Shown here: positions 1-64,000 of the stretch, piece after piece | Numbering within the stretch: position 1 is the stretch's first letter | How the letters are laid out: each line of letters opens with the position of its first letter | NCBI GenBank assembly: GCA_017477255.1 | Contig: JAFUXB010000002.1 | Location: forward strand, 93,996 to 157,995 | Direction of reading: 5' to 3' | Length of the DNA: 64,000 bases | Origin: Bacilli bacterium | GTDB lineage: Bacteria > Bacillota_I > Bacilli_A > RFN20 > CAG-826 | Made by a program: the position numbers and the translations under genes | The notes under the pieces: model-generated | What the model was told of the DNA's origin: nothing | Seen by the model: only the letters and a program-made list of their open reading frames with translations | Databases searched by the model: none

Positions 1-1157
1 GTTATGGATATAATTATCCTCCATTTGAAATCCCACAAAAAGTTTATGACAACTTAAAAGATACTTTCTTAAAACGTGGTGAACAAAAATATGAAAAGCA
101 TAATGAATATATTAATTCACTTGCCGAATCAAATCCTAAATTACACGATGAAATCTTATCTTTTGCAACAAATGATGTAAGTGCATTCTTAAATAAAGAA
201 CATTTACCAATGAATGAAAAAGCATTAAATTCAACAAGAAATACATCAAAAATCGTTCTTAATTATTATCATGAATTACTTCCAAACTTAGTTGGTGGAA
301 GTGCTGACGTTGCAGCTAGTGTTATGACAAAACTTGATAATGGCAGTAATTTTGAACCAAAAAATAGACTTGGAACAAACATTAACTGGGGAATTAGAGA
401 GTTCTTAATGTGTGCAGCATCAAATGGTATTTTATTACATGGTGGCTTAAGAACATATGCAGGAAGCTTCTTAGTTTTTAGCGATTATGCTAAATCTGCA
501 ATTAGAATGGCTGCTTTACAAGAATTACCAGCAATTTATTTATTCTCACATGACTCACTTGCAGTTGGTGAAGATGGACCAACTCATCAACCAATCGAAC
601 AACTTGCAGCTTTAAGATCAATTCCAAATCTTAATGTATTTAGACCATGTGATGCAAAAGAAACATATGCAGCTTATAGACTTGCTTTAGAGTCAACAAA
701 AACTCCATCAGCAATCATTTTATCTAGACAAAATTTACCATTATTAGAAAAATCATCTAATTATGAACTTGTTAAAAAAGGTGCCTACATCGTAGCAAAA
801 GAAAGAGGACTTAAACCAGATTTCACAATTATTGCTACAGGAAGTGAAGTAAGTTTAGCTCTTGATACTAGAGATTATTTATATTCATTAGGTTTTGATA
901 TTAGAGTTGTTTCAATGCCATGTGTTGAACTTTTTGAAAAACAACCACAAAGTTATCAAACTAGTGTTTTAGGCAATGATTATAACCATAGAGTTTCTCT
1001 TGAAATGGGAGTTACTTATGGTTGGAATAAATTTGCTAAATATTCAATTGGTGTCGATAGATTCGGCGCAAGTGGACCAGCAAGCGACGTCTTAAAAGCA
1101 TTTGGATTTACTAAAGACCAAGTTGCTAAAGCCATAATTGGCTGTATGAAAAAATAG
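1..1157 (+). CDS. tkt: transketolase, C-terminal part (5' end lies outside the window)
   Basis: The frame of ORF 210..1157 stays open back to nt 3. The translation carries transketolase signatures (GGSADV, HDSLAVGEDGPTHQPIEQLAALR, SRQNLP). Stop codon is TAG. Confidence 0.9.
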   Translation, partial: YGYNYPPFEIPQKVYDNLKDTFLKRGEQKYEKHNEYINSLAESNPKLHDEILSFATNDVSAFLNKEHLPMNEKALNSTRNTSKIVLNYYHELLPNLVGGSADVAASVMTKLDNGSNFEPKNRLGTNINWGIREFLMCAASNGILLHGGLRTYAGSFLVFSDYAKSAIRMAALQELPAIYLFSHDSLAVGEDGPTHQPIEQLAALRSIPNLNVFRPCDAKETYAAYRLALESTKTPSAIILSRQNLPLLEKSSNYELVKKGAYIVAKERGLKPDFTIIATGSEVSLALDTRDYLYSLGFDIRVVSMPCVELFEKQPQSYQTSVLGNDYNHRVSLEMGVTYGWNKFAKYSIGVDRFGASGPASDVLKAFGFTKDQVAKAIIGCMKK

Positions 1158-1165
1158 GAGTAAAT

Positions 1166-1495
1166 ATGGCTACAAATTATGTACAATTAAACAAATTTAA
1201 TAGCAATGGTGCTTTATGTTTATCAAGAAATGTTTTTATATCTCTCGGTTTACTTGCATTAGACAATGTTAAAGAAGTTATTAAAAGAACTGATAAGAAA
1301 GGAATCAAATTAAACGACGAAGTTAATGTCACAATTAAAGATGACGTCGTTAAATATTATTTTGATGTTGAAATTGATAAAGGAATCAGTGAAGCAAGAG
1401 TTAAAGAAAGTATTATTGATATCGTAACAACTAATTTAATTTTAGTTTTAGATAGTGTTCCTTTTGAGATTAAAACAAAAATTCGTAAAAAATAG
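1166..1495 (+). CDS. Asp23/Gls24-family (YqhY-like) protein
   Basis: A 109-aa ORF with a GGAG ribosome-binding site, directly upstream of nusB as yqhY is in Bacillus. The alternating hydrophobic/charged beta pattern is typical of Asp23. No diagnostic motif was verified. Confidence 0.5.
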   Translation: MATNYVQLNKFNSNGALCLSRNVFISLGLLALDNVKEVIKRTDKKGIKLNDEVNVTIKDDVVKYYFDVEIDKGISEARVKESIIDIVTTNLILVLDSVPFEIKTKIRKK

Positions 1496-1497
1496 TT

Positions 1498-1914
1498 ATG
1501 GAAAATATTACAAGAAATAAAGCTCATGAATTTGTAATGCAAACACTTTATTCATATCTAATATATGAAAAGTGCGAAAGAGAGTTCAATATCGTTGATG
1601 AAATCGAACTTATTTTTGGTTTAGATTATAACGAAATTGATGTTTATGTTAGAGAACTTATCTTAGCTTGTTTAAAACATGTTGATGAAGCTCGAGAAAG
1701 TATCTCTAAAAATTTACAAAACTGGGCATTTAATCGTTTAAATTATTGTGTTCAAGCTATTTTAATTATGGCTTACACAGAATATTTTTATGTAAAAGAT
1801 AGCGATAAAGCTATTGTTATTAATATTGCAATTAAACTTGCAAAAAAATATGCAGATAGCAACGATTATCGTTTTATTAATGGAGTTTTAGATAATACTT
1901 TAAATGGAAAGTAA
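1498..1914 (+). CDS. nusB: transcription antitermination factor NusB
   Basis: The 138-aa size, the N-terminal R..A.E...Q.LY pattern and the conserved position before xseA-xseB support the call. Confidence 0.75.
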   Translation: MENITRNKAHEFVMQTLYSYLIYEKCEREFNIVDEIELIFGLDYNEIDVYVRELILACLKHVDEARESISKNLQNWAFNRLNYCVQAILIMAYTEYFYVKDSDKAIVINIAIKLAKKYADSNDYRFINGVLDNTLNGK

Positions 1915-3112
1915 ATTATTTTCAGTTTCAGAACTTAATAATTTAATTAAAGATTTATTTTTAGAATTTCCATTATTTCAGAAAATTTCATTAAAAGGTG
2001 AAATTACTAATTATAAAGGCGCGAATAGATCGGGCCATTTTTATTTTTCATTAAAAGATGAAAATTCTATTATTGGATGTGTTTTATTTAAATATGACTC
2101 ATTTAATGTAGATATTGAGCTTAAAAACGGCATGGAAGTAATTGTTGAAGGACAATTATCTGTTTATGCACCTAGTGGATCATATCACATTATTGTAAAA
2201 GAAATTAAACAAGAAAATGAAATTGGCAGTTTGCTCTTAAAAAGAGAAAAACTTAAAGAAAAATTAATTAAAGCCGGTTATTTTGAAGAATCACATAAAC
2301 TTAAATTGCCAGAAATTCCTAATAAAATAGCGATTATTACGGGTAAAAATAGCGCAGCGAGTGTAGATTTCAAACATAACTTAGAAAGAAGATGGCCAAT
2401 AATTGAAATTGAGTTTTATAATTGTTTAGTTCAAGGCGAAAAAGCTCCTGCTGATATTGTTGATAATATTAAATTAGCCGAAAATAGCGATTGCGATGTA
2501 ATTATATTAGGAAGAGGCGGTGGAGCAAGCGATGATTTAAATGCATTTGATGATGAAAATGTAGTTAAAGCTATTTATGATTGTAAAAAACCTATTATTG
2601 CAGCAATTGGACATGAGATTAACAAAACTTTTTCCGATTTTGTCGCAGATTTCTATGCATCTACACCAACAGCGGCTGCTGAATTAGCAGTTCCTGAGAA
2701 AAATGAGTTTATTAGAAACCTCGAAGCAGTTAAAGATAACTTAAATAATAAAGTTGAATTAGAAATCACTAAAAAGTTGCGTCATTTAAGTAATGTTAAG
2801 GCAAATCCAATTTTTACTAATATAAATACTTTGTTTGAAATTAAACTCAATAAACTCAAAGAAAGTAGGAATAATCTCGATGTAATGCTTCAAAAAAGAA
2901 TAGAAAAGTATTCATCGAAATTAGAATCTTATCAATTAATGATTGAAAATTTCAATCCGTTGAAGTTACTAGAAAAAGGATATTCAATTATTAAGGATGA
3001 AAACGGAAATATTATTAATGATGCTAAAGCAATTAATAAAAATGATTTATTAACTTTAACCTTATCAAAAGGAACAGTTAAAGCAAGAGTGGAGGATAAA
3101 AAGGATGAATAA
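1904..3112 (+). CDS. xseA: exodeoxyribonuclease VII large subunit
   Basis: A 402-aa ORF with an N-terminal OB-fold region (GEITNYK...SGHFYFSLKD), a GRGGGS motif and a coiled-coil tail. It is followed by xseB. Confidence 0.9.
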   Translation: MESKLFSVSELNNLIKDLFLEFPLFQKISLKGEITNYKGANRSGHFYFSLKDENSIIGCVLFKYDSFNVDIELKNGMEVIVEGQLSVYAPSGSYHIIVKEIKQENEIGSLLLKREKLKEKLIKAGYFEESHKLKLPEIPNKIAIITGKNSAASVDFKHNLERRWPIIEIEFYNCLVQGEKAPADIVDNIKLAENSDCDVIILGRGGGASDDLNAFDDENVVKAIYDCKKPIIAAIGHEINKTFSDFVADFYASTPTAAAELAVPEKNEFIRNLEAVKDNLNNKVELEITKKLRHLSNVKANPIFTNINTLFEIKLNKLKESRNNLDVMLQKRIEKYSSKLESYQLMIENFNPLKLLEKGYSIIKDENGNIINDAKAINKNDLLTLTLSKGTVKARVEDKKDE

Positions 3113-3281
3113 TATGTCAATTGAACAAATGATGAAACGTATTGATGAGATTACTTTAAAGGTAAGTGATCCTAATATTTCACTTGAAGAAAGCATTAAA
3201 TTAGTCAAAGAAGCTAAAGAACTTATTGCAGAATGTGAAAAACGTTTAAATGAGTATAAGGAAGAAATAAAAGTAGATTAG
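3105..3281 (+). CDS. xseB: exodeoxyribonuclease VII small subunit (58 aa, below the ORF-track cutoff)
   Basis: The ATG at 3105 lies 8 nt after GGAGGA and overlaps the end of xseA. The translation is MNNMSIEQMMKRIDEITLKVSDPNISLEESIKLVKEAKELIAECEKRLNEYKEEIKVD. The TAG stop is at 3279-3281. Confidence 0.8.
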   Translation: MNNMSIEQMMKRIDEITLKVSDPNISLEESIKLVKEAKELIAECEKRLNEYKEEIKVD

Positions 3282-3317
3282 TAGTTTTCTAGTATATTAT
3301 TAGTAGTTAATAAGTAT
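3279..3317 (+). repeat. phased TAGTA-hexamer array A (4 units, 11-bp period)
   Basis: TAGTAG starts at 3279, TAGTAT at 3290, TAGTAG at 3301 and AAGTAT at 3312. The first unit contains the xseB stop codon. The last unit overlaps the dinB ATG. Confidence 0.85.
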
Positions 3318-4506
3318 GAGTAAAATTATTTTACATTTAGATCTTGATGCATTTTTCTGCAGAGCGGAGGAAATTAAAAACCCTTCATTAGAGGGTAAAC
3401 CTTTTATTGTTGGTGGTGATGGAAGAAAAGGTATTGTTTCAACATGCTCCTATAAAGCAAGAGAATATGGAATCCATAGTGGAATGCCTACATTCCAAGC
3501 AAAAATGCTTTGTAAAAACATTTTAATTTTACCTGGAGATTATCATTATTATAGCTTGCTATCAAAAGAATTTATTAATTACCTTAAAAGGTATTCAAAA
3601 AAGATTCAACAAATGAGTATTGATGAATGTTTTTTGGATTTAACCGAATATTATGAGAAAAGTGGTAAAAAAATAACTGAAATCTTAAAAAAGATACAAA
3701 ACGAGCTATTTGAGAAGTATAAATTAAAAGTTTCAATTGGTGTTGGAACTACGAAATTTATTGCAAAAATGGCAAGTGATTATAAAAAACCAATGGGAAT
3801 TACGATTATTAGAAATAGAGATATTCCTAAAATGTTATTTCCTTTACCAGTTAAATCCTTTTTTGGAATAGGTAAAAAGACTGTTCCTAAGTTAAATCAA
3901 CTTGGAATTTATACAATTGGAGACTTATATAATCATTGTTTAAACGATTTAAACGAAGTAAATGATGTTGTTGGTAAGTTTAGTGCAGACATCATAAATG
4001 AACTTGAAGGTAAGTCAAGTGACGAAGTAAGTACCGAATTTATCGAACCAAAATCAATTGGAATGTCTAGAACTCTTGATTATGACACAAATAATCGAGA
4101 AGTTATTTTAGAAATGCTAGAATTTCAAATTGATAATGTTGTTGATTCAATGATTGAGCAACAAATGCTTACAAAAACTATTTATTTAGTTTATAAAGAT
4201 GCAGCTTGTGATAATGATTTTAAAGAAAAATCTTTTTCACATTCTTTAAATAATTACACAGATAATAAAGAATTAATTAGAAAAGAAACGATTTCTTTAT
4301 TTAATAAAACTTATGATGGTAAAGTTATTAGATTAATTGGCTTTACACTTAAAAATTTAAAAGAAAAAGAAAATACTGTAGTTCAAATGACTTTTGAAGA
4401 TTTCGCTAAACATGAAGAAAATTCAAAATCATTTATTATTATGAATGAACTTAACAGGGTATATAATAAACCTATATTTAAAAAATTGAGTGACTTAGAG
4501 AAATAA
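3316..4506 (+). CDS. dinB: DNA polymerase IV (Y-family)
   Basis: The N-terminus ILHLDLDAFFCRAEE, the SIDECFLD motif and the roughly 396-aa size support the call. No Shine-Dalgarno precedes the ATG. Confidence 0.9.
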   Translation: MSKIILHLDLDAFFCRAEEIKNPSLEGKPFIVGGDGRKGIVSTCSYKAREYGIHSGMPTFQAKMLCKNILILPGDYHYYSLLSKEFINYLKRYSKKIQQMSIDECFLDLTEYYEKSGKKITEILKKIQNELFEKYKLKVSIGVGTTKFIAKMASDYKKPMGITIIRNRDIPKMLFPLPVKSFFGIGKKTVPKLNQLGIYTIGDLYNHCLNDLNEVNDVVGKFSADIINELEGKSSDEVSTEFIEPKSIGMSRTLDYDTNNREVILEMLEFQIDNVVDSMIEQQMLTKTIYLVYKDAACDNDFKEKSFSHSLNNYTDNKELIRKETISLFNKTYDGKVIRLIGFTLKNLKEKENTVVQMTFEDFAKHEENSKSFIIMNELNRVYNKPIFKKLSDLEK

Positions 4507-4507
4507 T

Positions 4508-5401
4508 ATGAATATACATGATGCAATCGACAATTTTATTCAATATAAATTAGTTGAAGAAGGACTAAATAAAGATTCAACGATTATTTCATATAAAGAA
4601 GATCTTGAAATATTTTTACGTTATTTTCCTGATATTAAAGATACAAATCAGTTAACTGCCGATGATGTATCTAATTTTACTTACGAGCAATCTTTAAATG
4701 ATTTATCAGCATCAACAATATCTAGAAGAATTTCGACATTAACTAATTTCTTTAAATTTTTAGAAAGTGAAGGAATTGAAAGTGATATTGTTCACGAAGT
4801 GGTTGTTCCTAAAAAAGAAAAACATATTCCAACTTTTTTAACTTTTGAAGAAATTAAATTATTATTAAATGCTCCAAATGAAGAAAAGCGGTCAGAATTT
4901 CGCGATAAAGTCATGCTTTTAATGATGTATAGTTGTGGTCTTAGAGTTAGTGAACTTATTTCTTTAAGAAAAAATCAAATTAATTTCGAAGAAAAAATCG
5001 TTACTTTAAAAGGTAAAGGAAATAAAGAAAGATCAGTTCCAATTAATGATGTTGCTATTCAATATTTATATAAATATTTTGACCTTTTAAAGGAAAAGAA
5101 GGCATTGAATCGATATAAATACTTATTTTATAGTAAGAAAAATCCTGAAAATGAACATGTTACTCGTCAATTTTTCTTCGAGCAAATTAAAAAATATGCT
5201 TATAAAGCAGGAATTGAAAAAGAAATTTCACCACACTCATTAAGACATAGTTTTGCAACACATTTACTTGAAAATGGAGCAGATTTAAGAGCAGTGCAAG
5301 AATTATTAGGTCATACTAATATTGAAACAACACAAATTTATACTCATTTATCATCACTTAAAGTTATTGAAACAATTGATTTGTATTCAAAGAAAAAATA
5401 A
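4508..5401 (+). CDS. xerD: site-specific tyrosine recombinase XerD type
   Basis: The C-terminal catalytic region is HSLRHSFATHLLENGADLRAVQELLGHTNIETTQIYTH. The gene is adjacent to deoB, as ripX/xerD is in B. subtilis. The XerC versus XerD assignment rests on context only. Confidence 0.75.
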   Translation: MNIHDAIDNFIQYKLVEEGLNKDSTIISYKEDLEIFLRYFPDIKDTNQLTADDVSNFTYEQSLNDLSASTISRRISTLTNFFKFLESEGIESDIVHEVVVPKKEKHIPTFLTFEEIKLLLNAPNEEKRSEFRDKVMLLMMYSCGLRVSELISLRKNQINFEEKIVTLKGKGNKERSVPINDVAIQYLYKYFDLLKEKKALNRYKYLFYSKKNPENEHVTRQFFFEQIKKYAYKAGIEKEISPHSLRHSFATHLLENGADLRAVQELLGHTNIETTQIYTHLSSLKVIETIDLYSKKK

Positions 5402-5443
5402 TTTAAAATAATGAGCTTTATATAATAAGGAAAGGAGAATATC

Positions 5444-6643
5444 ATGAAAAAATTTAAAAGAATCTTCTTAATTGTCATGGACAGTGCTGGAATTGGAAAA
5501 GCTAAAGATGCAGCCAAATTTAATGATGAAGGCAGTAATACATGGAAACATATTAGTGAACATATGGAAGGTGGCTTACATATTCCTACATTAAATTCAC
5601 TTGGAATGTATGATTTAGACGAAATTGTTGGAACTACAAAGGTAAATCACCCAAATTCATTTACAATCAGGGTTGAAGAAGCTAGTAATGGAAAAGACAC
5701 AATGACTGGACACTGGGAAATGATGGGAATTTTAACAACAAAACCTTTCCAAACATTCACAGATACAGGATTTCCTAAAGAATTAGTCGAAGAATTAGAA
5801 AAACGTACAGGACATAAAACAATTGGTAATTATGCAGCTAGTGGAACCGAAATTTTAAAAGTTTTAGGTGAGGAGTGCATGAATGAAAATAAGCTAATTT
5901 TATATACAAGTAGCGATTCAGTCTTACAATTAGCCGGTCACGAAGAAAAAATGGGCTTAGATGAATTATATAGATGCTGCTCAATTGCTCGTGAATTATG
6001 TATGAAACCTGAATGGTTTGTTGGAAGAATTATTGCTCGTCCATTTGTTGGAACTAGTAAAGAAAACTTCAAAAGAACATCAAATAGACACGATTACACG
6101 ATTTCTCCAAGTGGAATCACTGCAATGGATATATTAAAGGAAAATGGCTATACAGTAAGCTGTGTAGGCAAAATAAACGATATATTTAATGGAGTAGGTG
6201 TTACTGAAACTGTAAAAACTGTATCAAATAGCGATGGAATGGTAAAAACTTCAGAAATTGCTAAATCTGAATCATTTAAAGAAGGTTTCTGCTTTGTTAA
6301 TTTAGTTGAATTTGATAGTGAATATGGCCATAGACGCAATGTATTAGGCTATGGTAAAGCAATTGAAACATTTGATAAAGAATTAGCCGATTTATTAAAA
6401 ATCTTACGTGATGACGATTTATTAATGATTACAGCCGATCATGGAAATGATCCTACATGGTTTGGGACAGATCACACACGTGAAAATGTACCTTTAGTTG
6501 TTTATAGTAAATCAATTAAAAACGGTAAGTATTTAGGTGTTAGAGAAACATTTGCTGATATGGGTGCAACAATACTTGAAAATTTCGATCTTAAGAAAGA
6601 TAAAACAATGATTGGTAGCCCAATTAAAGAAATTTTAGAATAA
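5444..6643 (+). CDS. deoB: phosphopentomutase
   Basis: A 399-aa ORF with an AGGAGA ribosome-binding site. Motifs are IVMDSAGIG, DTMTGHWE and ITADHGNDPT. Confidence 0.9.
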   Translation: MKKFKRIFLIVMDSAGIGKAKDAAKFNDEGSNTWKHISEHMEGGLHIPTLNSLGMYDLDEIVGTTKVNHPNSFTIRVEEASNGKDTMTGHWEMMGILTTKPFQTFTDTGFPKELVEELEKRTGHKTIGNYAASGTEILKVLGEECMNENKLILYTSSDSVLQLAGHEEKMGLDELYRCCSIARELCMKPEWFVGRIIARPFVGTSKENFKRTSNRHDYTISPSGITAMDILKENGYTVSCVGKINDIFNGVGVTETVKTVSNSDGMVKTSEIAKSESFKEGFCFVNLVEFDSEYGHRRNVLGYGKAIETFDKELADLLKILRDDDLLMITADHGNDPTWFGTDHTRENVPLVVYSKSIKNGKYLGVRETFADMGATILENFDLKKDKTMIGSPIKEILE

Positions 6644-6668
6644 TTTTTCAAAAAAATTTTGTAGAAGA

Positions 6669-6695
6669 AGTGTCGATTAAATCGACACTTTTTTA
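6669..6695 (+). terminator. rho-independent terminator of deoB
   Basis: The stem AGTGTCGAT pairs with ATCGACACT around a TAA loop, followed by T6. Confidence 0.8.
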
Positions 6696-6720
6696 TTTTC
6701 TTAAAAATTTAGCAAAAATT

Positions 6721-6775
6721 TTACCCCCTTTTTTGTTTTAAAACCTCCTACTTGATATATGTAGGGACAATTTTT
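6721..6775 (+). repeat. degenerate copy (a) of the C5...G5 hairpin element
   Basis: TTACCCCCTTTTTTG...CCTACTTGATATATGTAGGGACAATTTTT aligns by eye, roughly three-quarters identical, with the - strand copies at 29879-29928 and 54716-54763. The G-run has decayed and no ATG follows. Confidence 0.6.
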
Positions 6776-6802
6776 GGAAGTTTCTACATTTTTCTTAACA
6801 TA

Positions 6803-6899
6803 GTTGCGATTTAGGTGAAAGACCAAGCCTTTTATTTCAATAAATTCACTTAAAAACTTAACACCTCAATTCAATCATCTCTAAAGCCTAAATCGCAAC
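6803..6899. repeat. 13-bp perfect inverted repeat with a 71-nt spacer
   Basis: GTTGCGATTTAGG (6803-6815) pairs with CCTAAATCGCAAC (6887-6899). The repeat lies directly upstream of the orphan ORF 6914. Confidence 0.8.
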
Positions 6900-6913
6900 C
6901 CTCCCATAAATCA

Positions 6914-7417
6914 ATGAAAAAAGAGATTATTTACAAAGTAGAGTACGATTTAAACAACAAAATTCAGAGTCAAATCGAATGGGCTGATAATTTTTTACGT
7001 AATTTTCAAATTGGAGATATTGAGCTAAAAGTTGGTCAAATTGTTTTATACAAAGAATTTTCGAAATATTTGAATATATTTTTGGGATTAAGATATGGAA
7101 TTGTTTTAGACAAAGAAATTGGCGATCAAAACAATGTGATTATTTGCCCATTAGAAATTGAGACCGTTGATAGAATTTATCCAAACGGAGTTGATATTGG
7201 AAGAATTTATGAGATAGCAAACGATAATACATGCTTGGCAATGGTCTCAAATATTAAAAAGATTTCATACATGGACATCACAAATGATGGCGAAATTTTA
7301 AATAAAAAAATCTATCTTCCTGATGAATCAGTGAAGATAATTGTCGACATTTATCGTAAATTTATGCTTAAAATCTGTGGAAAATATATCAACACTAAAA
7401 AAATTAACTATTCGTAA
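6914..7417 (+). CDS. hypothetical protein (orphan) with a possible PemK/MazF-like SH3-barrel pattern
   Basis: A 167-aa ORF with no Shine-Dalgarno, lying between the deoB terminator and the dif site. The pattern VGQIVLY...LRYGIVL...NVIICPL...TCLAMVSNIKKISYMDI resembles the MazF/PemK core. This was not verified. Confidence 0.55.
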   Translation: MKKEIIYKVEYDLNNKIQSQIEWADNFLRNFQIGDIELKVGQIVLYKEFSKYLNIFLGLRYGIVLDKEIGDQNNVIICPLEIETVDRIYPNGVDIGRIYEIANDNTCLAMVSNIKKISYMDITNDGEILNKKIYLPDESVKIIVDIYRKFMLKICGKYINTKKINYS

Positions 7418-7428
7418 AAAGTGCGTTT

Positions 7429-7445
7429 TAGTAGATTTTTAGTAG
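7429..7445 (+). repeat. phased TAGTAG array F (2 units)
   Basis: TAGTAG starts at 7429 and 7440, reading TAGTAGATTTTTAGTAGAT. Confidence 0.7.
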
Positions 7446-7546
7446 ATTTGAGTGTGGAAAACACTAAAGGAGTTTATGTGACTATTTTTATGTTTTTATT
7501 TTTTGAAGGTAAAAAATATCGATTAAATCGGTTTTCTAATGGTTTT

Positions 7547-7574
7547 ACTTAACATAATAAATATTATACGAAGT
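7547..7574. other. dif: candidate dif site (XerC/XerD chromosome dimer resolution site)
   Basis: The site reads ACTTAACATAA-TAAATA-TTATACGAAGT. Its reverse complement ACTTCGTATAA-TATTTA-TTATGTTAAGT matches B. subtilis dif (ACTTCCTAGAA-TATATA-TTATGTAAACT) at about 23/28 positions. It matches the E. coli XerD arm TTATGTTAAAT at 10/11. It lies at the + to - gene-orientation switch, 2 kb from xerD. Confidence 0.75.
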
Positions 7575-7581
7575 AGATATA

Positions 7582-7615
7582 TAAAAAAATAATTATCCAC
7601 AATTAATGGATAATT
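7582..7615 (-). terminator. terminator hairpin downstream of nadD-yqeK
   Basis: On the - strand AATTATCCA pairs with TGGATAATT around a 7-nt loop, followed by a T-rich run. The stem is AT-rich. Confidence 0.55.
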
Positions 7616-7616
7616 A

Positions 7617-8759
7617 CTATTTGGTAAGTTCTTTTTCTTCTAGATAATATTTTATGCAATCGTAAGTGAGTGAATTTGACTTGAAATCTTGAGGAGTCAT
7701 ATTGTGTTTTTGCATTACGAACTTTAAGTTCTCACCGAGTATATAAACAAAACCATCTTCATAATTTTCTTCCATTCTGTTTATATAGTCTGAACTATCA
7801 TAGCCTCTAGTAGGTTCAATCTTGTCTGATGCATATATTACTTTTTCTACTACACCCATTTTAGCTCTACCTGAACAATGATATTTAATTGCATTCAAGA
7901 TTCTTTTATCTGTAATGTTTAATTCGTGTTTAGCTAAATAATCGCCTACAAATTGATGATAAGTAACTTTTGGAAGACTCACGTATTTTTTATAGTGCTT
8001 CTTCATTATCTCTAGTTTTCTTTCATCTGGGCATAATTTACCACAATCATGAATTAAACCAGCAATATAATAATCGCCAGGATTCTTTAAATTGTTTTTA
8101 AGAGCTATATTGTAAGCTACTTTTGCTACGCTTATTGAGTGTTCGAGTCTTTTACCGTAGACTAGTTCTTTTACTTTAGGCATAAAATATAAGTCATTAT
8201 CTACAATATAGTTAATAACGCTAAATGAGGTATTAAGACTCTTTAATTCTCTAATTGATGTTGAAGAAAGATCTATTTCTCTTCCTTTAATGTGTTTTAG
8301 ATTAAAATCTTTAATATTTTTGCAAAATTGTTCCGATTGGATGCTACTTCTACCATAATAAACAACTTGGACAAGTTTAGAAAGTTCTTCTGCATTTTTC
8401 CATCTATTAAAAGCTTCTACTTGATCACTTCCAATTAAAAAATAAAATTTTGCATTTGGGATTTTCTTTATTAAATATTTAACTGTATCTATTGAATAAT
8501 TTACTTCGCTATTAGAATTAATCTCATAGTCTTCTATTTCATAATTGAGATTATTAGCTTTTAGTTGGAGGTTAATCATATTTAATCTATGATTAATATC
8601 CTCTGTAGGCGCTTTCCAGCGCGGATTTTTGGATGGAATGAGAATTACTCGGTCTGCTTTAATTTGCTTTCTAGCGCGCTCACAAATTAAAATATGAGCG
8701 TCGTGGATTGGGTCGAATGTTCCACCAAATAAAAGAATTTTACTTTTAGTCGAGCTCAT
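7617..8759 (-). CDS. nadD: nicotinate-nucleotide adenylyltransferase fused to a YqeK HD-domain hydrolase
   Basis: The N-terminus GGTFDPIHDAHI is a NadD nucleotidyltransferase signature. The C-terminal half carries an HD-domain pattern (HSISV...GLIHDCGK). The two are separate adjacent genes, yqeJ and yqeK, in B. subtilis. Confidence 0.85.
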   Translation of the reverse strand: MSSTKSKILLFGGTFDPIHDAHILICERARKQIKADRVILIPSKNPRWKAPTEDINHRLNMINLQLKANNLNYEIEDYEINSNSEVNYSIDTVKYLIKKIPNAKFYFLIGSDQVEAFNRWKNAEELSKLVQVVYYGRSSIQSEQFCKNIKDFNLKHIKGREIDLSSTSIRELKSLNTSFSVINYIVDNDLYFMPKVKELVYGKRLEHSISVAKVAYNIALKNNLKNPGDYYIAGLIHDCGKLCPDERKLEIMKKHYKKYVSLPKVTYHQFVGDYLAKHELNITDKRILNAIKYHCSGRAKMGVVEKVIYASDKIEPTRGYDSSDYINRMEENYEDGFVYILGENLKFVMQKHNMTPQDFKSNSLTYDCIKYYLEEKELTK

Positions 8760-9057
8760 TTAAATTAATCCCATCTTTTAATTTAGGATTTTTTCTATAA
8801 AGAATAATAGTTTTTCCTATTTTTTGAATTACATCTGCTTTTAAGAAACTACTGATATCTAAAATCATTTCTTCTAAATTGTAGGTATCAACGCTAGTTT
8901 TTAAAAAAGCAATTTTAATAATTTCGTGTTTATCTAATGCTTTACTAAGCATATCTAAAACAGTCGATTCTAAGCCATTTTTACCGATATTAAATTTTAA
9001 TATATCGTTGCTATGAGCATATTTTTTAAGTTTTGCTCTATCTTTGTTATTTAACAT
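8746..9057 (-). CDS. yhbY: YhbY/YqeI CRM-domain RNA-binding protein
   Basis: A 103-aa ORF with the pattern KLKKYAH...FNIGKNGL...ELIKI, in the yqeI position of the yqe operon. Confidence 0.8.
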   Translation of the reverse strand: MLNNKDRAKLKKYAHSNDILKFNIGKNGLESTVLDMLSKALDKHEIIKIAFLKTSVDTYNLEEMILDISSFLKADVIQKIGKTIILYRKNPKLKDGINLNELD

Positions 9058-10183
9058 TTACTACTTTTCTACATCCTTCGTAGACGTAGACTCCTTTTGG
9101 TACATAAATTCTAAATGTTTGATTTGATCCTTTAAAACTAATCCAACCAAGACCAGAAATACCAATATCACGATATCCTGATTCATCGATTATGAAGTCA
9201 TAAGCATCAAAATCGTTCATGTTATAGAAATTATTACTACATGGAACAATATTTCTTTTTTGTAAGATGTGTTTTAAATGATTAAGACCTGAATATTGTC
9301 TAAACTTAAGTTCTACACCTTTAGCAAAATATGTTTTGATTAAAGTTGTTTTTCCTTTAAAAAGTTCGATTACAGCGAGTCCACCAATAGCTATGGAGCC
9401 ACCTTTTAATAAAACACCATCTTGAGGAACAACAGCTTTTTTAGGAGTAATAACTCTTTGAACTGATGGTTCTACTTTTGAGTAAAGACTGTTATGAATA
9501 TCGGTTCCTGGAAGTTCAAAAATAAAGTTTTTATTTGAAATAGGAATCTTATAACCTTGTAATGATGTTCCTTTGAATTGTTCTAAGCTGATTGGCATAT
9601 CAGAAACGTTTTTAATACGTTTCATAAGTTCAGTAATTAATGTACTCTTACCACTTATGCTTGCACCTAAGAAATAAACATTACGGTTTTTAGCTTGTTT
9701 AATGATTTTTTCATACATTAAATCTAAGTTGTAATCTGTATTTGATGAAACTAAAACTATGTCTTTAACGCTTAAACCAGTTAAAGATAATCTTTCGTGA
9801 ACATAGTTAATTAATTCGTTTTCATCAGCTTTTTTAGGAAGTAAGTCACGTTTATTTGCAACTACTATTACATCTAAATCTTTGATTACTTCGATTAATT
9901 TTGAAATGAAGCTTCCTTCAAAACTAAACAAATCGATAACGTAAACAATTAAATCGTTGTTTGTAACTGCTTTATCTAAAATCTTTTTGTAGTCTTCATC
10001 AAATGATGGGAGATATGGATGTTCATTAAAGCCTTCGTTTTTATAGCAATTATTACACAATAAAAGCCCACGAGGATATTTATTCATAATTTCTGGTGAA
10101 ATATAACCCTCGCTTAAAGGATCTTCGGTTTGTAAAATTGCACCACAACGATAACATCTAGAAATTTTATTTAATTCTGCCAT
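9047..10183 (-). CDS. yqeH: ribosome biogenesis GTPase YqeH
   Basis: An N-terminal CxxC...CxxC zinc finger is followed by a circularly permuted GTPase (NKRDLL ... GASISGKST). Confidence 0.85.
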   Translation of the reverse strand: MAELNKISRCYRCGAILQTEDPLSEGYISPEIMNKYPRGLLLCNNCYKNEGFNEHPYLPSFDEDYKKILDKAVTNNDLIVYVIDLFSFEGSFISKLIEVIKDLDVIVVANKRDLLPKKADENELINYVHERLSLTGLSVKDIVLVSSNTDYNLDLMYEKIIKQAKNRNVYFLGASISGKSTLITELMKRIKNVSDMPISLEQFKGTSLQGYKIPISNKNFIFELPGTDIHNSLYSKVEPSVQRVITPKKAVVPQDGVLLKGGSIAIGGLAVIELFKGKTTLIKTYFAKGVELKFRQYSGLNHLKHILQKRNIVPCSNNFYNMNDFDAYDFIIDESGYRDIGISGLGWISFKGSNQTFRIYVPKGVYVYEGCRKVVNVK

Positions 10184-10700
10184 AAATTTCCCTCCAATCG
10201 ATTAAAAGACCATTAGATTTATATTTTTTTCTTCTCATCATATCAATCCAACGTAAGAATTTCGTAATAAATTGGTCGCCTGGCCATAATTTTTCAGTTA
10301 AAATACAGCGAATTCCGACCTTTTTACAAACTTTTACATCAGTTAATAACTGATCACCTACCATTATAACATAATCAGTATCAGTATTTAGTGATTTCAC
10401 AAATTTTTTTAATTTGTGAGCAAAAGGTTTGCCCATTCTATACAAAAACTCAACTTCACATTCATCAGCATATGTTTTTACACGTTTATAATTATTATTT
10501 GAAATAATTATAGGCTTGATGCCTCTATTTTTGATTTCTCGTATATAGTTTTTAGCTCTTTCACTAGGCGTTTTATCTTTGTGTGTATCTAAAGTATTGT
10601 CCAAATCTAGCAATAAATATTTAATTCCAATTTTAACAAAAAAATCAGGATCAATATCGTATAAATTTAATGCATGTGCATATGGAACTAAATCGCTCAT
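10167..10700 (-). CDS. yqeG: YqeG-family HAD-IIIA phosphatase
   Basis: Motifs are LLLDLDNTL and GDQLLTDV, and the gene is first in the yqe cluster. No Shine-Dalgarno is present. Confidence 0.8.
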   Translation of the reverse strand: MSDLVPYAHALNLYDIDPDFFVKIGIKYLLLDLDNTLDTHKDKTPSERAKNYIREIKNRGIKPIIISNNNYKRVKTYADECEVEFLYRMGKPFAHKLKKFVKSLNTDTDYVIMVGDQLLTDVKVCKKVGIRCILTEKLWPGDQFITKFLRWIDMMRRKKYKSNGLLIDWREIYGRIK

Positions 10701-10701
10701 A

Positions 10702-10740
10702 ATACTTAAAATATACTAATAATCTACTAATTAATTACTA
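10702..10740 (-). repeat. phased TAGTA-hexamer array C (4 units, 11-bp period)
   Basis: The + strand units ATACTT, ATACTA, CTACTA and TTACTA start at 10702, 10713, 10724 and 10735. On the - strand this reads TAGTAA-N5-TAGTAG-N5-TAGTAT-N5-AAGTAT-T-ATG(yqeG). Confidence 0.85.
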
Positions 10741-10747
10741 ATTGGAA

Positions 10748-13357
10748 TTAATCTCCCATATCATCGAATATTGAGATTTGTTCATACTCAACATCTTTTT
10801 CAGGGACATCTTCAGCCTCTTCAGTAAATAAGTTGATTGGTTTGTTAGTTGCTCTTTCAACAGGTTCTTCTTCGATTGTATTCTCATCGATATGTTGAAC
10901 AGTTTCTGTAAAGACATCACAGATTTTTAATTTATCGTTGAATTCAAGATTCTTACGACACATTTTGTCCATTGGTGTTAAATGTAAATCGTTAATATTT
11001 AATTCAATGATTGAGTTGTCTGACATTAAAGCATTTAAAGTTAAAGCTTCAGCACGTTTGCTTATCTTATTAATATAGGCAATATCGTGTGGCTCGCTCT
11101 TAAATGATTTAAAGATGACTTGAGTTCTACCTAATCTTTGAGTTAATTCAAGGTTAGATTTATCAAATACACGATACATTCCGCGATCTGTGATAATGAT
11201 AAGTTTGCCTTTTTCTTCTTTTCTGTAAGAGAAAACGCCACAAACTGTGCTATTTCTTAATGTAGAAATTGATTTTACACCACTAGTTTTTAAGCCTGTA
11301 GCTGTAATTTCACTTTCATTAAAGAATGTACCAAGACCATTTTTAGCTACAATGAATAAATCACTATTACCATTTGCAATGCAAACATCAGTAACAAAGT
11401 CATTTTTCATGAGTTTCATGCATTGAATTGGTTTGTTATATTTGGTGACATAAAATTCTTTTAATGGAGTCTTTTTAATTTGACCATTAGCACTAACAAA
11501 GACTATATTAACTTTCTTGTTAAAGTCTTTAACAATGAATGTTTTAATAATTTTTTCATTCATTGGAACAGTACAAATTGAGTTAATGTGCTTACCTTCA
11601 TCTTTCCATTTTCCTTCAGAGAATTCATGGACAGGCAAGAATAAACAATTACCTTTGTCAGTAAAAGCTAAGACGTAATCGGCAGTATTTGCAACAGCTT
11701 GAAGAACAATTGTATCGCCTTCTTTTGTTCCTGGAAGCATGCCATTACTTGCTTTATATGATTTAAGTGAACTTCTTTTTGCATAACCAGCTTTAGTTAA
11801 AACAATGTAAACATCTTCTTTTAAGATTAAATCACGTTTACTAATTGAAACTTCTTGGCTATCTTCTTGTTCAATAATTTCAGTTCTTCTATCAACACCA
11901 TATTTATCTGAAATTTCTTTTAAATCCTTAATAATGATCTTTCTAAGTTTCTTTTCATCACTTAAAATTTCATTAAATTCACTAATTGATTTTTCAAGAT
12001 TTGCTTTTTCATTTAAATATATAGTGATATCTGCATTTGATAATCTATAAAGATGCATCATAACAATGGCTTCTGATTGTTCTTCAGTAAATCCATATTT
12101 TGCAATTAAGTTATCTTTTGCATCGCGTTTATCTTTACTGTGTCTAATTAATTCAACGACTTCTTCGATGATATTGACAGCTTTAATTAAACCATCAACG
12201 ATGTGTAATCTATTTTTAGCAATTTCGACATCGTATTTAGTTCTTCTAGTTATAACATCGATTTGATGTGCTATATATGTATCGAGATAATCGAGTAAAG
12301 TTAAAGTTTTTGGTCTATTATCAGAAATAGCAACAATATTTGCACTATATCCAACTTTAAGTTGAGTTTTATTAAATAAGTAAGTTAAAACTTTGTTTGG
12401 ATCAGCTTCTTTTTTAAGAGCAACTGAAATTTTAATTTCTTCTCCAGCTGATTCATCAAGAACTTCTAAAATACCATCGATTTCTTTACTCTTCATAATT
12501 TTATCGATGCTATGGACTAATTCTTGTTTATTAACTTTATAAGGAATTTCAGAAATAATTAATTCATTTTGTGATTTTCCTTCAACGATATTAACTTTAC
12601 TAGCAATTTCAATTCTTCCTTTACCAGTTAAATAAATATCTTTTAAACCTTGAGAATTATAAATAATTCCACCAGTTGGGAAATCTGGACCTTTAACTAT
12701 TTCCATTAATTCTTCAATTGTGCAGTGTTGATGAGCAATTCTATAAATGGTTGCTTCAATCAATTCTTTTAAATTGTGTGGAGGAATTTCAGTTGCAATT
12801 GCAACAGCGATACCTTCACTACCATTTAAGAATAAATTAGGGAATCTAGAAGGCAAAACAATTGGTTCTAATTCTGTATCATCAAAATTAAGAGTCATAT
12901 CAACTGTATCTTTTTCTAAATCTTTAACAAGATTCATTGCGAATTCGTTGAGTTTTGCTTCTGTATATCTATATGCAGCTGCAGGATCGTTATCAATACT
13001 ACCATTATTTCCTTGGAATTTAATTAAAGGCATATTCATTTTCCAAGGTTGTGACATTCTAACTAATGCATCATAAATTGAAGTATCGCCATGTGGGTGA
13101 AGTTTACCCATAACAGCACCAACGATTGTAGCGCATTTTTTAGTTGGTTTATCAAATGTATTGCCATTTTGATACATTGAAAAAATAATTCTTCTTTGAA
13201 CTGGTTTTAAACCATCTCTAGCATCAGGAATTGCTCTATCTTGAATGACATATTTTGCATAAACTGCATATCTATCACTCATTACAAAGTCTAATGATTG
13301 ATGTTGAATATTTTCGATGAAATCAGGGGTATCATCAATAATTTTCTTTTTAGCCAT
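10748..13357 (-). CDS. parC: DNA topoisomerase IV subunit A
   Basis: An 869-aa ORF with the motifs DGLKPVQRRI, HPHGD and GNNGSIDNDPAAAYRYTE, which is the ParC-type rather than the GyrA-type signature. No GyrA box is present. It is paired with parE upstream. Confidence 0.8.
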   Translation of the reverse strand: MAKKKIIDDTPDFIENIQHQSLDFVMSDRYAVYAKYVIQDRAIPDARDGLKPVQRRIIFSMYQNGNTFDKPTKKCATIVGAVMGKLHPHGDTSIYDALVRMSQPWKMNMPLIKFQGNNGSIDNDPAAAYRYTEAKLNEFAMNLVKDLEKDTVDMTLNFDDTELEPIVLPSRFPNLFLNGSEGIAVAIATEIPPHNLKELIEATIYRIAHQHCTIEELMEIVKGPDFPTGGIIYNSQGLKDIYLTGKGRIEIASKVNIVEGKSQNELIISEIPYKVNKQELVHSIDKIMKSKEIDGILEVLDESAGEEIKISVALKKEADPNKVLTYLFNKTQLKVGYSANIVAISDNRPKTLTLLDYLDTYIAHQIDVITRRTKYDVEIAKNRLHIVDGLIKAVNIIEEVVELIRHSKDKRDAKDNLIAKYGFTEEQSEAIVMMHLYRLSNADITIYLNEKANLEKSISEFNEILSDEKKLRKIIIKDLKEISDKYGVDRRTEIIEQEDSQEVSISKRDLILKEDVYIVLTKAGYAKRSSLKSYKASNGMLPGTKEGDTIVLQAVANTADYVLAFTDKGNCLFLPVHEFSEGKWKDEGKHINSICTVPMNEKIIKTFIVKDFNKKVNIVFVSANGQIKKTPLKEFYVTKYNKPIQCMKLMKNDFVTDVCIANGNSDLFIVAKNGLGTFFNESEITATGLKTSGVKSISTLRNSTVCGVFSYRKEEKGKLIIITDRGMYRVFDKSNLELTQRLGRTQVIFKSFKSEPHDIAYINKISKRAEALTLNALMSDNSIIELNINDLHLTPMDKMCRKNLEFNDKLKICDVFTETVQHIDENTIEEEPVERATNKPINLFTEEAEDVPEKDVEYEQISIFDDMGD

Positions 13358-15288
13358 TATTTAATAACCTCCTTAATAAATTCATCTTCTTCATTGAAAT
13401 CAATATTTTCTTCAACCCATTTCTTTCTTAAATCTGAGTTATTACCCATTAATGTTGAAATTTCTTTTGCAACATTTAAAGGATCATCGATATTAACTTT
13501 AATTAATAATCTATGACGTGGGTCCATTGTTGTATAACGTAATTGGTCTGGGTTCATTTCACCTAAACCTTTATATCTGTTAATTTTATAACCTCTACCC
13601 ACTTTTTCTTTACAAATTTCAAGTTCTCTATCATCCCAAGCATATTCTTGGATATAGCCACTACCTTGTTCTTTATATACTCTATATAAAGGAGGTACAG
13701 CAACATAAACATAACCATTAACAATTAATGGTCTCATATAATGATAGAAGAAAGTTAAAAGCAAAGTTTGAATGTGAGCTCCATCAGTATCAGCATCAGT
13801 CATGATAATGATTTTTCCATAATGTGAGTCTTCAATATCAAAATTTTGTCCATAACCAGCACCAATTGTGTTGATTAATGTACTAATTTCTTCATTTTTT
13901 AAGAGTTTATCGACTGAAATTGAATCAGTATTTAATGGTTTACCTCTTAAAGGAAGGATTGCTTGATATAAAGGATTTCTTCCTTTTTTAGCACTTCCAC
14001 CAGCTGAATCACCCTCAACGATGAAAAGTTCATTTTTAGAATAATCTTTTCCTTGAGCAGGTGTTAATTTATCACTTAAAAGCAAAGTTTCTTTTTGCTT
14101 TTTATTTTTTCTCATTTCATCTTTTGCTTTTCTTGCAGCAATTCTTGCAGCTTGGCTATCAATACATTTTTTAATTAAATTAACTGCAAATTCCTTATTT
14201 TCATTTAAAAAATAAGTAAATTGAGAATAAATTAAGTTATTTACTGCACTTAAAGCTTGAGGTGTTCCAAGTTTTCCTTTTGTTTGACCTTCAAATTCAA
14301 GAATACTTTCTGGCATTTTTACACTAATGATGGCAGTTAAACCTTCACGAATATCAGCACCTTCTAATTTTTCTTTTGATTTTAATAAATTATTAGATTC
14401 AGCAAAATCATTAACTGCTTTTGTAATACCAATTCTAAAACCAGTTTCGTGAGTTCCACCATCTCTAGTTCTAACGTTATTAACATAACTATAAATTGTT
14501 TCGTTATAATCGCCAGTACAATATTGAAAAGCAATTTCGATATCCATTGTATTTACTTTATCTTCAAAAGTAATTACAGGACCTAAACTATTTTTATTTG
14601 CGTTAATTGTTTCGATATATTCTTTTAAACCGTTTTCATAATAAAACTCAGTTTCTTGATTAGTTCTTTCATCTTTTAAAACAAATTTAACTTTTTTAAG
14701 TAAGAAAGCACTTTCTTGTAAGTGGGAAGCAATTGTGTCCCATTTAAAATCTACAGTTGAAAAAATCTTTTTATCTGGTTTAAAAGTAACCATTGATCCA
14801 TGTTTAGTTGTATTTCCTAAAACTTCTAATGGTACAGCTAAATTTCCATTATTTTCAAATCTAATGTGGTAAACTTTTTGATTTTTATATACGACTACAT
14901 CGCAGAATTCGCTTAAAGCATTGGTAACACTACTACCAACACCATGAAGACCACCACTAGATTTATAAGCATCTTCATTAAATTTACCACCACTATGTAA
15001 GGTAGTAAAAATAAGTTGTATTGCTGGGATTCCAGTACTTTTATGTATATCAACAGGGATTCCACGTCCTTCATCAATTACGGATAAGCTTCCATCTTTA
15101 CGAATAATAACTGTAATTTTATTACCAAAGCCATTTAAAGCTTCGTCAACAGCATTATCAACAATTTCCCATACTAAATGATGAAGTCCATATGCATTTG
15201 TACTTCCAATATACATACCAGGTCTTTTAATTACGCCTTGTAAACCTGTTAAATATTCAATATTACTTGCATTATATTCTTTATTCAT
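13357..15288 (-). CDS. parE: DNA topoisomerase IV subunit B
   Basis: A 643-aa GHKL ATPase plus TOPRIM protein (KRPGMYIGS, EGDSAGG, PLRGK). Its stop overlaps the parC start. Confidence 0.8.
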   Translation of the reverse strand: MNKEYNASNIEYLTGLQGVIKRPGMYIGSTNAYGLHHLVWEIVDNAVDEALNGFGNKITVIIRKDGSLSVIDEGRGIPVDIHKSTGIPAIQLIFTTLHSGGKFNEDAYKSSGGLHGVGSSVTNALSEFCDVVVYKNQKVYHIRFENNGNLAVPLEVLGNTTKHGSMVTFKPDKKIFSTVDFKWDTIASHLQESAFLLKKVKFVLKDERTNQETEFYYENGLKEYIETINANKNSLGPVITFEDKVNTMDIEIAFQYCTGDYNETIYSYVNNVRTRDGGTHETGFRIGITKAVNDFAESNNLLKSKEKLEGADIREGLTAIISVKMPESILEFEGQTKGKLGTPQALSAVNNLIYSQFTYFLNENKEFAVNLIKKCIDSQAARIAARKAKDEMRKNKKQKETLLLSDKLTPAQGKDYSKNELFIVEGDSAGGSAKKGRNPLYQAILPLRGKPLNTDSISVDKLLKNEEISTLINTIGAGYGQNFDIEDSHYGKIIIMTDADTDGAHIQTLLLTFFYHYMRPLIVNGYVYVAVPPLYRVYKEQGSGYIQEYAWDDRELEICKEKVGRGYKINRYKGLGEMNPDQLRYTTMDPRHRLLIKVNIDDPLNVAKEISTLMGNNSDLRKKWVEENIDFNEEDEFIKEVIK

Positions 15289-15367
15289 TTATAAAATTCC
15301 TTTAATAATCTTTTTTATTTTAGTAAAAAGATTAAAAATTTTCTATACATTTCGTTTTATTCGAATA

Positions 15368-15426
15368 AAAATGTGATTTTTCATCACATTTTTTCATAAA
15401 TAAAACTCACTTTTGAGGTGAGTTTT
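15368..15426 (-). terminator. two tandem hairpins after the UPF0154 gene
   Basis: The first hairpin is AAAACTCAC/GTGAGTTTT at 15402-15426. The second is AAAATGTGAT/ATCACATTTT at 15368-15392. On the - strand each is followed by T-rich sequence. Confidence 0.6.
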
Positions 15427-15640
15427 ATTTGTTATTTTTTACGCTATGCATGACTTGTTGTATTTGTTTTTCACTAGGAGTTCTTCCCATTGACATAAAC
15501 ATAGCACGAATCATTTTTTCATTAATTGGTGGGTTTTTTTCAAGTTGCTTTTTGAAATAAAATCTTGCTCCAAAAAAACCTGCGATTGCACCGATAATTA
15601 AAGTTCCAATAGCGAGTAATGCAATTTGCCAAGGTAACAT
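15425..15640 (-). CDS. UPF0154 (YneF-like) small membrane protein
   Basis: A 71-aa ORF with one N-terminal transmembrane helix and a conserved RKQIEENPPI-like segment (KKQLEKNPPINEKMIRAM). Confidence 0.75.
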   Translation of the reverse strand: MLPWQIALLAIGTLIIGAIAGFFGARFYFKKQLEKNPPINEKMIRAMFMSMGRTPSEKQIQQVMHSVKNNK

Positions 15641-15650
15641 CTTCTATCTC

Positions 15651-16205
15651 CTAAGCTCTTCCATCATAATCGCCAGTATCAGTTCTAACATAAACTGAAT
15701 CGCCGTTATTGATAAATAATGGAACTCTGACTTTTAATCCAGTTTGTAAAGTTGCGTCTTTCATAGCTTTATTGACTGTATCACCTCTAACTGCTGGTTC
15801 ACAATCAACGATTTGTAATACTACTTTTGCTGGTAAGTTAATTCCTAAAATTTCACTTTCATATTGAATGATTTCAACTTCTAAGTTTTCAGTTAAGAAT
15901 TGTTTTTCCCATTCAAGTCTAGCAACTGGGATTTCAACTTGTTCATAAGTTTCATTATCCATAAAGACTAAAAAGTCGCCAGCATCGTATAAATAATTCA
16001 TTTTTCTTTTATCAAGTCTAATAGTTTCAACTTGATAGCCACTATTAGCACTCATTTCTGTAATAGCGCCTGTTCTAACGTTCTTAACTTTAATTTTGGC
16101 AACCATTTTTCTCATAGCTGTTTTATTTAATAAAACATCCATAACAAGATAAAGGTTTCCATCTTCTTCGAAATAGTTTCCAGGTCTTAATTCTGTAACG
16201 TTCAT
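15651..16205 (-). CDS. efp: elongation factor P
   Basis: A 184-aa ORF with the patterns LRPGN...DG.LY.V and KPA..ETG. Confidence 0.9.
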   Translation of the reverse strand: MNVTELRPGNYFEEDGNLYLVMDVLLNKTAMRKMVAKIKVKNVRTGAITEMSANSGYQVETIRLDKRKMNYLYDAGDFLVFMDNETYEQVEIPVARLEWEKQFLTENLEVEIIQYESEILGINLPAKVVLQIVDCEPAVRGDTVNKAMKDATLQTGLKVRVPLFINNGDSVYVRTDTGDYDGRA

Positions 16206-16206
16206 C

Positions 16207-16851
16207 TTATAACTCCTTTTTTAAATAAATATTGTTTTCTAATTCTTCCTTCATGGTAGTTAATTCACCATGGCCAGGATATATACGGTACTTTGGATCA
16301 AAGTTTTTAATAATATTTAAACTTGATTTTATTAGTCTTCTATTTGCTGTAATTAAATCAAATCGTCCAATACTATTTTTAAATAAACTATCACCAGTAA
16401 ATATTGCGTTTTCTTTTTCATAAACTATACATACACTACCTTCAGTGTGATATGGTGTTTCAATAATTTTAAATTCTAGTTCTTCACCAAAATTTAATAT
16501 TTCTTGATCTTTAAATGTATGTATATTTTTTGAAAGAACAATAATTGGCTCTTCATACGAATTTGATAGATTATATCGAGGATTTGTTAATAATTCTTCA
16601 TCATATCTATCAATAAAAATTGGAACATCTTTAAAATCGTTTATGAATTTATTAATTCCACGAATATGATCATAATGACCATGTGTAATTAATATTGCTT
16701 TAACATCAGTGAAATTTTCTTTAATAAATCTGAATATTTGTTTTGATGTTGTTCCTAAATCTATGATAACGCAAGATTTTCCTAGTTCTCCTACAATGTA
16801 TGTATTTGAACTAAACTCTTCATCACAAGATAAGCAAAATGATTTAATCAT
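16207..16851 (-). CDS. MBL-fold metallo-hydrolase
   Basis: The THGHYDH motif and the 214-aa size support the call. Confidence 0.8.
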   Translation of the reverse strand: MIKSFCLSCDEEFSSNTYIVGELGKSCVIIDLGTTSKQIFRFIKENFTDVKAILITHGHYDHIRGINKFINDFKDVPIFIDRYDEELLTNPRYNLSNSYEEPIIVLSKNIHTFKDQEILNFGEELEFKIIETPYHTEGSVCIVYEKENAIFTGDSLFKNSIGRFDLITANRRLIKSSLNIIKNFDPKYRIYPGHGELTTMKEELENNIYLKKEL

Positions 16852-16854
16852 TTA

Positions 16855-17004
16855 TTATTTCTTTTCTTTGTGAACAGTCATTTTTCTGCATTTTGGGCAG
16901 TATTTTTTGATTTCTAATCTGTCAGGATTGTTTTTCTTATTTTTGTTTGTAATATAATTTTCTTCGCCACAAACTGTGCATTTTAATGTAAATGAATCTC
17001 TCAT
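16855..17004 (-). CDS. rpmG: 50S ribosomal protein L33 (49 aa, below the ORF-track cutoff)
   Basis: The - strand translation is [49 protein letters not shown], preceded by AAGGAG. Confidence 0.9.
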
Positions 17005-17096
17005 AATCATTACTCCTTATATAAATCTTTATGAATATACCACATTTTAATCGTTTTTGCTATAAAATATTTGTTTCATAAGATATAATCTTATGT

Positions 17097-18134
17097 ATGG
17101 GACGTGTTAATACTAAGAAAATAAACATAGGAAATATTACTATTGGTGGAGAAAATAAGGTTTTAATCCAATCAATGTGTAATATAAAAACAAGCAATAT
17201 TAACGATGTTATCAAACAAATTAATGATTGCACTTTTTATGATGCTTCTTTAATGCGTGTTAGTGTTTTAGATTTTGAAGATGCTAAAGCAATTAAAGAA
17301 ATTGTTAAAAATATTAAAATTCCTTTAGTTGCTGATATTCATTTTAATTACAAATTAGCAATTGAAGCTATTAAAAACGGGGCTAAAAAAATTAGAATTA
17401 ATCCTGGAAATTTAACAAATTTAGACGAATTAAAAGAAATTATTAAATGTGCTAAAGAATATAAAGTTGCAATTCGAATTGGAATTAATTCTGGTTCTTT
17501 AAATAAAAAATATGTTGGTAACGATGAACCTGAGTATTTAAACTTAGTAAATTCGGCACTAGATTACATTAAAATCTTTGAAGAAAACGAATTCTTTGAT
17601 ATTGTAGTCAGTTTAAAAAGTTCTAATCCAATCGAAACTTTTAAAGCTTATACATATTTTGATTCAATATCAAACTACCCACTTCATATTGGTGTAACTG
17701 AATCTGGATTTGATGAGGTCGGAATTATTAGAAGCGTTTCAGCTTTATCACCACTTTTACTTAATGGAATCGGTGATACTATAAGAATTTCTTTAAGTGG
17801 AGATCCTATTAAGGAAGTTATAACTTGTAAAAGACTTTTACATGATTTAGGACTTTATCCAAATTATCCTACTATAATTTGTTGTCCTACTTGTGGAAGA
17901 TGCCAAGTTGATGTTAAACCTTTAGCTAAAAAAATACTTGATTACATGGAGCAAAATAACATTTATAAGACAGTTGCTGTAATGGGCTGTGTTGTAAATG
18001 GAATTGGTGAAGGGAAAAATGCTGATATTGGATTAGCTGGTGGAAACGGCTTCTTCATTTTATTTAAAAATGGTCAAGAAATAAAAAAAGTCTCACAAGA
18101 GGAGGCTTTTGATGAATTAATTAAATATCTTTAA
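17097..18134 (+). CDS. ispG: 4-hydroxy-3-methylbut-2-en-1-yl diphosphate synthase (MEP pathway)
   Basis: A 345-aa ORF with GcpE patterns (IGGENKVLIQSM, RINPGN, CPTCGR). TATAAT lies 7 nt before the ATG and there is no Shine-Dalgarno. Confidence 0.9.
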   Translation: MGRVNTKKINIGNITIGGENKVLIQSMCNIKTSNINDVIKQINDCTFYDASLMRVSVLDFEDAKAIKEIVKNIKIPLVADIHFNYKLAIEAIKNGAKKIRINPGNLTNLDELKEIIKCAKEYKVAIRIGINSGSLNKKYVGNDEPEYLNLVNSALDYIKIFEENEFFDIVVSLKSSNPIETFKAYTYFDSISNYPLHIGVTESGFDEVGIIRSVSALSPLLLNGIGDTIRISLSGDPIKEVITCKRLLHDLGLYPNYPTIICCPTCGRCQVDVKPLAKKILDYMEQNNIYKTVAVMGCVVNGIGEGKNADIGLAGGNGFFILFKNGQEIKKVSQEEAFDELIKYL

Positions 18135-19000
18135 CTTTTAAGAAGTAATTCAATTTCTTCTTTATAAGGTGGTTTTGAGTCAATGTAAGGAGTTTCTAAA
18201 ATCTTAGGAACTTCTTTTAATTTTGGATGGAAAATATATTTTTGAAGAGTCTTTAAACCAATAGTTCCTTTTCCAATATTTGCGTGTCTATCTTTATGAG
18301 CTCCAATTGGATTTTGACTATCATTAATATGTAAGACTTTAAGTTTTTCAAGACCTATAATTTTATCAAAATCATTTAAAATTGTTTCGATATCATCTAC
18401 ATTATAACCAGCATCATTAATATGACAAGTATCAAGACAAACACATATTCTTTCTGATTTTTTAACATGTGAAATTATATATGCAAGTTCTTCAAAAGTT
18501 CGACCAACTTCTCCACCCTTACCTGCCATTGTTTCAAGACAAATTAAAACATTGGAATCATCATCTTCTAAGACTAGATCTAAGCCTTCAACTACTCTTT
18601 TGCACCCAATTTCACTTCCAAGTCCTAAATGACTTCCTGGATGTAAAACTAATAATTTAAATCCTAACTCTGAAACTCTTTTAATTTCTTGCCTTAAAAA
18701 TGAGACTGCAAAATCAAATTTAGAGCTATCCACTGTATTAGCTAAATTTATTATATAAGGTGCGTGAACAACAATTTTATCAGAATTTATCGAATATTTT
18801 TTAAATAATTCTTTAGTTTCTTTAATCTTAAATCTACTTACAGGAATCCTTATTGTATTTTGTGGAGCTCCTGTATAAAACATAAAAGTGTTTGCACCAA
18901 AAGATAAAGCTTCTTTTGTTGCAGATAATAAATAATCTGGAGCGTTTAAGCTTACATGACTTCCAATATAAATATTGTTAATTGCTTCTTTGTTTTCCAT
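18131..19000 (-). CDS. nfo: endonuclease IV
   Basis: A 289-aa TIM-barrel AP endonuclease (HAPYIINL, LHPGS, CLDTCH, HINDS). Confidence 0.9.
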   Translation of the reverse strand: MENKEAINNIYIGSHVSLNAPDYLLSATKEALSFGANTFMFYTGAPQNTIRIPVSRFKIKETKELFKKYSINSDKIVVHAPYIINLANTVDSSKFDFAVSFLRQEIKRVSELGFKLLVLHPGSHLGLGSEIGCKRVVEGLDLVLEDDDSNVLICLETMAGKGGEVGRTFEELAYIISHVKKSERICVCLDTCHINDAGYNVDDIETILNDFDKIIGLEKLKVLHINDSQNPIGAHKDRHANIGKGTIGLKTLQKYIFHPKLKEVPKILETPYIDSKPPYKEEIELLLKS

Positions 19001-20285
19001 TTAATCTATAATGTCTAGTTTTTACTCTTTCAATTTCTTTTTTAACTTTCTTTTTATAGCCAGGTTTTACTTTATCTGATTTTGTTCTAGCTATTGCTTT
19101 TTTAATGTCTGTGTCTAATTTTGTATTAACTTTTTGAGATTTTCTTTCTTGTTTTAAAATTGGTTTATCTTCGATGAAATCGCCATTATTATATTTTAAG
19201 AATTTTGGTTTTAATCCATTTTCGATTAATTTTAAAACTAAATCTGTATGATCTAAATCATAAAAAACATATGAATTACCATCTTTAAAAATACGACCAG
19301 TTCTACCTGCTCTATGGTAATAATATTCAAGGTTTGTTGGGAGTTCTACGCTTAAAACATCGGTTACATCCAATAAATCTAGACCACGGCTAGCTATATC
19401 AGAACAAATAATGTATTGGAATTCATTGTTATTGATTCTTTTAAGCATTGCTTTTCTTTCTCTTGGTTGAAGATCACCTGAAATAATTCCGCATTTATAA
19501 CCAATTGAAGAAAGGTAATTATAGATTTCTTTAACTTTTACATTACTATTAGCAAAAATCATTAATAAATAAGGATTTTTAACTTTAATAAAATCTACGA
19601 TTAAATCGTTTATATTTCGATGTTTTGTGTTAACAAAATAGTGAGAAACTGTTTCTGAAGTTTGATTATTCTCTGATAAAGATAAAACGTAATCAGGTGA
19701 AATATATTTTCTTAAAAATACTTCAACTTGTTTTGAAATTGTTGCAGAAAATACTTCAATTTGTGGTGTATTAATCTTCGATATAATCGAATCAATTTCA
19801 TCAAGGAAAGTTTTATCAATAAGCATATCTGCTTCATCCAAAACAATAGTTTTTAATGATGAAAAATCGATTTGTAAAGTTTCAATTAAATATTTGAGTC
19901 TTCCGGGTGTAGCAATAATAATTTCACAGCCATTTTCCATCTTCTTTTTACTTCTAGAAGTATCAATGCCACTTGTAAAAAGTTTAGCTTCTAAATTTGG
20001 AAAATACTTTTTGAATTGAATAGTAAAATTGTAAGTTTGTTGTGCTAATTCTCTAGTTGGACTAATGATGATTGCTTGTAAGTTTTTATTAAACTCAAGG
20101 TTATTAATAATAGGTATCAAAAATGAATGAGTTTTGCCTGTTCCAGTCGCACTTTTAACGATAATATTTTCGTTTTTTAATGCTTTTGGAATGACAATTT
20201 CTTGAACTTTTGTAGCCTCAAAATATCCTAGATTATTTAAGGCTTCAATGACTTCTTTTTTAAGGTTAAATGCTGTAAAATTCAT
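18978..20285 (-). CDS. DEAD-box ATP-dependent RNA helicase (CshB/YqfR-like)
   Basis: Motifs are ATGTGKT, DEAD, SAT and HRAGRTGR. The gene is adjacent to nfo, as in Bacillus. Confidence 0.85.
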   Translation of the reverse strand: MNFTAFNLKKEVIEALNNLGYFEATKVQEIVIPKALKNENIIVKSATGTGKTHSFLIPIINNLEFNKNLQAIIISPTRELAQQTYNFTIQFKKYFPNLEAKLFTSGIDTSRSKKKMENGCEIIIATPGRLKYLIETLQIDFSSLKTIVLDEADMLIDKTFLDEIDSIISKINTPQIEVFSATISKQVEVFLRKYISPDYVLSLSENNQTSETVSHYFVNTKHRNINDLIVDFIKVKNPYLLMIFANSNVKVKEIYNYLSSIGYKCGIISGDLQPRERKAMLKRINNNEFQYIICSDIASRGLDLLDVTDVLSVELPTNLEYYYHRAGRTGRIFKDGNSYVFYDLDHTDLVLKLIENGLKPKFLKYNNGDFIEDKPILKQERKSQKVNTKLDTDIKKAIARTKSDKVKPGYKKKVKKEIERVKTRHYRLNGKQRSN

Positions 20286-20305
20286 TTTTAATTTCCACCG
20301 TTTAT

Positions 20306-20333
20306 ATACTAATAATATACTAAAAATCTACTA
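20306..20333 (-). repeat. phased TAGTA-hexamer array B (3 units)
   Basis: The + strand units ATACTA, ATACTA and CTACTA start at 20306, 20317 and 20328. The - strand reads TAGTAG-N5-TAGTAT-N5-TAGTAT. The first unit contains the nif3 TAG stop. The array shares the exact 16-mer TAGTATATTATTAGTA with array A. Confidence 0.85.
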
Positions 20334-21113
20334 ATTAATAACTTTAGGCAATTTTTCATGATCTACTTTAATAATTTGTAATTTTGGACAAATTTCTAGT
20401 AATTTTGCCTCCATTGCATGAATAAAAATCTTCTCAATTTCATGTGGCATATCTAAATAATTACACTTATAAGATACTACACCTCTTCTGCCATGATGAG
20501 GCATATCTCCACTAATATAAATGTCATAATTTTCGTCTTGAGCATCACGATAATGACCCCATCCTCCACCACCAACTATGGCTACTGATTTGACATTTTT
20601 CTTGCCATAATTAAGTAATAATGAATAATCAACTTCTAATTGTTTATTGGCGTATTTAGCAAACTCTTCACAAGTCATTTCTTTTTCTAAATAGCCACCT
20701 CTAGCCATTGGAACTTTTTCTAATGGTTTAATATCTTTTAAATTGAGTCTTTTAGCTAAAGCATCATTCATTCCATCTTTTCCTTCATCAAAATTTGTGT
20801 GGAATGAATAAATAGGAATGTTTTTTGCATCTATTTTATTGCATAGTGCTTCTTTATTTTGATCGTATTTAAATACTCTAGCTTTTGTACCATAAATAAA
20901 TGGATGATGAGTCATAATTAAGTCGATTTTATCGAATAAATTATTCTTTTCCATATAATTATAAACTTCTTCATCAAAATCTAAACACAAAAGAATTCTG
21001 GATGTATCTTCTTTTAAAACACCAGTCATATGACCTACATGATCATGATATTTTTTAGCTATTCTTTTAGGGTAATAATTAGCTAATGCTCTTAATAATT
21101 TCTTTGTGTTCAT
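20331..21113 (-). CDS. Nif3-family dinuclear metal centre protein (YqfO-like)
   Basis: A 260-aa ORF with an HHP motif, located downstream of trmK as in Bacillus. Confidence 0.8.
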   Translation of the reverse strand: MNTKKLLRALANYYPKRIAKKYHDHVGHMTGVLKEDTSRILLCLDFDEEVYNYMEKNNLFDKIDLIMTHHPFIYGTKARVFKYDQNKEALCNKIDAKNIPIYSFHTNFDEGKDGMNDALAKRLNLKDIKPLEKVPMARGGYLEKEMTCEEFAKYANKQLEVDYSLLLNYGKKNVKSVAIVGGGGWGHYRDAQDENYDIYISGDMPHHGRRGVVSYKCNYLDMPHEIEKIFIHAMEAKLLEICPKLQIIKVDHEKLPKVIN

Positions 21114-21763
21114 ATATTTCTCTTAATAAGTTCTAGTTCTTCATTAATTTCTTTTCTTCTTTCTTCATTAATATTTTCAATTTTTAATAAAGATTCAAGT
21201 TTTTTAATTTCATTTTCATAATGAAGTTTATAATCATCATTTTTTTCTTTTCTAAGTAAAGGCCCAAATTTTAAATCTTCTTGAGATAATTTGGTTGAAT
21301 TATCTTTTTTAAATTTAATAATTTCGTAAAAAATACTCTTCTCAATAATACATTTTTCATCAATTATTGAATAATTTAATTCATTAAGAAATGCTCTTAA
21401 TTCATGAGTTAAAGTATGTGAATCAATAATAAATTCTTCGATATAATCGAGTTTATCTTTGGAATCGAGTAGAATATTTTTTATTGTTTCAAAACCCATT
21501 CCAGCAATAATTACTGTTTTAAATTCTGAAGGAACTTGTGTTAAACCATCACTTAAACTAGTAATGATATTTCCATGAGATAAACAGTTAGCTACTAATG
21601 TTGTGTATGGACCTATTTTGTTTTCAACAGCAAAGCATTTGGAAGCTATATTTCTATCGATTAACTCTATAGAAACATAGCCATGATCACTTCCAATATC
21701 AGCGACAAGTGAACCCTTGTCGACCATATTAATAATTGTTTCCAAACGATTGCTTAATTTCAT
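21110..21763 (-). CDS. trmK: tRNA (adenine22-N1)-methyltransferase
   Basis: It carries the DIGSDHGY motif and sits in the yqfN position after sigA. Its TGA stop forms an ATGA overlap with the nif3 start. Confidence 0.8.
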   Translation of the reverse strand: MKLSNRLETIINMVDKGSLVADIGSDHGYVSIELIDRNIASKCFAVENKIGPYTTLVANCLSHGNIITSLSDGLTQVPSEFKTVIIAGMGFETIKNILLDSKDKLDYIEEFIIDSHTLTHELRAFLNELNYSIIDEKCIIEKSIFYEIIKFKKDNSTKLSQEDLKFGPLLRKEKNDDYKLHYENEIKKLESLLKIENINEERRKEINEELELIKRNI

Positions 21764-21765
21764 TT

Positions 21766-22995
21766 TTAATTGTAATGATTGTCATCAAGTTTATTCTTTC
21801 TTGATGGATGTCTTAATTTTCTAATTGCTTTTGCTTCAATTTGACGAATTCTTTCACGAGTAACGCCAAATTCTTTACCAACTTCTTCAAGAGTTCTTGG
21901 TCTATTATCATCTAAACCATATCTTAATCTAAGGACTCTTTCTTCTCTATCAGTTAAATCGCTCATAACTTCATATAAAACTTCAGTTACGCCGATTTCT
22001 GAAGCATAATCTGTTGGAGAAAGTTCGGTGGTATCGCGTAAAAATTCAATTAATCTTGTGTCTTCATCTTCACCAATTGGAGTTTCAGCTGAAATTGGTT
22101 CAAGAGCGATAAGTTGAATTTCTCTAATCTTGTCTGGTGTTAAACTTCCACCCATTTCTTCACTAATTTCTTCTGGAGTTGGATCTCTTCCAAGTTTTTG
22201 AACGAGATATCTTTGAACTCTAGTAATTTTATTAATTGTTTCGACCATATGGACTGGAATACGAATTGTTCTGGCTTGGTCTGCAATTGCTCTAGTAATT
22301 GATTGACGGATCCACCATGTTGCATAAGTTGAGAACTTATAGTTCTTAGTATAGTCGAATTTATCGACAGCTTTCATTAATCCAAGGTTTCCTTCTTCGA
22401 TTAAATCTAAGAATTGCATACCACGTCCTAAATAGTGTTTTGCAATAGAAACAACAAGTCTTAAGTTAGCTGTAATTAATTTATCTTTAGCAGCTTTATC
22501 ACCTTCTAAAATACGTTTAGCAAGTTCTTGTTCTTCACTACCTTTTAATAATGGAACTTTACCCATATCTTTGAAATATTGTTTGACGCTATCGTTGATT
22601 TTTGTGTCAGAAGTTTCCATTGTAAATCTATCAATATCGATATTTGCATCGGCTTCTTCCTCTTCAGAAACTTCGTTATAATCATCATCATCAATATCAA
22701 CAACGCCTTTTTCCATATCGGCTTCATCAAATTCTAAGTCGTCTAAGTCTTCATCACCATCATCAAGTGAAGTAATTTCATAGCCAATATCTTTAAAATG
22801 ATCAATAACTTTTTGGTAATCGTCATCAGTTAAATCTAAATAGCTTGTAGCGTCAAAAAATTCGTCTTGATCAAAAGTTTTTGTCTTTTTTCCACTTTTT
22901 TCAAATTGAGCGATGATATCATCAAGTGTTTTAATATCATCACCTTCGTCAAGAATTGCATCCTCGACTTTTTCACTAGTCTTTTTTCTTCCCAT
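21766..22995 (-). CDS. sigA: RNA polymerase primary sigma factor
   Basis: An acidic N-terminal region is followed by regions 2-4 ([47 protein letters not shown]). The ribosome-binding site is GGGAGG. Confidence 0.95.
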
Positions 22996-24820
22996 AATTA
23001 CCTCCCAAGTTATTATTCTTCCTTTTATTTCTTGTTGATTCGTATAACTTAGCTCTAGTTATTGGATCTTGGTCTTTTGCATTTTGTAAGACCTGTTTAT
23101 CTCTAACTTTAGCTCTTTCATCTTTTAAAGATTCAATCGTAATTTCTAGTTCTTCTTTACTATAAGGAACTGTACGATCATTTTCATCTAATGCAATCTC
23201 AGCAATATTGTTTGAGATGGAATCTGAATTTTCAATATTGTTCGAAGATACATAAGATAATACTTCACTATATTCAATTTTTTGATTTTCAATATTAAGT
23301 GAATCTAAATATTGAATTAATAAACTAGCAATTTCTCTATATTTTAAATCAGGCAAATAAACGTTATTTTCACTAACAAACTTAATTGCCTCACTATTCA
23401 CTAGCATGTATTTGATAATTTTTCTTTCAAGAGCTTCAACTTTGTTAGTTTTAGTCGCTTCTTTAGTAAAATTATCAAGCCATTCATCATCATCAACTTG
23501 TGATTTTCTTTTTCTTTCAATAGCTTCGACTAATAAATTTTTATCAAATCCAGTAAGTCTAACTAATTTATTGATGTAATCGTTTCTATCAAATGATGAA
23601 TTTAATGATGCGATGTATGAACTCATTTCTGAGACAAGTTTTTTCTTTCCATTTAGTGAGTCTAAATTAACTCTTTTTGAATGGAAATTAATTAACCATT
23701 CACCGCTATCAATTAAGTTATTAGCATATTTCAATAATGCGTCAGCACCATAAGAAGTTAAGATTTCATCGCAATCTTTTTCTTTAAATGTGACATTATT
23801 ATTAACTAAGCTATATTTAATTCCTGCTGCATTTAACTTAGGAATTATTGATTTCATTGTATTTTCTTGTCCTGGGTTATCTAAATCTAGGCAAACTCTA
23901 ACTTCACAGTTAAGTGATCTAAGTTCTTTTACGTGATCATTAGTCATTGCTGTACCCATTAAAGCTACAGCTGATTTAATTCCAACCCTATATAAGGCAA
24001 TAACATCCATGAAACCTTCAAGAAGATAAATATAGCCAGTTTGTTTAGCTTCTTTTGCTGCATTATTAAGGTTATAAAGTATTTTTCCTTTATCAAATAC
24101 TTCAGTAGATTCGGTATTAATATATTTTGCTGTGTCATCATTTTTAATTCTTCTAGCACTAAATCCGACTACACGGCCAATTTTATCAAATAATGGGAAG
24201 ATAACTCTTCCTGCATTATTATCACGAATTGTCATGTTAACTGTATTGATTCTACCAATACCTGTTCTTTCAATTGTTTTGATAGCAATGTTTTTTGATT
24301 TTAAATAATTAATAATATTTAAGCCATCATCCATTGAGTAACCAATACCAAAATATTTGATTACATCGTCATTTAATCCTCTGTTATAAAGATAGTTGAG
24401 ACCTTCTTTACCATAATCTTTTCCTTGATATAAACTTGCTTTATAGAAACTCTGAATATTTTCTAAGCAAGAATAAACTGGATCAAGAATTGGGTTTGTA
24501 GTTTTCTTGTGTTCTAATTCTTTTAATTGTGGAATATCAATACCACAAATATCACAAACTACTTTTGCAGCCTCAATTCGAGGAATTTTATCATATAATT
24601 CAATAAATCTAATTGCGTCTCCACCTGTATGACATGAAAAGCAATTAAAAATTTTCTTTTCAGAACTTATATGCATTGATGGACTGTGATCATCATGAAA
24701 AGGACATACTGAAACGAAGTCTCTTCCTTTTTTTGATACTTGAATTCTGGAACGGACTACATCAACTATATCTGCTTGTTGAACGATTGCATCGTATATT
24801 TCTTTTCTATCAACTGCCAT
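22976..24820 (-). CDS. dnaG: DNA primase
   Basis: It has a zinc finger ([10 protein letters not shown]...CFSC) and a TOPRIM domain (EGFMDV). It lies upstream of sigA. Confidence 0.9.
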
Positions 24821-26193
24821 TAAAATCTAGTTTTCTCTAATAAATAATTTTTTAATTCTGAAATTTTGATACGTTCTTGTTGCATTGTATCTCTGTCTCT
24901 AACTGTGACTGATTCATCGTTTAATGTATCAAAATCGATAGTAACGCAATAAGGTGTACCAATTTCATCATTTCTACGATAACGTTTACCAATTGAACCT
25001 GTTTCATCGTTTACTACGTTCATAAATGGTATTAAATCTTTATAAACTTCTTGTGCTTTATCGTTTAATTGTTTTGATAAAGGTAAGATTGCTGCCTTAT
25101 ATGGAGCCAAAAATGCAGGTAAATGCATAACTTTTCTAGTTTCTCCATTAGGAAGTTCTTCTTCATCATAAGCATTACAAACTACCATTAAGAATAATCT
25201 TTCAAGACCTAATGATGGTTCAATACAATATGGAATATATTTTTCATTTGTTACTGGGTCTAAATATTCTAAGGATTCGCCGCTAAATTCCATATGACGT
25301 CTTAAATCATAGTCTGTTCTATCTGCGATACCCCAAACTTCACCCCAACCAAATGGGAATTTGTATTCGATATCTGTTGTTGCTTTACTATAAAATGCTA
25401 ATTCTTCTGGTTCATGATCTCTAAATCTGAGATTTTCTTTAGCAATTCCTAATTTTTCTACAAAATTAATGCAGAAATCTTTCCAATATTTAAACCGTTC
25501 TAAATCAGTACCAGGTTTGCAGAAGAATTCGAGTTCCATTTGTTCAAATTCTCTAACTCTGAAGATAAAATTCCCTGGAGTAATCTCATTTCTAAATGAT
25601 TTACCCATATTTGCAATGCCTAATGGTAATTTTCTTCTTGTAGCACGTTGAACATTTTTAAAGTTAACAAATACACCTTGTGCTGTTTCTGGTCTTAAAT
25701 AAACTTCACTTTTGCTATCTTCAGTAACACCAATATGAGTTTTAAACATCATATTGAATTTTCTAATGTCAGTGAAATTTGATTTTCCGCAATTTGGACA
25801 GACTAATTCGTGTTCATGAATAAAATTATTCAAATCATCAACAGTCATAGCGTTTGTATCGACATCTTTATATTGTTCGCCGATTAAATCGTCAGCTCTA
25901 TATCTACTTTTACATGATTTACAATCGATTAATGGATCATTAAATGTAGTAACGTGTCCTGTTGCTTGCCAAACTTTAGAATTCATTAAAATTGCAGCAT
26001 CAATTCCTACATTTGTTGGAGATTCTTGAACAAATTTTCTCCACCATAATTGTTTTAAATTGTTTTTAAGTTCACTACCTAATGGACCATAATCCCATGA
26101 ATTTGAAAGTCCTCCATAGATTTGAGAACCTTGAAAAACATAGCCAGTAGTTTGTAAATGTGTAACTATTTCGTTAAATTCAAATTCTTTCAT
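24820..26193 (-). CDS. glyQS: glycine--tRNA ligase (homodimeric class II type)
   Basis: I place the start at [10 protein letters not shown] (26193), with GAGG 8 nt upstream. This start lies downstream of a consensus promoter, and the ORF-track extension to 26238 would run through that promoter. Confidence 0.9.
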
Positions 26194-26209
26194 AAAAAAA
26201 CCTCGACTA

Positions 26210-26238
26210 ATTATAATTTTATAATAGTATTGTGTCAA
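26210..26238 (-). promoter_or_regulatory. consensus sigma-70 promoter of glyQS
   Basis: The - strand reads TTGACA, a 17-nt spacer, then TATAAT. The -35 box is at 26233-26238 and the -10 box at 26210-26215. Confidence 0.75.
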
Positions 26239-26253
26239 CCCACTATGAGTGTA

Positions 26254-26919
26254 TTAATAATAAAATAATAGTTGTAAACTATTAAGCTTAATATTGAACT
26301 TGTCCATTATGAGCATTGATTCATAATAAAGGACTTTTTGAGCATCAAAATCTGTGATGTATTCGTCATTTAAGAAGAAATTGAGTTCTCTTTCACTAAT
26401 TTCAAGTGAATCATCACTTTTAAATTTGCTAATAACTCCTTCTTTTATATTGATGTAAAACTTGTTTGAATCTGTTTCTTTGACTAACAAATTTATTCCT
26501 AAAAGTTTAGTTAATTTCTTTGTGAAATAACACAAAACTTCAAAAATATTCTTATCGTTTAAATCTATTAATGTGTTTTCTAATAAATCATATAATTCAC
26601 TATAACTATCGATTCCATCGCGTGTTTTATTGATGATTTCTTCGATATAATCTAATGCAATTAAAGAATTATAATTGTTTGAATTCACATATTCTTTTAA
26701 AAATGTTCCATCTTTTAATTTATAACCACCTACTCCACCTTTATAAATTTCATATTTGCAGTTTATAAACTTTTTGGAAAATATAAAATTCTTTGATTTA
26801 AAATCAAAAATAGATCTTCCAAGAATTTCATAAAATCCATTTCTTGTTAGAACATTTAAAATTGCATCTTTTTCTTTATATTTGCTAATTAATATTGTTA
26901 TGCCTTGGATTTCTTCCAT
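26254..26919 (-). CDS. recO: DNA repair protein RecO
   Basis: The 221-aa size and the era-recO-glyQS synteny support the call. Sequence motifs are only weakly recognisable. Confidence 0.7.
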   Translation of the reverse strand: MEEIQGITILISKYKEKDAILNVLTRNGFYEILGRSIFDFKSKNFIFSKKFINCKYEIYKGGVGGYKLKDGTFLKEYVNSNNYNSLIALDYIEEIINKTRDGIDSYSELYDLLENTLIDLNDKNIFEVLCYFTKKLTKLLGINLLVKETDSNKFYINIKEGVISKFKSDDSLEISERELNFFLNDEYITDFDAQKVLYYESMLIMDKFNIKLNSLQLLFYY

Positions 26920-27791
26920 TATTTATATCCAATTTTGGCTAAGAAACTACTTGAATTTCTCCAGTCTTTAATAACTTGAACAGTTAATTCTAAGTTAATG
27001 TGACGACCAATCATTTTCTCAATATCTTTTCTTGCAGCCATTCCGATTTTTTTAATCATTTTGCCGCCTTTTCCAACAACAATTGCTAATTGAGATTCTC
27101 TTTCTATAATAATTTTTCCGAATATATCGATGTTTTTATGAGATAAGTCAATATCATCACATAAAACAGCTACACCATGCGGAACCTCTTCTTTTAAGTT
27201 TAATAATGCTTTTTCTCTAACAATTTCTTGGACTCTAAATCTTAAATCTTTGTTTGTAATTTGAGTTAAATCGTAATATTGAGGTCCTTCATCTAAGTTT
27301 TCTTTTAAAACTTTAATTAATCCATCAATATTAAATGAATCTAAAGCACAAACTTCAACAAAAATTGCATCAGGAAATTGCTCTTTGTATCTTTTCTTTA
27401 AATCTGTAATTAATTCGATGTTTGTTAAATCAATTTTGTTAAAAACAACTACTAATTTACAATCAAATTTTAAATGATCAAACAAATATTGGTCACCATC
27501 TCCAAATTGTTTACTTGAATCAACGATAAAAACAGCAATTTCACTATCTCTAATCGTTCTATAAGCTTTCTTATCTAAAACTTCTCCAAGTTCATTTTTA
27601 GGTTTATGAATTCCTGGAGTATCAATAAAAACAATTTGTGATTCTTCATCGTTATAAATACCATAAATTTCATCTCTAGTGGTTTGAGATTTTGGCGTTA
27701 CAATTGATATTTTTTCACCAATAATTCTATTTAATAAGGTAGATTTTCCAACATTTGGTCTACCAATTAACGATACAAATCCACTCTTCAT
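26919..27791 (-). CDS. era: GTPase Era
   Basis: Motifs are GRPNVGKST, DTPG and NKID, with a C-terminal KH domain. Confidence 0.95.
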   Translation of the reverse strand: MKSGFVSLIGRPNVGKSTLLNRIIGEKISIVTPKSQTTRDEIYGIYNDEESQIVFIDTPGIHKPKNELGEVLDKKAYRTIRDSEIAVFIVDSSKQFGDGDQYLFDHLKFDCKLVVVFNKIDLTNIELITDLKKRYKEQFPDAIFVEVCALDSFNIDGLIKVLKENLDEGPQYYDLTQITNKDLRFRVQEIVREKALLNLKEEVPHGVAVLCDDIDLSHKNIDIFGKIIIERESQLAIVVGKGGKMIKKIGMAARKDIEKMIGRHINLELTVQVIKDWRNSSSFLAKIGYK

Positions 27792-28189
27792 TTTAATGAC
27801 TCACCACCAAAAGAATATGGCAATAATTCTTCAACATTTGTAACCATGATATCGTTTTTTAAATTTGCTAAATAAATGGGTGTATCTCTATTTAAAAGTT
27901 CAGCCATAACTTGTCTACAACTTCCACAAGGTGAAACTGGACCATCTGTATCAGCAATTACTGCTAAAGCTTTGATGTCTTCTTTTTTAACACCATTGCA
28001 ATAAGCGCCAAAAATTGCGTTTCTTTCAGCACATAAACAAAGACCAAATGCAGCATTTTCAATATTTGTACCTAAATAAACTTTTCCATCTTTTGTTAAT
28101 AAAGCTGCACCGACTTTAAATTTCGAATATGGAGAATAACTTCTTTCCATCTCTTTTTTTGCTAATTCTACTAATTCTTCTTTAGTCAT
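27788..28189 (-). CDS. cdd: cytidine deaminase
   Basis: Motifs are CAERNA and PCGSCRQ. I place the start at MTKEEL (28189) behind GGAGGAG. The TGA stop forms an ATGA overlap with the era start. Confidence 0.9.
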   Translation of the reverse strand: MTKEELVELAKKEMERSYSPYSKFKVGAALLTKDGKVYLGTNIENAAFGLCLCAERNAIFGAYCNGVKKEDIKALAVIADTDGPVSPCGSCRQVMAELLNRDTPIYLANLKNDIMVTNVEELLPYSFGGESLK

Positions 28190-28637
28190 TATAATTCTCC
28201 TCCATAATTTTTTCTTGAAGCCCAAACATTACTTTTTCATCTTCTTCATTCATGTGATCATAACCAAGTAAATGTAAAACTCCATGAATAAATAAAAAAC
28301 AAAGTTCTTTCTTTAAATTTGATTTAAATTCTGTAGCATTTTGTTCGGCTACATCGACACAAATATACATTTCACCTAAATCAATTTGATAATCAGATTT
28401 AATATTTTTTTCATTTATATCATCTAAATAAGCAAATGAAATGATATCTGTAGGTCTATCAATAGAACGATATTCTTTATTTAATTTATGTATGAAATCA
28501 ACATCGACAAAAGTTACACTAACTGAGCAATTAGTGCTGAAATTAACTTTTTCTAAAGTCTTTTCTAATAAGTTTTTATAGATTGGATCTAAATAAGCTA
28601 AATCTCTACTTGTTTCGTTATTAATTTCGATGTACAT
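28182..28637 (-). CDS. ybeY: rRNA maturation endoribonuclease YbeY
   Basis: It carries the HGVLHLLGYDH motif. Confidence 0.9.
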   Translation of the reverse strand: MYIEINNETSRDLAYLDPIYKNLLEKTLEKVNFSTNCSVSVTFVDVDFIHKLNKEYRSIDRPTDIISFAYLDDINEKNIKSDYQIDLGEMYICVDVAEQNATEFKSNLKKELCFLFIHGVLHLLGYDHMNEEDEKVMFGLQEKIMEENYND

Positions 28638-28668
28638 GGCTTAATTATAACAAAGTTATAATTTGATT

Positions 28669-29874
28669 TCATCGAAAATAATGCAAATATAAGCACTTAT
28701 AATAGCGCATATTGTTGATAATCTTATTAAAATTGATTACTTTATCAAAATTTTCTTCAATATAGATATATAAAAAGAAATGGAATAGCATGAAATTAAT
28801 TGTTAAAAATCCAGTTGTAAGCTGATAAATTAGACATAAAGAAAGAGTTAAAAGAATCAAAAAATATTTTTTAAAACTCATATAACTCACAACTTTATAG
28901 GTTTCTTGATTGATATAATTAACTTCATCTTTAAATAATTGTGTTGTTAACTTTTCAGCATTTTTAGAAACAAAATTTTCGTGTTCTGCTATTTCTTCAA
29001 TCTTAGGATTTAGAGTGGTTTTTTCATATAATTTGAAGATAATTTGAACTATAAAAATAAGTCCTAAAATTACAAAATTAAAATAGTTATTTAAGCCTAA
29101 AATTAATAGTCCAAAAAATAAAATCAAGAAGCAATTTACAAGCTCTAAAGGTGAAGAAATCATAGTAAATTTGAACTTATTCATTGGTTCAAAATATTTG
29201 TTAAATTTATTCTTCTTAAACACATAATCATCTAATAAAATAGCCTTATCGAAGTTTTTTAGTGAATTTATAGTAGATTTCTGGTACATAAATTCAAATA
29301 GAATATATAAGGCAAATAGCGAAATTGGTATAAAAACTGTGTCTGATTCAAATGAATCTAAAAATAACATTGAAGTCATTAAAAACACAAAACTAAATAT
29401 CTGAAAAACGATAGTTATAAAGACATTAAATTTAGGAACTACATCTACCTTTTTAGCTCGATATGAAGTGTAGTTTGCTTTTGAAATTTCTATTAGTTCT
29501 CCGTTCCAAATTTCCATTGCTTTTTTCTTATTTAAAAAGTAAATTCCAAGTGAAGGATCATAGATTTTAAACCCTCTTTTATTTACCTTTTTAACAAGAA
29601 CCATGTGAAAACTATCTCCTTTTTTAATAGGAATTAAAAATGGACATGGAGTTTTCCCTACAAACATCTCTTCTTTATTAATAATTCGAGACGCTGAAAG
29701 TGTTACATGTTCTTTTAAAGCATATTTCATTAAGTTGCTTAATGATGCACTTTCATCAATTGATGGTGTTGGATAATAAAGAAAGTCTTTATTCTTATTA
29801 ATAATTGCTAATAGCATTTTTACGCACGTATAGCCACAATCTTTATCTCCAAGTTGTTTAATATAATAAGTCAT
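28669..29874 (-). CDS. peptidase-C39-like domain fused to a multi-pass membrane domain, with no ATPase domain
   Basis: The N-terminus QLGDKDCGYTCVKMLL ... SFHMVLV...IYDPSLG fits the Cys/His pattern of bacteriocin-processing C39 domains. About six hydrophobic helices follow. The 401-aa length leaves no room for an ABC nucleotide-binding domain. The stop codon is TGA. Confidence 0.6.
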   Translation of the reverse strand: MTYYIKQLGDKDCGYTCVKMLLAIINKNKDFLYYPTPSIDESASLSNLMKYALKEHVTLSASRIINKEEMFVGKTPCPFLIPIKKGDSFHMVLVKKVNKRGFKIYDPSLGIYFLNKKKAMEIWNGELIEISKANYTSYRAKKVDVVPKFNVFITIVFQIFSFVFLMTSMLFLDSFESDTVFIPISLFALYILFEFMYQKSTINSLKNFDKAILLDDYVFKKNKFNKYFEPMNKFKFTMISSPLELVNCFLILFFGLLILGLNNYFNFVILGLIFIVQIIFKLYEKTTLNPKIEEIAEHENFVSKNAEKLTTQLFKDEVNYINQETYKVVSYMSFKKYFLILLTLSLCLIYQLTTGFLTINFMLFHFFLYIYIEENFDKVINFNKIINNMRYYKCLYLHYFR

Positions 29875-29878
29875 AAAA

Positions 29879-29928
29879 TTACCCCCTCACTATACAAGTA
29901 GGGTTTTTAAAGAGTAAAAAGGGGGTAA
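29879..29928 (-). repeat. C5...G5 hairpin element, copy b (5' leader of the C39-like gene)
   Basis: The 9-bp perfect arms TTACCCCCT (29879-29887) and AGGGGGTAA (29920-29928) enclose a 32-nt spacer. On the - strand the G-run (GAGGGGG) sits 7 nt before the ATG. Confidence 0.75.
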
Positions 29929-29981
29929 AAATATAAAATTATTAAAAATAATGATTAATTTTATTGTTTTTCTTTTTTCTG

Positions 29982-30007
29982 ATGATTATTTATCTTAAAA
30001 TAATCAT
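29982..30007. promoter_or_regulatory. 10-bp perfect palindrome abutting the GH43 start codon
   Basis: ATGATTATTT-N6-AAATAATCAT is followed immediately by the ATG at 30008. A third ATGATTA half-site lies at 29951-29957. Confidence 0.5.
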
Positions 30008-30913
30008 ATGGAAAAAATTGTACGTACTAATATCACCGGACTTGGTGATCCTCAAATAGTTTTAGAAAATAATATTTATTATTTATTTGCTACAGGCATG
30101 AATCAAGATGATTCTTATGCTTTTAGCTATTGTTATAGCGATAATTTAAGCGATTTTAAGTATGGTGGACCAATTCTACTTAAAAAAGATTCTTTTGGTG
30201 TAAGCGAATTCTGGGCTCCAGAAATTCATAAAATTAATGGTATTTATTATTTAGTTTATAGTGCAAGAGACACTAAAGGAATAATGCATGTTCAAATCGC
30301 TTCTTCTTTAAAATTAACTGGTCCTTATAAAGATTTAAAAGAAACTCCACTTTTAGAAGATGATAAATTTTCTACGATTGATGGCCACTTATTTGAAGAT
30401 AATGGAAGAATTTATTTATTTTATTCATTAGATTGCTCAACTAATATAATAAATGGAGTTCATACTAGTCAAATTTATGCTGTAGAGCTTTCTAAAGATT
30501 TAAAGAGCGTTATAAGTAAACCAACATTTATTTCTACTCCAGATCATGAATATGAATATTTTTCAGGACCAGAATGGAGATGGAATGAAGGTCCTTATGT
30601 TTTAAAACATAATAATAAATATTATTTAACTTATTCTACTAATTGCTATTGTGATAAACATTATGCTGTAGGATGTGCTGTTAGTGATAATATTTTAGGA
30701 CCATATAAAAAATATGATGATGTAATCTTATCTTATATTGATAATGAAATTAGTGGTCCAGGACATAATTCATTCTTTATTGATAAAGATGGATCACTAA
30801 AAATTTGTTATCACATTCATACTTTTATTGATAATCCTAGTGGAAATCGCAGAGCTTGTACTTCAAGAGCTTACTTTGATAAAGACGATAAACTTGTAAT
30901 TGATTATAAATAA
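30008..30913 (+). CDS. glycoside hydrolase family 43 (beta-xylosidase/arabinofuranosidase-like), no signal peptide
   Basis: Five-bladed-propeller motifs are present: GDPQIV, WAPEIHKINGIYYLVYSA, IDGHLFEDNGRIYLFYS and NEGPYVLKHNNKYYLTYS. Confidence 0.8.
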   Translation: MEKIVRTNITGLGDPQIVLENNIYYLFATGMNQDDSYAFSYCYSDNLSDFKYGGPILLKKDSFGVSEFWAPEIHKINGIYYLVYSARDTKGIMHVQIASSLKLTGPYKDLKETPLLEDDKFSTIDGHLFEDNGRIYLFYSLDCSTNIINGVHTSQIYAVELSKDLKSVISKPTFISTPDHEYEYFSGPEWRWNEGPYVLKHNNKYYLTYSTNCYCDKHYAVGCAVSDNILGPYKKYDDVILSYIDNEISGPGHNSFFIDKDGSLKICYHIHTFIDNPSGNRRACTSRAYFDKDDKLVIDYK

Positions 30914-30940
30914 AAAAGGACGATTCAATCGTCCTTTTTT
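30912..30940. terminator. bidirectional rho-independent terminator (GH43 / rpsU)
   Basis: AAAAAAGGACGAT pairs with ATCGTCCTTTTTT around a TCA loop. Confidence 0.85.
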
Positions 30941-30948
30941 ATTAGATA

Positions 30949-31122
30949 TTATCTATATTTTTTTCTTGCGTTTTCAGATTTTAATTTTCTCTTAAGTGAT
31001 TTTTTTAAGAAAAATTCTCTTTTACGACATTCTTGGATAATACTAGCTTTGTTAACTTGACGTTTAAATTTTCTTAAAGCTTCATCAAGTGTTTCACCTT
31101 CTTTATCTACTACACGTGGCAT
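30949..31122 (-). CDS. rpsU: 30S ribosomal protein S21 (57 aa, below the ORF-track cutoff)
   Basis: The - strand translation is MPRVVDKEGETLDEALRKFKRQVNKASIIQECRKREFFLKKSLKRKLKSENARKKYR, preceded by GGAGGTGA. Confidence 0.9.
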   Translation of the reverse strand: MPRVVDKEGETLDEALRKFKRQVNKASIIQECRKREFFLKKSLKRKLKSENARKKYR

Positions 31123-31189
31123 CTTTTCTCACCTCCAATCCGTCGCTTAGTTATAATATCAAATTTAATTAAAAATTAAAATAGGTAAT

Positions 31190-31825
31190 TTACATTAATT
31201 TAGCACCGCTACTTGTACCAATTCTCGTAGCGCCTGCTTCGACCATTTTAAGCATGTCTTCGTGGGTTCTAACTCCTCCACTAGCTTTTACGCCCATTTC
31301 TGGCCCAACTGTTTTTCTCATTAAAGCAACATCTCCAACTTTTGCGCCCCATTTTGAAAAACCAGTTGATGTTTTAACAAAATCTGCACCTGCTTTTTTA
31401 GCAAGTTCACATGCTTTGACCATTTCTTCATTAGTTAATAAGCAACATTCAATAATAACTTTTAAAGTATGACCTTTTGTAGCTTTTCTAAGTAAAGAAA
31501 TTTCATCTAAAACATATTCATAATCTTTGTCTTTAAGTTTTGATACGTTGATAACCATATCAACTTCATCAGCACCTTTTGCAATAGCATCGACTGCTTC
31601 GAATGTTTTAGCTTCTTTAGTCATACTTCCTAATGGAAAACCAACTACAGTACAAACTAAAACATCTGATCCTTCTAATTCTTTTTTAGCTAAAGGAATA
31701 TAGCAAGGATTAATGCAAACTGATTTAAAATCGTATTTTTTTGATTCTTCACATAATGCAATGATTTCTTCTTTTGTTGCATCTGCTTTTAATAATGTAT
31801 TATCAATAAGTTTGTTGTATTCCAT
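31190..31825 (-). CDS. deoC: deoxyribose-phosphate aldolase
   Basis: A 211-aa ORF with the motifs [23 protein letters not shown] and KASGGVR. Confidence 0.9.
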
Positions 31826-31858
31826 ATTTTTTTAGTCAAAAAAAGGCTCGTTTAAGCC

Positions 31859-32044
31859 TTATTTTGAATCCTTTCCTTTAACTACTTGTTTACCATCATA
31901 GTAACCACAATGTGGGCAAACTGTGTGTTGTTTAATTAATTCGCCACAATTTGGGCATGTAGCTGCGCCAGTAACAGTAATTTTATAGTGTGATCTTCTT
32001 AATCTTTTAGCTGTTTTTCCAGTTCTTCTTGCAGGTGTAGCCAT
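31859..32044 (-). CDS. rpmF: 50S ribosomal protein L32
   Basis: The N-terminus MATPARRTGKTAKRLRRSH is followed by CPNCG...CPHCG. Confidence 0.9.
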   Translation of the reverse strand: MATPARRTGKTAKRLRRSHYKITVTGAATCPNCGELIKQHTVCPHCGYYDGKQVVKGKDSK

Positions 32045-32105
32045 AATATCTTCTCCTTTTTTTAAATCCTAATTAATTATATTAATTTTTATTCTTATTT
32101 CAATA

Positions 32106-33419
32106 CTATTTTTTTGACATTGTCAAAATTTTTACTGAATTTTCTTTGTTGAACTTAATTTTAACGATTTTATCGTTTAAATTATCTTCTGATTTAATTA
32201 AACATTCTAGATAATTTGATGAATGAGCTTTATATCCTTTTAGTTTTTCGTCATAAGATTCAACTAAAAATTCTACTTCTTCATTGTAAAATTTCTTTTC
32301 GTAATCTAGTTCCAATTCATTAGATAATGAAATTAGTCGTTTAACTCGTTCTTTTTTCACTTCTTGAGGAATTTTTCCATCCATTTTAGAAGCTACTGTT
32401 CCGTTTCTATCACTATATGGGAAAACATGAACTTTTGAAAAATTAATTTCTTTAATAAAGTTGTATGTTTCAACGAAATCTTCTTCACTTTCTTGAGGAA
32501 AACCTACGATTACATCTGTTGTAATTGAAATATCAGGTCTAATTTCACGAATTTTTCTTATTACTTCTTTAAAATAATCTAAATCATATTTACGGTTCAT
32601 GAGTTTTAGCACATGTTTACTTCCACTTTGTAAAGGAATATGTAAATGATTAGCGATATTACTATATTTAGAAAGTAATTTTAAGAACTTATCATCAATT
32701 TGACTTGTTTCAATCGAGGAAATTCTAATTCTATATAAATCCTTGTTATTTACTAAAATTGCTTCTAGAAGGTCTGAAAATGAGGATTTTGGGGTAAAAT
32801 CTTCCCCATAACTTCCTTGATCAATTCCTGTGAGGATTATTTCTTTGTAATTATTTTTAATTAAAGCTGAAATTTCAGATAAAATCTCATCTTTTTCTCT
32901 ACTTCTTGATCTTCCTCTAACATAAGGAATAAGGCAATATGTGCAATAATTATCGCAACCATCTTGTATTTTTACATATGCTCTAGTTTGGTCAAAATAA
33001 CGATTTAATGTAATATTTTCATATTTTTTAATATCTAAGAAATTATTATGAGTTACTATTTTATTGCGATTTACTAAGAAAGAATCGATATATTCTCCGA
33101 TTTTATCTCTATTACTTGTTCCAATTACAATATCAACACCTAAATCTTCGCTAAGAAATTTATATGAATATTGTGAATAACAGCCCATGACGCATAAAAC
33201 ACAGTTTGGATATTTGTTTTTAAAGTGTTTTATTGTCTTTTTTGACTTATTTGAGCTAGTTTCTGTGACTGCACATGTATTAATGATAACAACATCTGGA
33301 TTGTCATCTTCTTTAACTTCTATATAGCCTCTTTTTTGCAAATCAAAAGCAATAGCTTCGACTTCGTAGCTATTAACTTTACATCCTAAAAAGTGTATAT
33401 AAAAGGTTTTTTTATTCAT
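32106..33419 (-). CDS. mtaB: tRNA methylthiotransferase MtaB (radical SAM, MiaB family)
   Basis: Features are LGCKVNSYE, CDNYCTYC and a TRAM-like C-terminus, in the yqeV position. Confidence 0.8.
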   Translation of the reverse strand: MNKKTFYIHFLGCKVNSYEVEAIAFDLQKRGYIEVKEDDNPDVVIINTCAVTETSSNKSKKTIKHFKNKYPNCVLCVMGCYSQYSYKFLSEDLGVDIVIGTSNRDKIGEYIDSFLVNRNKIVTHNNFLDIKKYENITLNRYFDQTRAYVKIQDGCDNYCTYCLIPYVRGRSRSREKDEILSEISALIKNNYKEIILTGIDQGSYGEDFTPKSSFSDLLEAILVNNKDLYRIRISSIETSQIDDKFLKLLSKYSNIANHLHIPLQSGSKHVLKLMNRKYDLDYFKEVIRKIREIRPDISITTDVIVGFPQESEEDFVETYNFIKEINFSKVHVFPYSDRNGTVASKMDGKIPQEVKKERVKRLISLSNELELDYEKKFYNEEVEFLVESYDEKLKGYKAHSSNYLECLIKSEDNLNDKIVKIKFNKENSVKILTMSKK

Positions 33420-33819
33420 CTTCGTTTGCCTTTAATAACTCTTGAAAAACTGTATAACTAATGAATCCATTTTTGTATAAGGAATTAATTAGTTCATTTT
33501 TAGTAGATTTATAGTAGTTTTCAAGTATGTTTTGAAGTTTTACTTCTATCTGATCTGTATTAATCATCTTTAATTTTCTATCATACAAATAGAAAATGTG
33601 ATCAATATATAAATCGTTATTTACAATAAGCATAATGCATAAATTTTTATCATAGTATGCTTTAGTTGTCTTATCATTTCCAACATATAAAAGACTAGAA
33701 ACATTAGTCATTTTCTCTCCTTCTTTTTGCATATGCTCATAAGGACTATTAAATTTTTGAATGTTGTTTCTATATTTAGCTAATATTTTAAAAAATGTCT
33801 TATCCATATTAATTGTCAA
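33412..33819 (-). CDS. hypothetical protein (135 aa)
   Basis: The ORF overlaps both neighbours by a few nt, an operon-style arrangement. No motif was recognised. Confidence 0.5.
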   Translation of the reverse strand: MTINMDKTFFKILAKYRNNIQKFNSPYEHMQKEGEKMTNVSSLLYVGNDKTTKAYYDKNLCIMLIVNNDLYIDHIFYLYDRKLKMINTDQIEVKLQNILENYYKSTKNELINSLYKNGFISYTVFQELLKANEDE

Positions 33820-34522
33820 AATGATATCCTAAAATGCTTAAAGCATAAAATACGCTTGTTTCGCTACGTAATATTCTTTTTCCTAAAGTAATTATTTCAA
33901 AATCATTATTTGATGCATATTCGACTTCTTCTTTACTAAATCCGCCTTCTGCACCAATTAATATTGAAATTGATTTTCCATCGAATTTATCTAATTTATT
34001 TCTTAAATCTTTCAATGATGATGTTGCATTTTCATATGCAATTAAGTTCATATCTGATTTAAATTTAACTATATCTTTATAATCTATAACATTTTCAATT
34101 ATAGGTAATTTAGTTCTTTTACATTGTTCTGATGCTTCTTTTGCAATCTTATTAAATCTTTCTAATTTTTTGCTTTTATTCTCATTAGTGATTTTAGCTA
34201 TACAGCGTGATGAATTAACTAAAACAATTTCATTTACACCTAATTCTGTAGCTTTTTGAATGACTAAATCAATTTTTTCACCCTTTGGAATGCAATATAA
34301 AAGGCGTGTATAAACTCTTAATTCATGATCTTCATCATATTTTTTTATGATTTCAAAGTTAAATGGGTTTAAACCACTTACTTTGCATAAATAAACATCA
34401 CCATCGTTATTTACTTCGAATTCATCGCCTATTTTCATCCTCATTACTTTTGTGATATGAAAAATATCATCGTTTGAAACGGTGATATTATCATTATTAC
34501 AAGACACAAAATAACGTTGCAT
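33809..34522 (-). CDS. rsmE: 16S rRNA (uracil1498-N3)-methyltransferase
   Basis: The 237-aa size, the MQRYFV start, the GAEGGFS motif and the yqeU position support the call. Confidence 0.85.
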   Translation of the reverse strand: MQRYFVSCNNDNITVSNDDIFHITKVMRMKIGDEFEVNNDGDVYLCKVSGLNPFNFEIIKKYDEDHELRVYTRLLYCIPKGEKIDLVIQKATELGVNEIVLVNSSRCIAKITNENKSKKLERFNKIAKEASEQCKRTKLPIIENVIDYKDIVKFKSDMNLIAYENATSSLKDLRNKLDKFDGKSISILIGAEGGFSKEEVEYASNNDFEIITLGKRILRSETSVFYALSILGYHFDN

Positions 34523-34983
34523 TATTTTAGCAATACTCCATTTTTATCTTTTCTATCAGTTTTAAATAAAGAAATGATGCCTAATACGATATAGACCAAG
34601 AATAATGATCCTACTGCTATTAATGCTGAATATAATAAAGCATTTTGACCGATAATAATTTTTAATAAATATAAGGCAGTAAATATTCCTGCTACAAATA
34701 AAATATTAATAAAAATACGAATAATTCCAGAAATAATAAAGCCTAAATAAAATTCATCAGCAGAAAATGCACCTAAAAACATAAGTAAAAATGAAGCAAC
34801 TTTCTTTGATTTTTGCTTGATATTGAGTTCGTTTTTCTTTTCTTCTGGCATAGTCTCAATTAATTGAGTTACGTCAGTAGTTTCTGAAGTTTGTCCATCT
34901 AATGGGTTTAATCCACCACAAATTGGACATCTTTCTTTATCGAACTTAGTTATATTTGAATGACAATGTTTACATTTAGGCAT
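34522..34983 (-). CDS. zinc-ribbon plus TM2-domain membrane protein
   Basis: An N-terminal CKHC...CPICG zinc ribbon is followed by two to three transmembrane helices with a TM2-like pattern (FLGAFSADEFYLG). Confidence 0.6.
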   Translation of the reverse strand: MPKCKHCHSNITKFDKERCPICGGLNPLDGQTSETTDVTQLIETMPEEKKNELNIKQKSKKVASFLLMFLGAFSADEFYLGFIISGIIRIFINILFVAGIFTALYLLKIIIGQNALLYSALIAVGSLFLVYIVLGIISLFKTDRKDKNGVLLK

Positions 34984-35020
34984 AATTCACACTTCCTATA
35001 AAAAGTATAAATGTTTACAT

Positions 35021-36172
35021 TTATAATTTAAATGTTTTTTTGAATTTAGCGAAGAAATTATCATCTTTATTGGTAGTTTCCTTATAATTTTCGAGTAATT
35101 TCTTTTGTTCGCGTGATAATTTGGTTGGAATTTTAACTTCAATATTTACAAATTGATCACCATATCTATCACTTCTGACGTCTTTAACGCCTTTTCCTTT
35201 AATTTTTAAGATGGCTCCTGGTTGAGTTCCGGCAGGAATTGTAAGTTTTTCTTCACCATAACAAGTTGGAACACTAATTTCAGTTCCAAGGCAACAATCA
35301 TAGAAATCAACTGGCACAGTTAAATAAATATCATTACCATCTCTTACAAATGAATCGTGTTTTTGTACGACCACTTCGATATAAAGATCCCCATTAGCTC
35401 CGCCATTAATCCCTCTTTCACCTTTGCCACTTACTCTAATTCTTTGGCCATCATTAATTCCTTGAGGAATAGAGACTTCAATGTCTTTTTTAACCTTTTT
35501 ATACCCTTTTCCTGCACATTCTGGGCAGCTTTCTCTAATAATTTTACCTGTTCCATGACATCTTGGACATGCAGATTCAGATTGCATCATTCCAAAAATT
35601 GTTCTTTGTTGAGTGACAATTCTTCCTCTACCTTTACAATCTGGACAAGTATCTAAAGCTGTACCATTTTTCGCACCATTTCCATGGCAACGTTCACATG
35701 TTTCTTCATAATTTAGAGGAATTGTTAATTTTGTACCTTTAACAGCATCCATGAATTTAATTCTAATTCTTAAAAGTGTATCTCCACCTTTAATTGGACC
35801 ACTATAAGAATTTCTTGATCTTGAACCAAATCCTCCAAATCCACCAAACATACTGTTTAAAATATCGTTTAAATCGGAGAAATCGCCACCGTTAAAGTTA
35901 AATCCTTCAAAACCTGAACCATTAAATGGATTTGCTCCACCAGCATTTTGATCAAATGCAGCATGGCCAAATTGATCATAAGTTTTTCTTTTATTTTCAT
36001 CACCTAAAACACTATAAGCTTCTGATGCTTCTTTAAATTTTTCAGCATCACCTGTTTCCTTATTGTCTGGGTGATATTTTTTGGCTAATTTTCTGTAAGC
36101 ACTTTTTATTTCATCTTGAGTTGCTGATTTAGAAACACCAAGCACCTCATAATAATCTCTTTTTTCAGCCAT
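35021..36172 (-). CDS. dnaJ: molecular chaperone DnaJ
   Basis: It has a J domain ([11 protein letters not shown]), a G/F region and four CxxCxGxG repeats. Confidence 0.95.
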
Positions 36173-36198
36173 ACTTTCCTCCTAAATAACAAACTTAA

Positions 36199-36218
36199 GG
36201 GAAGCATGGTTGCTTCCC
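36199..36218 (-). terminator. GC-rich hairpin between dnaK and dnaJ (partial terminator or attenuator)
   Basis: GGGAAGCA pairs with TGCTTCCC around a 4-nt loop. On the - strand only a weak T-rich tract follows. Confidence 0.45.
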
Positions 36219-36242
36219 CAAAGTCACTTTATTCGTAGTTTT

Positions 36243-38665
<2,423 letters not shown>

Positions 38666-38676
38666 AACGCTCTCCT

Positions 38677-39681
38677 TTATTGACCATTCATGTATTTAAT
38701 TATTTCGCTTACTATATAGTCTAGATAATTCATTACCTTGCTATAATCCATTCTTTTTGGTCCAATAACAGCGATTTTACCTAAGGTTTCTTCGCCATCA
38801 ACACCAACAGCTTTTGAAATAATTGATACATCACTATCAAGTCCATCTTCATCACTAATGAATAAGTTATCGTCTGCACTATTGATAATTTCTTCAAGTT
38901 TTACTGGATTATCGAACATCCCATATAATTTTCTAACTTCGCTTGCGTTATCGCTAAATTCTGGTTGAGATAATAAGTTTTCTTTTCCAATAATTTCACT
39001 TCTTTGTGACGCGAATTCTACAAATACTTTCATTAAAGCATTATATAGATTGGAATAATCGATTAAGTAAGATTCAAGGATTGGTTTCATTGTTTCAAGT
39101 TTACTCGATAAATCCTTAATTTTTGTTCCTTTAAGTCTTTCATCAAGAAGCTTTAAACATTTAATGACTTCTTCCATTTTGTTCTTCTTACTTAAGATGA
39201 ACTTTTGATTTTGTACATAACCTTTATCTGTTACAAAGATTACTGTACATGTTGTTTCATTAAGTGGTATTAATTGAATGTTGATCAATCTTTCATTATC
39301 ACCATCCGGTCCTAACACAATACTTGTAAGGTTAGTCATATGTGATAAGATCGCACAACTTTCTCTTAATACTTCTTCAATTGATTTGGAGTTATCGAAT
39401 ATTTCGCTAACTTGCATTTTGAATTTAGAATCAACTTTGTTGTTTCTTAAATGTTTAATGTAGTATTTATAGCCTTTTGAACTTGGAACTCTACCGCTGC
39501 TTACATGGTTTTTCTCGATGTAGCCTTCTTTTTCAAGCTCAAACATTTCATTTCTAACTGTTGCACTACTATAAGGAAGATTATACTTTTCAATTATGTA
39601 TTTACTTGCTACAGGGGTGGCTGTTTGAATGAAGTCATCTACGATTAATTTTAAGATTTGTTGTTTTCTAGTTAAGCTCAT
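38677..39681 (-). CDS. hrcA: heat-inducible transcription repressor HrcA
   Basis: I place the start at MSLTRKQQILKLIVDDFI (39681), which is typical of HrcA N-termini. The ORF-track TTG start at 39708 would lie inside the CIRCE element. Confidence 0.85.
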   Translation of the reverse strand: MSLTRKQQILKLIVDDFIQTATPVASKYIIEKYNLPYSSATVRNEMFELEKEGYIEKNHVSSGRVPSSKGYKYYIKHLRNNKVDSKFKMQVSEIFDNSKSIEEVLRESCAILSHMTNLTSIVLGPDGDNERLINIQLIPLNETTCTVIFVTDKGYVQNQKFILSKKNKMEEVIKCLKLLDERLKGTKIKDLSSKLETMKPILESYLIDYSNLYNALMKVFVEFASQRSEIIGKENLLSQPEFSDNASEVRKLYGMFDNPVKLEEIINSADDNLFISDEDGLDSDVSIISKAVGVDGEETLGKIAVIGPKRMDYSKVMNYLDYIVSEIIKYMNGQ

Positions 39682-39688
39682 ATTCTTT

Positions 39689-39715
39689 TTAGCACTCATC
39701 CTTTTCAACTGCTAA
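39689..39715 (-). promoter_or_regulatory. CIRCE operator (proximal copy)
   Basis: The + strand reads TTAGCACTC-N9-AACTGCTAA, against the consensus TTAGCACTC-N9-GAGTGCTAA. It lies 7 nt upstream of the hrcA ATG. Confidence 0.75.
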
Positions 39716-39735
39716 CAATAATATAAACAAAAAAT

Positions 39736-39762
39736 TTAGCACTGTCAACTAAAAAGTGCTAA
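39736..39762 (-). promoter_or_regulatory. CIRCE operator (distal copy)
   Basis: The sequence is TTAGCACTG-N9-AAGTGCTAA. Confidence 0.8.
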
Positions 39763-39794
39763 TTTCGTGAAAAATATTTTAATGTTTATAAGAT

Positions 39795-40628
39795 TTATCG
39801 ATTGTATCGTGCTTTTATTTTAGCAATCTTTTGCTCTAACTGCTGATTTGTAAGCAAATTTAGATTAAATTTTTGTATAAAATATTCAGGTAAATTGAGT
39901 GGTGATGTAGCTATATGTAAAGGGTTATGAACATCTAATCCAACTACAACATCAATAGGGTATTTTAAGGCAAATTGCCAGAAATAATAATTAGGATAAG
40001 GATTCGTGCCTTCTGATTGGCTTTTTAAGTTGTAATATCTAGTTCCACCAATATTTAATTCTAAAGGAACATTACATTCATAAGCAGTTTTAACTATTTC
40101 TTCACAAATATCTAAAATTTCAGGTGTGATCTTAGTTACTGAATGCATAAAAATGTCTGGATGAGCTATATAAAGGAATTTACCACTTCTAATTGCTTTA
40201 ATTAAATCATTTTTATATCTAATAATACCTTCTAAGTTGTCTTTTAAATTAAAACCAAAATAAGGAACTATTTCTCCTTTTTCATTATAAGATAAGTGCT
40301 GGCCTATAATTAAATAATCAAAATTATATTTAGTAAATAATTCATCATAATATGAATCATATCTATCCATATATTCAACTTCAAAACCTAAAAATAAGTT
40401 TAGATTTTTATGTTGTTCTTTCGCTTCATTAAATTCTTTTATATAACTATCAATTTCACTAAAATCTCCTCTCATTCCTTTATGACTAATTCCAGGGAAA
40501 AAGGCATGATCTGAAAAACCAATAGATGTATAACCAAGTTTTTCAAACTCTTCGATGTAATCATTAAAAGAGCCAACAGCGTGGCCACATCTATAATTGT
40601 GAGTGTGATAACAATAATTTAGTTTCAT
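39795..40628 (-). CDS. PHP-domain phosphoesterase (HisJ-family histidinol-phosphatase-like)
   Basis: The N-terminus YHTHNYRCGHA and later H/D metal ligands support the call. No Shine-Dalgarno is present. Confidence 0.75.
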   Translation of the reverse strand: MKLNYCYHTHNYRCGHAVGSFNDYIEEFEKLGYTSIGFSDHAFFPGISHKGMRGDFSEIDSYIKEFNEAKEQHKNLNLFLGFEVEYMDRYDSYYDELFTKYNFDYLIIGQHLSYNEKGEIVPYFGFNLKDNLEGIIRYKNDLIKAIRSGKFLYIAHPDIFMHSVTKITPEILDICEEIVKTAYECNVPLELNIGGTRYYNLKSQSEGTNPYPNYYFWQFALKYPIDVVVGLDVHNPLHIATSPLNLPEYFIQKFNLNLLTNQQLEQKIAKIKARYNR

Positions 40629-40635
40629 AGTTAAT

Positions 40636-40663
40636 TAGTAGTTTTTCAGTAGATATTTAGTAA
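40636..40663 (+). repeat. phased TAGTA-hexamer array G (3 units), inverted relative to the flanking genes
   Basis: TAGTAG starts at 40636, CAGTAG at 40647 and TAGTAA at 40658. The array fills the 36-nt hemW-PHP spacer. Confidence 0.8.
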
Positions 40664-40664
40664 A

Positions 40665-41792
40665 TTACAAGTTGATAAGATTAAAAATCTTTAATAAAAT
40701 TGAGTCCATTATAGCAATTCCATCATGGGTTAAACACAATGAACCCTTATTAATTATAGCAAGTTTTTTATTAATTAAAAGTTGTATATAGTCTTTTGCT
40801 ACTTCTAATAAATCTAATCCAAATCTTGCATTAAATTCTTCTAAATTTAAGCCCCATTTTGTTCTTAAATTAAGCATTAAATACTCTTCAATTTGTTGAT
40901 CTTTTGTTAGTTCTTCTTCAATAGATAATCTATCTTTATGTTCTAGATATTTGTTTAAATTACTAGTGTTTGTGTATCGTTTATTATCAATATATCCTGA
41001 TGCTCCAGCACCTAATCCAACGTAGTTACCACACTTCCAATAATTAATGTTATGCTTACTATATTTTCCATTTTTAGCAAAATTACTAACTTCATAATTA
41101 TCATATCCATGATCTTTTAGATATGAGCATATATAATCGTATAATAATCGATTTTGATCTTCATCAATCTCTTTTATGTGTTTATTAAAGAAAATAGTGC
41201 CGGGATTAACAGTTAATGAATAAATTGATATATGAGAGCAATTTAATGAGACAAATTTTTTTAAATTTTCTTTAAGTACTTCTATATTTTCATTTGGTAA
41301 CCCATAAATTAGATCAATATTGATGTTTTTAATATACTTTTTAACTTTTTTAATTAATGATTTAAAATCAATGCTTTTTCTACCAAGCATTTTTAAAGTA
41401 TCAGTATTAAAACTTTGAATACCTATTGAAATTCTATTTATACCGTATTTTTTAAAGAGATTTAGCTTTTCATCATCTAAATCTTCAGGATTAGCTTCAA
41501 TTGTAAATTCTGTGCCCTTTTTAGCTAATTTTTGACACTCTATAAGTATTTTTTCTAAGTTTTCATTACTTAAACATGATGGAGTTCCTCCACCAATATA
41601 AATTGTATTAAACTTAAAAAAACTAATTTGAGTTTTCTTAATATCTTCGATTAATTCGTTGATATATTGATCTTCAAAATTAGTTTTCTTTAAAAATTTT
41701 GTAAAGTCACAATAAGGACAGATGCTATTACAAAAAGGAATATGAATATATAAACTATTTATTTTCCTTTTGTTCATTTTCATATTGTTCAA
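40665..41792 (-). CDS. hemW: radical SAM heme chaperone HemW (HemN-like)
   Basis: It carries LYIHIPFCNSICPYCDF and sits in the lepA-hemN position. The exact start is uncertain (Met 1, 4 or 6). Confidence 0.85.
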   Translation of the reverse strand: MNNMKMNKRKINSLYIHIPFCNSICPYCDFTKFLKKTNFEDQYINELIEDIKKTQISFFKFNTIYIGGGTPSCLSNENLEKILIECQKLAKKGTEFTIEANPEDLDDEKLNLFKKYGINRISIGIQSFNTDTLKMLGRKSIDFKSLIKKVKKYIKNINIDLIYGLPNENIEVLKENLKKFVSLNCSHISIYSLTVNPGTIFFNKHIKEIDEDQNRLLYDYICSYLKDHGYDNYEVSNFAKNGKYSKHNINYWKCGNYVGLGAGASGYIDNKRYTNTSNLNKYLEHKDRLSIEEELTKDQQIEEYLMLNLRTKWGLNLEEFNARFGLDLLEVAKDYIQLLINKKLAIINKGSLCLTHDGIAIMDSILLKIFNLINL

Positions 41793-42003
41793 ATTGCTTT
41801 TTAGTTTCTTCGTCTTCTACATCTTCCAAATATCTTTCGACATTTTCTTTTGCAATTTGTTTTTCATCCATTTCTGGTTTTTCTTCCTTAAATAAGAATT
41901 TTTTAACTAATAAAATAGCTAATACAATAATACCAAAAATAATGACTAATCCAACTAAGATTACTACAGGATTTTTTAACCATTCATTTGCTAATGTAAT
42001 CAT
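41755..42003 (-). CDS. small single-pass membrane protein with an acidic tail
   Basis: An 82-aa ORF with one transmembrane helix (VVILVGLVIIFGIIVLAILLV) and an E/K-rich C-terminus. Confidence 0.55.
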   Translation of the reverse strand: MITLANEWLKNPVVILVGLVIIFGIIVLAILLVKKFLFKEEKPEMDEKQIAKENVERYLEDVEDEETKKQFEQYENEQKENK

Positions 42004-42009
42004 AAACTA

Positions 42010-43383
42010 TTATCCTTTCTTAACTGGAGTGTAGATATATTTATTTTTAAGTGGTTCTTTTCTATAGAATCCTAAATATACTAATGTATCCATGCTTGTA
42101 CGGGCAGTTTCATAAGCACAGCCTAATTCTCTCTTAAATTGAGCAATTGTGTATTTCATGCCAATTGTACAATGTCTTGCATAGAAATAAGCTTGAGCTC
42201 TAGATAATTCTGGATGTAATTCAAGCAAATGAGTTTCTAATTTATTTGCTTCTTCTTCATTTAATCCATCTGGAACTTCAGATATAGCAATATTTTTGTT
42301 GTAATTGACGTTTGAATCATCAATTTTTTCAACATATCTTTCAACAACCTTAATTTCTTCTTTTGGTTCTTCATTTGATACTTGATTAACAACAGGTTCA
42401 GTTGAATATGTTTCTTCAGCAATTTCATCTACTTTTGATGAACTTAAGATTTCATTTAAATCTTCGATGCAATGCTCAAATTTCTTTAATATATAGTTTA
42501 AGAAATAAGTTAAATCTAAAGTTTTTTGGCTTTCCAAAATAAAGCTTTCAAATTGTTCTTTTTCAAGTAATAAACTTTCAGCATTTAAATAGATTGCTAA
42601 TTCACCAAGATCATTACGTGCAAGTATTTCTTTAAATAATAAGACGCTCATTTCTTCACTAAATGCTTCGAATGGAACGACATAATAGAAATAATAAAGA
42701 GCACATGTTGCTTTAACAAATAATGAATTAGTGCTAGTTTCCAAGAAATTGAATAACGAATCCATTGAAGATTCAATTGTATTACTTGGAACACCTAAAT
42801 AAAGTTTATTAATAACTACTTTATTTAATGAATTTTCAATTTCAGTAGTTCTATAAAATTCAGTTAAATCATCAGTTCCTAATAATGAACTATAAGTTAA
42901 ACCTAGAAATTCATCTTTTAAGCTACAATCATAGTTTTTAGCTAAATTTTTAATTGTTCTAAAGTATTTATTTAATAACATTGCTTCTGGTGAAAGTAAG
43001 CTAATGTCTTCACTAATTATTCTATCAATTGTTGCGCTATCAACATTGATTTTATATTTTTGAGCAACCGTTCTTAAAATTCTATTTAAAGCTCTTGATT
43101 CAAAATTATGTTTACCATTTCTGCCGAGTTTAGTGTAATTAAGTAAAATTTTAATTAATTTTCTATCAATTTGGTTAACTCTTTCATTGATTGAAGGTGC
43201 TAAACATACACTATAATTTGAATTATTAACATGCTTTAAACTTAAAACGACTTGGAAATTACTTCTGTATTCTAAAACTTGATCCCAAATATTATCAACA
43301 ATTGGGACTTTCATTTGTCTAATGACATCTTGCTTTGTGGCATACATGTCGTTAGTAAATCTTGCGCCTATATTGTTTGCCAT
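42010..43383 (-). CDS. hypothetical protein (457 aa), possibly a degenerate Fic-like core plus a C-terminal winged helix
   Basis: It has its own promoter and a GAGGT ribosome-binding site. The segment VVPFEAFSEEMSVLLFKEIL lies where a Fic HxFx(D/E)GNGRxxR motif would be, but it lacks the catalytic residues. The C-terminus looks like a winged helix-turn-helix. This was not verified. Confidence 0.5.
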   Translation of the reverse strand: MANNIGARFTNDMYATKQDVIRQMKVPIVDNIWDQVLEYRSNFQVVLSLKHVNNSNYSVCLAPSINERVNQIDRKLIKILLNYTKLGRNGKHNFESRALNRILRTVAQKYKINVDSATIDRIISEDISLLSPEAMLLNKYFRTIKNLAKNYDCSLKDEFLGLTYSSLLGTDDLTEFYRTTEIENSLNKVVINKLYLGVPSNTIESSMDSLFNFLETSTNSLFVKATCALYYFYYVVPFEAFSEEMSVLLFKEILARNDLGELAIYLNAESLLLEKEQFESFILESQKTLDLTYFLNYILKKFEHCIEDLNEILSSSKVDEIAEETYSTEPVVNQVSNEEPKEEIKVVERYVEKIDDSNVNYNKNIAISEVPDGLNEEEANKLETHLLELHPELSRAQAYFYARHCTIGMKYTIAQFKRELGCAYETARTSMDTLVYLGFYRKEPLKNKYIYTPVKKG

Positions 43384-43403
43384 ATAAAGTTACCTCAATA
43401 ATT

Positions 43404-43431
43404 ATTATATAATTATTTCATTTCTTTGCAA
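43404..43431 (-). promoter_or_regulatory. sigma-70-type promoter for the 457-aa gene
   Basis: The - strand reads TTGCAA, a 16-nt spacer, then TATAAT. Confidence 0.6.
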
Positions 43432-43438
43432 TATTGAA

Positions 43439-43466
43439 CTACTAAAAAAATACTAAATAATTACTA
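43439..43466 (-). repeat. phased TAGTA-hexamer array D (3 units, possibly a 4th degenerate unit)
   Basis: The + strand units CTACTA, ATACTA and TTACTA start at 43439, 43450 and 43461, with CTATCA at 43472. The array lies just upstream of the -35 box of the promoter at 43404-43431. Confidence 0.8.
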
Positions 43467-43489
43467 AAAAACTATCACTTTTTTTGCAT

Positions 43490-43519
43490 AAAAAAAGCAA
43501 TTGTATGAAATACAATTAC
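43490..43519 (-). terminator. terminator after the zinc-ribbon gene
   Basis: On the - strand GTAATTGTA pairs with TACAATTGC (one mismatch) around a 5-nt loop, followed by T7. Confidence 0.5.
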
Positions 43520-43541
43520 CTCATAAAATTGCTTAATATTT

Positions 43542-43928
43542 TTAATAACGCATTGATGCTGCTAAAACGCCTGTAGCAATTAAAACTCCGTAGATAATTC
43601 CGACGACAACACTAATGGCAACTTCAACAACAAATCCGATGATAGCGCCTTTTTTGAGCTTTGGTTTATTGATTACTAATCCAATAATAAGACCTATTAA
43701 ACCAAGGAAGAATCCTAAGCAGAAACCACCAGCAAATGAACCTTCATCAACATAAACTGGTTGTCTTGGTGCTTGATTTAAATCTTCTCCTCTATTAATT
43801 GGATTATTTGCAGCTTCATCTAAAGCTGCAGTTTTTTCTGCAGGACTTAATTTGTACCCACATTTTGGACAAGCATCTAATTGGCTTGACATAACGCTTT
43901 TACATTCTGGACATCTAATTAAAGCCAT
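43542..43928 (-). CDS. zinc-ribbon membrane protein
   Basis: The N-terminus is CPECK...CPKCG. The C-terminus has two glycine-rich transmembrane helices. Confidence 0.6.
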   Translation of the reverse strand: MALIRCPECKSVMSSQLDACPKCGYKLSPAEKTAALDEAANNPINRGEDLNQAPRQPVYVDEGSFAGGFCLGFFLGLIGLIIGLVINKPKLKKGAIIGFVVEVAISVVVGIIYGVLIATGVLAASMRY

Positions 43929-43977
43929 AATAATACCCCTTTTTTATTATTATAAATCAAATAATAAAATTTCAAAA

Positions 43978-45795
43978 CTAATCTTCGATGTCTTCATCTA
44001 AGGATAAGATGCTCATAAATGCATCTTGTGGTACTTCAACACTACCAATTTGTTTCATACGTTTCTTACCTTCCTTTTGTTTTTCAAGAAGTTTACGTTT
44101 ACGGGTAATATCTCCACCATAGCACTTAGCTAAAACATCTTTTCTAACTGATTTAATATCAGCTCTAGCAATAACCTTTCCATTTACAGCAGCTTGAACA
44201 GGAACTTCAAATTGTTGTCTAGGAATAACTTGTTTTAATTTTCTAACTAAAGTTACGCCTCTATTATAGCCAAATGGTTTGTATATAATTGAGCTTAAAG
44301 CATCGATTACTTCGCCATTTAATAAAACATCCATCTTGGCTAAATTGCTAACTTTATAATCACTTAATTCATAATCAAGTGATGCATATCCTCTTGTACA
44401 ACTCTTTAATTTATCGAAGAAATTAAAGATAATTTCACTAAGAGGAATCTCGTATTTTAAAATCATTCTAGTATCATCAAAATATTCAAGATCTAAATAA
44501 ATTCCACGTTTATCTTGGCATAATTTCATGATTGTTCCTACATATTCTTTAGGAGTCATAATTTCGGCCTTAACATATGGTTCTTCTATTGATTTAACTG
44601 TTGATAAATCAGGCATTTTACTTGGATTATCTAAGCTAATTTGTGTTCCATCTGTTAAATTTACTTTATAAATAACACTTGGAGCAGTCATGATTAAATC
44701 AAGATTATATTCTCTTTCAAGACGTTCTTGGACAACGTCCATATGAAGCAATCCTAAAAAACCACATCTAAATCCAAAGCCTAAAGCTTGTGACGTTTCA
44801 GCTTCAAATTTTAATGAACTATCATTTAAAGAAAGTTTTTCTAAAGCATCTTTTAAATCTTCATATTTTCTACTATCAGTAGGATAAACACCACTAAAAA
44901 CCATTGGATTTATATTTCTATAACCAGGTAATGGCTCTTTTGCAGGATTTGAAGAAAGCGTGATTGTATCGCCAACTTTTACATCATGAATATCTTTAAT
45001 TTGTCCACAAAGATATCCAACTTCACCACAATATAAAGCATCACTTTTAATTTCTGCTGGTGTTCTAATTCCAAGTTCAGTAACTAGGAATTCTTTATTA
45101 GTTTTCATAAAGCGAATTGTATCGCCAACTTTAATTTTTCCTTCTTTAATTTTAATTAAAGCTACAACTCCTCTATAAGAATCATAATAACTATCAAAAA
45201 TTAAAGCTTGTAAAGGATTATCATTACTTCCACTTGGAGCAGGAATATCAGTAACAATTCTTTCTAATATTTCTTGAACATTTTCGCCAGTTTTAGCACT
45301 TACTAAAACAGCGTGTTCACCATCTAAGCCAAGTCTATCAGTAATTTCTTTTTTACATACATCAACCATTGAACTAGCTAAATCGATTTTATTTAAAACA
45401 GGAATAATCTCTAAATCATTATCAACTGCTAAATACATATTAGCTAAAGTTTGAGCTTCAACTCCTTGTGTTGAATCGATTACTAAAACAGCTCCTTCAC
45501 AAGCTGCTAATGATCTAGAAACTTCATAAGTAAAATCGACATGCCCTGGAGTGTCAATAAGGTTAAAAATATATGTATTTCCATCTTTTGCATTATATTC
45601 AAAAGTTGCAGTATTTAATTTAATTGTAATACCTCTTTCCCTTTCTAAGTCCATAGAATCGAGGATTTGGTCTTTCATTTCACGTTTTGTAATTGTATTT
45701 GTTAATTCTAAAATACGATCTGCCAATGTAGATTTACCATGGTCAATGTGAGCAATAATACTAAAGCTTCTAATTTTCGATTGATCGTATTTCAT
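43978..45795 (-). CDS. lepA: elongation factor 4
   Basis: A 605-aa ORF with the motifs [21 protein letters not shown] and NKID and a LepA C-terminal domain. Confidence 0.95.
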
Positions 45796-45810
45796 ATGCT
45801 TAAAATTATA

Positions 45811-48177
45811 TCAATTTTTATTAAAATTGTTTAAGTAATTTGATAAGTCTTGAACGCTATATACTTTTTTATATTCATCCCAGTCACTTTTAAATAAATT
45901 TTTATATGTATTTCTTGCATAACGTGTATCAATAAGTAAGGCTGAGCCTTTATCGTTTTCAGTTCTAATAAGTCTTCCTACTGCTTGCATTACTCGATTC
46001 ATTCCAGGATAAACATAAGCATAATTAAATCCATCAAGTTTTAATGATGAATAATAATCCCTTAATAAATTGTTTTCAAAATTATAATTAGGCATTCCTA
46101 CACCTAAAACGATAACTCCAATTAATCTGTCGTTAATTAAATCTATACCTTCACTAAAACTTCCACCAATTACAACAAATCCTACTGTTGTCTTTTTAGG
46201 ATTTTCTACAAAGTAATCTAAGAATGAATATTTATCATTCATTGTCATATCTTGCTTTTGAAAAACATATTTAATTTGTCTAGAAGATATAAATCTATCT
46301 TTTAATAATTTTAAATATTCAAAAGATGGTGCAAAAACTAAATAATTACCAACTTTATTCTTTATAAATTCATTAATATATTCTTCGATTTTATCGATTG
46401 TATCGAGTCTATCAGAATACATTAAAGATGTATTTGTGTTAATTAATAAATTAAGATTATTCTTATCAAATGGTGATTCAATTCTTTTAAAATCGAGATT
46501 ATTTATTCCTAAAATGCTATGCATGTAATAATCAATTGGTGAAATTGTTCCACTAAAAAATATTGATCCATTACATGAAAACACAGTTTCATTTATAAAT
46601 GGTGAAGCATCTAAACAATAAATTTTAATATATAAATCATCTTCATTTATTTTATGAACATAGATTGAAAAATTCGTGTTTACGAGTTCATAAATTCTTA
46701 AAAATTTATATATTTCTTTTGAATAGTTGTCGCACTCCTCACTAAAGAAATTAGTGTGATTATTTGTATAATCTTTATAAATTTCAGTGAATTTTTTAAG
46801 GTCATTAATTATTTCGTGATCTATTGTTTGTAAAACTAAATCTTTTACTTCATTTCCATCTTTATCTTCAAACACAAAGTTTTTAATATTTTTAAAATGA
46901 GAATTAATTTTAGAAACAATATTTTTAAGTCTTTTATTATTTTCTTTATTTAAAATTTTTCTAACTTCTTTAAAGTCTCCATAAGATAAAGTTGAGCTAT
47001 ACATGTCTCTTGCTCTACTAATTAAGTTATGAGCTTCATCAATATATAAGAATTTTTTATAATCTACATCTGGTGCTTCAAAATATCTTTTTAGTCTTGC
47101 TGTTGGATGAAAAACATAGTTATAATCGCATAAAATGTAATTGCAATATAAACTTATATCTAAAGAAAGTTCATAAGGGCAAACCATATTTTCCCAAGCA
47201 ATTTCTTTTAAAACATCTGATGTAAAAACGTCATATTTGATTAAATTTAACTTAATAATATCACCAATTTTTGAGTAATATTCTTTTGCAAAAGGACACT
47301 TATCTGGATTACATTTTCTTTCAGTTGAAAGACACATTTTTTCTTTACTTAAAATAGATGCAACTTTAATTTTTGCACCTTTATTAAGCATCATATAAAA
47401 GGTATCTAAAACAGGGATAAATCCACTATTTTTTGGTGTAAGATAAAAGAATTTATCAATTTTTCCTTGTTGCAAATATCTAAGTGAAGGATATAAAAAT
47501 GAAATAGTTTTTCCAATACCTGTAGAAGCTTCAACAAATACAGTTTTACCTTCTTTTATTACATCGCTTGTATAATTAACAAGTTCTTCTTGTCCTTTTC
47601 TATAATGTTCAAAAGGAAATTCAAAATTTTTAAGACTTTCATTTCTTTCTTTCATTAATTTTTCTTGCAAAAAAACGAATGAAATATAGTCTTCAAGATA
47701 TGAATTTATATTGTGTTTTAAAGTTAAAAAATCATATTTAAATTCTTTGGTTTCAACTTTCTTTTTATCTTTTTGAGAAATATAAGTTAATCTAACACTT
47801 ATATCGTTTAAATTATTTTTTAAACAATATAAATATGCATAGCATTCCGCTTGTCCTAAATGCCATGCTTTATTTTTCTCATAAAATTCATTTAAATCGC
47901 CATTAGTTGATTTAATTTCATCGATGCAAACGGAGTTTTTGTTGATGATTAAACCATCCATTCTTCCGTTTAAAACAAATACATAATCTTTATAAATAAT
48001 GGTTCCTTCAATAAAAACTTCACTAAAATAATTTTCATTTTGTTTACTTTGATAAAATTGATGTACTTTTGTTCCTTCAGTTAAAGTTTCAGTATTAAAA
48101 AGGCGATCATCAATATCACCTTTTCTTAATACAAAATCAACTAATTGGTGTACACTTAATTCAAAATAATGTTTCAT
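45811..48177 (-). CDS. PD-(D/E)XK nuclease domain fused to a DinG/XPD-family Fe-S helicase
   Basis: The N-terminus carries GRMDGLI...IDEIKST...QAECYAYLY, a RecB/Cas4-like D...ExK...QxxxY pattern. Then come Walker A (STGIGKT), a Cys cluster (MCLSTERKCNPDKCPF...VCPYE) and DEAH (IDEAHNL). The stop codon is TGA. Confidence 0.7.
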   Translation of the reverse strand: MKHYFELSVHQLVDFVLRKGDIDDRLFNTETLTEGTKVHQFYQSKQNENYFSEVFIEGTIIYKDYVFVLNGRMDGLIINKNSVCIDEIKSTNGDLNEFYEKNKAWHLGQAECYAYLYCLKNNLNDISVRLTYISQKDKKKVETKEFKYDFLTLKHNINSYLEDYISFVFLQEKLMKERNESLKNFEFPFEHYRKGQEELVNYTSDVIKEGKTVFVEASTGIGKTISFLYPSLRYLQQGKIDKFFYLTPKNSGFIPVLDTFYMMLNKGAKIKVASILSKEKMCLSTERKCNPDKCPFAKEYYSKIGDIIKLNLIKYDVFTSDVLKEIAWENMVCPYELSLDISLYCNYILCDYNYVFHPTARLKRYFEAPDVDYKKFLYIDEAHNLISRARDMYSSTLSYGDFKEVRKILNKENNKRLKNIVSKINSHFKNIKNFVFEDKDGNEVKDLVLQTIDHEIINDLKKFTEIYKDYTNNHTNFFSEECDNYSKEIYKFLRIYELVNTNFSIYVHKINEDDLYIKIYCLDASPFINETVFSCNGSIFFSGTISPIDYYMHSILGINNLDFKRIESPFDKNNLNLLINTNTSLMYSDRLDTIDKIEEYINEFIKNKVGNYLVFAPSFEYLKLLKDRFISSRQIKYVFQKQDMTMNDKYSFLDYFVENPKKTTVGFVVIGGSFSEGIDLINDRLIGVIVLGVGMPNYNFENNLLRDYYSSLKLDGFNYAYVYPGMNRVMQAVGRLIRTENDKGSALLIDTRYARNTYKNLFKSDWDEYKKVYSVQDLSNYLNNFNKN

Positions 48178-49118
48178 TCAATTTTATCGCCAATTTTAAA
48201 ATAATCTTTATTGCCGTTATAAAAATCAGAAATATTTAAGACTTTTTTACCAGGTTTTTGAAGTTTTGTAATTTTAATTAATCCATCTTTTGATGAAATT
48301 AATAATCCGTTTTTATCATATCCACAAATAACTGAAACTTCGGAAATTTGCTCTTTTTTAATAAAATCTGCCTTAAAAACCTTTATTTTTTCATTTTTAT
48401 ACATGAAATATGTGCCTGGTTCATCAGTTAATGCTCTAATTAAATTAATAATTTCTACTCCATTTTTATTAAAATCAATTCTTTCTAAAGAGGAATCAAT
48501 TTTTGAAGTAAATGTTACTAAATTTTCATCTTGTTCTACACCTTTGTTTATCTCATTTACTACATCTTCAATGTTTTCATCAAAAACTTTATATGCTGCT
48601 TCAGCAATTTTAATTTTTAAAGATGAATAATTATCATCGCTATTTATTGCAAATGTTTCTATAGCAAAAACTCTACCAGCATCCATTTTTTTAACCATTT
48701 CCATTAGGGAAACACCAGTTTCTAAATCACCATTTAAAAGCGAATATTGGATAGGTGCTGCTCCTCTATATTTTGGTAAAATTGATCCATGTAAATTTAA
48801 AGCTTTAAAAGTTGGTATATTTAAAATTTCTTCTGGAATTATTTGACCATAAGCTAAAGTTAAAATAATATCTGGTTTAATTTGTCTAATTTCTTCGATA
48901 AATTCTTTGATTTTTAAAGGTTGATAAACATTAACACCATATTTTAAAGCGACTTCTTTAGTCTTAGTTGGAAGTAATTGTCCTTTTCTATTTACTTCTT
49001 TATCTACTTGAGAAATTACTCCGACGATATTAAAAGAATTAGTGATTAAACGTTCTAAAACTACTGCACTAATGTCTGGTGTTCCAAAATATAATATTTT
49101 AAGATCTTTTTTATTCAT
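48174..49118 (-). CDS. fmt: methionyl-tRNA formyltransferase
   Basis: Motifs are ILYFGTP and NLHGSILPKYRGAAPIQ. Confidence 0.9.
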   Translation of the reverse strand: MNKKDLKILYFGTPDISAVVLERLITNSFNIVGVISQVDKEVNRKGQLLPTKTKEVALKYGVNVYQPLKIKEFIEEIRQIKPDIILTLAYGQIIPEEILNIPTFKALNLHGSILPKYRGAAPIQYSLLNGDLETGVSLMEMVKKMDAGRVFAIETFAINSDDNYSSLKIKIAEAAYKVFDENIEDVVNEINKGVEQDENLVTFTSKIDSSLERIDFNKNGVEIINLIRALTDEPGTYFMYKNEKIKVFKADFIKKEQISEVSVICGYDKNGLLISSKDGLIKITKLQKPGKKVLNISDFYNGNKDYFKIGDKIE

Positions 49119-49199
49119 TTTTACCTCTAATGATATTATTATATCATTAAATAAAGGGTTAAATAAAACATTATATTTGCCTTAAAAAGCACATTTATA

Positions 49200-49229
49200 T
49201 TGCATTTATTAATTAAATATTGATATAAT
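49200..49229 (+). promoter_or_regulatory. rpsT promoter (extended -10)
   Basis: The sequence is TTGCAT, an 18-nt spacer ending in TGA, then TATAAT. Confidence 0.55.
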
Positions 49230-49256
49230 AATCCTCGTATAAAAAGAGGTAATGAA

Positions 49257-49520
49257 ATGGCAAATATTAAATCTCAAAAGAAAAGAATTAAAACTAATGA
49301 AAAAGCTAGACTTAGAAATGTTTCTTATAAGTCAAAATTAAGAACAGCTATGAAGCAAGTTAAAGCTGCTGTCGAAGCTGGTGATAAAGAAAAAGCATTA
49401 GTTTTAGTAAATAAAGCAAACAGTGTCATTGACAGAGCCGTTGTAAAAGGTATTGAACATCATAAGACTGCTGCTCGTCAAAAATCTACTCTTGCTAGAT
49501 TAATTAACGGATTAAAATAA
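49257..49520 (+). CDS. rpsT: 30S ribosomal protein S20
   Basis: The N-terminus is MANIKSQKKRIKTNEKARLRN. Confidence 0.95.
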   Translation: MANIKSQKKRIKTNEKARLRNVSYKSKLRTAMKQVKAAVEAGDKEKALVLVNKANSVIDRAVVKGIEHHKTAARQKSTLARLINGLK

Positions 49521-49536
49521 GTTAAAGAAAGTATAT

Positions 49537-49567
49537 AAAAAAGTTCCCATCAAATGGGAACTTTTTT
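49537..49567. terminator. bidirectional terminator (rpsT / BNR lipoprotein gene)
   Basis: AAAAAAGTTCCCA pairs with TGGGAACTTTTTT around a 5-nt loop. Confidence 0.85.
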
Positions 49568-49582
49568 GTTATTGATTATTAA

Positions 49583-51100
49583 TTAATCTCTATGAATTGG
49601 TTCAGCTCTTAATGGTACTTCTGCAGTATTCATAATAACTGATCCATCACCAGCGACACAATATAATGTGTCATCTTTAAGCATCATTCCAGTCCATACT
49701 GATTGTTGTCCTGGTTCTTTAAAGAATGGATTTTTAGCTTCATAGAAATTTTCTTTTGTAAGCTTATCTACTGGGGTTCCATCACTAATAATAACTTTCA
49801 TGATACTAACTCCATCACCAATTCCTTTTCCAGCTGCATAACAATCTTCATCTGTTTGGAATGAGATAATTAAACGATCATCTTTAGTAATTTCAATATC
49901 TGGAGCACTTGCTTTTGTTGTATTTCCATGAGGTTGAAAAACTTCAATTGGTTGTGACCAAGTTTTTCCATCTCTTGAATAAGAAATTAAGATTTCAAAT
50001 GGATTGCTACCATAATTTGAAGCTCTTCTATAAGTTCCTTCAAAAACCAATACGTAAGTTCCATCACTTAATTGAGCAAATTCAGGCATTCCATCACGTG
50101 AAGTCTGAGCTAAGCTAATTTCATTGATGCTTTTTTCAACAGCACCATCCATTACTACAGTTCTATTTGTCCATTCACCATCTATTAATTCTTTATAAAC
50201 TAAACGTTGGCAAGCATAATTCAAACTTGCGTTTTTCCATACGTCTTCTAACATTGGTGTAGCATCATCGGCATACATACAAACTAATTTATCATTAATA
50301 TATCCGAAGAATGGTTCAAAGAATCCAATTCCACCATGTTTTCTAACTGCTGCAGCAACTTGATCTCTTGTATAACCTAAATCATAAATATCTTCAACGA
50401 CAGCAAAATCTTCAAAAGTTTCGCCACCATCGTAAGAAACTGATGAGTAAATATTTCTTGCGTTAGCGTCTGAAGAACGAGCTAATGCTCTATAACCACA
50501 ATAAATTGTTCCATCTTTTGCTTCAAATAAGATTGGATTTCCACAAACGACTTCGTCATGGAAACTTGCAGTTACAGTTCTTTTACTCCAAGTTGCACCA
50601 TTGTCTTCACTTCTTTTAATTACACATTTACCACTTTGTTCATAAACACAAAGTAATACATCTTCTTCACTCTCTAAAGCTAATAAACGAGGATAAGCAT
50701 TTCCACCTGCGTTAATTTTAACGATTGTATCTTTACTAAAAGTAAAGTTATTAATACTATGTTCACAATATTCGCATACTCCATCATAAGTAGAATGATC
50801 TAATTGTTCAGAAGTAATGTTTTTGAATTCTCCATATTTTTCTGATGAATATAAGTCATATCCAGGATTTAAACATGAAGCTTCAACAGTTGAAACAGTA
50901 TAATCTTTATCGTTTAAGTGTGGAATTGTTTCTTTGTGTTCTTCACCACAAATACTACATTTTGTAACATAATAACCATCACTAGTTAAAGTTGGATCAT
51001 CAACATGATCAAAAACATAGTTATGATCGTGCTTTTTGCTACAACCTGCTAGTCCTAAAACAGCTACAAATGCAAAAAATTGTTTAGCTAATTTATTCAT
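49583..51100 (-). CDS. lipoprotein with BNR/Asp-box repeats (sialidase-like beta-propeller)
   Basis: It has a signal peptide with the lipobox LAGC. Asp-boxes are SEDNGATWS, SYDGGETF and SRDGKTWS. A Cys/His-rich segment lies near the N-terminus. Confidence 0.7.
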   Translation of the reverse strand: MNKLAKQFFAFVAVLGLAGCSKKHDHNYVFDHVDDPTLTSDGYYVTKCSICGEEHKETIPHLNDKDYTVSTVEASCLNPGYDLYSSEKYGEFKNITSEQLDHSTYDGVCEYCEHSINNFTFSKDTIVKINAGGNAYPRLLALESEEDVLLCVYEQSGKCVIKRSEDNGATWSKRTVTASFHDEVVCGNPILFEAKDGTIYCGYRALARSSDANARNIYSSVSYDGGETFEDFAVVEDIYDLGYTRDQVAAAVRKHGGIGFFEPFFGYINDKLVCMYADDATPMLEDVWKNASLNYACQRLVYKELIDGEWTNRTVVMDGAVEKSINEISLAQTSRDGMPEFAQLSDGTYVLVFEGTYRRASNYGSNPFEILISYSRDGKTWSQPIEVFQPHGNTTKASAPDIEITKDDRLIISFQTDEDCYAAGKGIGDGVSIMKVIISDGTPVDKLTKENFYEAKNPFFKEPGQQSVWTGMMLKDDTLYCVAGDGSVIMNTAEVPLRAEPIHRD

Positions 51101-51151
51101 AATGCACCTCTTTATAATTATTATAAATAATTAAAAAATCATTTACAATTT

Positions 51152-52135
51152 TTAAAAGTTTAATAAGAACAATTCAAATGCGTAAAATCTATCTAATTCG
51201 TTATGCTTAATTGATTTATCTAATTCATATAAATCTTCAAGTGCTTTTTTAATACTTTTTCTATTTAAATTTGAAGCATCTTGCAAAGCATAATATATTT
51301 TTCCAGGTTTTACGTTTAACTTATCTGCTATATCTTGATTTGACATTTTTTTGCTTTTTAGATGATATAAACTATCTAAAAATACTAAGTTGTTAGCCAT
51401 TATGCTAATTAATGTTACTGGTTCTACACTTGTAGTAACTCGTAATTCTCTATAAATCTCTATAGCTTTAGCTTTATTTCCACTAATTAATGCTTTTGTT
51501 AATTTAAAAATGTCGTCTTCTTGTGCTTTTGTAACAATAGCTTTTACGTCATCAAGAGTAATTAAATTACCTTCAACGTAAAGCATAAGTTTTTCAGATT
51601 CTTTAATAAATAAGCGTAAATTGCCGTTTACTCTTTTATTTAATTCTGCGATTGCATCACTTGTTATTGAATAATTTTTATTTGAAAAATATTTATTAAT
51701 ATAAACTGGCCATTTTTCTTCTGTTAAATCTTCTAAAAACTTTTTGTTCTCATTTTTAATTGCTTCAAATAAAGGAAATTTCTTATCTAAAGAATTTTCA
51801 TCACTGGCAACCATAAAAATGATAATAGTCTCTTCATCTTCATCATGTTTTACAAATTCAGTAATTTCTTCATATTTATTTTCTTTTAAAATTTTATTTT
51901 CTTTTGTTCGAGGTTGCTTTTTCTTAAAGAAATTTGAATTTTTAATAACATAGACTTTTTTATTAAATGAAAGAGATAATTGAGATACTTCAAAATAAAT
52001 ATCATCAATTGGTGTGGTTAAAGCATCGAAATAAGTAATTTCTTTTTCTTCGTTATCACTATAGATCTTTTTTAAGAATGATTTTAGGTAAAGATCTAGT
52101 CTATCTTCGCTATTACCAAAAAATAAATAAGTCAT
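51152..52135 (-). CDS. holA: DNA polymerase III delta subunit
   Basis: The 327-aa size and the position after comEC (yqeN/holA in Bacillus) support the call. Sequence motifs are weak. Confidence 0.7.
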   Translation of the reverse strand: MTYLFFGNSEDRLDLYLKSFLKKIYSDNEEKEITYFDALTTPIDDIYFEVSQLSLSFNKKVYVIKNSNFFKKKQPRTKENKILKENKYEEITEFVKHDEDEETIIIFMVASDENSLDKKFPLFEAIKNENKKFLEDLTEEKWPVYINKYFSNKNYSITSDAIAELNKRVNGNLRLFIKESEKLMLYVEGNLITLDDVKAIVTKAQEDDIFKLTKALISGNKAKAIEIYRELRVTTSVEPVTLISIMANNLVFLDSLYHLKSKKMSNQDIADKLNVKPGKIYYALQDASNLNRKSIKKALEDLYELDKSIKHNELDRFYAFELFLLNF

Positions 52136-52142
52136 GTAATTA

Positions 52143-54158
52143 TTATAGTATAAATAAATTAAATTTATAAGATATTGTGCCTTCTAAATCAGTTCTTCTA
52201 TATCTAATATTTAATCGATTTAAATTATTAATGACTTCTTCATGTGGATGTTTGAATTTATTCTTATATCCACACGATATAATCGCCACATTTGGGTCTA
52301 AGGTTTTAAGAAATTCATAACTTGATGATGTTGAACTTCCATGATGTCCCAATTTTAAGATGTCTACGTCTATTTTTGTATTCTTTATAATTTCTGCTTC
52401 TACACTTTTAGAAGCATCACCCATTAATAAAATTTTTTGACTCAAAAGTTTGAAATAAAGTACTAAACTTTTATCGTTTTCATCACTTAATTCATTCCAA
52501 TAATGATTAAGATTATTAAAATCAAAATACTTAGTTTTAATAGGAAATTGTGCGTTATAATCGATAATTTCTTTAACTTTAAAATTTGATTTTAAAGAAT
52601 TTAATGCTCCAAAATGATCATAATCATAATGTGTTATAAAACAATAATCAATATCGTAGATTCGGTTCTTTCTTAAAAACGGTATTAAACTGTTTTTAGC
52701 TAAATCATAATTAACAATACCCCCTGTATCTACTAGAATCGTTTCGTTTTTATATCTTATTAAAGTTGAATCTCCTTGTCCTACATTAATAAACGTGATT
52801 TCACAAGTCATTAATTGTTCGATTGGTAAACAATATAATGCAAAACTTAATGTAGAAACTAAACCTATATTTAAATAAAGCCTTTTAAAATTAATTTCTC
52901 TAAAGTAAAAATATAGGCTAAATAATACATAGAATACAATATAACCTAGCTGCTTAAATGCAGGTAAATTAATTGATAAAAAATCTAGTTCTATTTTATT
53001 TAAGAAGATTAACAAATGATAAATAAGATCTTCTAAAAAACTTAGATGTAATCCATAAAAACTTACGATGTTTATCACAAAAATTCCCTTAAAAACATCT
53101 ACAAATAAAGTATTTAATACTAGTCTTAAAATGTTAAATGAATTATAAAATTCTATTGAGAAAGGAAGGAATAATAAAATCGTGAATGAATTCATTTTTA
53201 AGCGCTTTTTAAGCCGATTTTTGTCAAATAGGTATAAATGACCAAGTTCCTTAAAAACCATGAAAATTAAACTTAAAATAAAGGATAATGAATAGATTAA
53301 ATAATGATTGAGCAATAAAAAGATAATCAATATTAAATTTTTAAGGTTAAATCGATCCACTTCTTTTTCTAAAAATATAATTCCAATTATAAAGAAAATA
53401 ACTGTTTTAATTACGACAAATTTCGAGATATTTATAAATATGTATGGAGTTAATAAAAGTAAAGATAAAATTCTAGATAATTTATCACTTATAAATTTTG
53501 CTAAAAATTTAGAAACACTGTATAAAAGGAAATTTAACAATACACCAGTAACAGATAGAACGTTAGCTAGCATAAATTCACTTTTTAAATCACTGATGTA
53601 ATCGCTATTTTCGTTAAATAATATAGCTCTAGCTAAATCTTTAGTTTCTTCATGATGAAATTTAGATAATATTTCACTTTTAAATCCATCTATATTAATA
53701 GGTAAGGAGAATATTTTAGTAAAATTATTTATTTTTAGACTAGATTCAATCCCATTTTTATTAAGATAGCCTTTAAAGTCAAATGAACTTTCGTATGTTG
53801 TAAAAGTTAATTCAGCCCTATCTCCACTAAAACAAATTAAATCAAATAACTTTAAATCGTCTTTATTATAAACATAAAATTTCTCTTTAAATGTTCTTAA
53901 AATTACGTAATTTTCACTTGTTCTAACTACTAACCCATAATTAGAAGTTAAATTGTTTTCTTTAATCTTTATTACACTAAATAAGATCCCTATTATTAGA
54001 CAAATAATCGACAGTATTATTACTACTTTATTTTTCTTTATTTTCCATATAAATAGGAAAATGATGCAAATTAAAAGAATTACTGTAATTAAAACGTTTT
54101 TAATATCAAGTAATAATAAGCCTAAAATTAGACTTAATAATACTGTTAAAAAGCTCAT
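52143..54158 (-). CDS. comEC: DNA internalization competence protein ComEC/Rec2
   Basis: It is polytopic with a C-terminal MBL domain (VGQGDSTLI, HYDYDHFG). Confidence 0.85.
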   Translation of the reverse strand: MSFLTVLLSLILGLLLLDIKNVLITVILLICIIFLFIWKIKKNKVVIILSIICLIIGILFSVIKIKENNLTSNYGLVVRTSENYVILRTFKEKFYVYNKDDLKLFDLICFSGDRAELTFTTYESSFDFKGYLNKNGIESSLKINNFTKIFSLPINIDGFKSEILSKFHHEETKDLARAILFNENSDYISDLKSEFMLANVLSVTGVLLNFLLYSVSKFLAKFISDKLSRILSLLLLTPYIFINISKFVVIKTVIFFIIGIIFLEKEVDRFNLKNLILIIFLLLNHYLIYSLSFILSLIFMVFKELGHLYLFDKNRLKKRLKMNSFTILLFLPFSIEFYNSFNILRLVLNTLFVDVFKGIFVINIVSFYGLHLSFLEDLIYHLLIFLNKIELDFLSINLPAFKQLGYIVFYVLFSLYFYFREINFKRLYLNIGLVSTLSFALYCLPIEQLMTCEITFINVGQGDSTLIRYKNETILVDTGGIVNYDLAKNSLIPFLRKNRIYDIDYCFITHYDYDHFGALNSLKSNFKVKEIIDYNAQFPIKTKYFDFNNLNHYWNELSDENDKSLVLYFKLLSQKILLMGDASKSVEAEIIKNTKIDVDILKLGHHGSSTSSSYEFLKTLDPNVAIISCGYKNKFKHPHEEVINNLNRLNIRYRRTDLEGTISYKFNLFIL

Positions 54159-54709
54159 TAGGCATCAGCTAAAATTACAAAATTTCTGAGTTTTGTATAT
54201 GTTGCATTACCAATTCCGCTAACTTTCATTAATGTTTCAAGTGTCTTAAATAAGCCACTGCTTGTACGATAATCAATGATAGCTTTACTAATATTTGTTC
54301 CGATTCCATCGATGAAAGTTAATTCTTCTGGATCAGTGTAAGTATTAATATTTACTTTTTGAATCTCATCAACACTACAAACATCATTTGGATTATAACG
54401 TGGTGGAATATAATAAGTTACATTCTTTTCTAAAACTGCATCAGTAAAATAAGCTCTAGAATCTGCTTTATTAGTAACCCCGCCTGCTTTTTCGATCAAG
54501 TCACCCATGGTTGCATTATCATCTAATAAATAATTACCAGGATTTAAAATATAGCCTGTAATACCTATTGAGTTTCTTGCACCATCGGTTACTTCTTGTG
54601 TTGTTTGTGCAGTTTGCATAATAGAACCAGAATCAATGAATTTTAAAGCCACTAGTCCTACTAATGTTGCAATAACAACACCAATAATGATTTTGATTGT
54701 TATACTCAT
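54158..54709 (-). CDS. comEA: competence protein ComEA (helix-hairpin-helix DNA receptor)
   Basis: I place the start at MSITIKII (54709), 8 nt after GAGGGGG. It has an N-terminal transmembrane helix and a C-terminal HhH pair (IDGIGTNISKAI...VSGIGNATY). The ORF-track TTG start at 54733 lies inside the hairpin element. Confidence 0.85.
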   Translation of the reverse strand: MSITIKIIIGVVIATLVGLVALKFIDSGSIMQTAQTTQEVTDGARNSIGITGYILNPGNYLLDDNATMGDLIEKAGGVTNKADSRAYFTDAVLEKNVTYYIPPRYNPNDVCSVDEIQKVNINTYTDPEELTFIDGIGTNISKAIIDYRTSSGLFKTLETLMKVSGIGNATYTKLRNFVILADA

Positions 54710-54715
54710 AAATAA

Positions 54716-54763
54716 AACCCCCTCTATATACAAGTTTGGAAACTTTGTATAAAAAGGGGGGTT
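54716..54763 (-). repeat. C5...G5 hairpin element, copy c (greA terminator-like, overlapping the comEA ribosome-binding site)
   Basis: The - strand reads AACCCCCCTTTTTATACAAAGTTTCCAAACTTGTATATAGAGGGGGTT, followed by TTTATTTATG. It forms a long imperfect hairpin and is homologous to copy b. Confidence 0.75.
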
Positions 54764-54788
54764 AAATTTAAAAATATTAAAATTAATG

Positions 54789-55277
54789 TTATTTAATTTC
54801 TAAAATTTCGACTTCGTAAGGGAAATTTGCTTTAACTTTTACTACATCACCAATCTTATGGCTTAATAATGCAGCACCTAAAGCACATTCGTTACTAATT
54901 TTGATGTTGTCAGGATCTTTAATTGGATCTGATTCAATTGAAGAAACGATTTTAACTGTATAAACATCACCAGTATCGATTTCTTTATATTTAACTGTAC
55001 TTGATAAAGTAACAGTTTTTGTAGTCTTTTTAGATGTATCTAAAATTTTAACATTATTTAAAATTTCTTCGATTTCAGCGATTCTTGATTCAATCTTACC
55101 TTGTCTATCTCTAGCTGCATCATAATCGGCGTTTTCACTTAAGTCACCCATTGATCTAGCAAGAGTTAATTGTTCAAGTACTTCTGGTCTTTCAACGTCT
55201 AATAAATGACGGTATTCTTGTTCTAATTGTTGTTTTCCTTCAAGAGTTAAGATATATTCTTTTTTTGTTGCGCTCAT
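54789..55277 (-). CDS. greA: transcription elongation factor GreA
   Basis: It carries the SENADYDAARDRQ motif and is 162 aa long. Confidence 0.9.
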   Translation of the reverse strand: MSATKKEYILTLEGKQQLEQEYRHLLDVERPEVLEQLTLARSMGDLSENADYDAARDRQGKIESRIAEIEEILNNVKILDTSKKTTKTVTLSSTVKYKEIDTGDVYTVKIVSSIESDPIKDPDNIKISNECALGAALLSHKIGDVVKVKANFPYEVEILEIK

Positions 55278-55334
55278 AATGTGCTCCTTTAATCTTTAAA
55301 ATTATAATACAAAGTATTTAAAATATCTATTAAA

Positions 55335-55610
55335 TTACGAATTTTTAAGTTTTTCAATGTTTGGATCTTCTTCAAAAGCTGCTAAAACTTCTTGTCCTTC
55401 TTCAAATTCTTCTTCATCTTCAACTGGTGTAATGTTTCCATTATCATCATATTTCATAAGATAAATATCATCAGGGGCATTATTTTCATAAACGAAAACG
55501 TATTTTGCTCCTCTTTCTTCATTTTCGTAAGTAAATAAGATTTCCATTAAAAACTTATTACCATCTTCGTCATAAATTGCAATTTGGTTTTCATTTAGTT
55601 CCATTTTCAA
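55335..55610 (-). CDS. DUF1292/UPF0473 (YrzB-like) protein
   Basis: It is acidic and about 90 aa long, with the pattern DE.G....E.L......G..Y. It lies downstream of ruvX, as in Bacillus. Confidence 0.7.
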   Translation of the reverse strand: MKMELNENQIAIYDEDGNKFLMEILFTYENEERGAKYVFVYENNAPDDIYLMKYDDNGNITPVEDEEEFEEGQEVLAAFEEDPNIEKLKNS

Positions 55611-56022
55611 TTCTCCTTAAATATCTTTCTAATATAATAATTGCTGAGAACATATCAATTAAATTTTCAGATTTAGATTTTTTCATGTTCATATTAATCA
55701 TTCTTTCTTTAGCTTCTATTGTTGAAAATCTTTCATCTTCATAAATAACTTCTAAAGTTGGTAATTCCTTTAATATATCATTCATAAATCTTTTTGTTGA
55801 TTCACAACGAGTTTGTTCTTCACCATTTGGCATTAAAGGTAAACCTACAACTACTTTATTAATTTTTTCTTCTTTTAATAAATTAATAATATGTTCACGA
55901 GCTTTTTTATAATTTCCACGTTCAAAACAAAAATTTTCTCTTCCATGAACTATCCCTAAAACATCAGAAATAGCAATTCCAACTGTTGTAGTTCCTAAAT
56001 CTAAGCCAATGTATCTTTCCAT
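55591..56022 (-). CDS. ruvX: Holliday junction resolvase-like nuclease RuvX (YqgF)
   Basis: It carries GLDLGTTTVGIAISD, is 143 aa long and lies downstream of alaS. Confidence 0.85.
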   Translation of the reverse strand: MERYIGLDLGTTTVGIAISDVLGIVHGRENFCFERGNYKKAREHIINLLKEEKINKVVVGLPLMPNGEEQTRCESTKRFMNDILKELPTLEVIYEDERFSTIEAKERMINMNMKKSKSENLIDMFSAIIILERYLRRIENGTK

Positions 56023-58614
56023 TTATTTAATATCTTCCCAAGTAAGTTTACTAAATTTCTCTACATCTAAAATAGAACCTTGTGCTAAATCTGGTCTTCC
56101 ACCACCATTTCCACCACAAATTGAAGTAATCTTTTTAACAATATCGCCAGCTTTAAGTCCTAATTCTTTATCTAAAGCGACCATAAGTGGGAATTTTTCT
56201 CCGTCTTTACCTACTAAAACTACAACAAATTTTGAATTATTAGCTTTTAATCCATCACAAATATTCATTAAATTTGCTTTATTAAATTCTGGTAAATATT
56301 TAATTAAAACTTTGAAATTTTCTTTTTCTACATATTCATTTTTCAAAGATTTTACTGCTGAACTGCAGGCTTTTTCATTAAATTCTTTAATTTTTGCTTC
56401 TAATTCATTAATTTTAGCATCTAATTGATTAATCTTGTTTTCGATATCATTAATTGTAGGTGTACCAAGTTGATCTTTAGTATTATCAAGCATGATTGCT
56501 CTAGCTTTTAAATATTCATAAGCTTTAATTCCAGTTAAAGCTTGAATTCTTCTAACTCCACTTGAAATTGATTCTTCACTTTCAATAACAAATAAGCCAA
56601 TTTCTTTAGTGTTATAAACGTGACATCCACCACAGAATTCAATACTTTCTTTACCAAAGTTAACTACTCTTACAGTTTCTCCATATTTTTCACCAAATTC
56701 ATGGATAGCATTTGTTTTATTTGCTTCTTCAAGTGATAAAACTTGAGTAACTCTTTCTATTCCTTTATTAATATATTCGTTAACAATTGTTTCAATTTTT
56801 AATAAATCATTTTTACTTACTTTTTCAAAATAAGAGAAGTCAAATCTTAAATAATTTTCACAAACAAAACTACCTTTTTGATGGACATCATCTCCTAAAA
56901 CTTCTTTTAAAGCGCTTTGTAAAAGGTGTGTAGCACTATGATTTTTCATAATGTTATGGTGTCTAATAAGGTCTAATTTCAAACTAACTTCATCATTAAC
57001 TTTTAATTCACCCATTTTTACCTTAATATGGTGCAAATTTTGCTTATTTGGAGCATGAATTACATTAGTTACATCAGCAAAAAATTCTTCATTAGAAACT
57101 TCTCCAGTATCTGCAACTTCTCCACCCATTTCAGCATAGAAATTAGTTTTATCAAAGATTACATCGCCTTCATCATCAATTGATTCAACCTTTACTCCAT
57201 TTTTAAATAAACCAACAACTTTAGCTTTAATTACTTCTTCATTATCGTATAAATATTCACTATTAACGTTAAATTCGAGTAAATCTTTTGATTGTTTGTT
57301 GAATGATTCTTCGTTTTTTCTTGCTGCTCTAGCCATTTCTTTTTGATGATTTAAACATTCATTAAATTTATCTAAATCAACTTTAATTCCACGGTCTTCG
57401 CAAATTTCAACAGTTAATTCAATTGGGAAACCAAATGTATCATACAATTTAAAAGCTTCTTCTCCAGTTAAATTACCATGTTTTTCAATTAAATTATTTA
57501 ATAAATTTTCACCACTAGTTAATGTTTTAATAAATTTTTCTTCTTCAATTTTTACTAATTTCTTAACTAATTCTTCTTTTTCAATTAAATAAGGATAGAA
57601 TCCTTTCATATTTTCAACTACTACATGAACTAATTTATATAAGAATGGTTCGTTTAAATTAATTTTTTGACCATATCTCATAGCTCTACGTAATAATCTT
57701 CTTAAAACATAGCCTCTACCTTCATTTGAGAAAGTTGCACCATCACTTAAAGCAAATGTACATGTTCTAATGTGATCTGCAATAACTCTAAAAGGCATAT
57801 ATGGTTCTTTATAAGGGACTCCAGATAATTTTTCTATTTCCTTTATAATAGGCATAAATAAATCTGTTTCAAAATTAGTTTCAGTTTCTTGTAAAACACA
57901 AGCAATTCTTTCAAGTCCTGCTCCAGTATCGATGTTTTTATGTGGTAATTCCTTATAATTTTCACGAGCAACACCAGCTTGTGCGTTAAATTGAGAGAAA
58001 ACTATACCCCAAATTTCAATATATCTATCATTTTCTATATCTTCTTTTAAAAGTCTAATTCCAATATTTTCTGGGTCATATTTTTCACCACGATCAAAGA
58101 AAACTTCAGTATTTGGACCACATGGACCTTCGCCGATTTCCCAATAATTTCCTTCAAGAGGAATTAAATGATCTGCTTTCATTCCTTGTTTTTGCCAAAG
58201 TTCAAAAGTTTCAAGATCTGTTGGGTGATAAGTAATATAGAGTTTATCTTTATCTATTCCAAAATATTTTTCACTTGTAAGGATAGTAAATGCCCATTCA
58301 ATTACTTCTTTTCTAAAATAATCACCAATAGAGAAATTACCAAGCATTTCAAAAAAAGTATGATGACGTGCTGTTTTTCCTACATTATCAATATCATTTG
58401 TTCTAATACATCTTTGAACATTTGTAATTCTTTTTGATAAAGGAATTTCACTACCATCAAAATATTTTTTAAGCGCACTAACGCCTGCATTAATCCACAG
58501 TAAAGTTGGATCATTTAAAGGTATTAAACTGGCACCTTTATCAATAACATGGCCTCTTTCTTTAAAGAAATTTAACCAAGTTTCTCTAATTTCTTGACTA
58601 CTTAATTTACGCAT
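56023..58614 (-). CDS. alaS: alanine--tRNA ligase
   Basis: An 863-aa ORF with class II motifs, an editing-domain HxxxH (HSATHLL) and a C-terminal DHHA1-like GGGGG region. Confidence 0.95.
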   Translation of the reverse strand: MRKLSSQEIRETWLNFFKERGHVIDKGASLIPLNDPTLLWINAGVSALKKYFDGSEIPLSKRITNVQRCIRTNDIDNVGKTARHHTFFEMLGNFSIGDYFRKEVIEWAFTILTSEKYFGIDKDKLYITYHPTDLETFELWQKQGMKADHLIPLEGNYWEIGEGPCGPNTEVFFDRGEKYDPENIGIRLLKEDIENDRYIEIWGIVFSQFNAQAGVARENYKELPHKNIDTGAGLERIACVLQETETNFETDLFMPIIKEIEKLSGVPYKEPYMPFRVIADHIRTCTFALSDGATFSNEGRGYVLRRLLRRAMRYGQKINLNEPFLYKLVHVVVENMKGFYPYLIEKEELVKKLVKIEEEKFIKTLTSGENLLNNLIEKHGNLTGEEAFKLYDTFGFPIELTVEICEDRGIKVDLDKFNECLNHQKEMARAARKNEESFNKQSKDLLEFNVNSEYLYDNEEVIKAKVVGLFKNGVKVESIDDEGDVIFDKTNFYAEMGGEVADTGEVSNEEFFADVTNVIHAPNKQNLHHIKVKMGELKVNDEVSLKLDLIRHHNIMKNHSATHLLQSALKEVLGDDVHQKGSFVCENYLRFDFSYFEKVSKNDLLKIETIVNEYINKGIERVTQVLSLEEANKTNAIHEFGEKYGETVRVVNFGKESIEFCGGCHVYNTKEIGLFVIESEESISSGVRRIQALTGIKAYEYLKARAIMLDNTKDQLGTPTINDIENKINQLDAKINELEAKIKEFNEKACSSAVKSLKNEYVEKENFKVLIKYLPEFNKANLMNICDGLKANNSKFVVVLVGKDGEKFPLMVALDKELGLKAGDIVKKITSICGGNGGGRPDLAQGSILDVEKFSKLTWEDIK

Positions 58615-58627
58615 AATACTCTCCTTA

Positions 58628-58825
58628 AAAATAAAAAAGAATTAGATAGGAACGAATTTCTCCGCGGTACCATCCTAATTCTTATTTCTAAGCTCTTAAT
58701 TTTATACTTTAACGCAGTATTTACGAATATTTCTATTAATTCAAGGAAATGGCTCATATTTTCTTTCTTTATGCTTTCACCAACCGCATTTTCTCTAAGT
58801 AGAAATCCAATAATTCTTTTTCCAG
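58628..58825 (-). promoter_or_regulatory. T-box riboswitch leader of alaS
   Basis: The - strand leader contains AGAGA and GGTGAAAG stem-I elements. The T-box sequence AGGATGGTACCGCG is at 58663-58676. A terminator (AGAATTAGGAT paired with ATCTAATTCT, then T6) competes with the T-box. A candidate Ala specifier GCC lies at 58751-58753. Confidence 0.8.
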
Positions 58826-58830
58826 GAAAT

Positions 58831-58858
58831 ATTATATTAAATAATATTTAAATTTCAA
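58831..58858 (-). promoter_or_regulatory. promoter of the alaS T-box leader
   Basis: The - strand reads TTGAAA, a 16-nt spacer, then TATAAT. It lies directly after the stop of the upstream lipoprotein gene. Confidence 0.65.
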
Positions 58859-58866
58859 CAAGTTAT

Positions 58867-61800
58867 TTAGTCGTTTTCAAACATATCTGCGACATTTGGT
58901 GGGTCTAAGTGATATGTTGCAAGAGCTAAATAATCAAGTTCTTTTAACGATTGTTTACCATTACCACAACGGACAAGATTGTTAAAATCGACGTAATAAT
59001 AAGTTCCATTAACAGTAATTTTGCTTAATGACATTATTTTATTAAGTTTTAATTTGCCATCAACTTCTCTGTCATATGTTTCTAAAATTGGTTCATTTTC
59101 TAATTGAACAAGTTTATAAACACCTTCTTCTTCGATAATTACATAATATCTGTTACCTTTTGTAATGTATCTATAACCTAAATATTCATCATCACCTTCA
59201 GGTAATAAATTCTTTAATCCTTCGCCATCTAAATCATCTTTAACAAATTGAACACCACCGTTTTTAACGAATATATTAGCAATATATTCTTCTCCGGTTT
59301 GTTCGATTATAGCGAAGTTACGTTGATAATCAGTTGAATCTAATAATTCAACAAATTCAAATCCATAAGTGTCTGCGCTATTAAAATATTTGCATCTTTC
59401 CCAAGCATTTCTTGAAGTATAAGCATATTTTGTTGATGATGTTTGAATAATTACACCTTTTTCTATTGCTTCTGAGTTAAATGCAACCCAAGCCCCATCT
59501 TTTTTAATAAATACATAAGAAATTCCAGTTTCTTCAAGCGAAGTTGCAATTCCTCTTTCTGTAATTTCACTATCAATTTCATGAAGTGTTCCTAAATTAT
59601 CAACGATATGTAAGTGTACAATTGTTCCAACTTTATCGTAGATAATGTGTCTAGATGCATCATAATCATGAACAGCAACAAAAATTGGATCTTTATAGAA
59701 CAATGTTTTACTATAATTTTCTTTTATATATGAAGCATTGACAGGTAAGGACTGAGAAACAGGATAAGCAATAATATATCCGTTTTCAAATTGATGACAA
59801 TAAGTCCATTCATGACCAATATTTAAATTGTCATAATGATATGTTTTTCCATCTATTTTTGCTTTAAAGATCAATTTTTCGCCTGATAAAAGAGTTCCTT
59901 CTACTAATCTTGAAGTTCCATCTTCTTCGTTTTTAACCATAATATAACGTTTAGTTTCATCAGCACTCTTGTAAGTGTGGAATGAATCTTCAGTTGAAAC
60001 TGTAGCCCAGTTTCCTGTGTCTTCTAAGAAATAATGATCAGTTAAAGTTTCAAATGATTTAATTGTTGTTGTATAAATACCAGTTGTTACATCAGTTCCA
60101 CCAACAATAGCAATCCAAGCTTCATCACCAGTTTTTGTTGCTATAGTTGTGTTGTCTTCAAGATTGAAGATTGTTACAACATCTCCTACATAGTTATATG
60201 CATAACCTTCTTCAAATCGATAATATGCTAATTTATTTGTTTCATCATAAATTTTAAGTTCTGCATCAACTGTATATTGAATCTGATATTCGTCACCAAT
60301 AAATGCGCCTTCATCAATTGAAATTGTAGGAATAATATTTGTTTTATTTGCTATATTATAAACACTACTATAAGCTGAAGCACTTGATGCATAAATTGGA
60401 CCAGAAAATGCGATATCATCATCACAACTTAATTCTCCAGCAACAACTAATCTACCACTATTTGTACTTAAATTCGTTAAATTAGTAGCATTATGTTCAC
60501 TTGCAGTTGCTGGATAAACAACAAAGTTTTTATTTAATATAAGCTCGCCTAAATCAATTACATTTAATGTACCACCATTTAAAATTTTAACTGGGATATT
60601 GAGCTCTAATTGACCATAAACTAATACATCTAATTTTGCATTTGCGATTGGGAAATACATGTTTTCTGTATTAACAAAATTATTACCGTTTTTAACGAAT
60701 AATTCGATCTTATTTAAAGAATAATTTCCACCAATAATTATTTCTTCTTTTGTTCCATTATATAAAATAGAAAATACATCTGTTGTATCTTTTGAGACAT
60801 ACAAAGCATTTACGTTTTCTTTTGAAGTAACAAAATAAAATTGATTATTATAGAAGTTAACACTATCATCACTTCTTGATTCTTTTGCGATTAGATCGCC
60901 ATTATGCATCACTACTATTTCTTTAACATCAAAATCTAAGAATGAATAATAATGGTATGGGAAATCATTATTAAATGCTTTTGCTTCGTAATTATCATAA
61001 GAATAATTATCTGAAGTAACATAATTTCCTTTTAATGTTCCGCCATCTTGAACATAAATTTTTCCTGTTTTTGCTGCGCTTGAGTCAAAAATTCTACCAT
61101 TACAATCAAGAACACCACCACTTGAAATAGTTAAAATATGTCCATTTAAATCGATTGAACCGTATTTATTTACTACTTTACCAACATCATTTTCATCTTG
61201 ACCAATAATGCCACCAACAATAACATTACCTTCAATTGCTAAGTCACTGCTTAACTTAAATGTAAGGTAATTTTGTAAAGCTGGTTCATTAATACTATAT
61301 TCTCTATATCTACTAATCTCTGGGCCTAAAATCTCACTAGAAATCATTGTTTTTGAATGTGGGACATATAATGTTTTTCCTGCAGGAATCACACCTAAAT
61401 CACCGTTTTCAAAGACATTATTTGAAGGTAAATCCATCATAAATAAAGGATTTATCGAATTAACTTGTGCAAATCCTTCTTGTAAATTTTCAACTTTTGG
61501 ATTATCAAAAGTTTTAACAAATTTAACACTATCTGCTAATGGATTAGCAAAATTAATATCAAAATAAGGGAAGTTTGAAACGTTTTTGTTTTCAAATCTT
61601 TCAAAATAAACTGCATCATTTATAGTTGAGTTTTCAAACGGACCGTTAATTGTAATTTTTGCACCTTCTTTAAATGGATGATCAAATTCTACAATAGTTC
61701 CATAAATATTGAAAATATCGATTGGTTCGGCAGTATAAGGAATTAATACTCTATTTAAATTAGTTAAATTAGATAATGAAGATAAGCATAATTTTTTAAT

Positions 61801-62775
61801 TGTGCTTGGTAATTCAACTTCGGTAAGATTTTCACATTTATTAAACGCAAAAATACTTAATTCAGTTATTCCTTCATTTAAAACTATATTTTTAATCTCA
61901 TGTGAAGCTGATTTGACAGGCGCTTCACCTTCTTCTTGTTCAATAATTCCTTCGAGTAAATCGTCAAATAATCCAATTGGACCTACAACGACCTCTTTTC
62001 CATTAAAAGTACCTGGGAATTCAAGTGTATCTGGTAAAGCTTGAGTTCCATCAAGTAAGTTAACTTTATCGTAAACATCGACTAAATTCTTATAAAAATC
62101 TAGCTTAATTGGCAAATCATCCATGTTCAATTTAGCATCAATTATGGAGTAAATATCACGTTTTAAAATTGCTGTATATTTTCCGGTATAATCGATTTTA
62201 AATTGATTTAAGATGTCTTCACTAACGTCTTTTACATCAATATCGTATTTGAAATCTTTTATATAATAAAAAGTAGGGTCGTAATTTTCAACAGTTGCGT
62301 TAGCATCTAAAGCACCATCTTTAGTAAATTTTGAATAAACATTTACCTTTTTATCGAAAGTTTTTGCAGCACTTGTATCCTTAACTAAAACTAAAGGCAA
62401 ATCCTTTAAAATGTTGATTGGATCTTTAAAAACTTCTGGAAGTTCGAATTCACCATTTGTTAAATCGAATTTAACATCATAATTAGGAATATCTACATAA
62501 TATTCTTCTGTTTCACTAAACGAAAATGTTTGGAAATTGATAATTCCAAGGTATTCATAGTCAGTTAAAGAGTTAAAAACAACACCTTTTAAAACTGAAC
62601 TATCAAAATACCATGCATGATAATCTTGATTTTCTGCAATATGGTTGTTTTGTCTTAATTTTTTGTAATAGCTTAAAGCTTCATTTACAAATTCTTGATT
62701 AACATTATGTCTGCCGCAACCTGTTAAGCAGGTAAGTGCCAATGCTGTTAAAAGAAATAGTCTACTTTTTTTCAT
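58867..62775 (-). CDS. large surface lipoprotein (1302 aa) with BspA-type leucine-rich repeats and a beta-helix-like region
   Basis: I place the start at MKKSRLFLLTALALTCLTGCG (62775), which has a lipobox. An LRR-like segment is ITELSIFAFNKCENLTEVELPSTIKKL...LTNLNRVLIP. A Gly/Asn-rich repetitive segment is GNVIVGGIIGQ...LNGHILTISSGGVLDCNG. Confidence 0.7.
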   Translation of the reverse strand: MKKSRLFLLTALALTCLTGCGRHNVNQEFVNEALSYYKKLRQNNHIAENQDYHAWYFDSSVLKGVVFNSLTDYEYLGIINFQTFSFSETEEYYVDIPNYDVKFDLTNGEFELPEVFKDPINILKDLPLVLVKDTSAAKTFDKKVNVYSKFTKDGALDANATVENYDPTFYYIKDFKYDIDVKDVSEDILNQFKIDYTGKYTAILKRDIYSIIDAKLNMDDLPIKLDFYKNLVDVYDKVNLLDGTQALPDTLEFPGTFNGKEVVVGPIGLFDDLLEGIIEQEEGEAPVKSASHEIKNIVLNEGITELSIFAFNKCENLTEVELPSTIKKLCLSSLSNLTNLNRVLIPYTAEPIDIFNIYGTIVEFDHPFKEGAKITINGPFENSTINDAVYFERFENKNVSNFPYFDINFANPLADSVKFVKTFDNPKVENLQEGFAQVNSINPLFMMDLPSNNVFENGDLGVIPAGKTLYVPHSKTMISSEILGPEISRYREYSINEPALQNYLTFKLSSDLAIEGNVIVGGIIGQDENDVGKVVNKYGSIDLNGHILTISSGGVLDCNGRIFDSSAAKTGKIYVQDGGTLKGNYVTSDNYSYDNYEAKAFNNDFPYHYYSFLDFDVKEIVVMHNGDLIAKESRSDDSVNFYNNQFYFVTSKENVNALYVSKDTTDVFSILYNGTKEEIIIGGNYSLNKIELFVKNGNNFVNTENMYFPIANAKLDVLVYGQLELNIPVKILNGGTLNVIDLGELILNKNFVVYPATASEHNATNLTNLSTNSGRLVVAGELSCDDDIAFSGPIYASSASAYSSVYNIANKTNIIPTISIDEGAFIGDEYQIQYTVDAELKIYDETNKLAYYRFEEGYAYNYVGDVVTIFNLEDNTTIATKTGDEAWIAIVGGTDVTTGIYTTTIKSFETLTDHYFLEDTGNWATVSTEDSFHTYKSADETKRYIMVKNEEDGTSRLVEGTLLSGEKLIFKAKIDGKTYHYDNLNIGHEWTYCHQFENGYIIAYPVSQSLPVNASYIKENYSKTLFYKDPIFVAVHDYDASRHIIYDKVGTIVHLHIVDNLGTLHEIDSEITERGIATSLEETGISYVFIKKDGAWVAFNSEAIEKGVIIQTSSTKYAYTSRNAWERCKYFNSADTYGFEFVELLDSTDYQRNFAIIEQTGEEYIANIFVKNGGVQFVKDDLDGEGLKNLLPEGDDEYLGYRYITKGNRYYVIIEEEGVYKLVQLENEPILETYDREVDGKLKLNKIMSLSKITVNGTYYYVDFNNLVRCGNGKQSLKELDYLALATYHLDPPNVADMFEND

Positions 62776-62781
62776 ATTAAA

Positions 62782-62810
62782 ATTATAAATTTTAAAAAAG
62801 ATTAATTCAA
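62782..62810 (-). promoter_or_regulatory. promoter positioned for a leaderless transcript of the large lipoprotein gene
   Basis: The - strand reads TTGAAT (62805-62810), a 17-nt spacer, TATAAT (62782-62787), 6 nt, then ATG. No Shine-Dalgarno is present. Confidence 0.6.
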
Positions 62811-62855
62811 GCAATATTGATAGACCTTAAAACTTTTATTTTTATTAATTTTTTG

Positions 62856-62894
62856 TAGTATATTGTTAGTAGTTTTTTAGTAGTTTTTTAGTAG
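62856..62894 (+). repeat. phased TAGTA-hexamer array E (4 units, exact 11-bp period)
   Basis: TAGTAT starts at 62856, and TAGTAG at 62867, 62878 and 62889, with T5 spacers. Confidence 0.9.
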
Positions 62895-62918
62895 ATACAC
62901 ACTTTTAAAAAAATAATA

Positions 62919-62973
62919 GGGCTTTGCATATGTTTTCAAAAAAATAGCTGGGGTTTGCATATGTTTTTGAAAT
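62919..62973 (+). promoter_or_regulatory. direct repeat pair upstream of ackA
   Basis: The 14-mer TTTGCATATGTTTT is exact at 62923-62936 and 62954-62967, a 31-bp offset. Each copy is preceded by a G-run. A second pair, ATTATCGTTT, lies at 62992-63001 and 63035-63044. Confidence 0.55.
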
Positions 62974-63097
62974 TTACATCTACTACTTTCTATTATCGTT
63001 TTTATTTCAAAAAATAATTCTAAAATTTTTAATCATTATCGTTTAAGTTTTCTTTTTATTTATATATAATATAAATATTTATAAAGAGAGGTAAATT

Positions 63098-64000
63098 ATG
63101 AAAAAAGTTATGGCAGTCAATGCTGGAAGCAGCAGCTTAAAATTTAAATTATACGAAATGCCTGAGGAAACAGTTATTTGTTCAGGTATTGTTGAAAGAA
63201 TTGGATTCGAAGATGCTATCTTCCAAATTAAATATAATGGAGAAAAGAAACAAATCATCACTCCAGTTAAAGATCACGCATTCGCAGTTAAGCTCTTATT
63301 AGATGCTTTAATTGAAAATAAAATTATCAAATCATACGATGAAATCAAAGCAACTGGGCACAGAATAGTTCAAGGCGGAAGCTACTTCAGTGGTTCTGCT
63401 ATTATTAATGAAGATACATTATGGAAAGTTCGTGATTTAATACCACTTTCACCATTACATAACGCTGCTGAATTAGTTGGTATTGAAGCATTTATGAAAG
63501 TTTTACCAAATACTCCAGGAATTTGTACATTTGATACTGCTTTCCATCAAACAATGGAACCAGAAGATTACACATATGGTATCCCATATCAATACAGTGA
63601 AGATTTCAAAATTAGAAGATATGGTGCTCACGGAACAAGCCACAAATATTTAAGCGAAAAAGGTCTTAAATATGTTGATGGAAATAAAGCAGCTAAAATG
63701 ATTATTTGCCATTTAGGTAGTGGTGCTTCTATTACTGCTGTTAAAGATGGAAAATGTGTTGCAACAAGTATGGGTTTAACTCCACTTGGTGGTATCTTAA
63801 TGGGCACAAGAACAGGTGATATTGATTCATCAGTCTTTAATTATTGTGTTGCACGTACTGGTAAATCAGCTGAAGAAATTTATCAAGAATTTAATAAAAA
63901 GAGTGGACTTTTAGGGGTTTCTGGTATTTCAAGTGATGCAAGGGACATTGAAAAAGCTGCTGCTGAAGGTAATAAAAGAGCAATTTTAGCTTGCAGATTA
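63098..64000 (+). CDS. ackA: acetate kinase, N-terminal ~300 codons (3' end lies outside the window)
   Basis: The ATG at 63098 follows AGAGAGG. The translation is MKKVMAVNAGSSSLKFKLYEM...RYGAHGTSHKY...HLGSGASITA. It is missing from the ORF track because no stop falls inside the window. Confidence 0.9.
   Translation, partial: MKKVMAVNAGSSSLKFKLYEMPEETVICSGIVERIGFEDAIFQIKYNGEKKQIITPVKDHAFAVKLLLDALIENKIIKSYDEIKATGHRIVQGGSYFSGSAIINEDTLWKVRDLIPLSPLHNAAELVGIEAFMKVLPNTPGICTFDTAFHQTMEPEDYTYGIPYQYSEDFKIRRYGAHGTSHKYLSEKGLKYVDGNKAAKMIICHLGSGASITAVKDGKCVATSMGLTPLGGILMGTRTGDIDSSVFNYCVARTGKSAEEIYQEFNKKSGLLGVSGISSDARDIEKAAAEGNKRAILACRL

Follow-up and report, generated by a model that had tools for sequence, protein, structure and literature searches.

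The window analysed here, the whole stretch of 64,000 nucleotides, carries on its minus strand the gene for topoisomerase IV subunit A (parC; Pfam DNA_topoisoIV, E 8e-149), with its TAA stop at 10750-10748, and a gene for a 177-aa yqeG-like HAD phosphatase (10167..10700, minus strand; Pfam HAD families), with its ATG at 10700-10698. The yqeG start is supported by tblastn alignments in relatives, which begin at residue 1-4. The spacer between the two genes is 47 nt long and is filled by a four-unit TAGTA array (10702..10740, minus strand), evident both from reading the sequence and from TRF (period 11). Its units are TAGTAA (10740-10735), TAGTAG (10729-10724), TAGTAT (10718-10713) and AAGTAT (10707-10702), and the 5 nt between units give an exact 11-bp period; 7 nt separate the parC stop from the first unit, and a single T stands between AAGTAT and the ATG. 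A preliminary description of this DNA had reported four TAGTA-type units with N5 gaps starting 7 nt after parC, and the sequence reads exactly so. It had also described the spacer as lacking a Shine-Dalgarno (SD) motif and as carrying TATATT 9 nt before the ATG. Both statements hold: nothing resembling GGAG was read in the spacer, and TATATT, which agrees with the -10 consensus at 5/6 positions and is a possible short-leader promoter, occupies 10710..10715 on the minus strand, where it is composed of the third array unit and its spacer. The array overlaps the only promoter-like hexamer of this SD-less start.

A further array lies between xseB and dinB (3279..3316, plus strand), starting on the xseB stop and overlapping the dinB ATG with its last unit; it is kept in 4/4 genomes from the same genus, in three of which it directly adjoins the dinB ATG. 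The two arrays had been said to share the same unit order and the same register relative to the ATG. As to order, the last unit, AAGTAT, matches but the other three differ (TAGTAG, TAGTAT, TAGTAG, AAGTAT at dinB; TAGTAA, TAGTAG, TAGTAT, AAGTAT at yqeG). The claim of a common register fails, as the dinB ATG overlaps the last unit (AAGT-ATG) and the yqeG ATG begins 1 nt past it, a difference of 3 nt. Terminal AAGTA is a common end variant, found in 11 first units and 9 last units among 68 arrays. A four-unit plus-strand array with two degenerate units (33490..33527), antisense and either within minus-strand ORFs or where these meet, also ends in AAGTATG, yet no gene follows it. What had been observed at yqeG is therefore confirmed in part, as a real four-unit array.

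The earlier argument against chance stands as far as the arrays themselves are concerned, which proved non-random by shuffles, a period test and a reversed control. TAGTA-N6-TAGTA with at most one mismatch occurs 22 times in the window, compared to 7.1 +/- 2.5 in shuffles. The 11-bp period is the only one enriched there, with 18 chains vs 0-5 at every other period from 6 to 19, and a three-unit pattern has 17 matches in the source genome vs 0 for its reversed control. Arrays consist of 2-5 direct repeats of (T)TAGTA(G/T/A), 11 bp apart and on one helix face, with core positions 2-4 at 98-99% in the unit profile and spacers that are merely AT-rich. The yqeG array belongs to this family, which is defined by at least two to three TAGTA-type cores at the 11-bp period with AT-rich spacers. 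Other members in the window include three-unit arrays at 20307..20333 (minus strand; its first TAG is the stop of the upstream gene, and an SD and start follow 21 nt later) and at 40636..40662 (plus strand; antisense to the flanking minus-strand genes, whose spacer it fills), and a four-unit array in a divergent spacer (62856..62893, plus strand). A KOPS-like reading was discarded, the strand skew of single TAGTA words being mild (888 vs 654) and that of GAAGAAG strong (477 vs 40) in counts that omit contigs C3 and C5, duplicates of C7.

The arrays are concentrated around the replication terminus, which, judging from sequence features, is marked by a dif-like 28-mer with two 11-nt arms and a 6-nt centre (7547..7574, plus strand) in a convergent spacer at the + to - flip of GC skew. 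One contig alone (C2) has such a flip, and both the convergence of genes and the 28-mer are found there; dif is conserved at the skew flip in seven relatives, plus further genomes. No true DnaA match that would place the origin was found in the source assembly, which is about 53% complete. About 20 arrays cluster within ±60 kb of dif, as do 13/17 exact two-unit loci (binomial p = 1.5e-8), where the incompleteness of the source assembly means that arrays elsewhere could be missed, although relatives at 94-99% argue against this. The yqeG array lies inside the array-rich zone round dif and the skew flip, 3.1 kb from dif, and is the first array to its right, pointing toward it. A dif-proximal two-unit array (7429..7444, plus strand) lies about 100 nt from dif, also pointing toward it and directly after a gene for a 167-aa MazF-fold protein; the order of this gene, array and dif is common to 10 same-genus genomes. 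As an array binder this dif-adjacent protein was set aside, given its MazF/PemK fold, its detection only in the same genus apart from one weak outside match, and its absence from the dif spacer of other-family genomes with arrays.

The same arrangement recurs in relatives. The skew flip and dif of G014, G017 and G023 lie on the contig rich in arrays, the 12 matches in G011 are all on the dif-carrying contig, and in G072, from a different genus, 20/23 matches fall at 142-248 kb of an 879-kb contig with dif at 184 kb. Much of the clustering within the genus could partly reflect shared synteny. Four genomes from other families (G026, G030, G033 and G036) have arrays at or near dif, which in G026, G030 and G036 flank it within ~0.3 kb, and both a GC-rich genome (G124) and a closed one (G167) have a two-unit array ~125-130 nt from one dif arm. 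Beside dif in genomes of genus g20, repeat finding returned unrelated short repeats only, and two-unit arrays were seen there by direct reading.

A candidate for the protein that reads these arrays is encoded in the window at 42010..43383 (minus strand). This 457-aa protein has a Fic fold with winged helices at both its N- and C-termini (AF2 model, pLDDT 83.6) and has lost the Fic catalytic motif. The top Foldseek matches (8CIL, 3ZCN, 3EQX, 7CB8, 4RGL) are SoFic-class Fic proteins, and weak Pfam Fic matches occur in 5/15 family members. It resembles the SoFic class (class II; Shewanella SO_4266, 3EQX/3ZCN, and Coxiella Fic2, 8CIL) in overall fold and domain order, with a helical Fic core ahead of a C-terminal wHTH (Foldseek E 4e-7 to 1e-5), and differs in an extra N-terminal wHTH-like module, a ~45-residue disordered linker and an identity of 10-14%. 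Unlike in that class, the catalytic His and the GNGR of HPFx[D/E]GNGRxxR are missing from 15/15 aligned members, all of which have (K/V/N/R)P(F/M/Y/T)-x-x-(F/Y/Q)-x-(E/K)(E/D) instead; the C-terminal wHTH is near-invariant among them.

Full-length homologues of this Fic-wHTH protein turned up, among 40 relatives, in 22/24 genomes of the same genus; outside it, the genomes with one are precisely the four from other families that show clear arrays. The seven genomes of families f2, f6 and f8 and genus g15, whose array counts are at control level, yielded no homologue, and families f4 and f5, likewise at control level, have only distant, longer ones. Order-wide, members of the protein family occur in 40/40 genomes of f1, 39/41 of f3, 30/31 of f7 and 1/11 of f2. 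In genus g20 the protein is present and three-unit arrays are rare; array number is therefore not tied to its presence. An array precedes the promoter of the Fic-wHTH gene in 15/15 genomes from three families; in the window this is a three-unit array (43440..43466, minus strand) that immediately follows the lepA stop, a short way upstream of the gene's -35, and it looks like an autoregulatory site. Because the protein co-occurs with the arrays and its own promoter is preceded by one, we consider it the likely binder of TAGTA arrays, a pairing based on the promoter array and on co-occurrence among related, non-independent genomes.

The distribution of the arrays resembles that of matS, bound by MatP, in the E. 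coli Ter macrodomain: a short motif with many sites, almost only in ~10-15% of the chromosome centred on dif, which presumably marks the terminus for a dedicated DNA-binding protein. TAGTA arrays share this restriction to the terminus round dif. The sites themselves are different, since matS, 13 bp long and palindromic, is recognised by a dimer, whereas a TAGTA site consists of 2-5 units repeated directly every 11 bp. The innermost TAGTA sites are oriented toward dif, and their candidate binder is a dead Fic fold with winged helices. MatP (PF06303) was not found in five relatives that are 96-99% complete, which sets the arrays apart from a palindromic matS/MatP system.

Fork traps offer a second comparison, as Ter/RTP of Bacillus subtilis and Ter/Tus of E. 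coli also comprise polar sites in opposed orientation round the terminus, and RTP, like the candidate TAGTA binder, is a winged-helix protein. If the protein-bound arrays were such polar fork barriers centred on dif, the barrier nearest to dif on the right would be the yqeG array. Direct repeats are inherently polar, and the nearest arrays are inverted across dif, the closest one on each side pointing toward it in 15/16 cases. The niche also appears open: RTP (PF02334) and Tus (PF05472) were found neither in the source genome nor in the five near-complete relatives, where no MatP homologue was found either. According to a review of termination systems (PMC10331603), which lists no traps other than Tus and RTP, the promoter areas of rtp and of tus each contain a ter site, a parallel to the array at the candidate binder's own promoter. 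Outer arrays, however, point toward dif in only ~63% of cases and are in the sense of the adjacent gene in ~80%, whereas known traps are strictly polar. Where the direction of dif and that of the gene differ, the array follows the gene (G014 65907, G023 28926). With multi-unit direct repeats at about one array per 5-8 kb, the sites are also far denser than in known traps. Such a mixed orientation of outer arrays is too loose for a strict fork trap and too ordered for an organiser indifferent to orientation, and we regard a fork barrier as an unlikely account of the whole family.

The preliminary description had instead treated the arrays as expression modules, that is, as promoter and start held in a fixed register with an SD-less ATG and giving leaderless dinB and yqeG mRNAs. 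Several observations lean that way: the spacers at dinB and yqeG are both without an SD, their arrays reach the ATG, the abutment at dinB recurs in three of four same-genus genomes, and TAGTAT and TATATT resemble -10 hexamers. If this were their function, arrays should keep a preferred distance to the next start. No such offset appears when arrays across nine contigs are aligned on the downstream ATG, the distances of sense arrays to the next start running -13, -2, -1, 2, 5, 5, 11, 21, 22, 43 ... 305 nt. With genes taken from crude ORF calls on the same contigs, arrays instead are anchored to the upstream stop, at a median of 6 nt, compared to a median of 59 nt to the next ATG (Wilcoxon p = 9e-5). 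The yqeG array, non-coding and 7 nt after a stop, is typical in this respect. Moreover, 21/58 intergenic arrays (36%) lie between convergent gene ends, without any start codon, although convergent spacers make up 10% of all; among arrays between co-directional genes, 8/33 are antisense; and arrays flank dif, where no gene starts. The 3-nt shift between the dinB and yqeG registers and the confinement to the terminus region are equally unaccounted for by an expression module.

Relatives further separate the yqeG start from its array. Across 28 same-genus genomes, 24/28 yqeG orthologues lack an SD and 15/28 have a perfect TATAAT 6-8 nt before the ATG, while the distance from array to ATG varies from 2 to 105 nt; in most relatives yqeG has its own promoter, with the array 46-105 nt upstream of it. 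Four have no yqeG array at all, their parC stop lying 1-9 nt from the yqeG ATG. The exceptions are 5/28 genomes with an array within 2-19 nt of the ATG and no separate TATAAT, and given these five a local effect of the array on yqeG expression may exist. In the source genome the corresponding hexamer would be TATATT at 9 nt or TATTTT (4/6) at 7 nt before the SD-less ATG, and a consensus scan of 10000-13600 predicted no full sigma-70 promoter or terminator in the parC-yqeG spacer. Such starts are ordinary here, as among genes of 150 aa or more only around half have an SD-like motif, and -10-like hexamers are enriched 6-7 nt before starts contig-wide (14 and 10, against a background of ~4). Leaderless-type starts also occur in the window without arrays (e.g. 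the gene at 17097), which speaks against an expression module. One metatranscriptome contig over yqeG ends at 10716, inside the third unit and 16 nt before the ATG, a weak hint in favour of a start within the array; none bridges 10717-10809, where, with assembled contigs only, absent cover proves nothing.

Because 15/28 orthologues have TATAAT 6-8 nt from the ATG and 24/28 lack an SD, a near-leaderless yqeG mRNA is plausible. Those 15 resemble leaderless mRNAs, in which the -10 lies 6-8 nt upstream with no SD, whereas the hexamer of the source yqeG lies at 9 nt and is built from the array, and one RNA contig over it includes 16 nt before the ATG. Across these orthologues, the leaderless-type promoter of yqeG is separable from the array. 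The contact between array and start codon looks incidental, because arrays are stop-anchored and the distance to the ATG varies, with the array absent in four genomes. The initial interpretation is thus supported in part: the non-random array and the SD-less yqeG hold, while the start-codon module does not, and as a general function of the arrays it now seems improbable.

About as improbable in our view is a role in transcription, with the bound protein acting either as a roadblock terminator or insulator that ends parC transcripts and shields dif from convergent read-through, or as an operator-bound repressor of the overlapping yqeG promoter. Stop anchoring, the ~80% of arrays in sense with the gene that ends there, and the enrichment in convergent spacers would suit it, as would the lack of a predicted intrinsic terminator after parC and, weakly, the uncovered spacer in the metatranscriptome. 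Genes end everywhere, though, which leaves the restriction to the dif region unexplained; intrinsic terminators coexist with dif-side arrays, for example in G167; arrays occur inside operon-like runs (xseB-dinB, parC-yqeG); and the four relatives that couple parC to yqeG directly indicate that termination there is not required. Finally, an origin without any protein, either as intrinsically curved AT-rich DNA or as slippage products built up near the terminus by mutational processes, could draw on T-rich spacers phased at 11 bp, which could bend DNA, and on array copy numbers and positions that differ between species, but is highly improbable given a near-invariant core between merely AT-rich spacers (a signature of base-specific recognition), the retention of core and 11-bp spacing beside dif in GC-rich G124 and across families, and the co-occurrence with one protein family that has an array at its own promoter.

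On balance, we think it probable that the yqeG array is one member of a dif-centred family on which a retired Fic protein docks, and that its contact with the ATG is incidental. We infer the binding and its role in the cell from the observations above. In this model, the dead-Fic protein would bind head-to-tail and cooperatively, one winged helix per TAGTA unit, and would also bind the array at its own promoter. Such binding is known in form from OmpR/PhoB-family operators (hexamer-N5-hexamer, 11-bp period), which share the 5-nt AT-rich spacer and single helix face that imply head-to-tail binding of winged helices; TAGTA arrays differ from these in their core, in having up to five units, in a distribution by chromosome position as opposed to regulon, and in a candidate binder that is not a response regulator. 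The source genome contains one PF00486 gene. Bound arrays would mark the dif region, the oldest sites being those about 100-140 bp to either side of dif, oriented toward it, and in the source genus and a sister genus sites would have multiplied over roughly ±50-100 kb. New arrays would have settled in the stop-proximal part of intergenic spacers, without disturbing promoters, and the 47-nt parC-yqeG spacer is so short that the array happens to reach the ATG. There, transcription of yqeG may begin at a weak promoter, short-leader or leaderless, in which the array sequence TATATT is put to a second use; alternatively or additionally, yqeG may be expressed by parC read-through with SD-independent initiation on an AU-rich leader. 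For the cellular role of the bound arrays, candidates are a terminus-domain organiser, a fork barrier and an Xer/FtsK accessory that helps dif.

A more far-reaching version is possible, which we advance tentatively and hold to be less likely true than not. It envisages a new terminus system of uncultured low-GC gut and rumen Bacilli, in which a Fic protein that has lost catalysis and become a sequence-specific winged-helix binder would polymerise on 11-bp-phased TAGTA arrays inverted around dif, in some genera across ±50-100 kb, and would stand in for MatP, RTP or Tus, to which neither its fold nor its sites are related. Whether the yqeG array is occupied would then link expression of the yqeG-yqeH-nadD-rsfS operon for ribosome assembly to the condition of the terminus. 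A limited literature search found nothing on such a system, the full-text matches for Fic, winged helix and dif being unrelated papers.

To our knowledge, dedicated marking of the terminus is known from few lineages, with MatP/matS and Tus/Ter in enterobacteria and their relatives and RTP/Ter in Bacillus. The arrays thus bear on the question of how most small-genome Firmicutes-like bacteria organise and terminate their dif region, and together with their candidate binder they present a testable third solution, one built from a retired Fic enzyme. In practical terms, TAGTA arrays offer an easy way to locate the terminus by sequence when metagenome assemblies of this clade are fragmented. They also carry a warning for annotation, namely that a conserved repeat beside a start codon does not always signal expression: here the repeat goes with chromosome position, and the start of yqeG, SD-less and probably leaderless, is a distinct trait shared widely within the genus.

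On the minus strand, the parC open reading frame (topoisomerase IV subunit A) ends with a TAA at 10750–10748, the array follows at 10740–10702 as TAGTAA, TAGTAG, TAGTAT and AAGTAT with 5 nt between successive units, and a single T separates the last unit from the yqeG start codon (ATG, 10700–10698). Unit sequence, spacing and the position of the array 7 nt past the parC stop agreed with the preliminary description, and the sequence also bore out its remarks that the spacer lacks a Shine-Dalgarno (SD) motif (no GGAG-like motif was found in the 47 nt) and that a TATATT (10715–10710, minus strand) stands 9 nt before the ATG. The supposed identity of unit order and register with the array at dinB did not hold, as only the last unit matches and the two ATG positions are 3 nt apart, that of dinB overlapping the last unit and that of yqeG beginning 1 base beyond it. 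Terminal AAGTA is a common end variant (20 end units among 68 arrays). The open reading frame encodes 177 aa and matches HAD-phosphatase families (YqeG type), and this ATG is the true start because tblastn alignments with orthologues begin at residue 1–4. Among assembled metatranscriptome contigs, one spans yqeG with its end in the third unit, 16 nt upstream of the ATG, and none bridges yqeG to parC. In two relatives, G014 (L003–L012, 71328–71745) and G017 (L013–L017, 23685–23986), the spacer is 300–420 nt long, a further sign that it is evolutionarily plastic; by eye, a small opposite-strand ORF seems present in both.

That the array is not random, as had been argued from a shared register, is indicated instead by repeat enrichment. 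The two-unit pattern with ≤1 mismatch occurred 22 times in the window vs 7.1 ± 2.5 in shuffles, with enrichment at 11 bp only among periods 6 to 19, and the three-unit pattern had 17 matches in this genome vs 0 with a reversed control. The genome is a metagenome assembly (0.84 Mb, 28% GC, ~53% complete); all sampled 31-mers of contigs C3 (121 kb) and C5 (17 kb) also occur in C7 (158 kb), so the assembly has redundant contigs and a unique length of ~699 kb. Rather than being spread over the genome, arrays lie nearly all at 42–157 kb of C2, the contig carrying the window and the only one on which the GC skew flips from + to −. Genes converge at the flip, where a conserved dif-like 28-nt site (7547–7574, plus strand) occupies a convergent spacer 2 kb from a xerD-like gene for an XerD-type recombinase (4508–5401, plus strand). 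Within ±60 kb of dif lie 13 of the 17 exact loci (p = 1.5e-8, in a half-complete genome), and the yqeG array is the first to the right, 3.1 kb off and oriented toward dif. Adjoining dif is the gene of a fast-evolving 167-aa protein (6914–7417, plus strand); an array immediately follows its stop codon, and the order small gene, array, about 105–140 nt, dif is fixed in ten same-genus genomes. The dif arm beyond which this proximal array always lies, at ~105–140 nt, is of the TTATGTTAAGT type and, by likeness to E. coli dif, is putatively the XerD-binding arm. The 167-aa protein has no Pfam match; its AlphaFold model (pLDDT 75.7) matches MazF/PemK toxins, with an added N-terminal helix (Foldseek E from 1.5e-4, with target-normalised TM 0.64–0.70 in the top ten matches). 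Next to the gene, no ORF resembling an antitoxin was noticed.

Clustering at the terminus recurs in related genomes, whose counts come from kin and hence are not independent samples. Almost all matches fall on a single contig bearing both a conserved dif and the skew flip in G014, G017 and G023, 12/12 on the dif contig in G011, and 20/23 at 142–248 kb of an 879-kb contig with dif at 184 kb in G072, from another genus. Four genomes of other families have few arrays, at or near dif, which in three (G026, G030 and G036) flank it within ~0.3 kb in inverted orientation. In the GC-rich G124 and the closed genome G167, a two-unit array lies ~125–130 nt from the same dif arm. At its much higher GC, G124 retains TACTA-N6-TACTA next to dif, and a degenerate array precedes its gene for the Fic-wHTH protein introduced below (L069, G124:C1:396200–397500; L068). 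Few AT-rich words of this sort occur in G124, which makes it a useful natural control. The nearest array on each side points toward dif in 15 of 16 cases; farther out, orientation is mixed, with ~63% toward dif and ~80% sense to the gene ending beside the array. A polar fork barrier formed by bound arrays is a candidate role that we consider unlikely. Arrays as FtsK-guiding words were rejected, single TAGTA words being only mildly strand-skewed.

The yqeG upstream regions were compared in 28 same-genus genomes, this one included. An SD is absent in 24, a perfect TATAAT lies 6–8 nt 5′ of the ATG in 15 and TAAAAT takes its place in two more, a spacing that, on sequence grounds, corresponds to leaderless mRNAs. 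Upstream sense arrays detected in such genomes follow parC directly and stand 46–105 nt from the ATG; a short spacer, with the array reaching within 2–19 nt of the ATG, is present in five genomes, this one among them, and four have no array and a parC stop 1–9 nt from the ATG. Array and yqeG expression signals thus form distinct, separable modules. Starts without an SD are ordinary in this genome, an SD-like motif preceding only about half of the genes ≥150 aa. On C2, −10-like hexamers are enriched 6–7 nt upstream of start codons (14 and 10 genes vs a background of ~4). Leaderless or SD-independent translation starts seem widespread in the genus; one leaderless-type example is a gene at 17097 (plus strand) with TATAAT 7 nt upstream of its ATG. 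The earlier proposal that the array forms a module with the start codon survives mainly on the five genomes in which it adjoins the yqeG ATG without a separate TATAAT. Alignment across nine contigs, drawn from this genome plus seven relatives and analysed with simple ORF calls, gave no preferred array-to-ATG offset, sense arrays lying at −13, −2, −1, 2, 5, 5, 11, 21, 22, 43 nt and upward, and we regard the proposal as improbable.

Stop codons proved the closer neighbors. The 33 arrays that separate co-directional genes lie at a median distance of 6 nt from the upstream stop vs 59 nt from the next start (Wilcoxon p = 9e-5); in several the first TAG doubles as the stop codon, and eight are antisense. 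Of the 58 intergenic arrays, another 21 occupy convergent spacers, a class that has no start codon and makes up 10% of all spacers. At least three TTAGTA units at 11 bp place stop codons in all frames of both strands, which forces strong arrays into non-coding DNA, and they would hug stop codons because promoters must be spared. That bound arrays act as roadblocks or insulators where genes end is a rather remote reading.

The likely array binder is a 457-aa protein of catalytically dead Fic fold (Fic-wHTH), encoded between lepA and hemW (42010–43383, minus strand) and without a Pfam match when searched alone. Its gene is flanked by an 82-aa ORF (41755–42003, minus strand) with no convincing Pfam match and by one for a 128-aa protein (43542–43928, minus strand) with a zinc-ribbon match. 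A survey of 40 relatives gave full-length homologues for 22 of 24 same-genus genomes and for exactly the four genomes of other families that have clear arrays, and found none in seven genomes with control-level array counts; two families with such counts have distant, longer homologues. Across 150 genomes representing the order, the protein is present in 40/40 members of family f1, 39/41 of f3, 30/31 of f7 and 1/11 of f2. All 15 genomes examined have an array that immediately follows the lepA stop and closely precedes the −35/−10 promoter of the gene; for known terminator proteins, too, the promoter of the protein's own gene has a site (PMC10331603). The AlphaFold model (pLDDT 83.6) comprises an N-terminal winged-helix-like module, a helical core, a disordered linker and a C-terminal winged helix, with SoFic-class Fic proteins as closest structural matches. 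No member retains the catalytic His or the GNGR of the Fic motif, other residues standing in their place; the C-terminal winged helix hardly varies across families and, in the DNA unit, the TAGTA core is invariant and the spacer merely AT-rich. Together, co-occurrence, promoter array, model and the invariant winged helix and core point to putative base-specific, head-to-tail binding by this protein; curvature of protein-free DNA is scarcely credible. No homologues of MatP, RTP or Tus were found in five near-complete relatives.

We think it probable that the yqeG array is a terminus-domain site, which the Fic-wHTH protein would bind and which occupies a short spacer by coincidence, yqeG being expressed from a weak short-leader promoter that may reuse array sequence, by read-through from parC, or both. 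Terminus-confined motifs with a dedicated binding protein are of a kind shared with known systems. As far as can be told from a review (PMC10331603) and a limited full-text search, which returned nothing relevant to this system, the protein fold, direct-repeat architecture and lineage are new. As further candidate roles, the bound arrays may mark the terminus region in the manner of MatP or serve as an accessory to Xer/FtsK at dif.

Follow-up and report, generated by a model that had tools for sequence, protein, structure and literature searches.

Upstream of a gene for a C39-peptidase-domain membrane protein, on the minus strand of a 64,000-nt window of genomic DNA (C2:93996-157995 of the source genome, G000), a run of C and a run of G can pair so that the Shine-Dalgarno (SD) sequence forms the 3' arm of a hairpin, which raises the question of what a gene gains from a structure that would shut its own ribosome-binding site. 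The first-pass annotation described this arrangement as one of three copies (a, b and c) of an element with the look of a terminator or attenuator and, speculatively, with a link to competence. Its description of copy b, the copy at this locus, is exact (a perfect 9-bp stem around a 32-nt loop, then TTTT-ATG), and the spacing of 7-8 nt that it gave between SD and start codon is 7 nt in copy b and 8 nt in copy c.

A homologous family in front of competence and recombination genes

The homology of the three copies stood, but their number did not: a genome-wide search found eight copies in G000, namely seven with a G-run and copy a, in which there is no G-run (Table 1). Of the seven C5/G5 runs in the window, all but one (at 52720) fall within copies a-c, which the first-pass annotation had named as the only places where it saw such runs; the number of runs is not above chance (7 found vs 7.3 expected), whereas their arrangement is. 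The G000 copies share 79% mean column identity over ~62 nt, with the consensus AAAATTTTACCCCCTTTTT-N~10-AAAACCTCCTACTTGTATAGTGAGGGGG-N4-8-ATG, and ACTTG is invariant in 8/8 of them, as is CTTG in 29 aligned copies from the subclade of relatives delineated below.

Table 1. Element copies of the source genome, their parts and adjoining genes. Positions without a prefix are those of the window; C1, C2 and C6 denote contigs.
Feature	Position	Strand	Upstream neighbour and gap	Remarks
Copy a	6720..6768	+	terminator	C-run 6724-6728; inner CCTCC 6744-6748; CTTG 6751-6754; core CTTGATAT 6751-6758; leader ~150 nt
167-aa gene served by copy a	6914..7417	+		weakly supported MazF/PemK-like fold
Copy b, 5' arm TTACCCCCT	29920..29928	-	divergent gene	C-run 29921-29925; also box 1, -35-like
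Copy b, inner C-rich tract CCCTAC	29898..29903	-		second anti-SD-like partner; CCTCCTAC in other copies
Copy b, core CTACTTGTATAGT	29889..29901	-		box 2, -10-like; 3' part of hairpin loop
Copy b, 3' arm AGGGGGTAA	29879..29887	-		Shine-Dalgarno; G-run 29882-29886
Copy b, U-rich SD-to-ATG spacer TAATTTT	29875..29881	-		
Copy b, ATG	29874-29872	-		start of the C39 gene
C39-peptidase-domain membrane protein, 400 aa under code 11	28672..29874	-		Pfam PF03412 Peptidase_C39, E 1.8e-12
GH43 gene	30008-30913			divergent, upstream of copy b
Copy c, C-box TTAACCCCCC	54756..54765	-	greA-like gene, 27 nt	5' arm, box 1; C-run 54761-54756
Copy c, core ACTTGTATATAG	54724..54735	-		also pairs with upstream TATACAAAGT
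Copy c, G-run SD and spacer TTTTATTT	54710..54722	-		G-run SD 54718-54722; ATG 54709-54707
comEA, served by copy c	54158-54709	-		Pfam HHH_3, SLBB
comEC (followed by holA), served by copy c	52143-54158	-		
recA copy	C1:81093		162-aa ORF, 24 nt	
ABC ATPase/permease pair copy	C1:89590		490-aa ORF, 25 nt	
65-aa double-glycine-type peptide copy	C2:79009		valS, 7 nt	
dprA copy	C6:13380		rnhB-like gene, 15 nt	
Orphan copy	C2:173307-173350	-	between two terminators	no ORF

Pfam assignments bear out that copies b and c precede the C39 gene and comEA, and the competence link that had been proposed from these two genes gained breadth, with recA and dprA added by the genome search and comFA, a comG-like operon and rpsF added by relatives. 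Copies in front of recA, dprA and comEA-comEC mark the served genes as a competence and recombination regulon, a functionally coherent set towards which the copies are always oriented. The element marks all DNA-uptake and recombination genes found in G000. A REP- or MITE-like dispersed repeat was rejected because the orientation and position of the copies track genes: every copy points at a downstream gene, and the orphan at a terminator.

The G000 assembly comprises 837 kb at 28% G+C and is 53% complete; its contigs C3 and C7 carry identical gene starts in opposite orientation, which points to assembly redundancy and hence to a true unique size below 837 kb. Genetic code 4 was rejected for this genome in favour of code 11: no in-frame TGA occurs in relatives, so the in-frame 'W' tails that code 4 appends to dprA and the C39 gene are artefacts. 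The closest named relatives of its RecA belong to 'uncultured Mollicutes bacterium' and 'Candidatus Onthovivens' MAGs, and in the literature searched no paper linking either name to competence was found.

An exact motif search in genomes of the same genus gave almost no matches, so the element was traced through orthologous upstream regions and a sequence model. A C-run together with the core occurs in many copies in G000, G011, G013, G023, G041, G046, G054, G059 and G072, which we refer to as the C-run subclade. For comparison, ~60 flanked copies were fetched from seven sister genomes, and counts below are over 66 copies in 8 genomes; the sequence model finds 7-14 copies per genome in the seven sisters. 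The genes served there are recA, comEA, comFA, dprA and those for the ABC ATPase, the C39 protein and a 60-aa peptide, and further rpsF, a ComGA-like operon, a thioredoxin-like lipoprotein gene, a MazF-like gene and TnpB-like genes. In six loci of relatives (L097, L109, L120, L129, L143 and L154) the element stands 150-180 nt upstream of rpsF (S6), before a conserved leader, and SSB induction through rpsF-ssb-rpsR is presumed in these relatives.

In four relatives (G011:C6 14050-16355, G059:C17 2777-5071, G023:C9 18940-21259 and G013:C67 3259-5538) the element heads an operon in which a gene for a ~345-aa secreted protein is followed by one for a T2SSE (ComGA-like) ATPase; this operon resembles a comG-type pilus operon and is absent from the assembled half of G000. 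The idea that the 65-aa peptide, the C39 protein and the ABC pair substitute for a missing competence pilus was dropped because relatives have the ComGA-like ATPase operon under the same element. The 65-aa ORF (C2:79058-79255, +) encodes a double-glycine-type leader, MTRVQLTEKELDEFKVG, with D as the next residue, and a conserved tail PGGW(S/T)FQWK, and homologs of 60-61 aa stand under the same element in five sister genomes; the peptide is likely a substrate of the C39-domain membrane protein and ABC pair of the regulon.

Two-box geometry and pairing of the ribosome-binding site

The end of the C-run lies 21-22 nt from CTTG in 61 of the 66 copies from 8 genomes; in four others the distance is 23 nt, and in one the CTTG was mis-anchored. 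The consensus reads ACCCCC-N21-22-CTTGTAT, with the core CnACTTGTAT. Across 15 genomes of the genus, identity is much higher within genomes than between them at -27..-22 and -5..-1 relative to CTTG, outlining two species-specific boxes whose centres are 23 bp apart, which is sigma-70 geometry, and the C-run of copy b (-27..-23 from the C of CTTG) occupies the position of the upstream box. Specifically, the C-box is invariant within each genome whatever the SD, and its tail is species-specific (CCCCCTTTTT in G000, CCCCCCAACAAGT in G011 and G059, CCCCCCAACTTTT in G072 and CCCCCCACTACC in G041), dialects of box 1 including CCCCCTTTTT, CCCCCCAAC, CCCCCCACTACC and TAGAGRGATAAA. The core, as cTTCTTGTAT, is kept through the genus in front of recA, at 5-8 nt from the SD. 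Where the element lies 100-200 nt ahead of rpsF or the MazF-like gene, it is directly followed by neither SD nor ATG. In four SD-less copies, belonging to comFA of G059, two secreted proteins and one lipoprotein, all with N-termini that match their orthologs, the A of the ATG, counted from the C of CTTG, falls at +9 to +12, in the window predicted for +1.

The rigid spacing and the species specificity of the two boxes argue that the C-run is a -35-like box, and if it is, the 5' arm should be missing from competence-specific mRNA, whose start would fall immediately ahead of the SD. Judged from the promoter geometry, +1 would lie about 8-11 nt beyond the C of CTTG; in G000 this is 1-4 nt before the G-run, corresponding to about 29887-29890 (-) in copy b and about 54723-54726 in copy c, and in the SD-less copies it coincides with the ATG. 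A TATAGT hexamer just 3' of CTTG offers an alternative sigma-A -10 and would put +1 after the SD. The reading of the element as a transcribed sensing leader or attenuator is improbable after this comparison, as the C-run appears to act as a -35-like box and is present even where SD and ATG are missing.

The occlusion of the SD that had been predicted from the hairpin recurs throughout the family in G000. The MFE fold of 7/7 G-run copies contains the C-run:G-run stem, at -10.9 to -21.6 kcal/mol (copy b, -16.4 kcal/mol, z -2.55; copy c, a near-continuous hairpin, -21.6 kcal/mol, z -4.44), and that of copy a does not take it. Among 395 SD-bearing gene starts in G000, the six element genes with an adjacent start codon hold ranks 1-5 and 8 for pairing between the SD and upstream sequence (pairing energies here and below are duplex estimates), and a G5 SD is found in 6/6 of them versus ~1.4% of non-regulon genes. 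In read-through RNA the modelled probability of an unpaired SD is 0.00 for all six genes, and in RNA from the predicted start it is 0.22-0.96. RNA modelled to start between the C-run and the inner tract still has a mostly paired SD in most copies, in keeping with the earlier proposal that the inner CCCTAC (or CCTCC) is a second possible partner of the G-run.

Comparison with relatives indicates that this pairing is selected. An SD with G4 or more occurs in 7/7 G000 copies and 22/58 copies of relatives versus ~3% of other genes, and is kept by the orthologs of recA in 7/8 genomes and of the ABC gene in 4/5. Within the C-run subclade, arms pair better with their own partner than with permuted ones (p=0.002 within genome, p=0.007 across genomes). 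Outside it the C-run is absent, and an anti-SD tract that co-varies with the SD lies in the promoter spacer or overlaps the core; there, dG <= -10 kcal/mol is reached by 80% of comEA leaders (p=3.5e-11) and 44% of dprA leaders (p=8e-5) versus 6% of 108 control genes taken from the same loci as the regulon leaders, recA showing no excess pairing, and own partners beat 5000/5000 partner permutations. Across the genus and the order, the arms are thus conserved through compensatory changes at comEA and dprA: pairs that differ between genomes include CCTCCAT/ATGGAGG and, at comEA, AAAAACCTCCAT/ATGGAGGTTTTT (G006), TACCTCCT/AGGAGGTA (G007), CCTCC/GGAGG (G036), CTCTCAC/GTGAGAG (G039) and CCCTTAT/ATAAGGG (G025), with ATCTCC/GGAGAT at dprA of G036. 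Of the regulon genes, 50% have a T-run 3' of the SD, versus 9% of controls (p=3e-10). Conserved compensating arms and T-run enrichment together mean that SD occlusion and the U-run are real and old features, not an accident of G000.

The terminator-like look noted in the first-pass annotation is partly upheld, in the enrichment of T-runs; an attenuator, like a transcribed sensing leader, is improbable. U4 directly follows the stem in only 3/7 G000 copies, and a consensus terminator scan called no terminator at copies b and c, as is expected of the 32-nt loop in copy b. An RNA thermometer was rejected by inference from stems with five G-C pairs and fold energies of -14 to -22 kcal/mol. Likewise, a known cis-regulatory RNA family was rejected, since Rfam gave no gathering-level match in the window and its permissive matches (E <= 10) were at chance level (E >= 1.4).

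A putative promoter nested in a fold-back hairpin, and rival readings

We consider it probable that the element is a competence/recombination promoter nested in a terminator-like, SD-locking hairpin, that is, a case of fold-back inhibition. The cassette would run from box 1 (ACCCCC, -35-like) through a 21-22-nt spacer, often with CCTCC, to box 2 (CnACTTGTAT, -10-like), and on through the predicted start 8-11 nt past the C of CTTG, the SD GAGGGGG and a U-rich spacer to the ATG. Transcription would be initiated within the loop by a putative activator or alternative sigma factor, and the resulting mRNA, free of the 5' arm and beginning almost at the SD, would be translated. RNA entering from upstream, whether by read-through from an abutting housekeeping gene or from spurious starts in AT-rich DNA, would instead carry the C-run and often the inner CCTCC too, and the stem would bury the SD; stem and U-run may also terminate transcription. 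With upstream RNA locked and the promoter's own mRNA free, the hairpin would be an insulator that silences the competence genes until their own promoter fires. In the G000 lineage an ancestral anti-SD role would have merged with the -35 box, the SD changing from GGAGG to GGGGG to match.

The genomic context of the copies bears on where such upstream RNA could come from. A co-directional upstream ORF adjoins 47/66 copies, with a gap of <= 55 nt and no terminator; in G000 five of the seven G-run copies adjoin a co-directional upstream gene, and the orphan and copy a follow terminators. The G-run is present in 51% of abutting copies vs 26% of the rest, a trend only (p=0.10), and exposure to read-through was not retained as the explanation of which copies carry it. 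Many comEA copies of relatives sit behind a canonical terminator yet keep the hairpin, and together with copy b, whose neighbour is divergent, they indicate that read-through from the neighbouring gene is not the sole selective reason for it.

A PF04542 scan and tblastn with the small sigma factors of relatives revealed no second sigma factor in the assembled 53% of G000, only RpoD. The assembled genome matches sigma-70 region 2 at one place only, 21766-22995 (-) of the window. Genes of the ECF-like or small sigma-70 family (165-190 aa) occur in some relatives, and G020 and G072 show only RpoD.

It is unlikely that the element is instead a transcribed riboregulator, in which a 5' leader made from an upstream promoter would fold into a hairpin that blocks translation or terminates transcription, until a competence factor acting in trans (an RNA-binding protein or small RNA) recognised the loop sequence CUUGUAU and opened it. 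Such a device would account for the conserved loop, the variable compensating stems and the U-run after the stem, for the retention of hairpins downstream of canonical terminators and between divergent genes, and for AT-rich -10-like hexamers just upstream of the C-run. It would leave unexplained that the C-box is invariant in 36/58 copies of relatives that have no matching G-run, and that the spacing to the core is held at 21-22 nt between two species-specific boxes with sigma-70 geometry. Moreover, loop size and the position of the 5' arm vary widely between genomes, from the -35 to overlapping the core, which does not suit recognition by one specific RNA-protein complex; there are SD-less or leaderless copies, and others with long leaders and no SD to regulate; many begin 0-10 nt past the upstream stop codon, which leaves no room for a shared promoter; and there is no Rfam family match. 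We also regard as rather unlikely the version in which the hairpin is an active post-transcriptional competence switch, its loop, (A/U)UCUUGUAU, being bound by an undescribed RNA-binding regulator or small RNA that opens the terminator-like, SD-locking stem of each late competence gene. Induction would then proceed through anti-termination and translational unlocking of read-through RNA, with no sigma factor, and the ~40-nt product of the orphan copy could possibly be the trans-acting RNA, with a G-run arm complementary to the other 5' arms.

That the hairpin is mainly the intrinsic terminator of the upstream gene, overlapping promoter and SD by chance and with no separate role in masking the SD, seems quite improbable. 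T-runs are indeed enriched after the SD, most copies abut an upstream gene that has no other terminator, and the comEA copy forms a near-continuous 20-bp hairpin followed by UUUUAUUU; against this, loops of ~30 nt are atypical beside the usual 3-8 nt and the scan finds no terminator, only some G000 copies have U4 directly after the stem (the 3/7 given above), the 3' arm is always the SD itself and not any nearby sequence, and the hairpin persists behind separate terminators. That the 5' arm often lies 0-15 nt past the stop codon of the upstream gene would suit translational coupling, with the SD locked by sequence beside that stop and freed by ribosomes ending the upstream gene, a very improbable reading given that copy b is divergent, that the orphan and many comEA copies lie behind terminators, and that the arms of the recA, ABC and comEA copies of G000 lie 24-27 nt past the stop, beyond the reach of a terminating ribosome; such coupling would also make the competence genes constitutive. 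Hardly credible is a DNA operator for a dimeric regulator with half-sites CCCCC and GGGGG, as the perfect 9-bp inverted repeat at copy b could suggest: the half-sites are ~38 bp apart, the 3' half is missing in most copies of relatives while the C-box stays, and the arms of other genomes have unrelated sequences, shifted positions and asymmetric interruptions, and complementarity of the G-U type counts.

Relation to known systems and further observations

By analogy, the putative nested promoter stands closest in function to two regulons, that of sigma-20 (MG428) and that of the streptococcal ComX cin-box. Mycoplasma genitalium uses the promoter TTGTCA-N18/19-ATTWAT for its sigma-20 recombination regulon, and the boxes of M. 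pneumoniae are TTGGCR/ATTYAT, so that the promoter dialect differs between sister species (PMC4446450). M. genitalium is a genome-reduced relative of Bacilli. Its sigma-20 promoters, like the element described here, immediately precede genes for RecA, a ComEC-like protein and an ABC transporter (in the case of sigma-20 the ATG is only 8-17 nt away), and have boxes that differ between sister species. Unlike them, the element has boxes of unrelated sequence (CCCCC ... CnACTTGTAT) and is wrapped in an SD-occluding hairpin, of which none is reported for sigma-20 promoters, and no MG428-like factor was found in assembled G000.

In streptococci, ComX/SigX recognises the cin-box TACGAATA at late-competence promoters. 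The likeness of these, and of SigH-type competence promoters, to the element lies in a single promoter class for comEA/EC, comFA, comG, dprA, recA, ssb and peptide or bacteriocin export; the differences are the sequence itself, the strong species-specific -35-like box, the ultra-short leader and the hairpin wrapped around the cassette. The element consensus contains no match to the cin-box TACGAATA or to TTGTCA-N18/19-ATTWAT.

The closest parallel for the hairpin comes from transposons. Fold-back inhibition shields the transposase gene of IS10/Tn10, and also of IS50 and IS3, against external promoters (Davis, Simons and Kleckner 1985, pmid 2416461, as cited in PMC13181058). As that summary presents IS10, entering transcripts have their SD and start codon sequestered by sequence upstream of the element's own transcription start, and the element's own transcript lacks that arm, both of which would apply here with a predicted start site. 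Unlike IS10, the present case concerns a chromosomal regulon of ~10-14 operons and not a transposase, and the 5' arm is a -35 box or promoter spacer, with a U-run that gives a terminator-like look. The stem that buries the SD and the U-run that follows also resemble translational riboswitches, RNA thermometers and attenuators; unlike these SD-sequestering cis-RNAs, the element has no Rfam match, no conserved ligand-pocket architecture and five G-C pairs that are not heat-labile, and its 5' arm probably lies outside the regulated transcript.

What emerges is a complete natural-competence regulon, not described before, in gut Bacilli that are uncultured and genome-reduced. It suggests a compact design rule: genes are packed directly behind housekeeping genes, and the ribosome-binding site doubles as the 3' arm of the hairpin in which the promoter is nested, such that only transcripts born at their own promoter would be readable. 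Fold-back inhibition is known for a few transposases; its use by a whole regulon, with conservation across an order, would be new. The motif is a simple predictor of competence genes in these MAGs, and a fold-back cassette would be useful for insulating synthetic circuits.

Copy a was matched by sequence model R1 (E 0.006), and homologs of its 167-aa gene in six sister genomes carry the element in 6/6 cases, five with leaders of 99-203 nt and the one in G072 directly; with its leader of ~150 nt, copy a therefore counts as a promoter copy and is not dead. The 167-aa protein has no Pfam or PDB sequence match, and the protein database returned only itself; its weak AF2 model (pLDDT 60) resembles MazF/PemK/CcdB and CptN toxins, and it was accordingly set aside as a candidate regulator, a MazF-like fold not being that of a sigma factor. 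In the leader (within 6755-7417, +) a 13-bp long-range stem, fold z -3.7, joins GTTGCGATTTAGG (~6802-6814) and CCTAAATCGCAAC (~6887-6899). In G023 and G013 this stem is replaced by a different sequence, GACTGTAGAT...ATCTACAGTC; the region may be a structured leader or else act as an RNA antitoxin. Past the predicted start at copy a there is also a small hairpin with a U-run.

The orphan copy lies between the terminator of a gene for a 177-aa membrane protein and the bidirectional terminator of convergent thrS. Its predicted RNA of ~40 nt, GAAGGGGUAAAAAUAAAACCCACAUUUCUGUGGGUU, is complementary in its 5' part to the C-box arms of other copies, and could be a small RNA or a relic.

Among non-regulon genes of G000, the upstream region at C3:23661 (-) ranks 6/395 for SD occlusion owing to a strong SD-adjacent palindrome, AGAGGAGAGGTAACCCCTCTCCTCTTTAGGAGG, which is probably an upstream terminator touching the SD. 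The upstream regions at C1:2929 and C2:5887 share a motif, GAGATTTAGGGGGTTTT, which is a different G5-containing repeat. Two loci of relatives, L103 in G059 and L125 in G072, have TnpB/IS605 OrfB-like genes that use the competence element as their promoter.

Follow-up and report, generated by a model that had tools for sequence, protein, structure and literature searches.

What does a row of TAGTA hexamers, spaced exactly 11 bp apart, do in the divergent spacer between a BspA-type LRR gene (58867-62814, minus strand) and ackA (63098 onward, plus strand)? A first-pass annotation of the 64 kb stretch of DNA analysed here (the window) had reported such rows at seven loci, and all seven were recovered, at 62856, 3279, 7429, 40636, 10702, 20306 and 43439. 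Most of the listed units read TAGTA(G/T/A), the exceptions being AAGTAT at 3312 and 10702 and CAGTAG at 40647, and the T5 spacers ascribed to the whole 62856 array do not extend to its first spacer, which is ATTGT. The list was also one short: an eighth pair, at 33501/33512, forms part of four units (33490-33528) when one mismatch is allowed, and its status is uncertain because a single phased pair could be chance. The conserved core proved to be one base longer on the 5' side, namely TTAGTA followed by a non-C base. Defined in this way, the window holds eight phased arrays:

3278..3317, plus strand: four-unit array occupying the whole xseB-dinB junction; unit 1 is the xseB stop codon (TAG, 3279-3281) and a degenerate unit 4 (TAAGTAT) overlaps the dinB ATG (3316), a start with no Shine-Dalgarno sequence.
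7428..7445, plus strand: two-unit array 11 nt past the stop of ORF 6914-7417, then a small hairpin holding TGTGGAAAA (DnaA-box-like, 7453-7461); a perfect TTATCCACA is nearby (7593-7601), and the array is orthologous to those downstream of deoB in the related loci L087 and L102.
10702..10741, minus strand: four-unit array occupying the 47-nt junction of parC and a yqeG-family gene; a degenerate unit 4 (TAAGTAT) stops 1 nt ahead of the ATG of the latter, which has no Shine-Dalgarno sequence.
20306..20334, minus strand: three-unit array at the NIF3-cshA junction; unit 1 is the NIF3 stop codon TAG.
33489..33528, plus strand: degenerate four-unit array with two perfect units, antisense inside a called 135-aa ORF (33412-33819, minus strand).
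40635..40663, plus strand: three-unit array with TCAGTAG as its middle unit, occupying the 36-nt hemW-PHP junction antisense to both genes.
43439..43467, minus strand: three-unit array past a terminator hairpin (43521-43497) and ahead of the promoter of a pseudo-Fic/wHTH gene, with 7 bp between its end and the -35 and 29 nt to the -10 element; orthologous in 10 species.
62855..62894, plus strand: four-unit array in the BspA/ackA divergent spacer, consisting of GTAGTAT, the spacer ATTG and three TTAGTAG units separated by TTTT.

The arrays were non-random and rigidly phased. TAGTAD-N5-TAGTAD occurred 13 times in the window against 0.21 expected from dinucleotide-preserving shuffles, whose maximum was 1, and the triple TAGTA-N6-TAGTA-N6-TAGTA occurred six times against an expectation of 0.00. 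The single TAGTAD hexamer was not enriched in the window (141 versus 133.5 expected), and the signal resides wholly in the phasing rather than in the hexamer. Same-strand TAGTA-TAGTA distances of 11 bp (n=13) and 22 bp (n=7) were found, and none of 10 or 12 bp, bearing out the reported 11 bp period as the only spacing. Across 246 kb of unbiased related loci, a scan of periods 8-14 gave 32 chains at period 11 and between zero and three at each of the others. Inverted TAGTA/TACTA pairs showed no enrichment. Each unit comprises TTAGTA, a non-C base (position 7; G in 42% and T in 31% of units) and a 4-nt A/T spacer, and the arrays lack C. They hold two to five units, usually three, with perfect-unit counts in the unbiased loci of two (n=16), three (n=13) and four (n=3); three is also the typical number in arrays kept across species.

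Placement relative to genes identified the arrays as gene-end elements. Among the unbiased related loci, 22 of 27 arrays were intergenic. The statement that no phased pair lies inside a CDS was not strictly true, because the 33501/33512 pair lies in the called 135-aa ORF; arrays of three to four units antisense to the host gene were also present within coding sequence elsewhere. Where the upstream gene of an intergenic array was known, the array was sense to it in 20 of 22 cases; counted as independent groups, 20 were sense to the upstream gene and 7 were not (~74%, p = 0.02). Fifteen of the 22 intergenic arrays started between -3 and +7 nt from the upstream stop codon, and the stop codon itself was unit 1 for xseB, NIF3, glyS, deoC and the upstream genes in L059 and L109. 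The feature that followed was a terminator hairpin, a start codon or a promoter. Hairpins were seen past the plsY array at the syntenic loci L134-L140 and in L071 and L109, and also in L010, L011, L044 and L059; the L139 array at 13103, like the window array at 43439, instead comes after a hairpin. Convergent gene pairs flanked about 10 arrays and divergent pairs only three, and antisense arrays occurred in tandem-gene spacers at 40636 in the window and in L063, L078, L080 and L082. The observation that the TAGTAG strand matches the downstream gene in five of the seven listed arrays was correct. As regards starts, arrays are anchored to the upstream stop codon and not to promoters, with a start codon following some of them; the downstream genes dinB, the yqeG-family gene and, in relatives, dnaG lack a Shine-Dalgarno sequence. 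Across non-orthologous arrays we found no common distance to a -10 element, this being fixed only in one orthologous promoter.

The family is clade-wide in uncultured AT-rich gut and rumen Bacilli. Array density was ~1 per 9 kb in syntenic loci of uncultured AT-rich Bacilli and Erysipelotrichia MAGs, and the conservation at orthologous spacers that the annotation had proposed as a check was found, with arrays at the same positions in up to 10 species. In four orthologous sets, pairwise identity was 0.89-0.98 for TTAGTA, 0.42-0.52 for the spacers and 0.20-0.34 for position 7, and the information profile of the unit agreed with conservation of the core only. Spacer identity of ~50% among orthologues is the random level for A/T sequence. 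Because the core is 89-98% identical and the spacers are at random level, purifying selection acts on the core and its phase only.

Several orthologous sets illustrate this persistence. The array past the plsY stop codon was kept in nine species and stayed coupled to the stop even though the intergenic region there measures 100-240 nt. The array between lepA and the Fic-like gene was present in 10 species with sequence through the promoter, a count that leaves aside L102, which also carries it but is not anchored. The glyS-dnaG junction carried an array in five species and none in the window or in L134-L139, where glyS and dnaG overlap. An array downstream of NIF3 was found in eight species. 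Between these loci the flanking NIF3 protein shares just 56-69% identity, and their GC contents lie between 27 and 38.5%. The NIF3-cshA array at 20306 was conserved in L098, L134 (degenerate) and L136, whilst in L135, L137, L138 and L139 the equivalent array sits within an inserted, oppositely oriented ispH gene; leaderless cshA promoters were present in L135 and L137. A metagenome scan for hemW returned only seven loci, at no more than 51% identity, and three of these carried the orthologous array. The matches listed from a pattern scan across genomes also included a Bacteroidales family unrelated to the arrays and scattered perfect tandem repeats. TTAGTA-containing perfect repeats of this kind occurred sporadically in unrelated taxa and in viruses, and a viral scan yielded mostly perfect tandem repeats or iteron-like arrays with G/C-containing spacers, together with a few low-GC phage contigs that carry the same composites of array and promoter or array and terminator.

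Proteins that occupy one face of double-stranded DNA typically have sites spaced strictly at the helical repeat. We favour, with a probability of roughly 45%, the reading that the arrays are cooperative protein-binding DNA sites and that the best candidate binder is an inactive Fic and winged-helix protein encoded in the window. Several features point to action at the DNA level: arrays past a terminator hairpin (that at 43439, which is also ahead of a promoter, and that of L139 at 13103), antisense arrays in tandem-gene spacers and within coding sequence, the divergent-promoter context at 62856, and the lack of structure of the arrays as RNA. The features of the candidate locus are as follows:

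42010..43383, minus strand: candidate array-binding protein of 457 aa with a Fic fold, a degenerate catalytic motif and a C-terminal winged helix-turn-helix (wHTH).
43404..43431, minus strand: sigma-70-type promoter of this gene, with -35 TTGCAA (43431-43426), a 16-nt spacer and -10 TATAAT (43409-43404).

The candidate, chosen from the ORFs of the visible window, which is part of the genome, belongs to a clade-specific family of at least 687 unnamed proteins. The family had no match in Pfam or NCBIfam, and none to the Pfam Fic model even at E = 10. An AF2 model (pLDDT 82) nevertheless matched 8CIL, 4RGL, 3ZCN, 3EQX and 7CB8 in Foldseek at E = 1e-7 to 1e-5, the best of these (8CIL, 4RGL and 3ZCN/3EQX) being Fic proteins with a C-terminal wHTH, and phmmer aligned the sequence with 4RGL at E = 6e-4. 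The model places the wHTH helices at 395-404, 413-420 and 424-436, followed by a beta-hairpin at 440-453, and most of the invariant columns of the family alignment fall within this region (positions 391-453). As modelled, then, the protein has a Fic fold and a conserved winged helix. The catalytic motif HxFx(D/E)GNGRxxR was not present, the corresponding segment being VPFEAFSEEMSV and the family consensus KPFExYSEE; with this motif lost, the candidate would be a pure DNA-binding pseudoenzyme.

The array upstream of the candidate gene, the most widely conserved of all, keeps a conserved register to its promoter. The last TTAGTA core ends 29-30 nt from the -10 element in 10 species, although the proteins are only 32-59% identical across these species. 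In L261, L262 and L263 the array upstream of the Fic-like gene was the only one with at least three units in 21 kb, and L128 has neither the protein nor arrays. The argument for autoregulation is circumstantial, because the lepA-downstream array could be another after-stop array.

On the favoured reading, a sequence-specific protein would bind head-to-tail TTAGTA cores cooperatively along one DNA face, with one core per helical turn (11 bp) and no constraint on the A/T spacers. The phasing suggests that some protein binds the arrays; the 42010-43383 product may be that binder, and it would regulate its own gene through the array that stands in fixed register immediately before the -35 element of that gene. 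Elsewhere, at ~1 site per 9 kb, it would occupy transcription-unit boundaries, flush with the upstream stop codon and before whichever terminator, start codon or promoter comes next. From there it could dampen or block read-through, or adjust the following promoter, and so alter transcription over the junction. Other observations weigh against this reading. The bias to the upstream strand and the tight coupling to stops fit an RNA-level or translation-linked role more naturally; a DNA roadblock seems redundant because many arrays sit between a stop codon and a good intrinsic terminator; and three units are unusual for dimeric winged-helix binders. A bolder version, in which a dead Fic-fold winged-helix protein acts as a clade-wide boundary factor, polymerising head-to-tail on arrays at stops, autoregulating and insulating or attenuating transcription, while the arrays also close nearly all six frames, would amount to an undescribed form of genome punctuation, and we consider it unlikely.

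The stop coupling leads directly to a different explanation, also unlikely in our estimation, in which the arrays act on RNA or translation at gene ends. They would then be either a stop cassette or a UUAGUA platform in 3' UTRs and intercistronic regions, the latter serving an oligomeric RNA-binding, termination or decay factor on repeats just past the stop codon. The upstream-gene strand (20/22), the start within -3 to +7 nt of the stop (15 arrays), the cases in which the stop is unit 1, and the terminator hairpins that often come next, as at the plsY loci and the other loci listed above, are all as this explanation predicts, and the NIF3-sense array is retained even within the convergent ispH coding sequence. 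Three units, the typical number, close nearly all six frames because TTAGTA supplies TAG/TAA on the two strands and the 11-nt period rotates the frames; accordingly, 26 of 27 arrays close 5-6 of 6 reading frames in 29 nt, compared with 11% of control intergenic 29-mers. A stop cassette, however, would need TTAG alone and would work with any period not divisible by 3, yet all six core positions are conserved and the 11-nt period is exclusive, and off-frame stops are already plentiful at 28% GC. The C-free arrays are unstructured as RNA, with folding energies of -0.8 to -5.4 kcal/mol and z-scores of -0.8 to +0.6, which was counted both for this explanation and for action on DNA. About one-fifth of arrays are antisense, post-terminator, divergent or intra-CDS, positions where a sense transcript is not expected, and an RNA element belonging to the gene before the array does not account for the -10 register kept in 10 species.

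The first-pass annotation had likened the arrays to operators of the OmpR/PhoB/WalR type, at which a two-component response regulator would bind direct repeats to activate or repress a single regulon; this reading is improbable. Direct-repeat boxes of this family include TTAACA-N5 for PhoP, TGTWAH-N5 for WalR and TTTAAG-N5 for CiaR. The direct-repeat layout holds up well against these, with head-to-tail hexamers separated by N5, a 10-11 bp period (11 bp here), A/T-rich spacers and, if the candidate is right, recognition by a winged helix; moreover, the array of the Fic-like gene lies in the upstream-activator zone of a promoter in fixed register. The regulator class fared worse. A scan of roughly 48 ORFs of the window turned up no response regulator, and the candidate binder has a Fic fold rather than a receiver joined to Trans_reg_C. 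The core sequence differs from the known boxes, and the two or four half-sites of OmpR/PhoB pairing contrast with the usual three units here (13 arrays with three). At ~1 array per 9 kb there would be roughly 150-200 sites per genome, beside unrelated housekeeping genes. These sites are tied to upstream stops, with about 10 in convergent and only three in divergent spacers, and share no distance to a -10 element or fixed promoter position.

Slightly less probable still is that the arrays are intrinsic DNA-structure or promoter elements with no dedicated protein, whether bends, UP-like elements or weak sigma-70 promoters of the form TTAGTA-N17-TAGTAT giving short-leader transcripts. Since ~80% of inter-core segments hold an in-phase A-tract-type (AnTm) run of at least four bases, some intrinsic bending, which had been suggested from the phased tracts, is plausible, with curvature judged by A-tract content count alone. 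Units 1 and 3 fit a -35/-10 arrangement (TTAGTA, 17 nt, TAGTAT), and the absence of a Shine-Dalgarno sequence from dinB, the yqeG-family gene and dnaG of relatives, like the leaderless cshA promoters of L135 and L137, would agree with such a role. What is conserved, however, is the G-containing core, the A/T tracts being at random level. The reported resemblance to a -10 hexamer (TAnnAT) proved weak: the -7 T is critical in a -10 element, yet just 31% of units carry T at position 7, fewer than the 42% with G. Many arrays lie directly before terminators or between convergent genes, and the clear promoters are separate, canonical ones.

A connection with DnaA, in which the arrays would be interrupted DnaA-trios or low-affinity arrays nucleated by an adjacent DnaA box, is very improbable, and the DnaA-trio/oriC reading was rejected on triplet register, box rarity and number of loci. 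Its attraction lies in the box-like 9-mers (TGTGGATAA, TGTGGAAAA, TGTGAATAA) found 0-35 nt past arrays in the same orientation, in L138, L139, L140, L109, L087, L102, L044, L077 and at 7429 in the window. Perfect boxes are rare (7 in 295 kb), and three of the seven lie within 160 nt of an array; the polarity, from box to CTA repeats on the same strand, is that of the basal unwinding system, and TAG corresponds to 3'-GAT-5' (PMC8287927). DnaA-trios, however, comprise at least three contiguous NAN triplets within 16 bp of the box (PMC8287927), whereas an array unit offers at most two TAG triplets before a 5-nt break, and a period of 11 (11 mod 3 = 2) breaks the triplet register. Of roughly 60 arrays, only ~9 have a box-like 9-mer after them, and these come down to about two to three orthologous loci; most arrays have no box. 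Box-like sequences were not enriched in the window (20 versus 21.6 expected), there are dozens of array loci (eight in 64 kb) rather than a single origin, and the gene past the 62856 array is ackA, not dnaA. Least credible is that the arrays have no function and are neutral or selfish tandem repeats, microsatellite-like, that arose by duplication at stop codons. This reading draws on the tandem 11-bp units, on gain and loss between lineages (e.g. the glyS-dnaG array) and on the perfect TTAGTA repeats of unrelated taxa and viruses. It is disfavoured by units that are not mutual copies, their spacers being at random identity and their core 89-98% conserved across species, by positions kept in up to 10 species and by arrays kept even within coding sequence.

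Returning to protein binding, several known systems offer partial parallels. R1 parC iterons (11-bp period, bound by ParR), omega heptad arrays and MetJ metboxes are rigid direct repeats bound cooperatively, in which unit number tunes affinity; they are single plasmid loci or small regulons, unlike the chromosomal gene ends occupied here at ~1 per 9 kb. Enterobacterial REP/BIME elements are likewise abundant, intergenic and typically found just past stops in 3' UTRs, but they are imperfect palindromes that form hairpins, in contrast to C-free direct repeats with no predicted structure. The Fic-HTH proteins Coxiella CbFic2 (PDB 8CIL) and Yersinia CccR share with the candidate a Fic domain followed by a C-terminal wHTH; DNA binding is known for this class, and CccR is an autorepressor (PMC10628234), a parallel to the in-register array upstream of the candidate's own promoter. 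The candidate differs in the loss of the catalytic HxFx(D/E)GNGRxxR motif. We know of no Fic-HTH protein with phased direct-repeat arrays or genome-wide sites. Rok of Bacillus subtilis is a winged-helix minor-groove binder that prefers TACTA and AACTA (PMC6212790). The array core TAGTA is the reverse complement of its top pentamer TACTA, a likeness of sequence identity only, and both sites are A/T-rich with one central G:C pair and flexible TpA steps on either side. The sites of Rok, however, do not form phased arrays, the protein occurs only in the B. subtilis group, and genomes with Rok deplete its motif, whereas TAGTAD occurs here at the expected frequency (141 versus 133.5) and the arrays flank housekeeping genes rather than foreign A+T-rich islands.

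Other searches placed the arrays within the annotation of the window. No known Rfam RNA family covered any array, and the literature held nothing relevant on TTAGTA or TAGTAG direct repeats, in line with the first-pass annotation, which could match them to no described family. No tRNAs were found in the window. Genetic code 4 (TGA = Trp), suspected because dnaK is split and a gap precedes the 3279 array, was rejected: long ORFs are intact under table 11, and an in-frame TGA occurs once in ~21,000 codons, at a conserved Arg of DnaK. The gap corresponds to xseB. Neither the array-adjacent 167-aa ORF (6914-7417) nor the 135-aa ORF (33412-33819) had a significant family match, the latter reaching DUF3685 at E = 0.087, below the cut-off. 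A 128-aa zinc-ribbon protein (43542-43928) looks like a membrane protein.

Many gene junctions of these Bacilli lack both a hairpin terminator and a Shine-Dalgarno sequence. Should the arrays be boundaries bound by protein, they would show how very compact operons are punctuated in a large uncultured group of Bacilli from gut and rumen. The same reading, if true, would assign a first role to a family of at least 687 proteins that lack annotation, and would be a case in which the fold of a Fic enzyme has come to serve DNA binding alone. The array motif is, in addition, an easy marker of gene ends and operon boundaries for annotating these MAGs.

The array described by the first-pass annotation as phased TAGTAD hexamers was present at 62855-62894, with the sequence GTAGTAT-ATTG-TTAGTAG-TTTT-TTAGTAG-TTTT-TTAGTAG. 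The window contained 13 copies of the pair TAGTAD-N5-TAGTAD; dinucleotide-preserving shuffles, a composition-matched comparison which that annotation had proposed, gave an expectation of 0.21. Triple phased TAGTA cores numbered six against an expectation of 0.00. The lone hexamer TAGTAD was not enriched (141 observed, 133.5 expected), so the signal derives wholly from phasing. TAGTA cores on one strand of the window were spaced 11 bp apart 13 times and 22 bp apart seven times, and never 10 or 12 bp. In 246 kb of related sequence not chosen by motif (the unbiased loci), a period of 11 gave 32 chains, other periods from 8 to 14 gave 0-3, and chains were confined to 11 bp. The array family is a genuine and conserved cis-element, apparently so far undescribed. 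The first-pass list of arrays was real but incomplete, having overlooked one inside an ORF:

Window, one mismatch per unit allowed: seven arrays of at least three units and one two-unit array (7428-7445)
33490-33528, antisense within a called 135-aa ORF: the overlooked array
42010-43383, minus strand: gene of a 457-aa candidate binder, downstream of the array at 43439

Over 136 units the consensus was W-W-T-T-A-G-T-A-D-W-T-W-W-(T), with the G and the following T invariant and C nearly missing, which defines the unit as TTAGTA plus a non-C base and a 4-nt A/T spacer. RNA folding predicted no structure for the arrays, and no Rfam family lay over any of them. Since about 80 % of inter-core segments carried an A-tract-type run, some DNA bending is likely, as the first reading had proposed for phased T-tracts; the conserved portion of the array, however, is the G-containing core. 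TTAGTA gives a TAG when read on one strand and a TAA on the complementary one, and as a result five or six of the six reading frames were closed within 29 nt by 26 of the 27 arrays, compared with 11 % of control intergenic 29-mers.

The unbiased loci contained 27 arrays of at least three units, one per 9.1 kb. Twenty-two were intergenic although non-coding DNA accounted for no more than ~10 % of these loci (p ~5e-18); the other five lay in coding sequence, every one antisense to its host gene. The strand of intergenic arrays was nearly always that of the adjacent upstream gene, and 15 of the 22 began -3 to +7 nt from the upstream stop codon, unit 1 often being the stop codon itself. Arrays were followed by an intrinsic terminator in around half of all cases seen; other downstream contexts were the next start codon at 1-26 nt, often without a Shine-Dalgarno sequence, and a canonical promoter. 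Convergent contexts numbered approximately 10 versus three divergent, and counting by independent orthologous groups gave ~20 sense and 7 antisense orientations (p = 0.02). A small palindrome, TATAAY-N3-RTTATA, in which a C..G or T..A pair covaried, was observed 3' of arrays ahead of dnaG in relatives (database loci L050, L084, L090 and L092 (two sites)), and alone in the window at 28646-28660, between a peptidase C39 gene and ybeY.

We ranked a protein-binding array acting at the DNA level first, above a model in which the arrays are transcript elements acting on RNA or translation. Both the bias toward the strand of the upstream gene and the link with stop codons would be in keeping with this main rival. 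It sits less easily, however, with a spacing that never deviates and equals the helical repeat, with the window array at 43439, which lies between a terminator hairpin and a promoter (L139 13103 is similar), with tandem-gene spacers filled by antisense arrays, with arrays of 3-4 perfect units antisense within coding sequence, and with one array that in ten species stays in a fixed register to a -10 downstream of it. It is on these features that DNA-level binding was put first.

The proposed analogy with operators of OmpR/PhoB/WalR-type regulators stands for layout and winged-helix fold class, but not for the regulator family or a promoter-centred role. Read on the opposite strand, the core TAGTA becomes TACTA, the pentamer ranked first for Rok of B. 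subtilis (PMC6212790), a likeness that offers a clue to how A/T-rich DNA containing a single G:C pair can be recognised. Membership among Rok sites was not supported: the motif is undepleted here and the genes concerned are housekeeping genes, so the pentamer match is no evidence of membership. The TAG of the core equals the DnaA-trio triplet; this identity was rejected, the arrays falling outside the trio definition and adjacent boxes occurring at only 2-3 orthologous loci. DnaA-box-like 9-mers (TGTGGATAA, TGTGGAAAA, TGTGAATAA) were observed 0-35 nt 3' of arrays, always on the array strand (window 7453-7461 and 7593-7601; L138 ~14024-14032; L139, L140, L109, L087, L102, L044, L077), some of them within a hairpin loop or stem ahead of a T-run.

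Syntenic loci were retrieved via hemW, NIF3 and the 457-aa protein. The first-pass annotation had staked its claim on positional conservation in relatives, and arrays were indeed kept at orthologous positions in up to ten species. An array lay 1-4 nt past the plsY stop codon, ahead of a terminator, in nine species; downstream of lepA in ten species with sequence through the promoter (also in L102, not anchored); downstream of NIF3 in eight and of deoB in three; and at the glyS-dnaG junction in five. Within orthologous sets, pairwise identity was 0.89-0.98 for TTAGTA, 0.20-0.34 at position 7 and 0.42-0.52 in spacers, the random level for A/T-only sequence, a pattern that points to purifying selection on core and phase only and excludes a neutral microsatellite. 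Arrays have been gained and lost, none being present at glyS-dnaG where those genes overlap, the window included. In four species ispH was inserted the opposite way between NIF3 and cshA (L135 10767-11633, L137, L138, L139), with the NIF3-sense array retained inside the ispH coding sequence; the insert was missing from the window (20286-20330), L134 and L136. In L135 and L137 a -10 TAAAAT preceded the cshA ATG by 6-7 nt and a Shine-Dalgarno sequence was missing, suggesting a leaderless mRNA. Two-unit phased pairs within coding sequence (L136 4103-4119, L137 4058-4074, L261-L263 ~3019-3068 and ~18120-18154) fell in the era 3' end, in comEC and in a TM2 protein gene and were shared by close relatives; they are probably kept through protein conservation, and two-unit matches therefore need further support before they are counted as arrays.

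The window has a standard genetic code, 28 % GC and a Firmicute-type gene order (dnaG-sigA-trmK-NIF3-cshA; lepA-hemW-hrcA-grpE-dnaK-dnaJ; parE-parC then the yqeG operon). NIF3 of the nearest database relatives, some labelled Erysipelotrichaceae or Erysipelotrichia, was at most 69 % identical to that of the window, whose proteins were found in metagenome assemblies. Several other elements were observed. The dnaK gene (36243-38084) carried a lone in-frame TGA at 37692-37694 (minus strand), at the conserved Arg of YFNDAQ(R)QATKDAG; TGA was elsewhere in the window a rare stop codon only, and dnaK in the ENA contig was called as 613 aa. This codon may reflect a nonsense mutation, misassembly or recoding. 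A T-box leader upstream of alaS (58645-58838, minus strand) scored 74.5 bits (E = 2e-15), below the Rfam gathering score of 93, and is thus missed by a default scan. Two copies of TTTGCATATGTTTT, the reverse complement of which resembles a CcpA cre site, lay upstream of ackA (62923-62936 and 62954-62967), in keeping with the pair of cre sites that precede ackA in B. subtilis. A canonical CIRCE inverted repeat upstream of hrcA (39736-39762, TTAGCACT-N11-AGTGCTAA) indicates classical HrcA control. In a 242-kb ENA scaffold (L001 10829-12136) the cshA call was split into pieces of 169 and 194 aa, but the gene was intact at 435 aa in the window (18978-20285) and three other same-species contigs; the discrepancy suggests that strains or assemblies differ.

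A pattern scan covering a single genome from each species returned, among the matches listed, two coherent groups and scattered perfect tandem repeats. The first group among these matches comprised AT-rich Bacilli, Erysipelotrichaceae and 'Mollicutes' MAGs with window-like arrays. The second comprised Bacteroidales/Paludibacteraceae MAGs of 44-54 % GC whose long non-coding regions contained near-perfect TTAGTAKGTGA tandems (L006, L008, L012, L019, L043, L105 and at least ~30 others, Prevotella MAGs included). These were runs of 3-9 near-perfect tandem 11-mers, TTAGTAGGTGA or TTAGTATGTGA, in many copies per genome and often 15-25 nt 3' of a Bacteroidetes-type promoter box (TAnnTTTG; TAccTTTG); they probably represent a distinct repeat family that is transcribed. 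Viral contigs (L144, L167, L190, L249; L196, L220, L236, L240) had TTAGTA cores at 11 bp with G/C-containing spacers, e.g. GTTAGTAACACGTTAGTAACAAATTAGTAAC, and resemble operator or iteron arrays of phages, with no relation to the family in the window.

The 457-aa candidate binder had no match in Pfam or NCBIfam, and its family, drawn from MAGs of the same kind, numbered at least 687 unnamed proteins. An AF2 model on 25 sequences (pLDDT 82) matched Fic proteins with a C-terminal winged helix (Coxiella Fic2 8CIL, 4RGL, SoFic 3ZCN/3EQX; E = 1e-7 to 1e-5). The Fic catalytic motif was degenerate, with VPFEAFSEEMSV in place of HPFxDGNGRxxR, and the invariant alignment columns of the family were grouped in the winged helix. 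Fic-HTH proteins are DNA binders, CccR being a repressor of its own promoter (PMC10628234). In a -10-anchored alignment, arrays upstream of the candidate gene were in register in ten species, across which the protein was just 32-59 % identical; the distance from array end to -10 was 29-30 nt, and the window array stopped 7 bp short of the -35. The array before the candidate gene was the sole one of at least three units in 21 kb of L261-L263, and L128 had neither the protein nor arrays. Autoregulation of the candidate binder would give this pattern, a circumstantial case because the same array is also the after-stop array of lepA. Most likely, a protein would bind the arrays cooperatively and head-to-tail at gene boundaries, with the inactive Fic winged-helix protein as the specific candidate.
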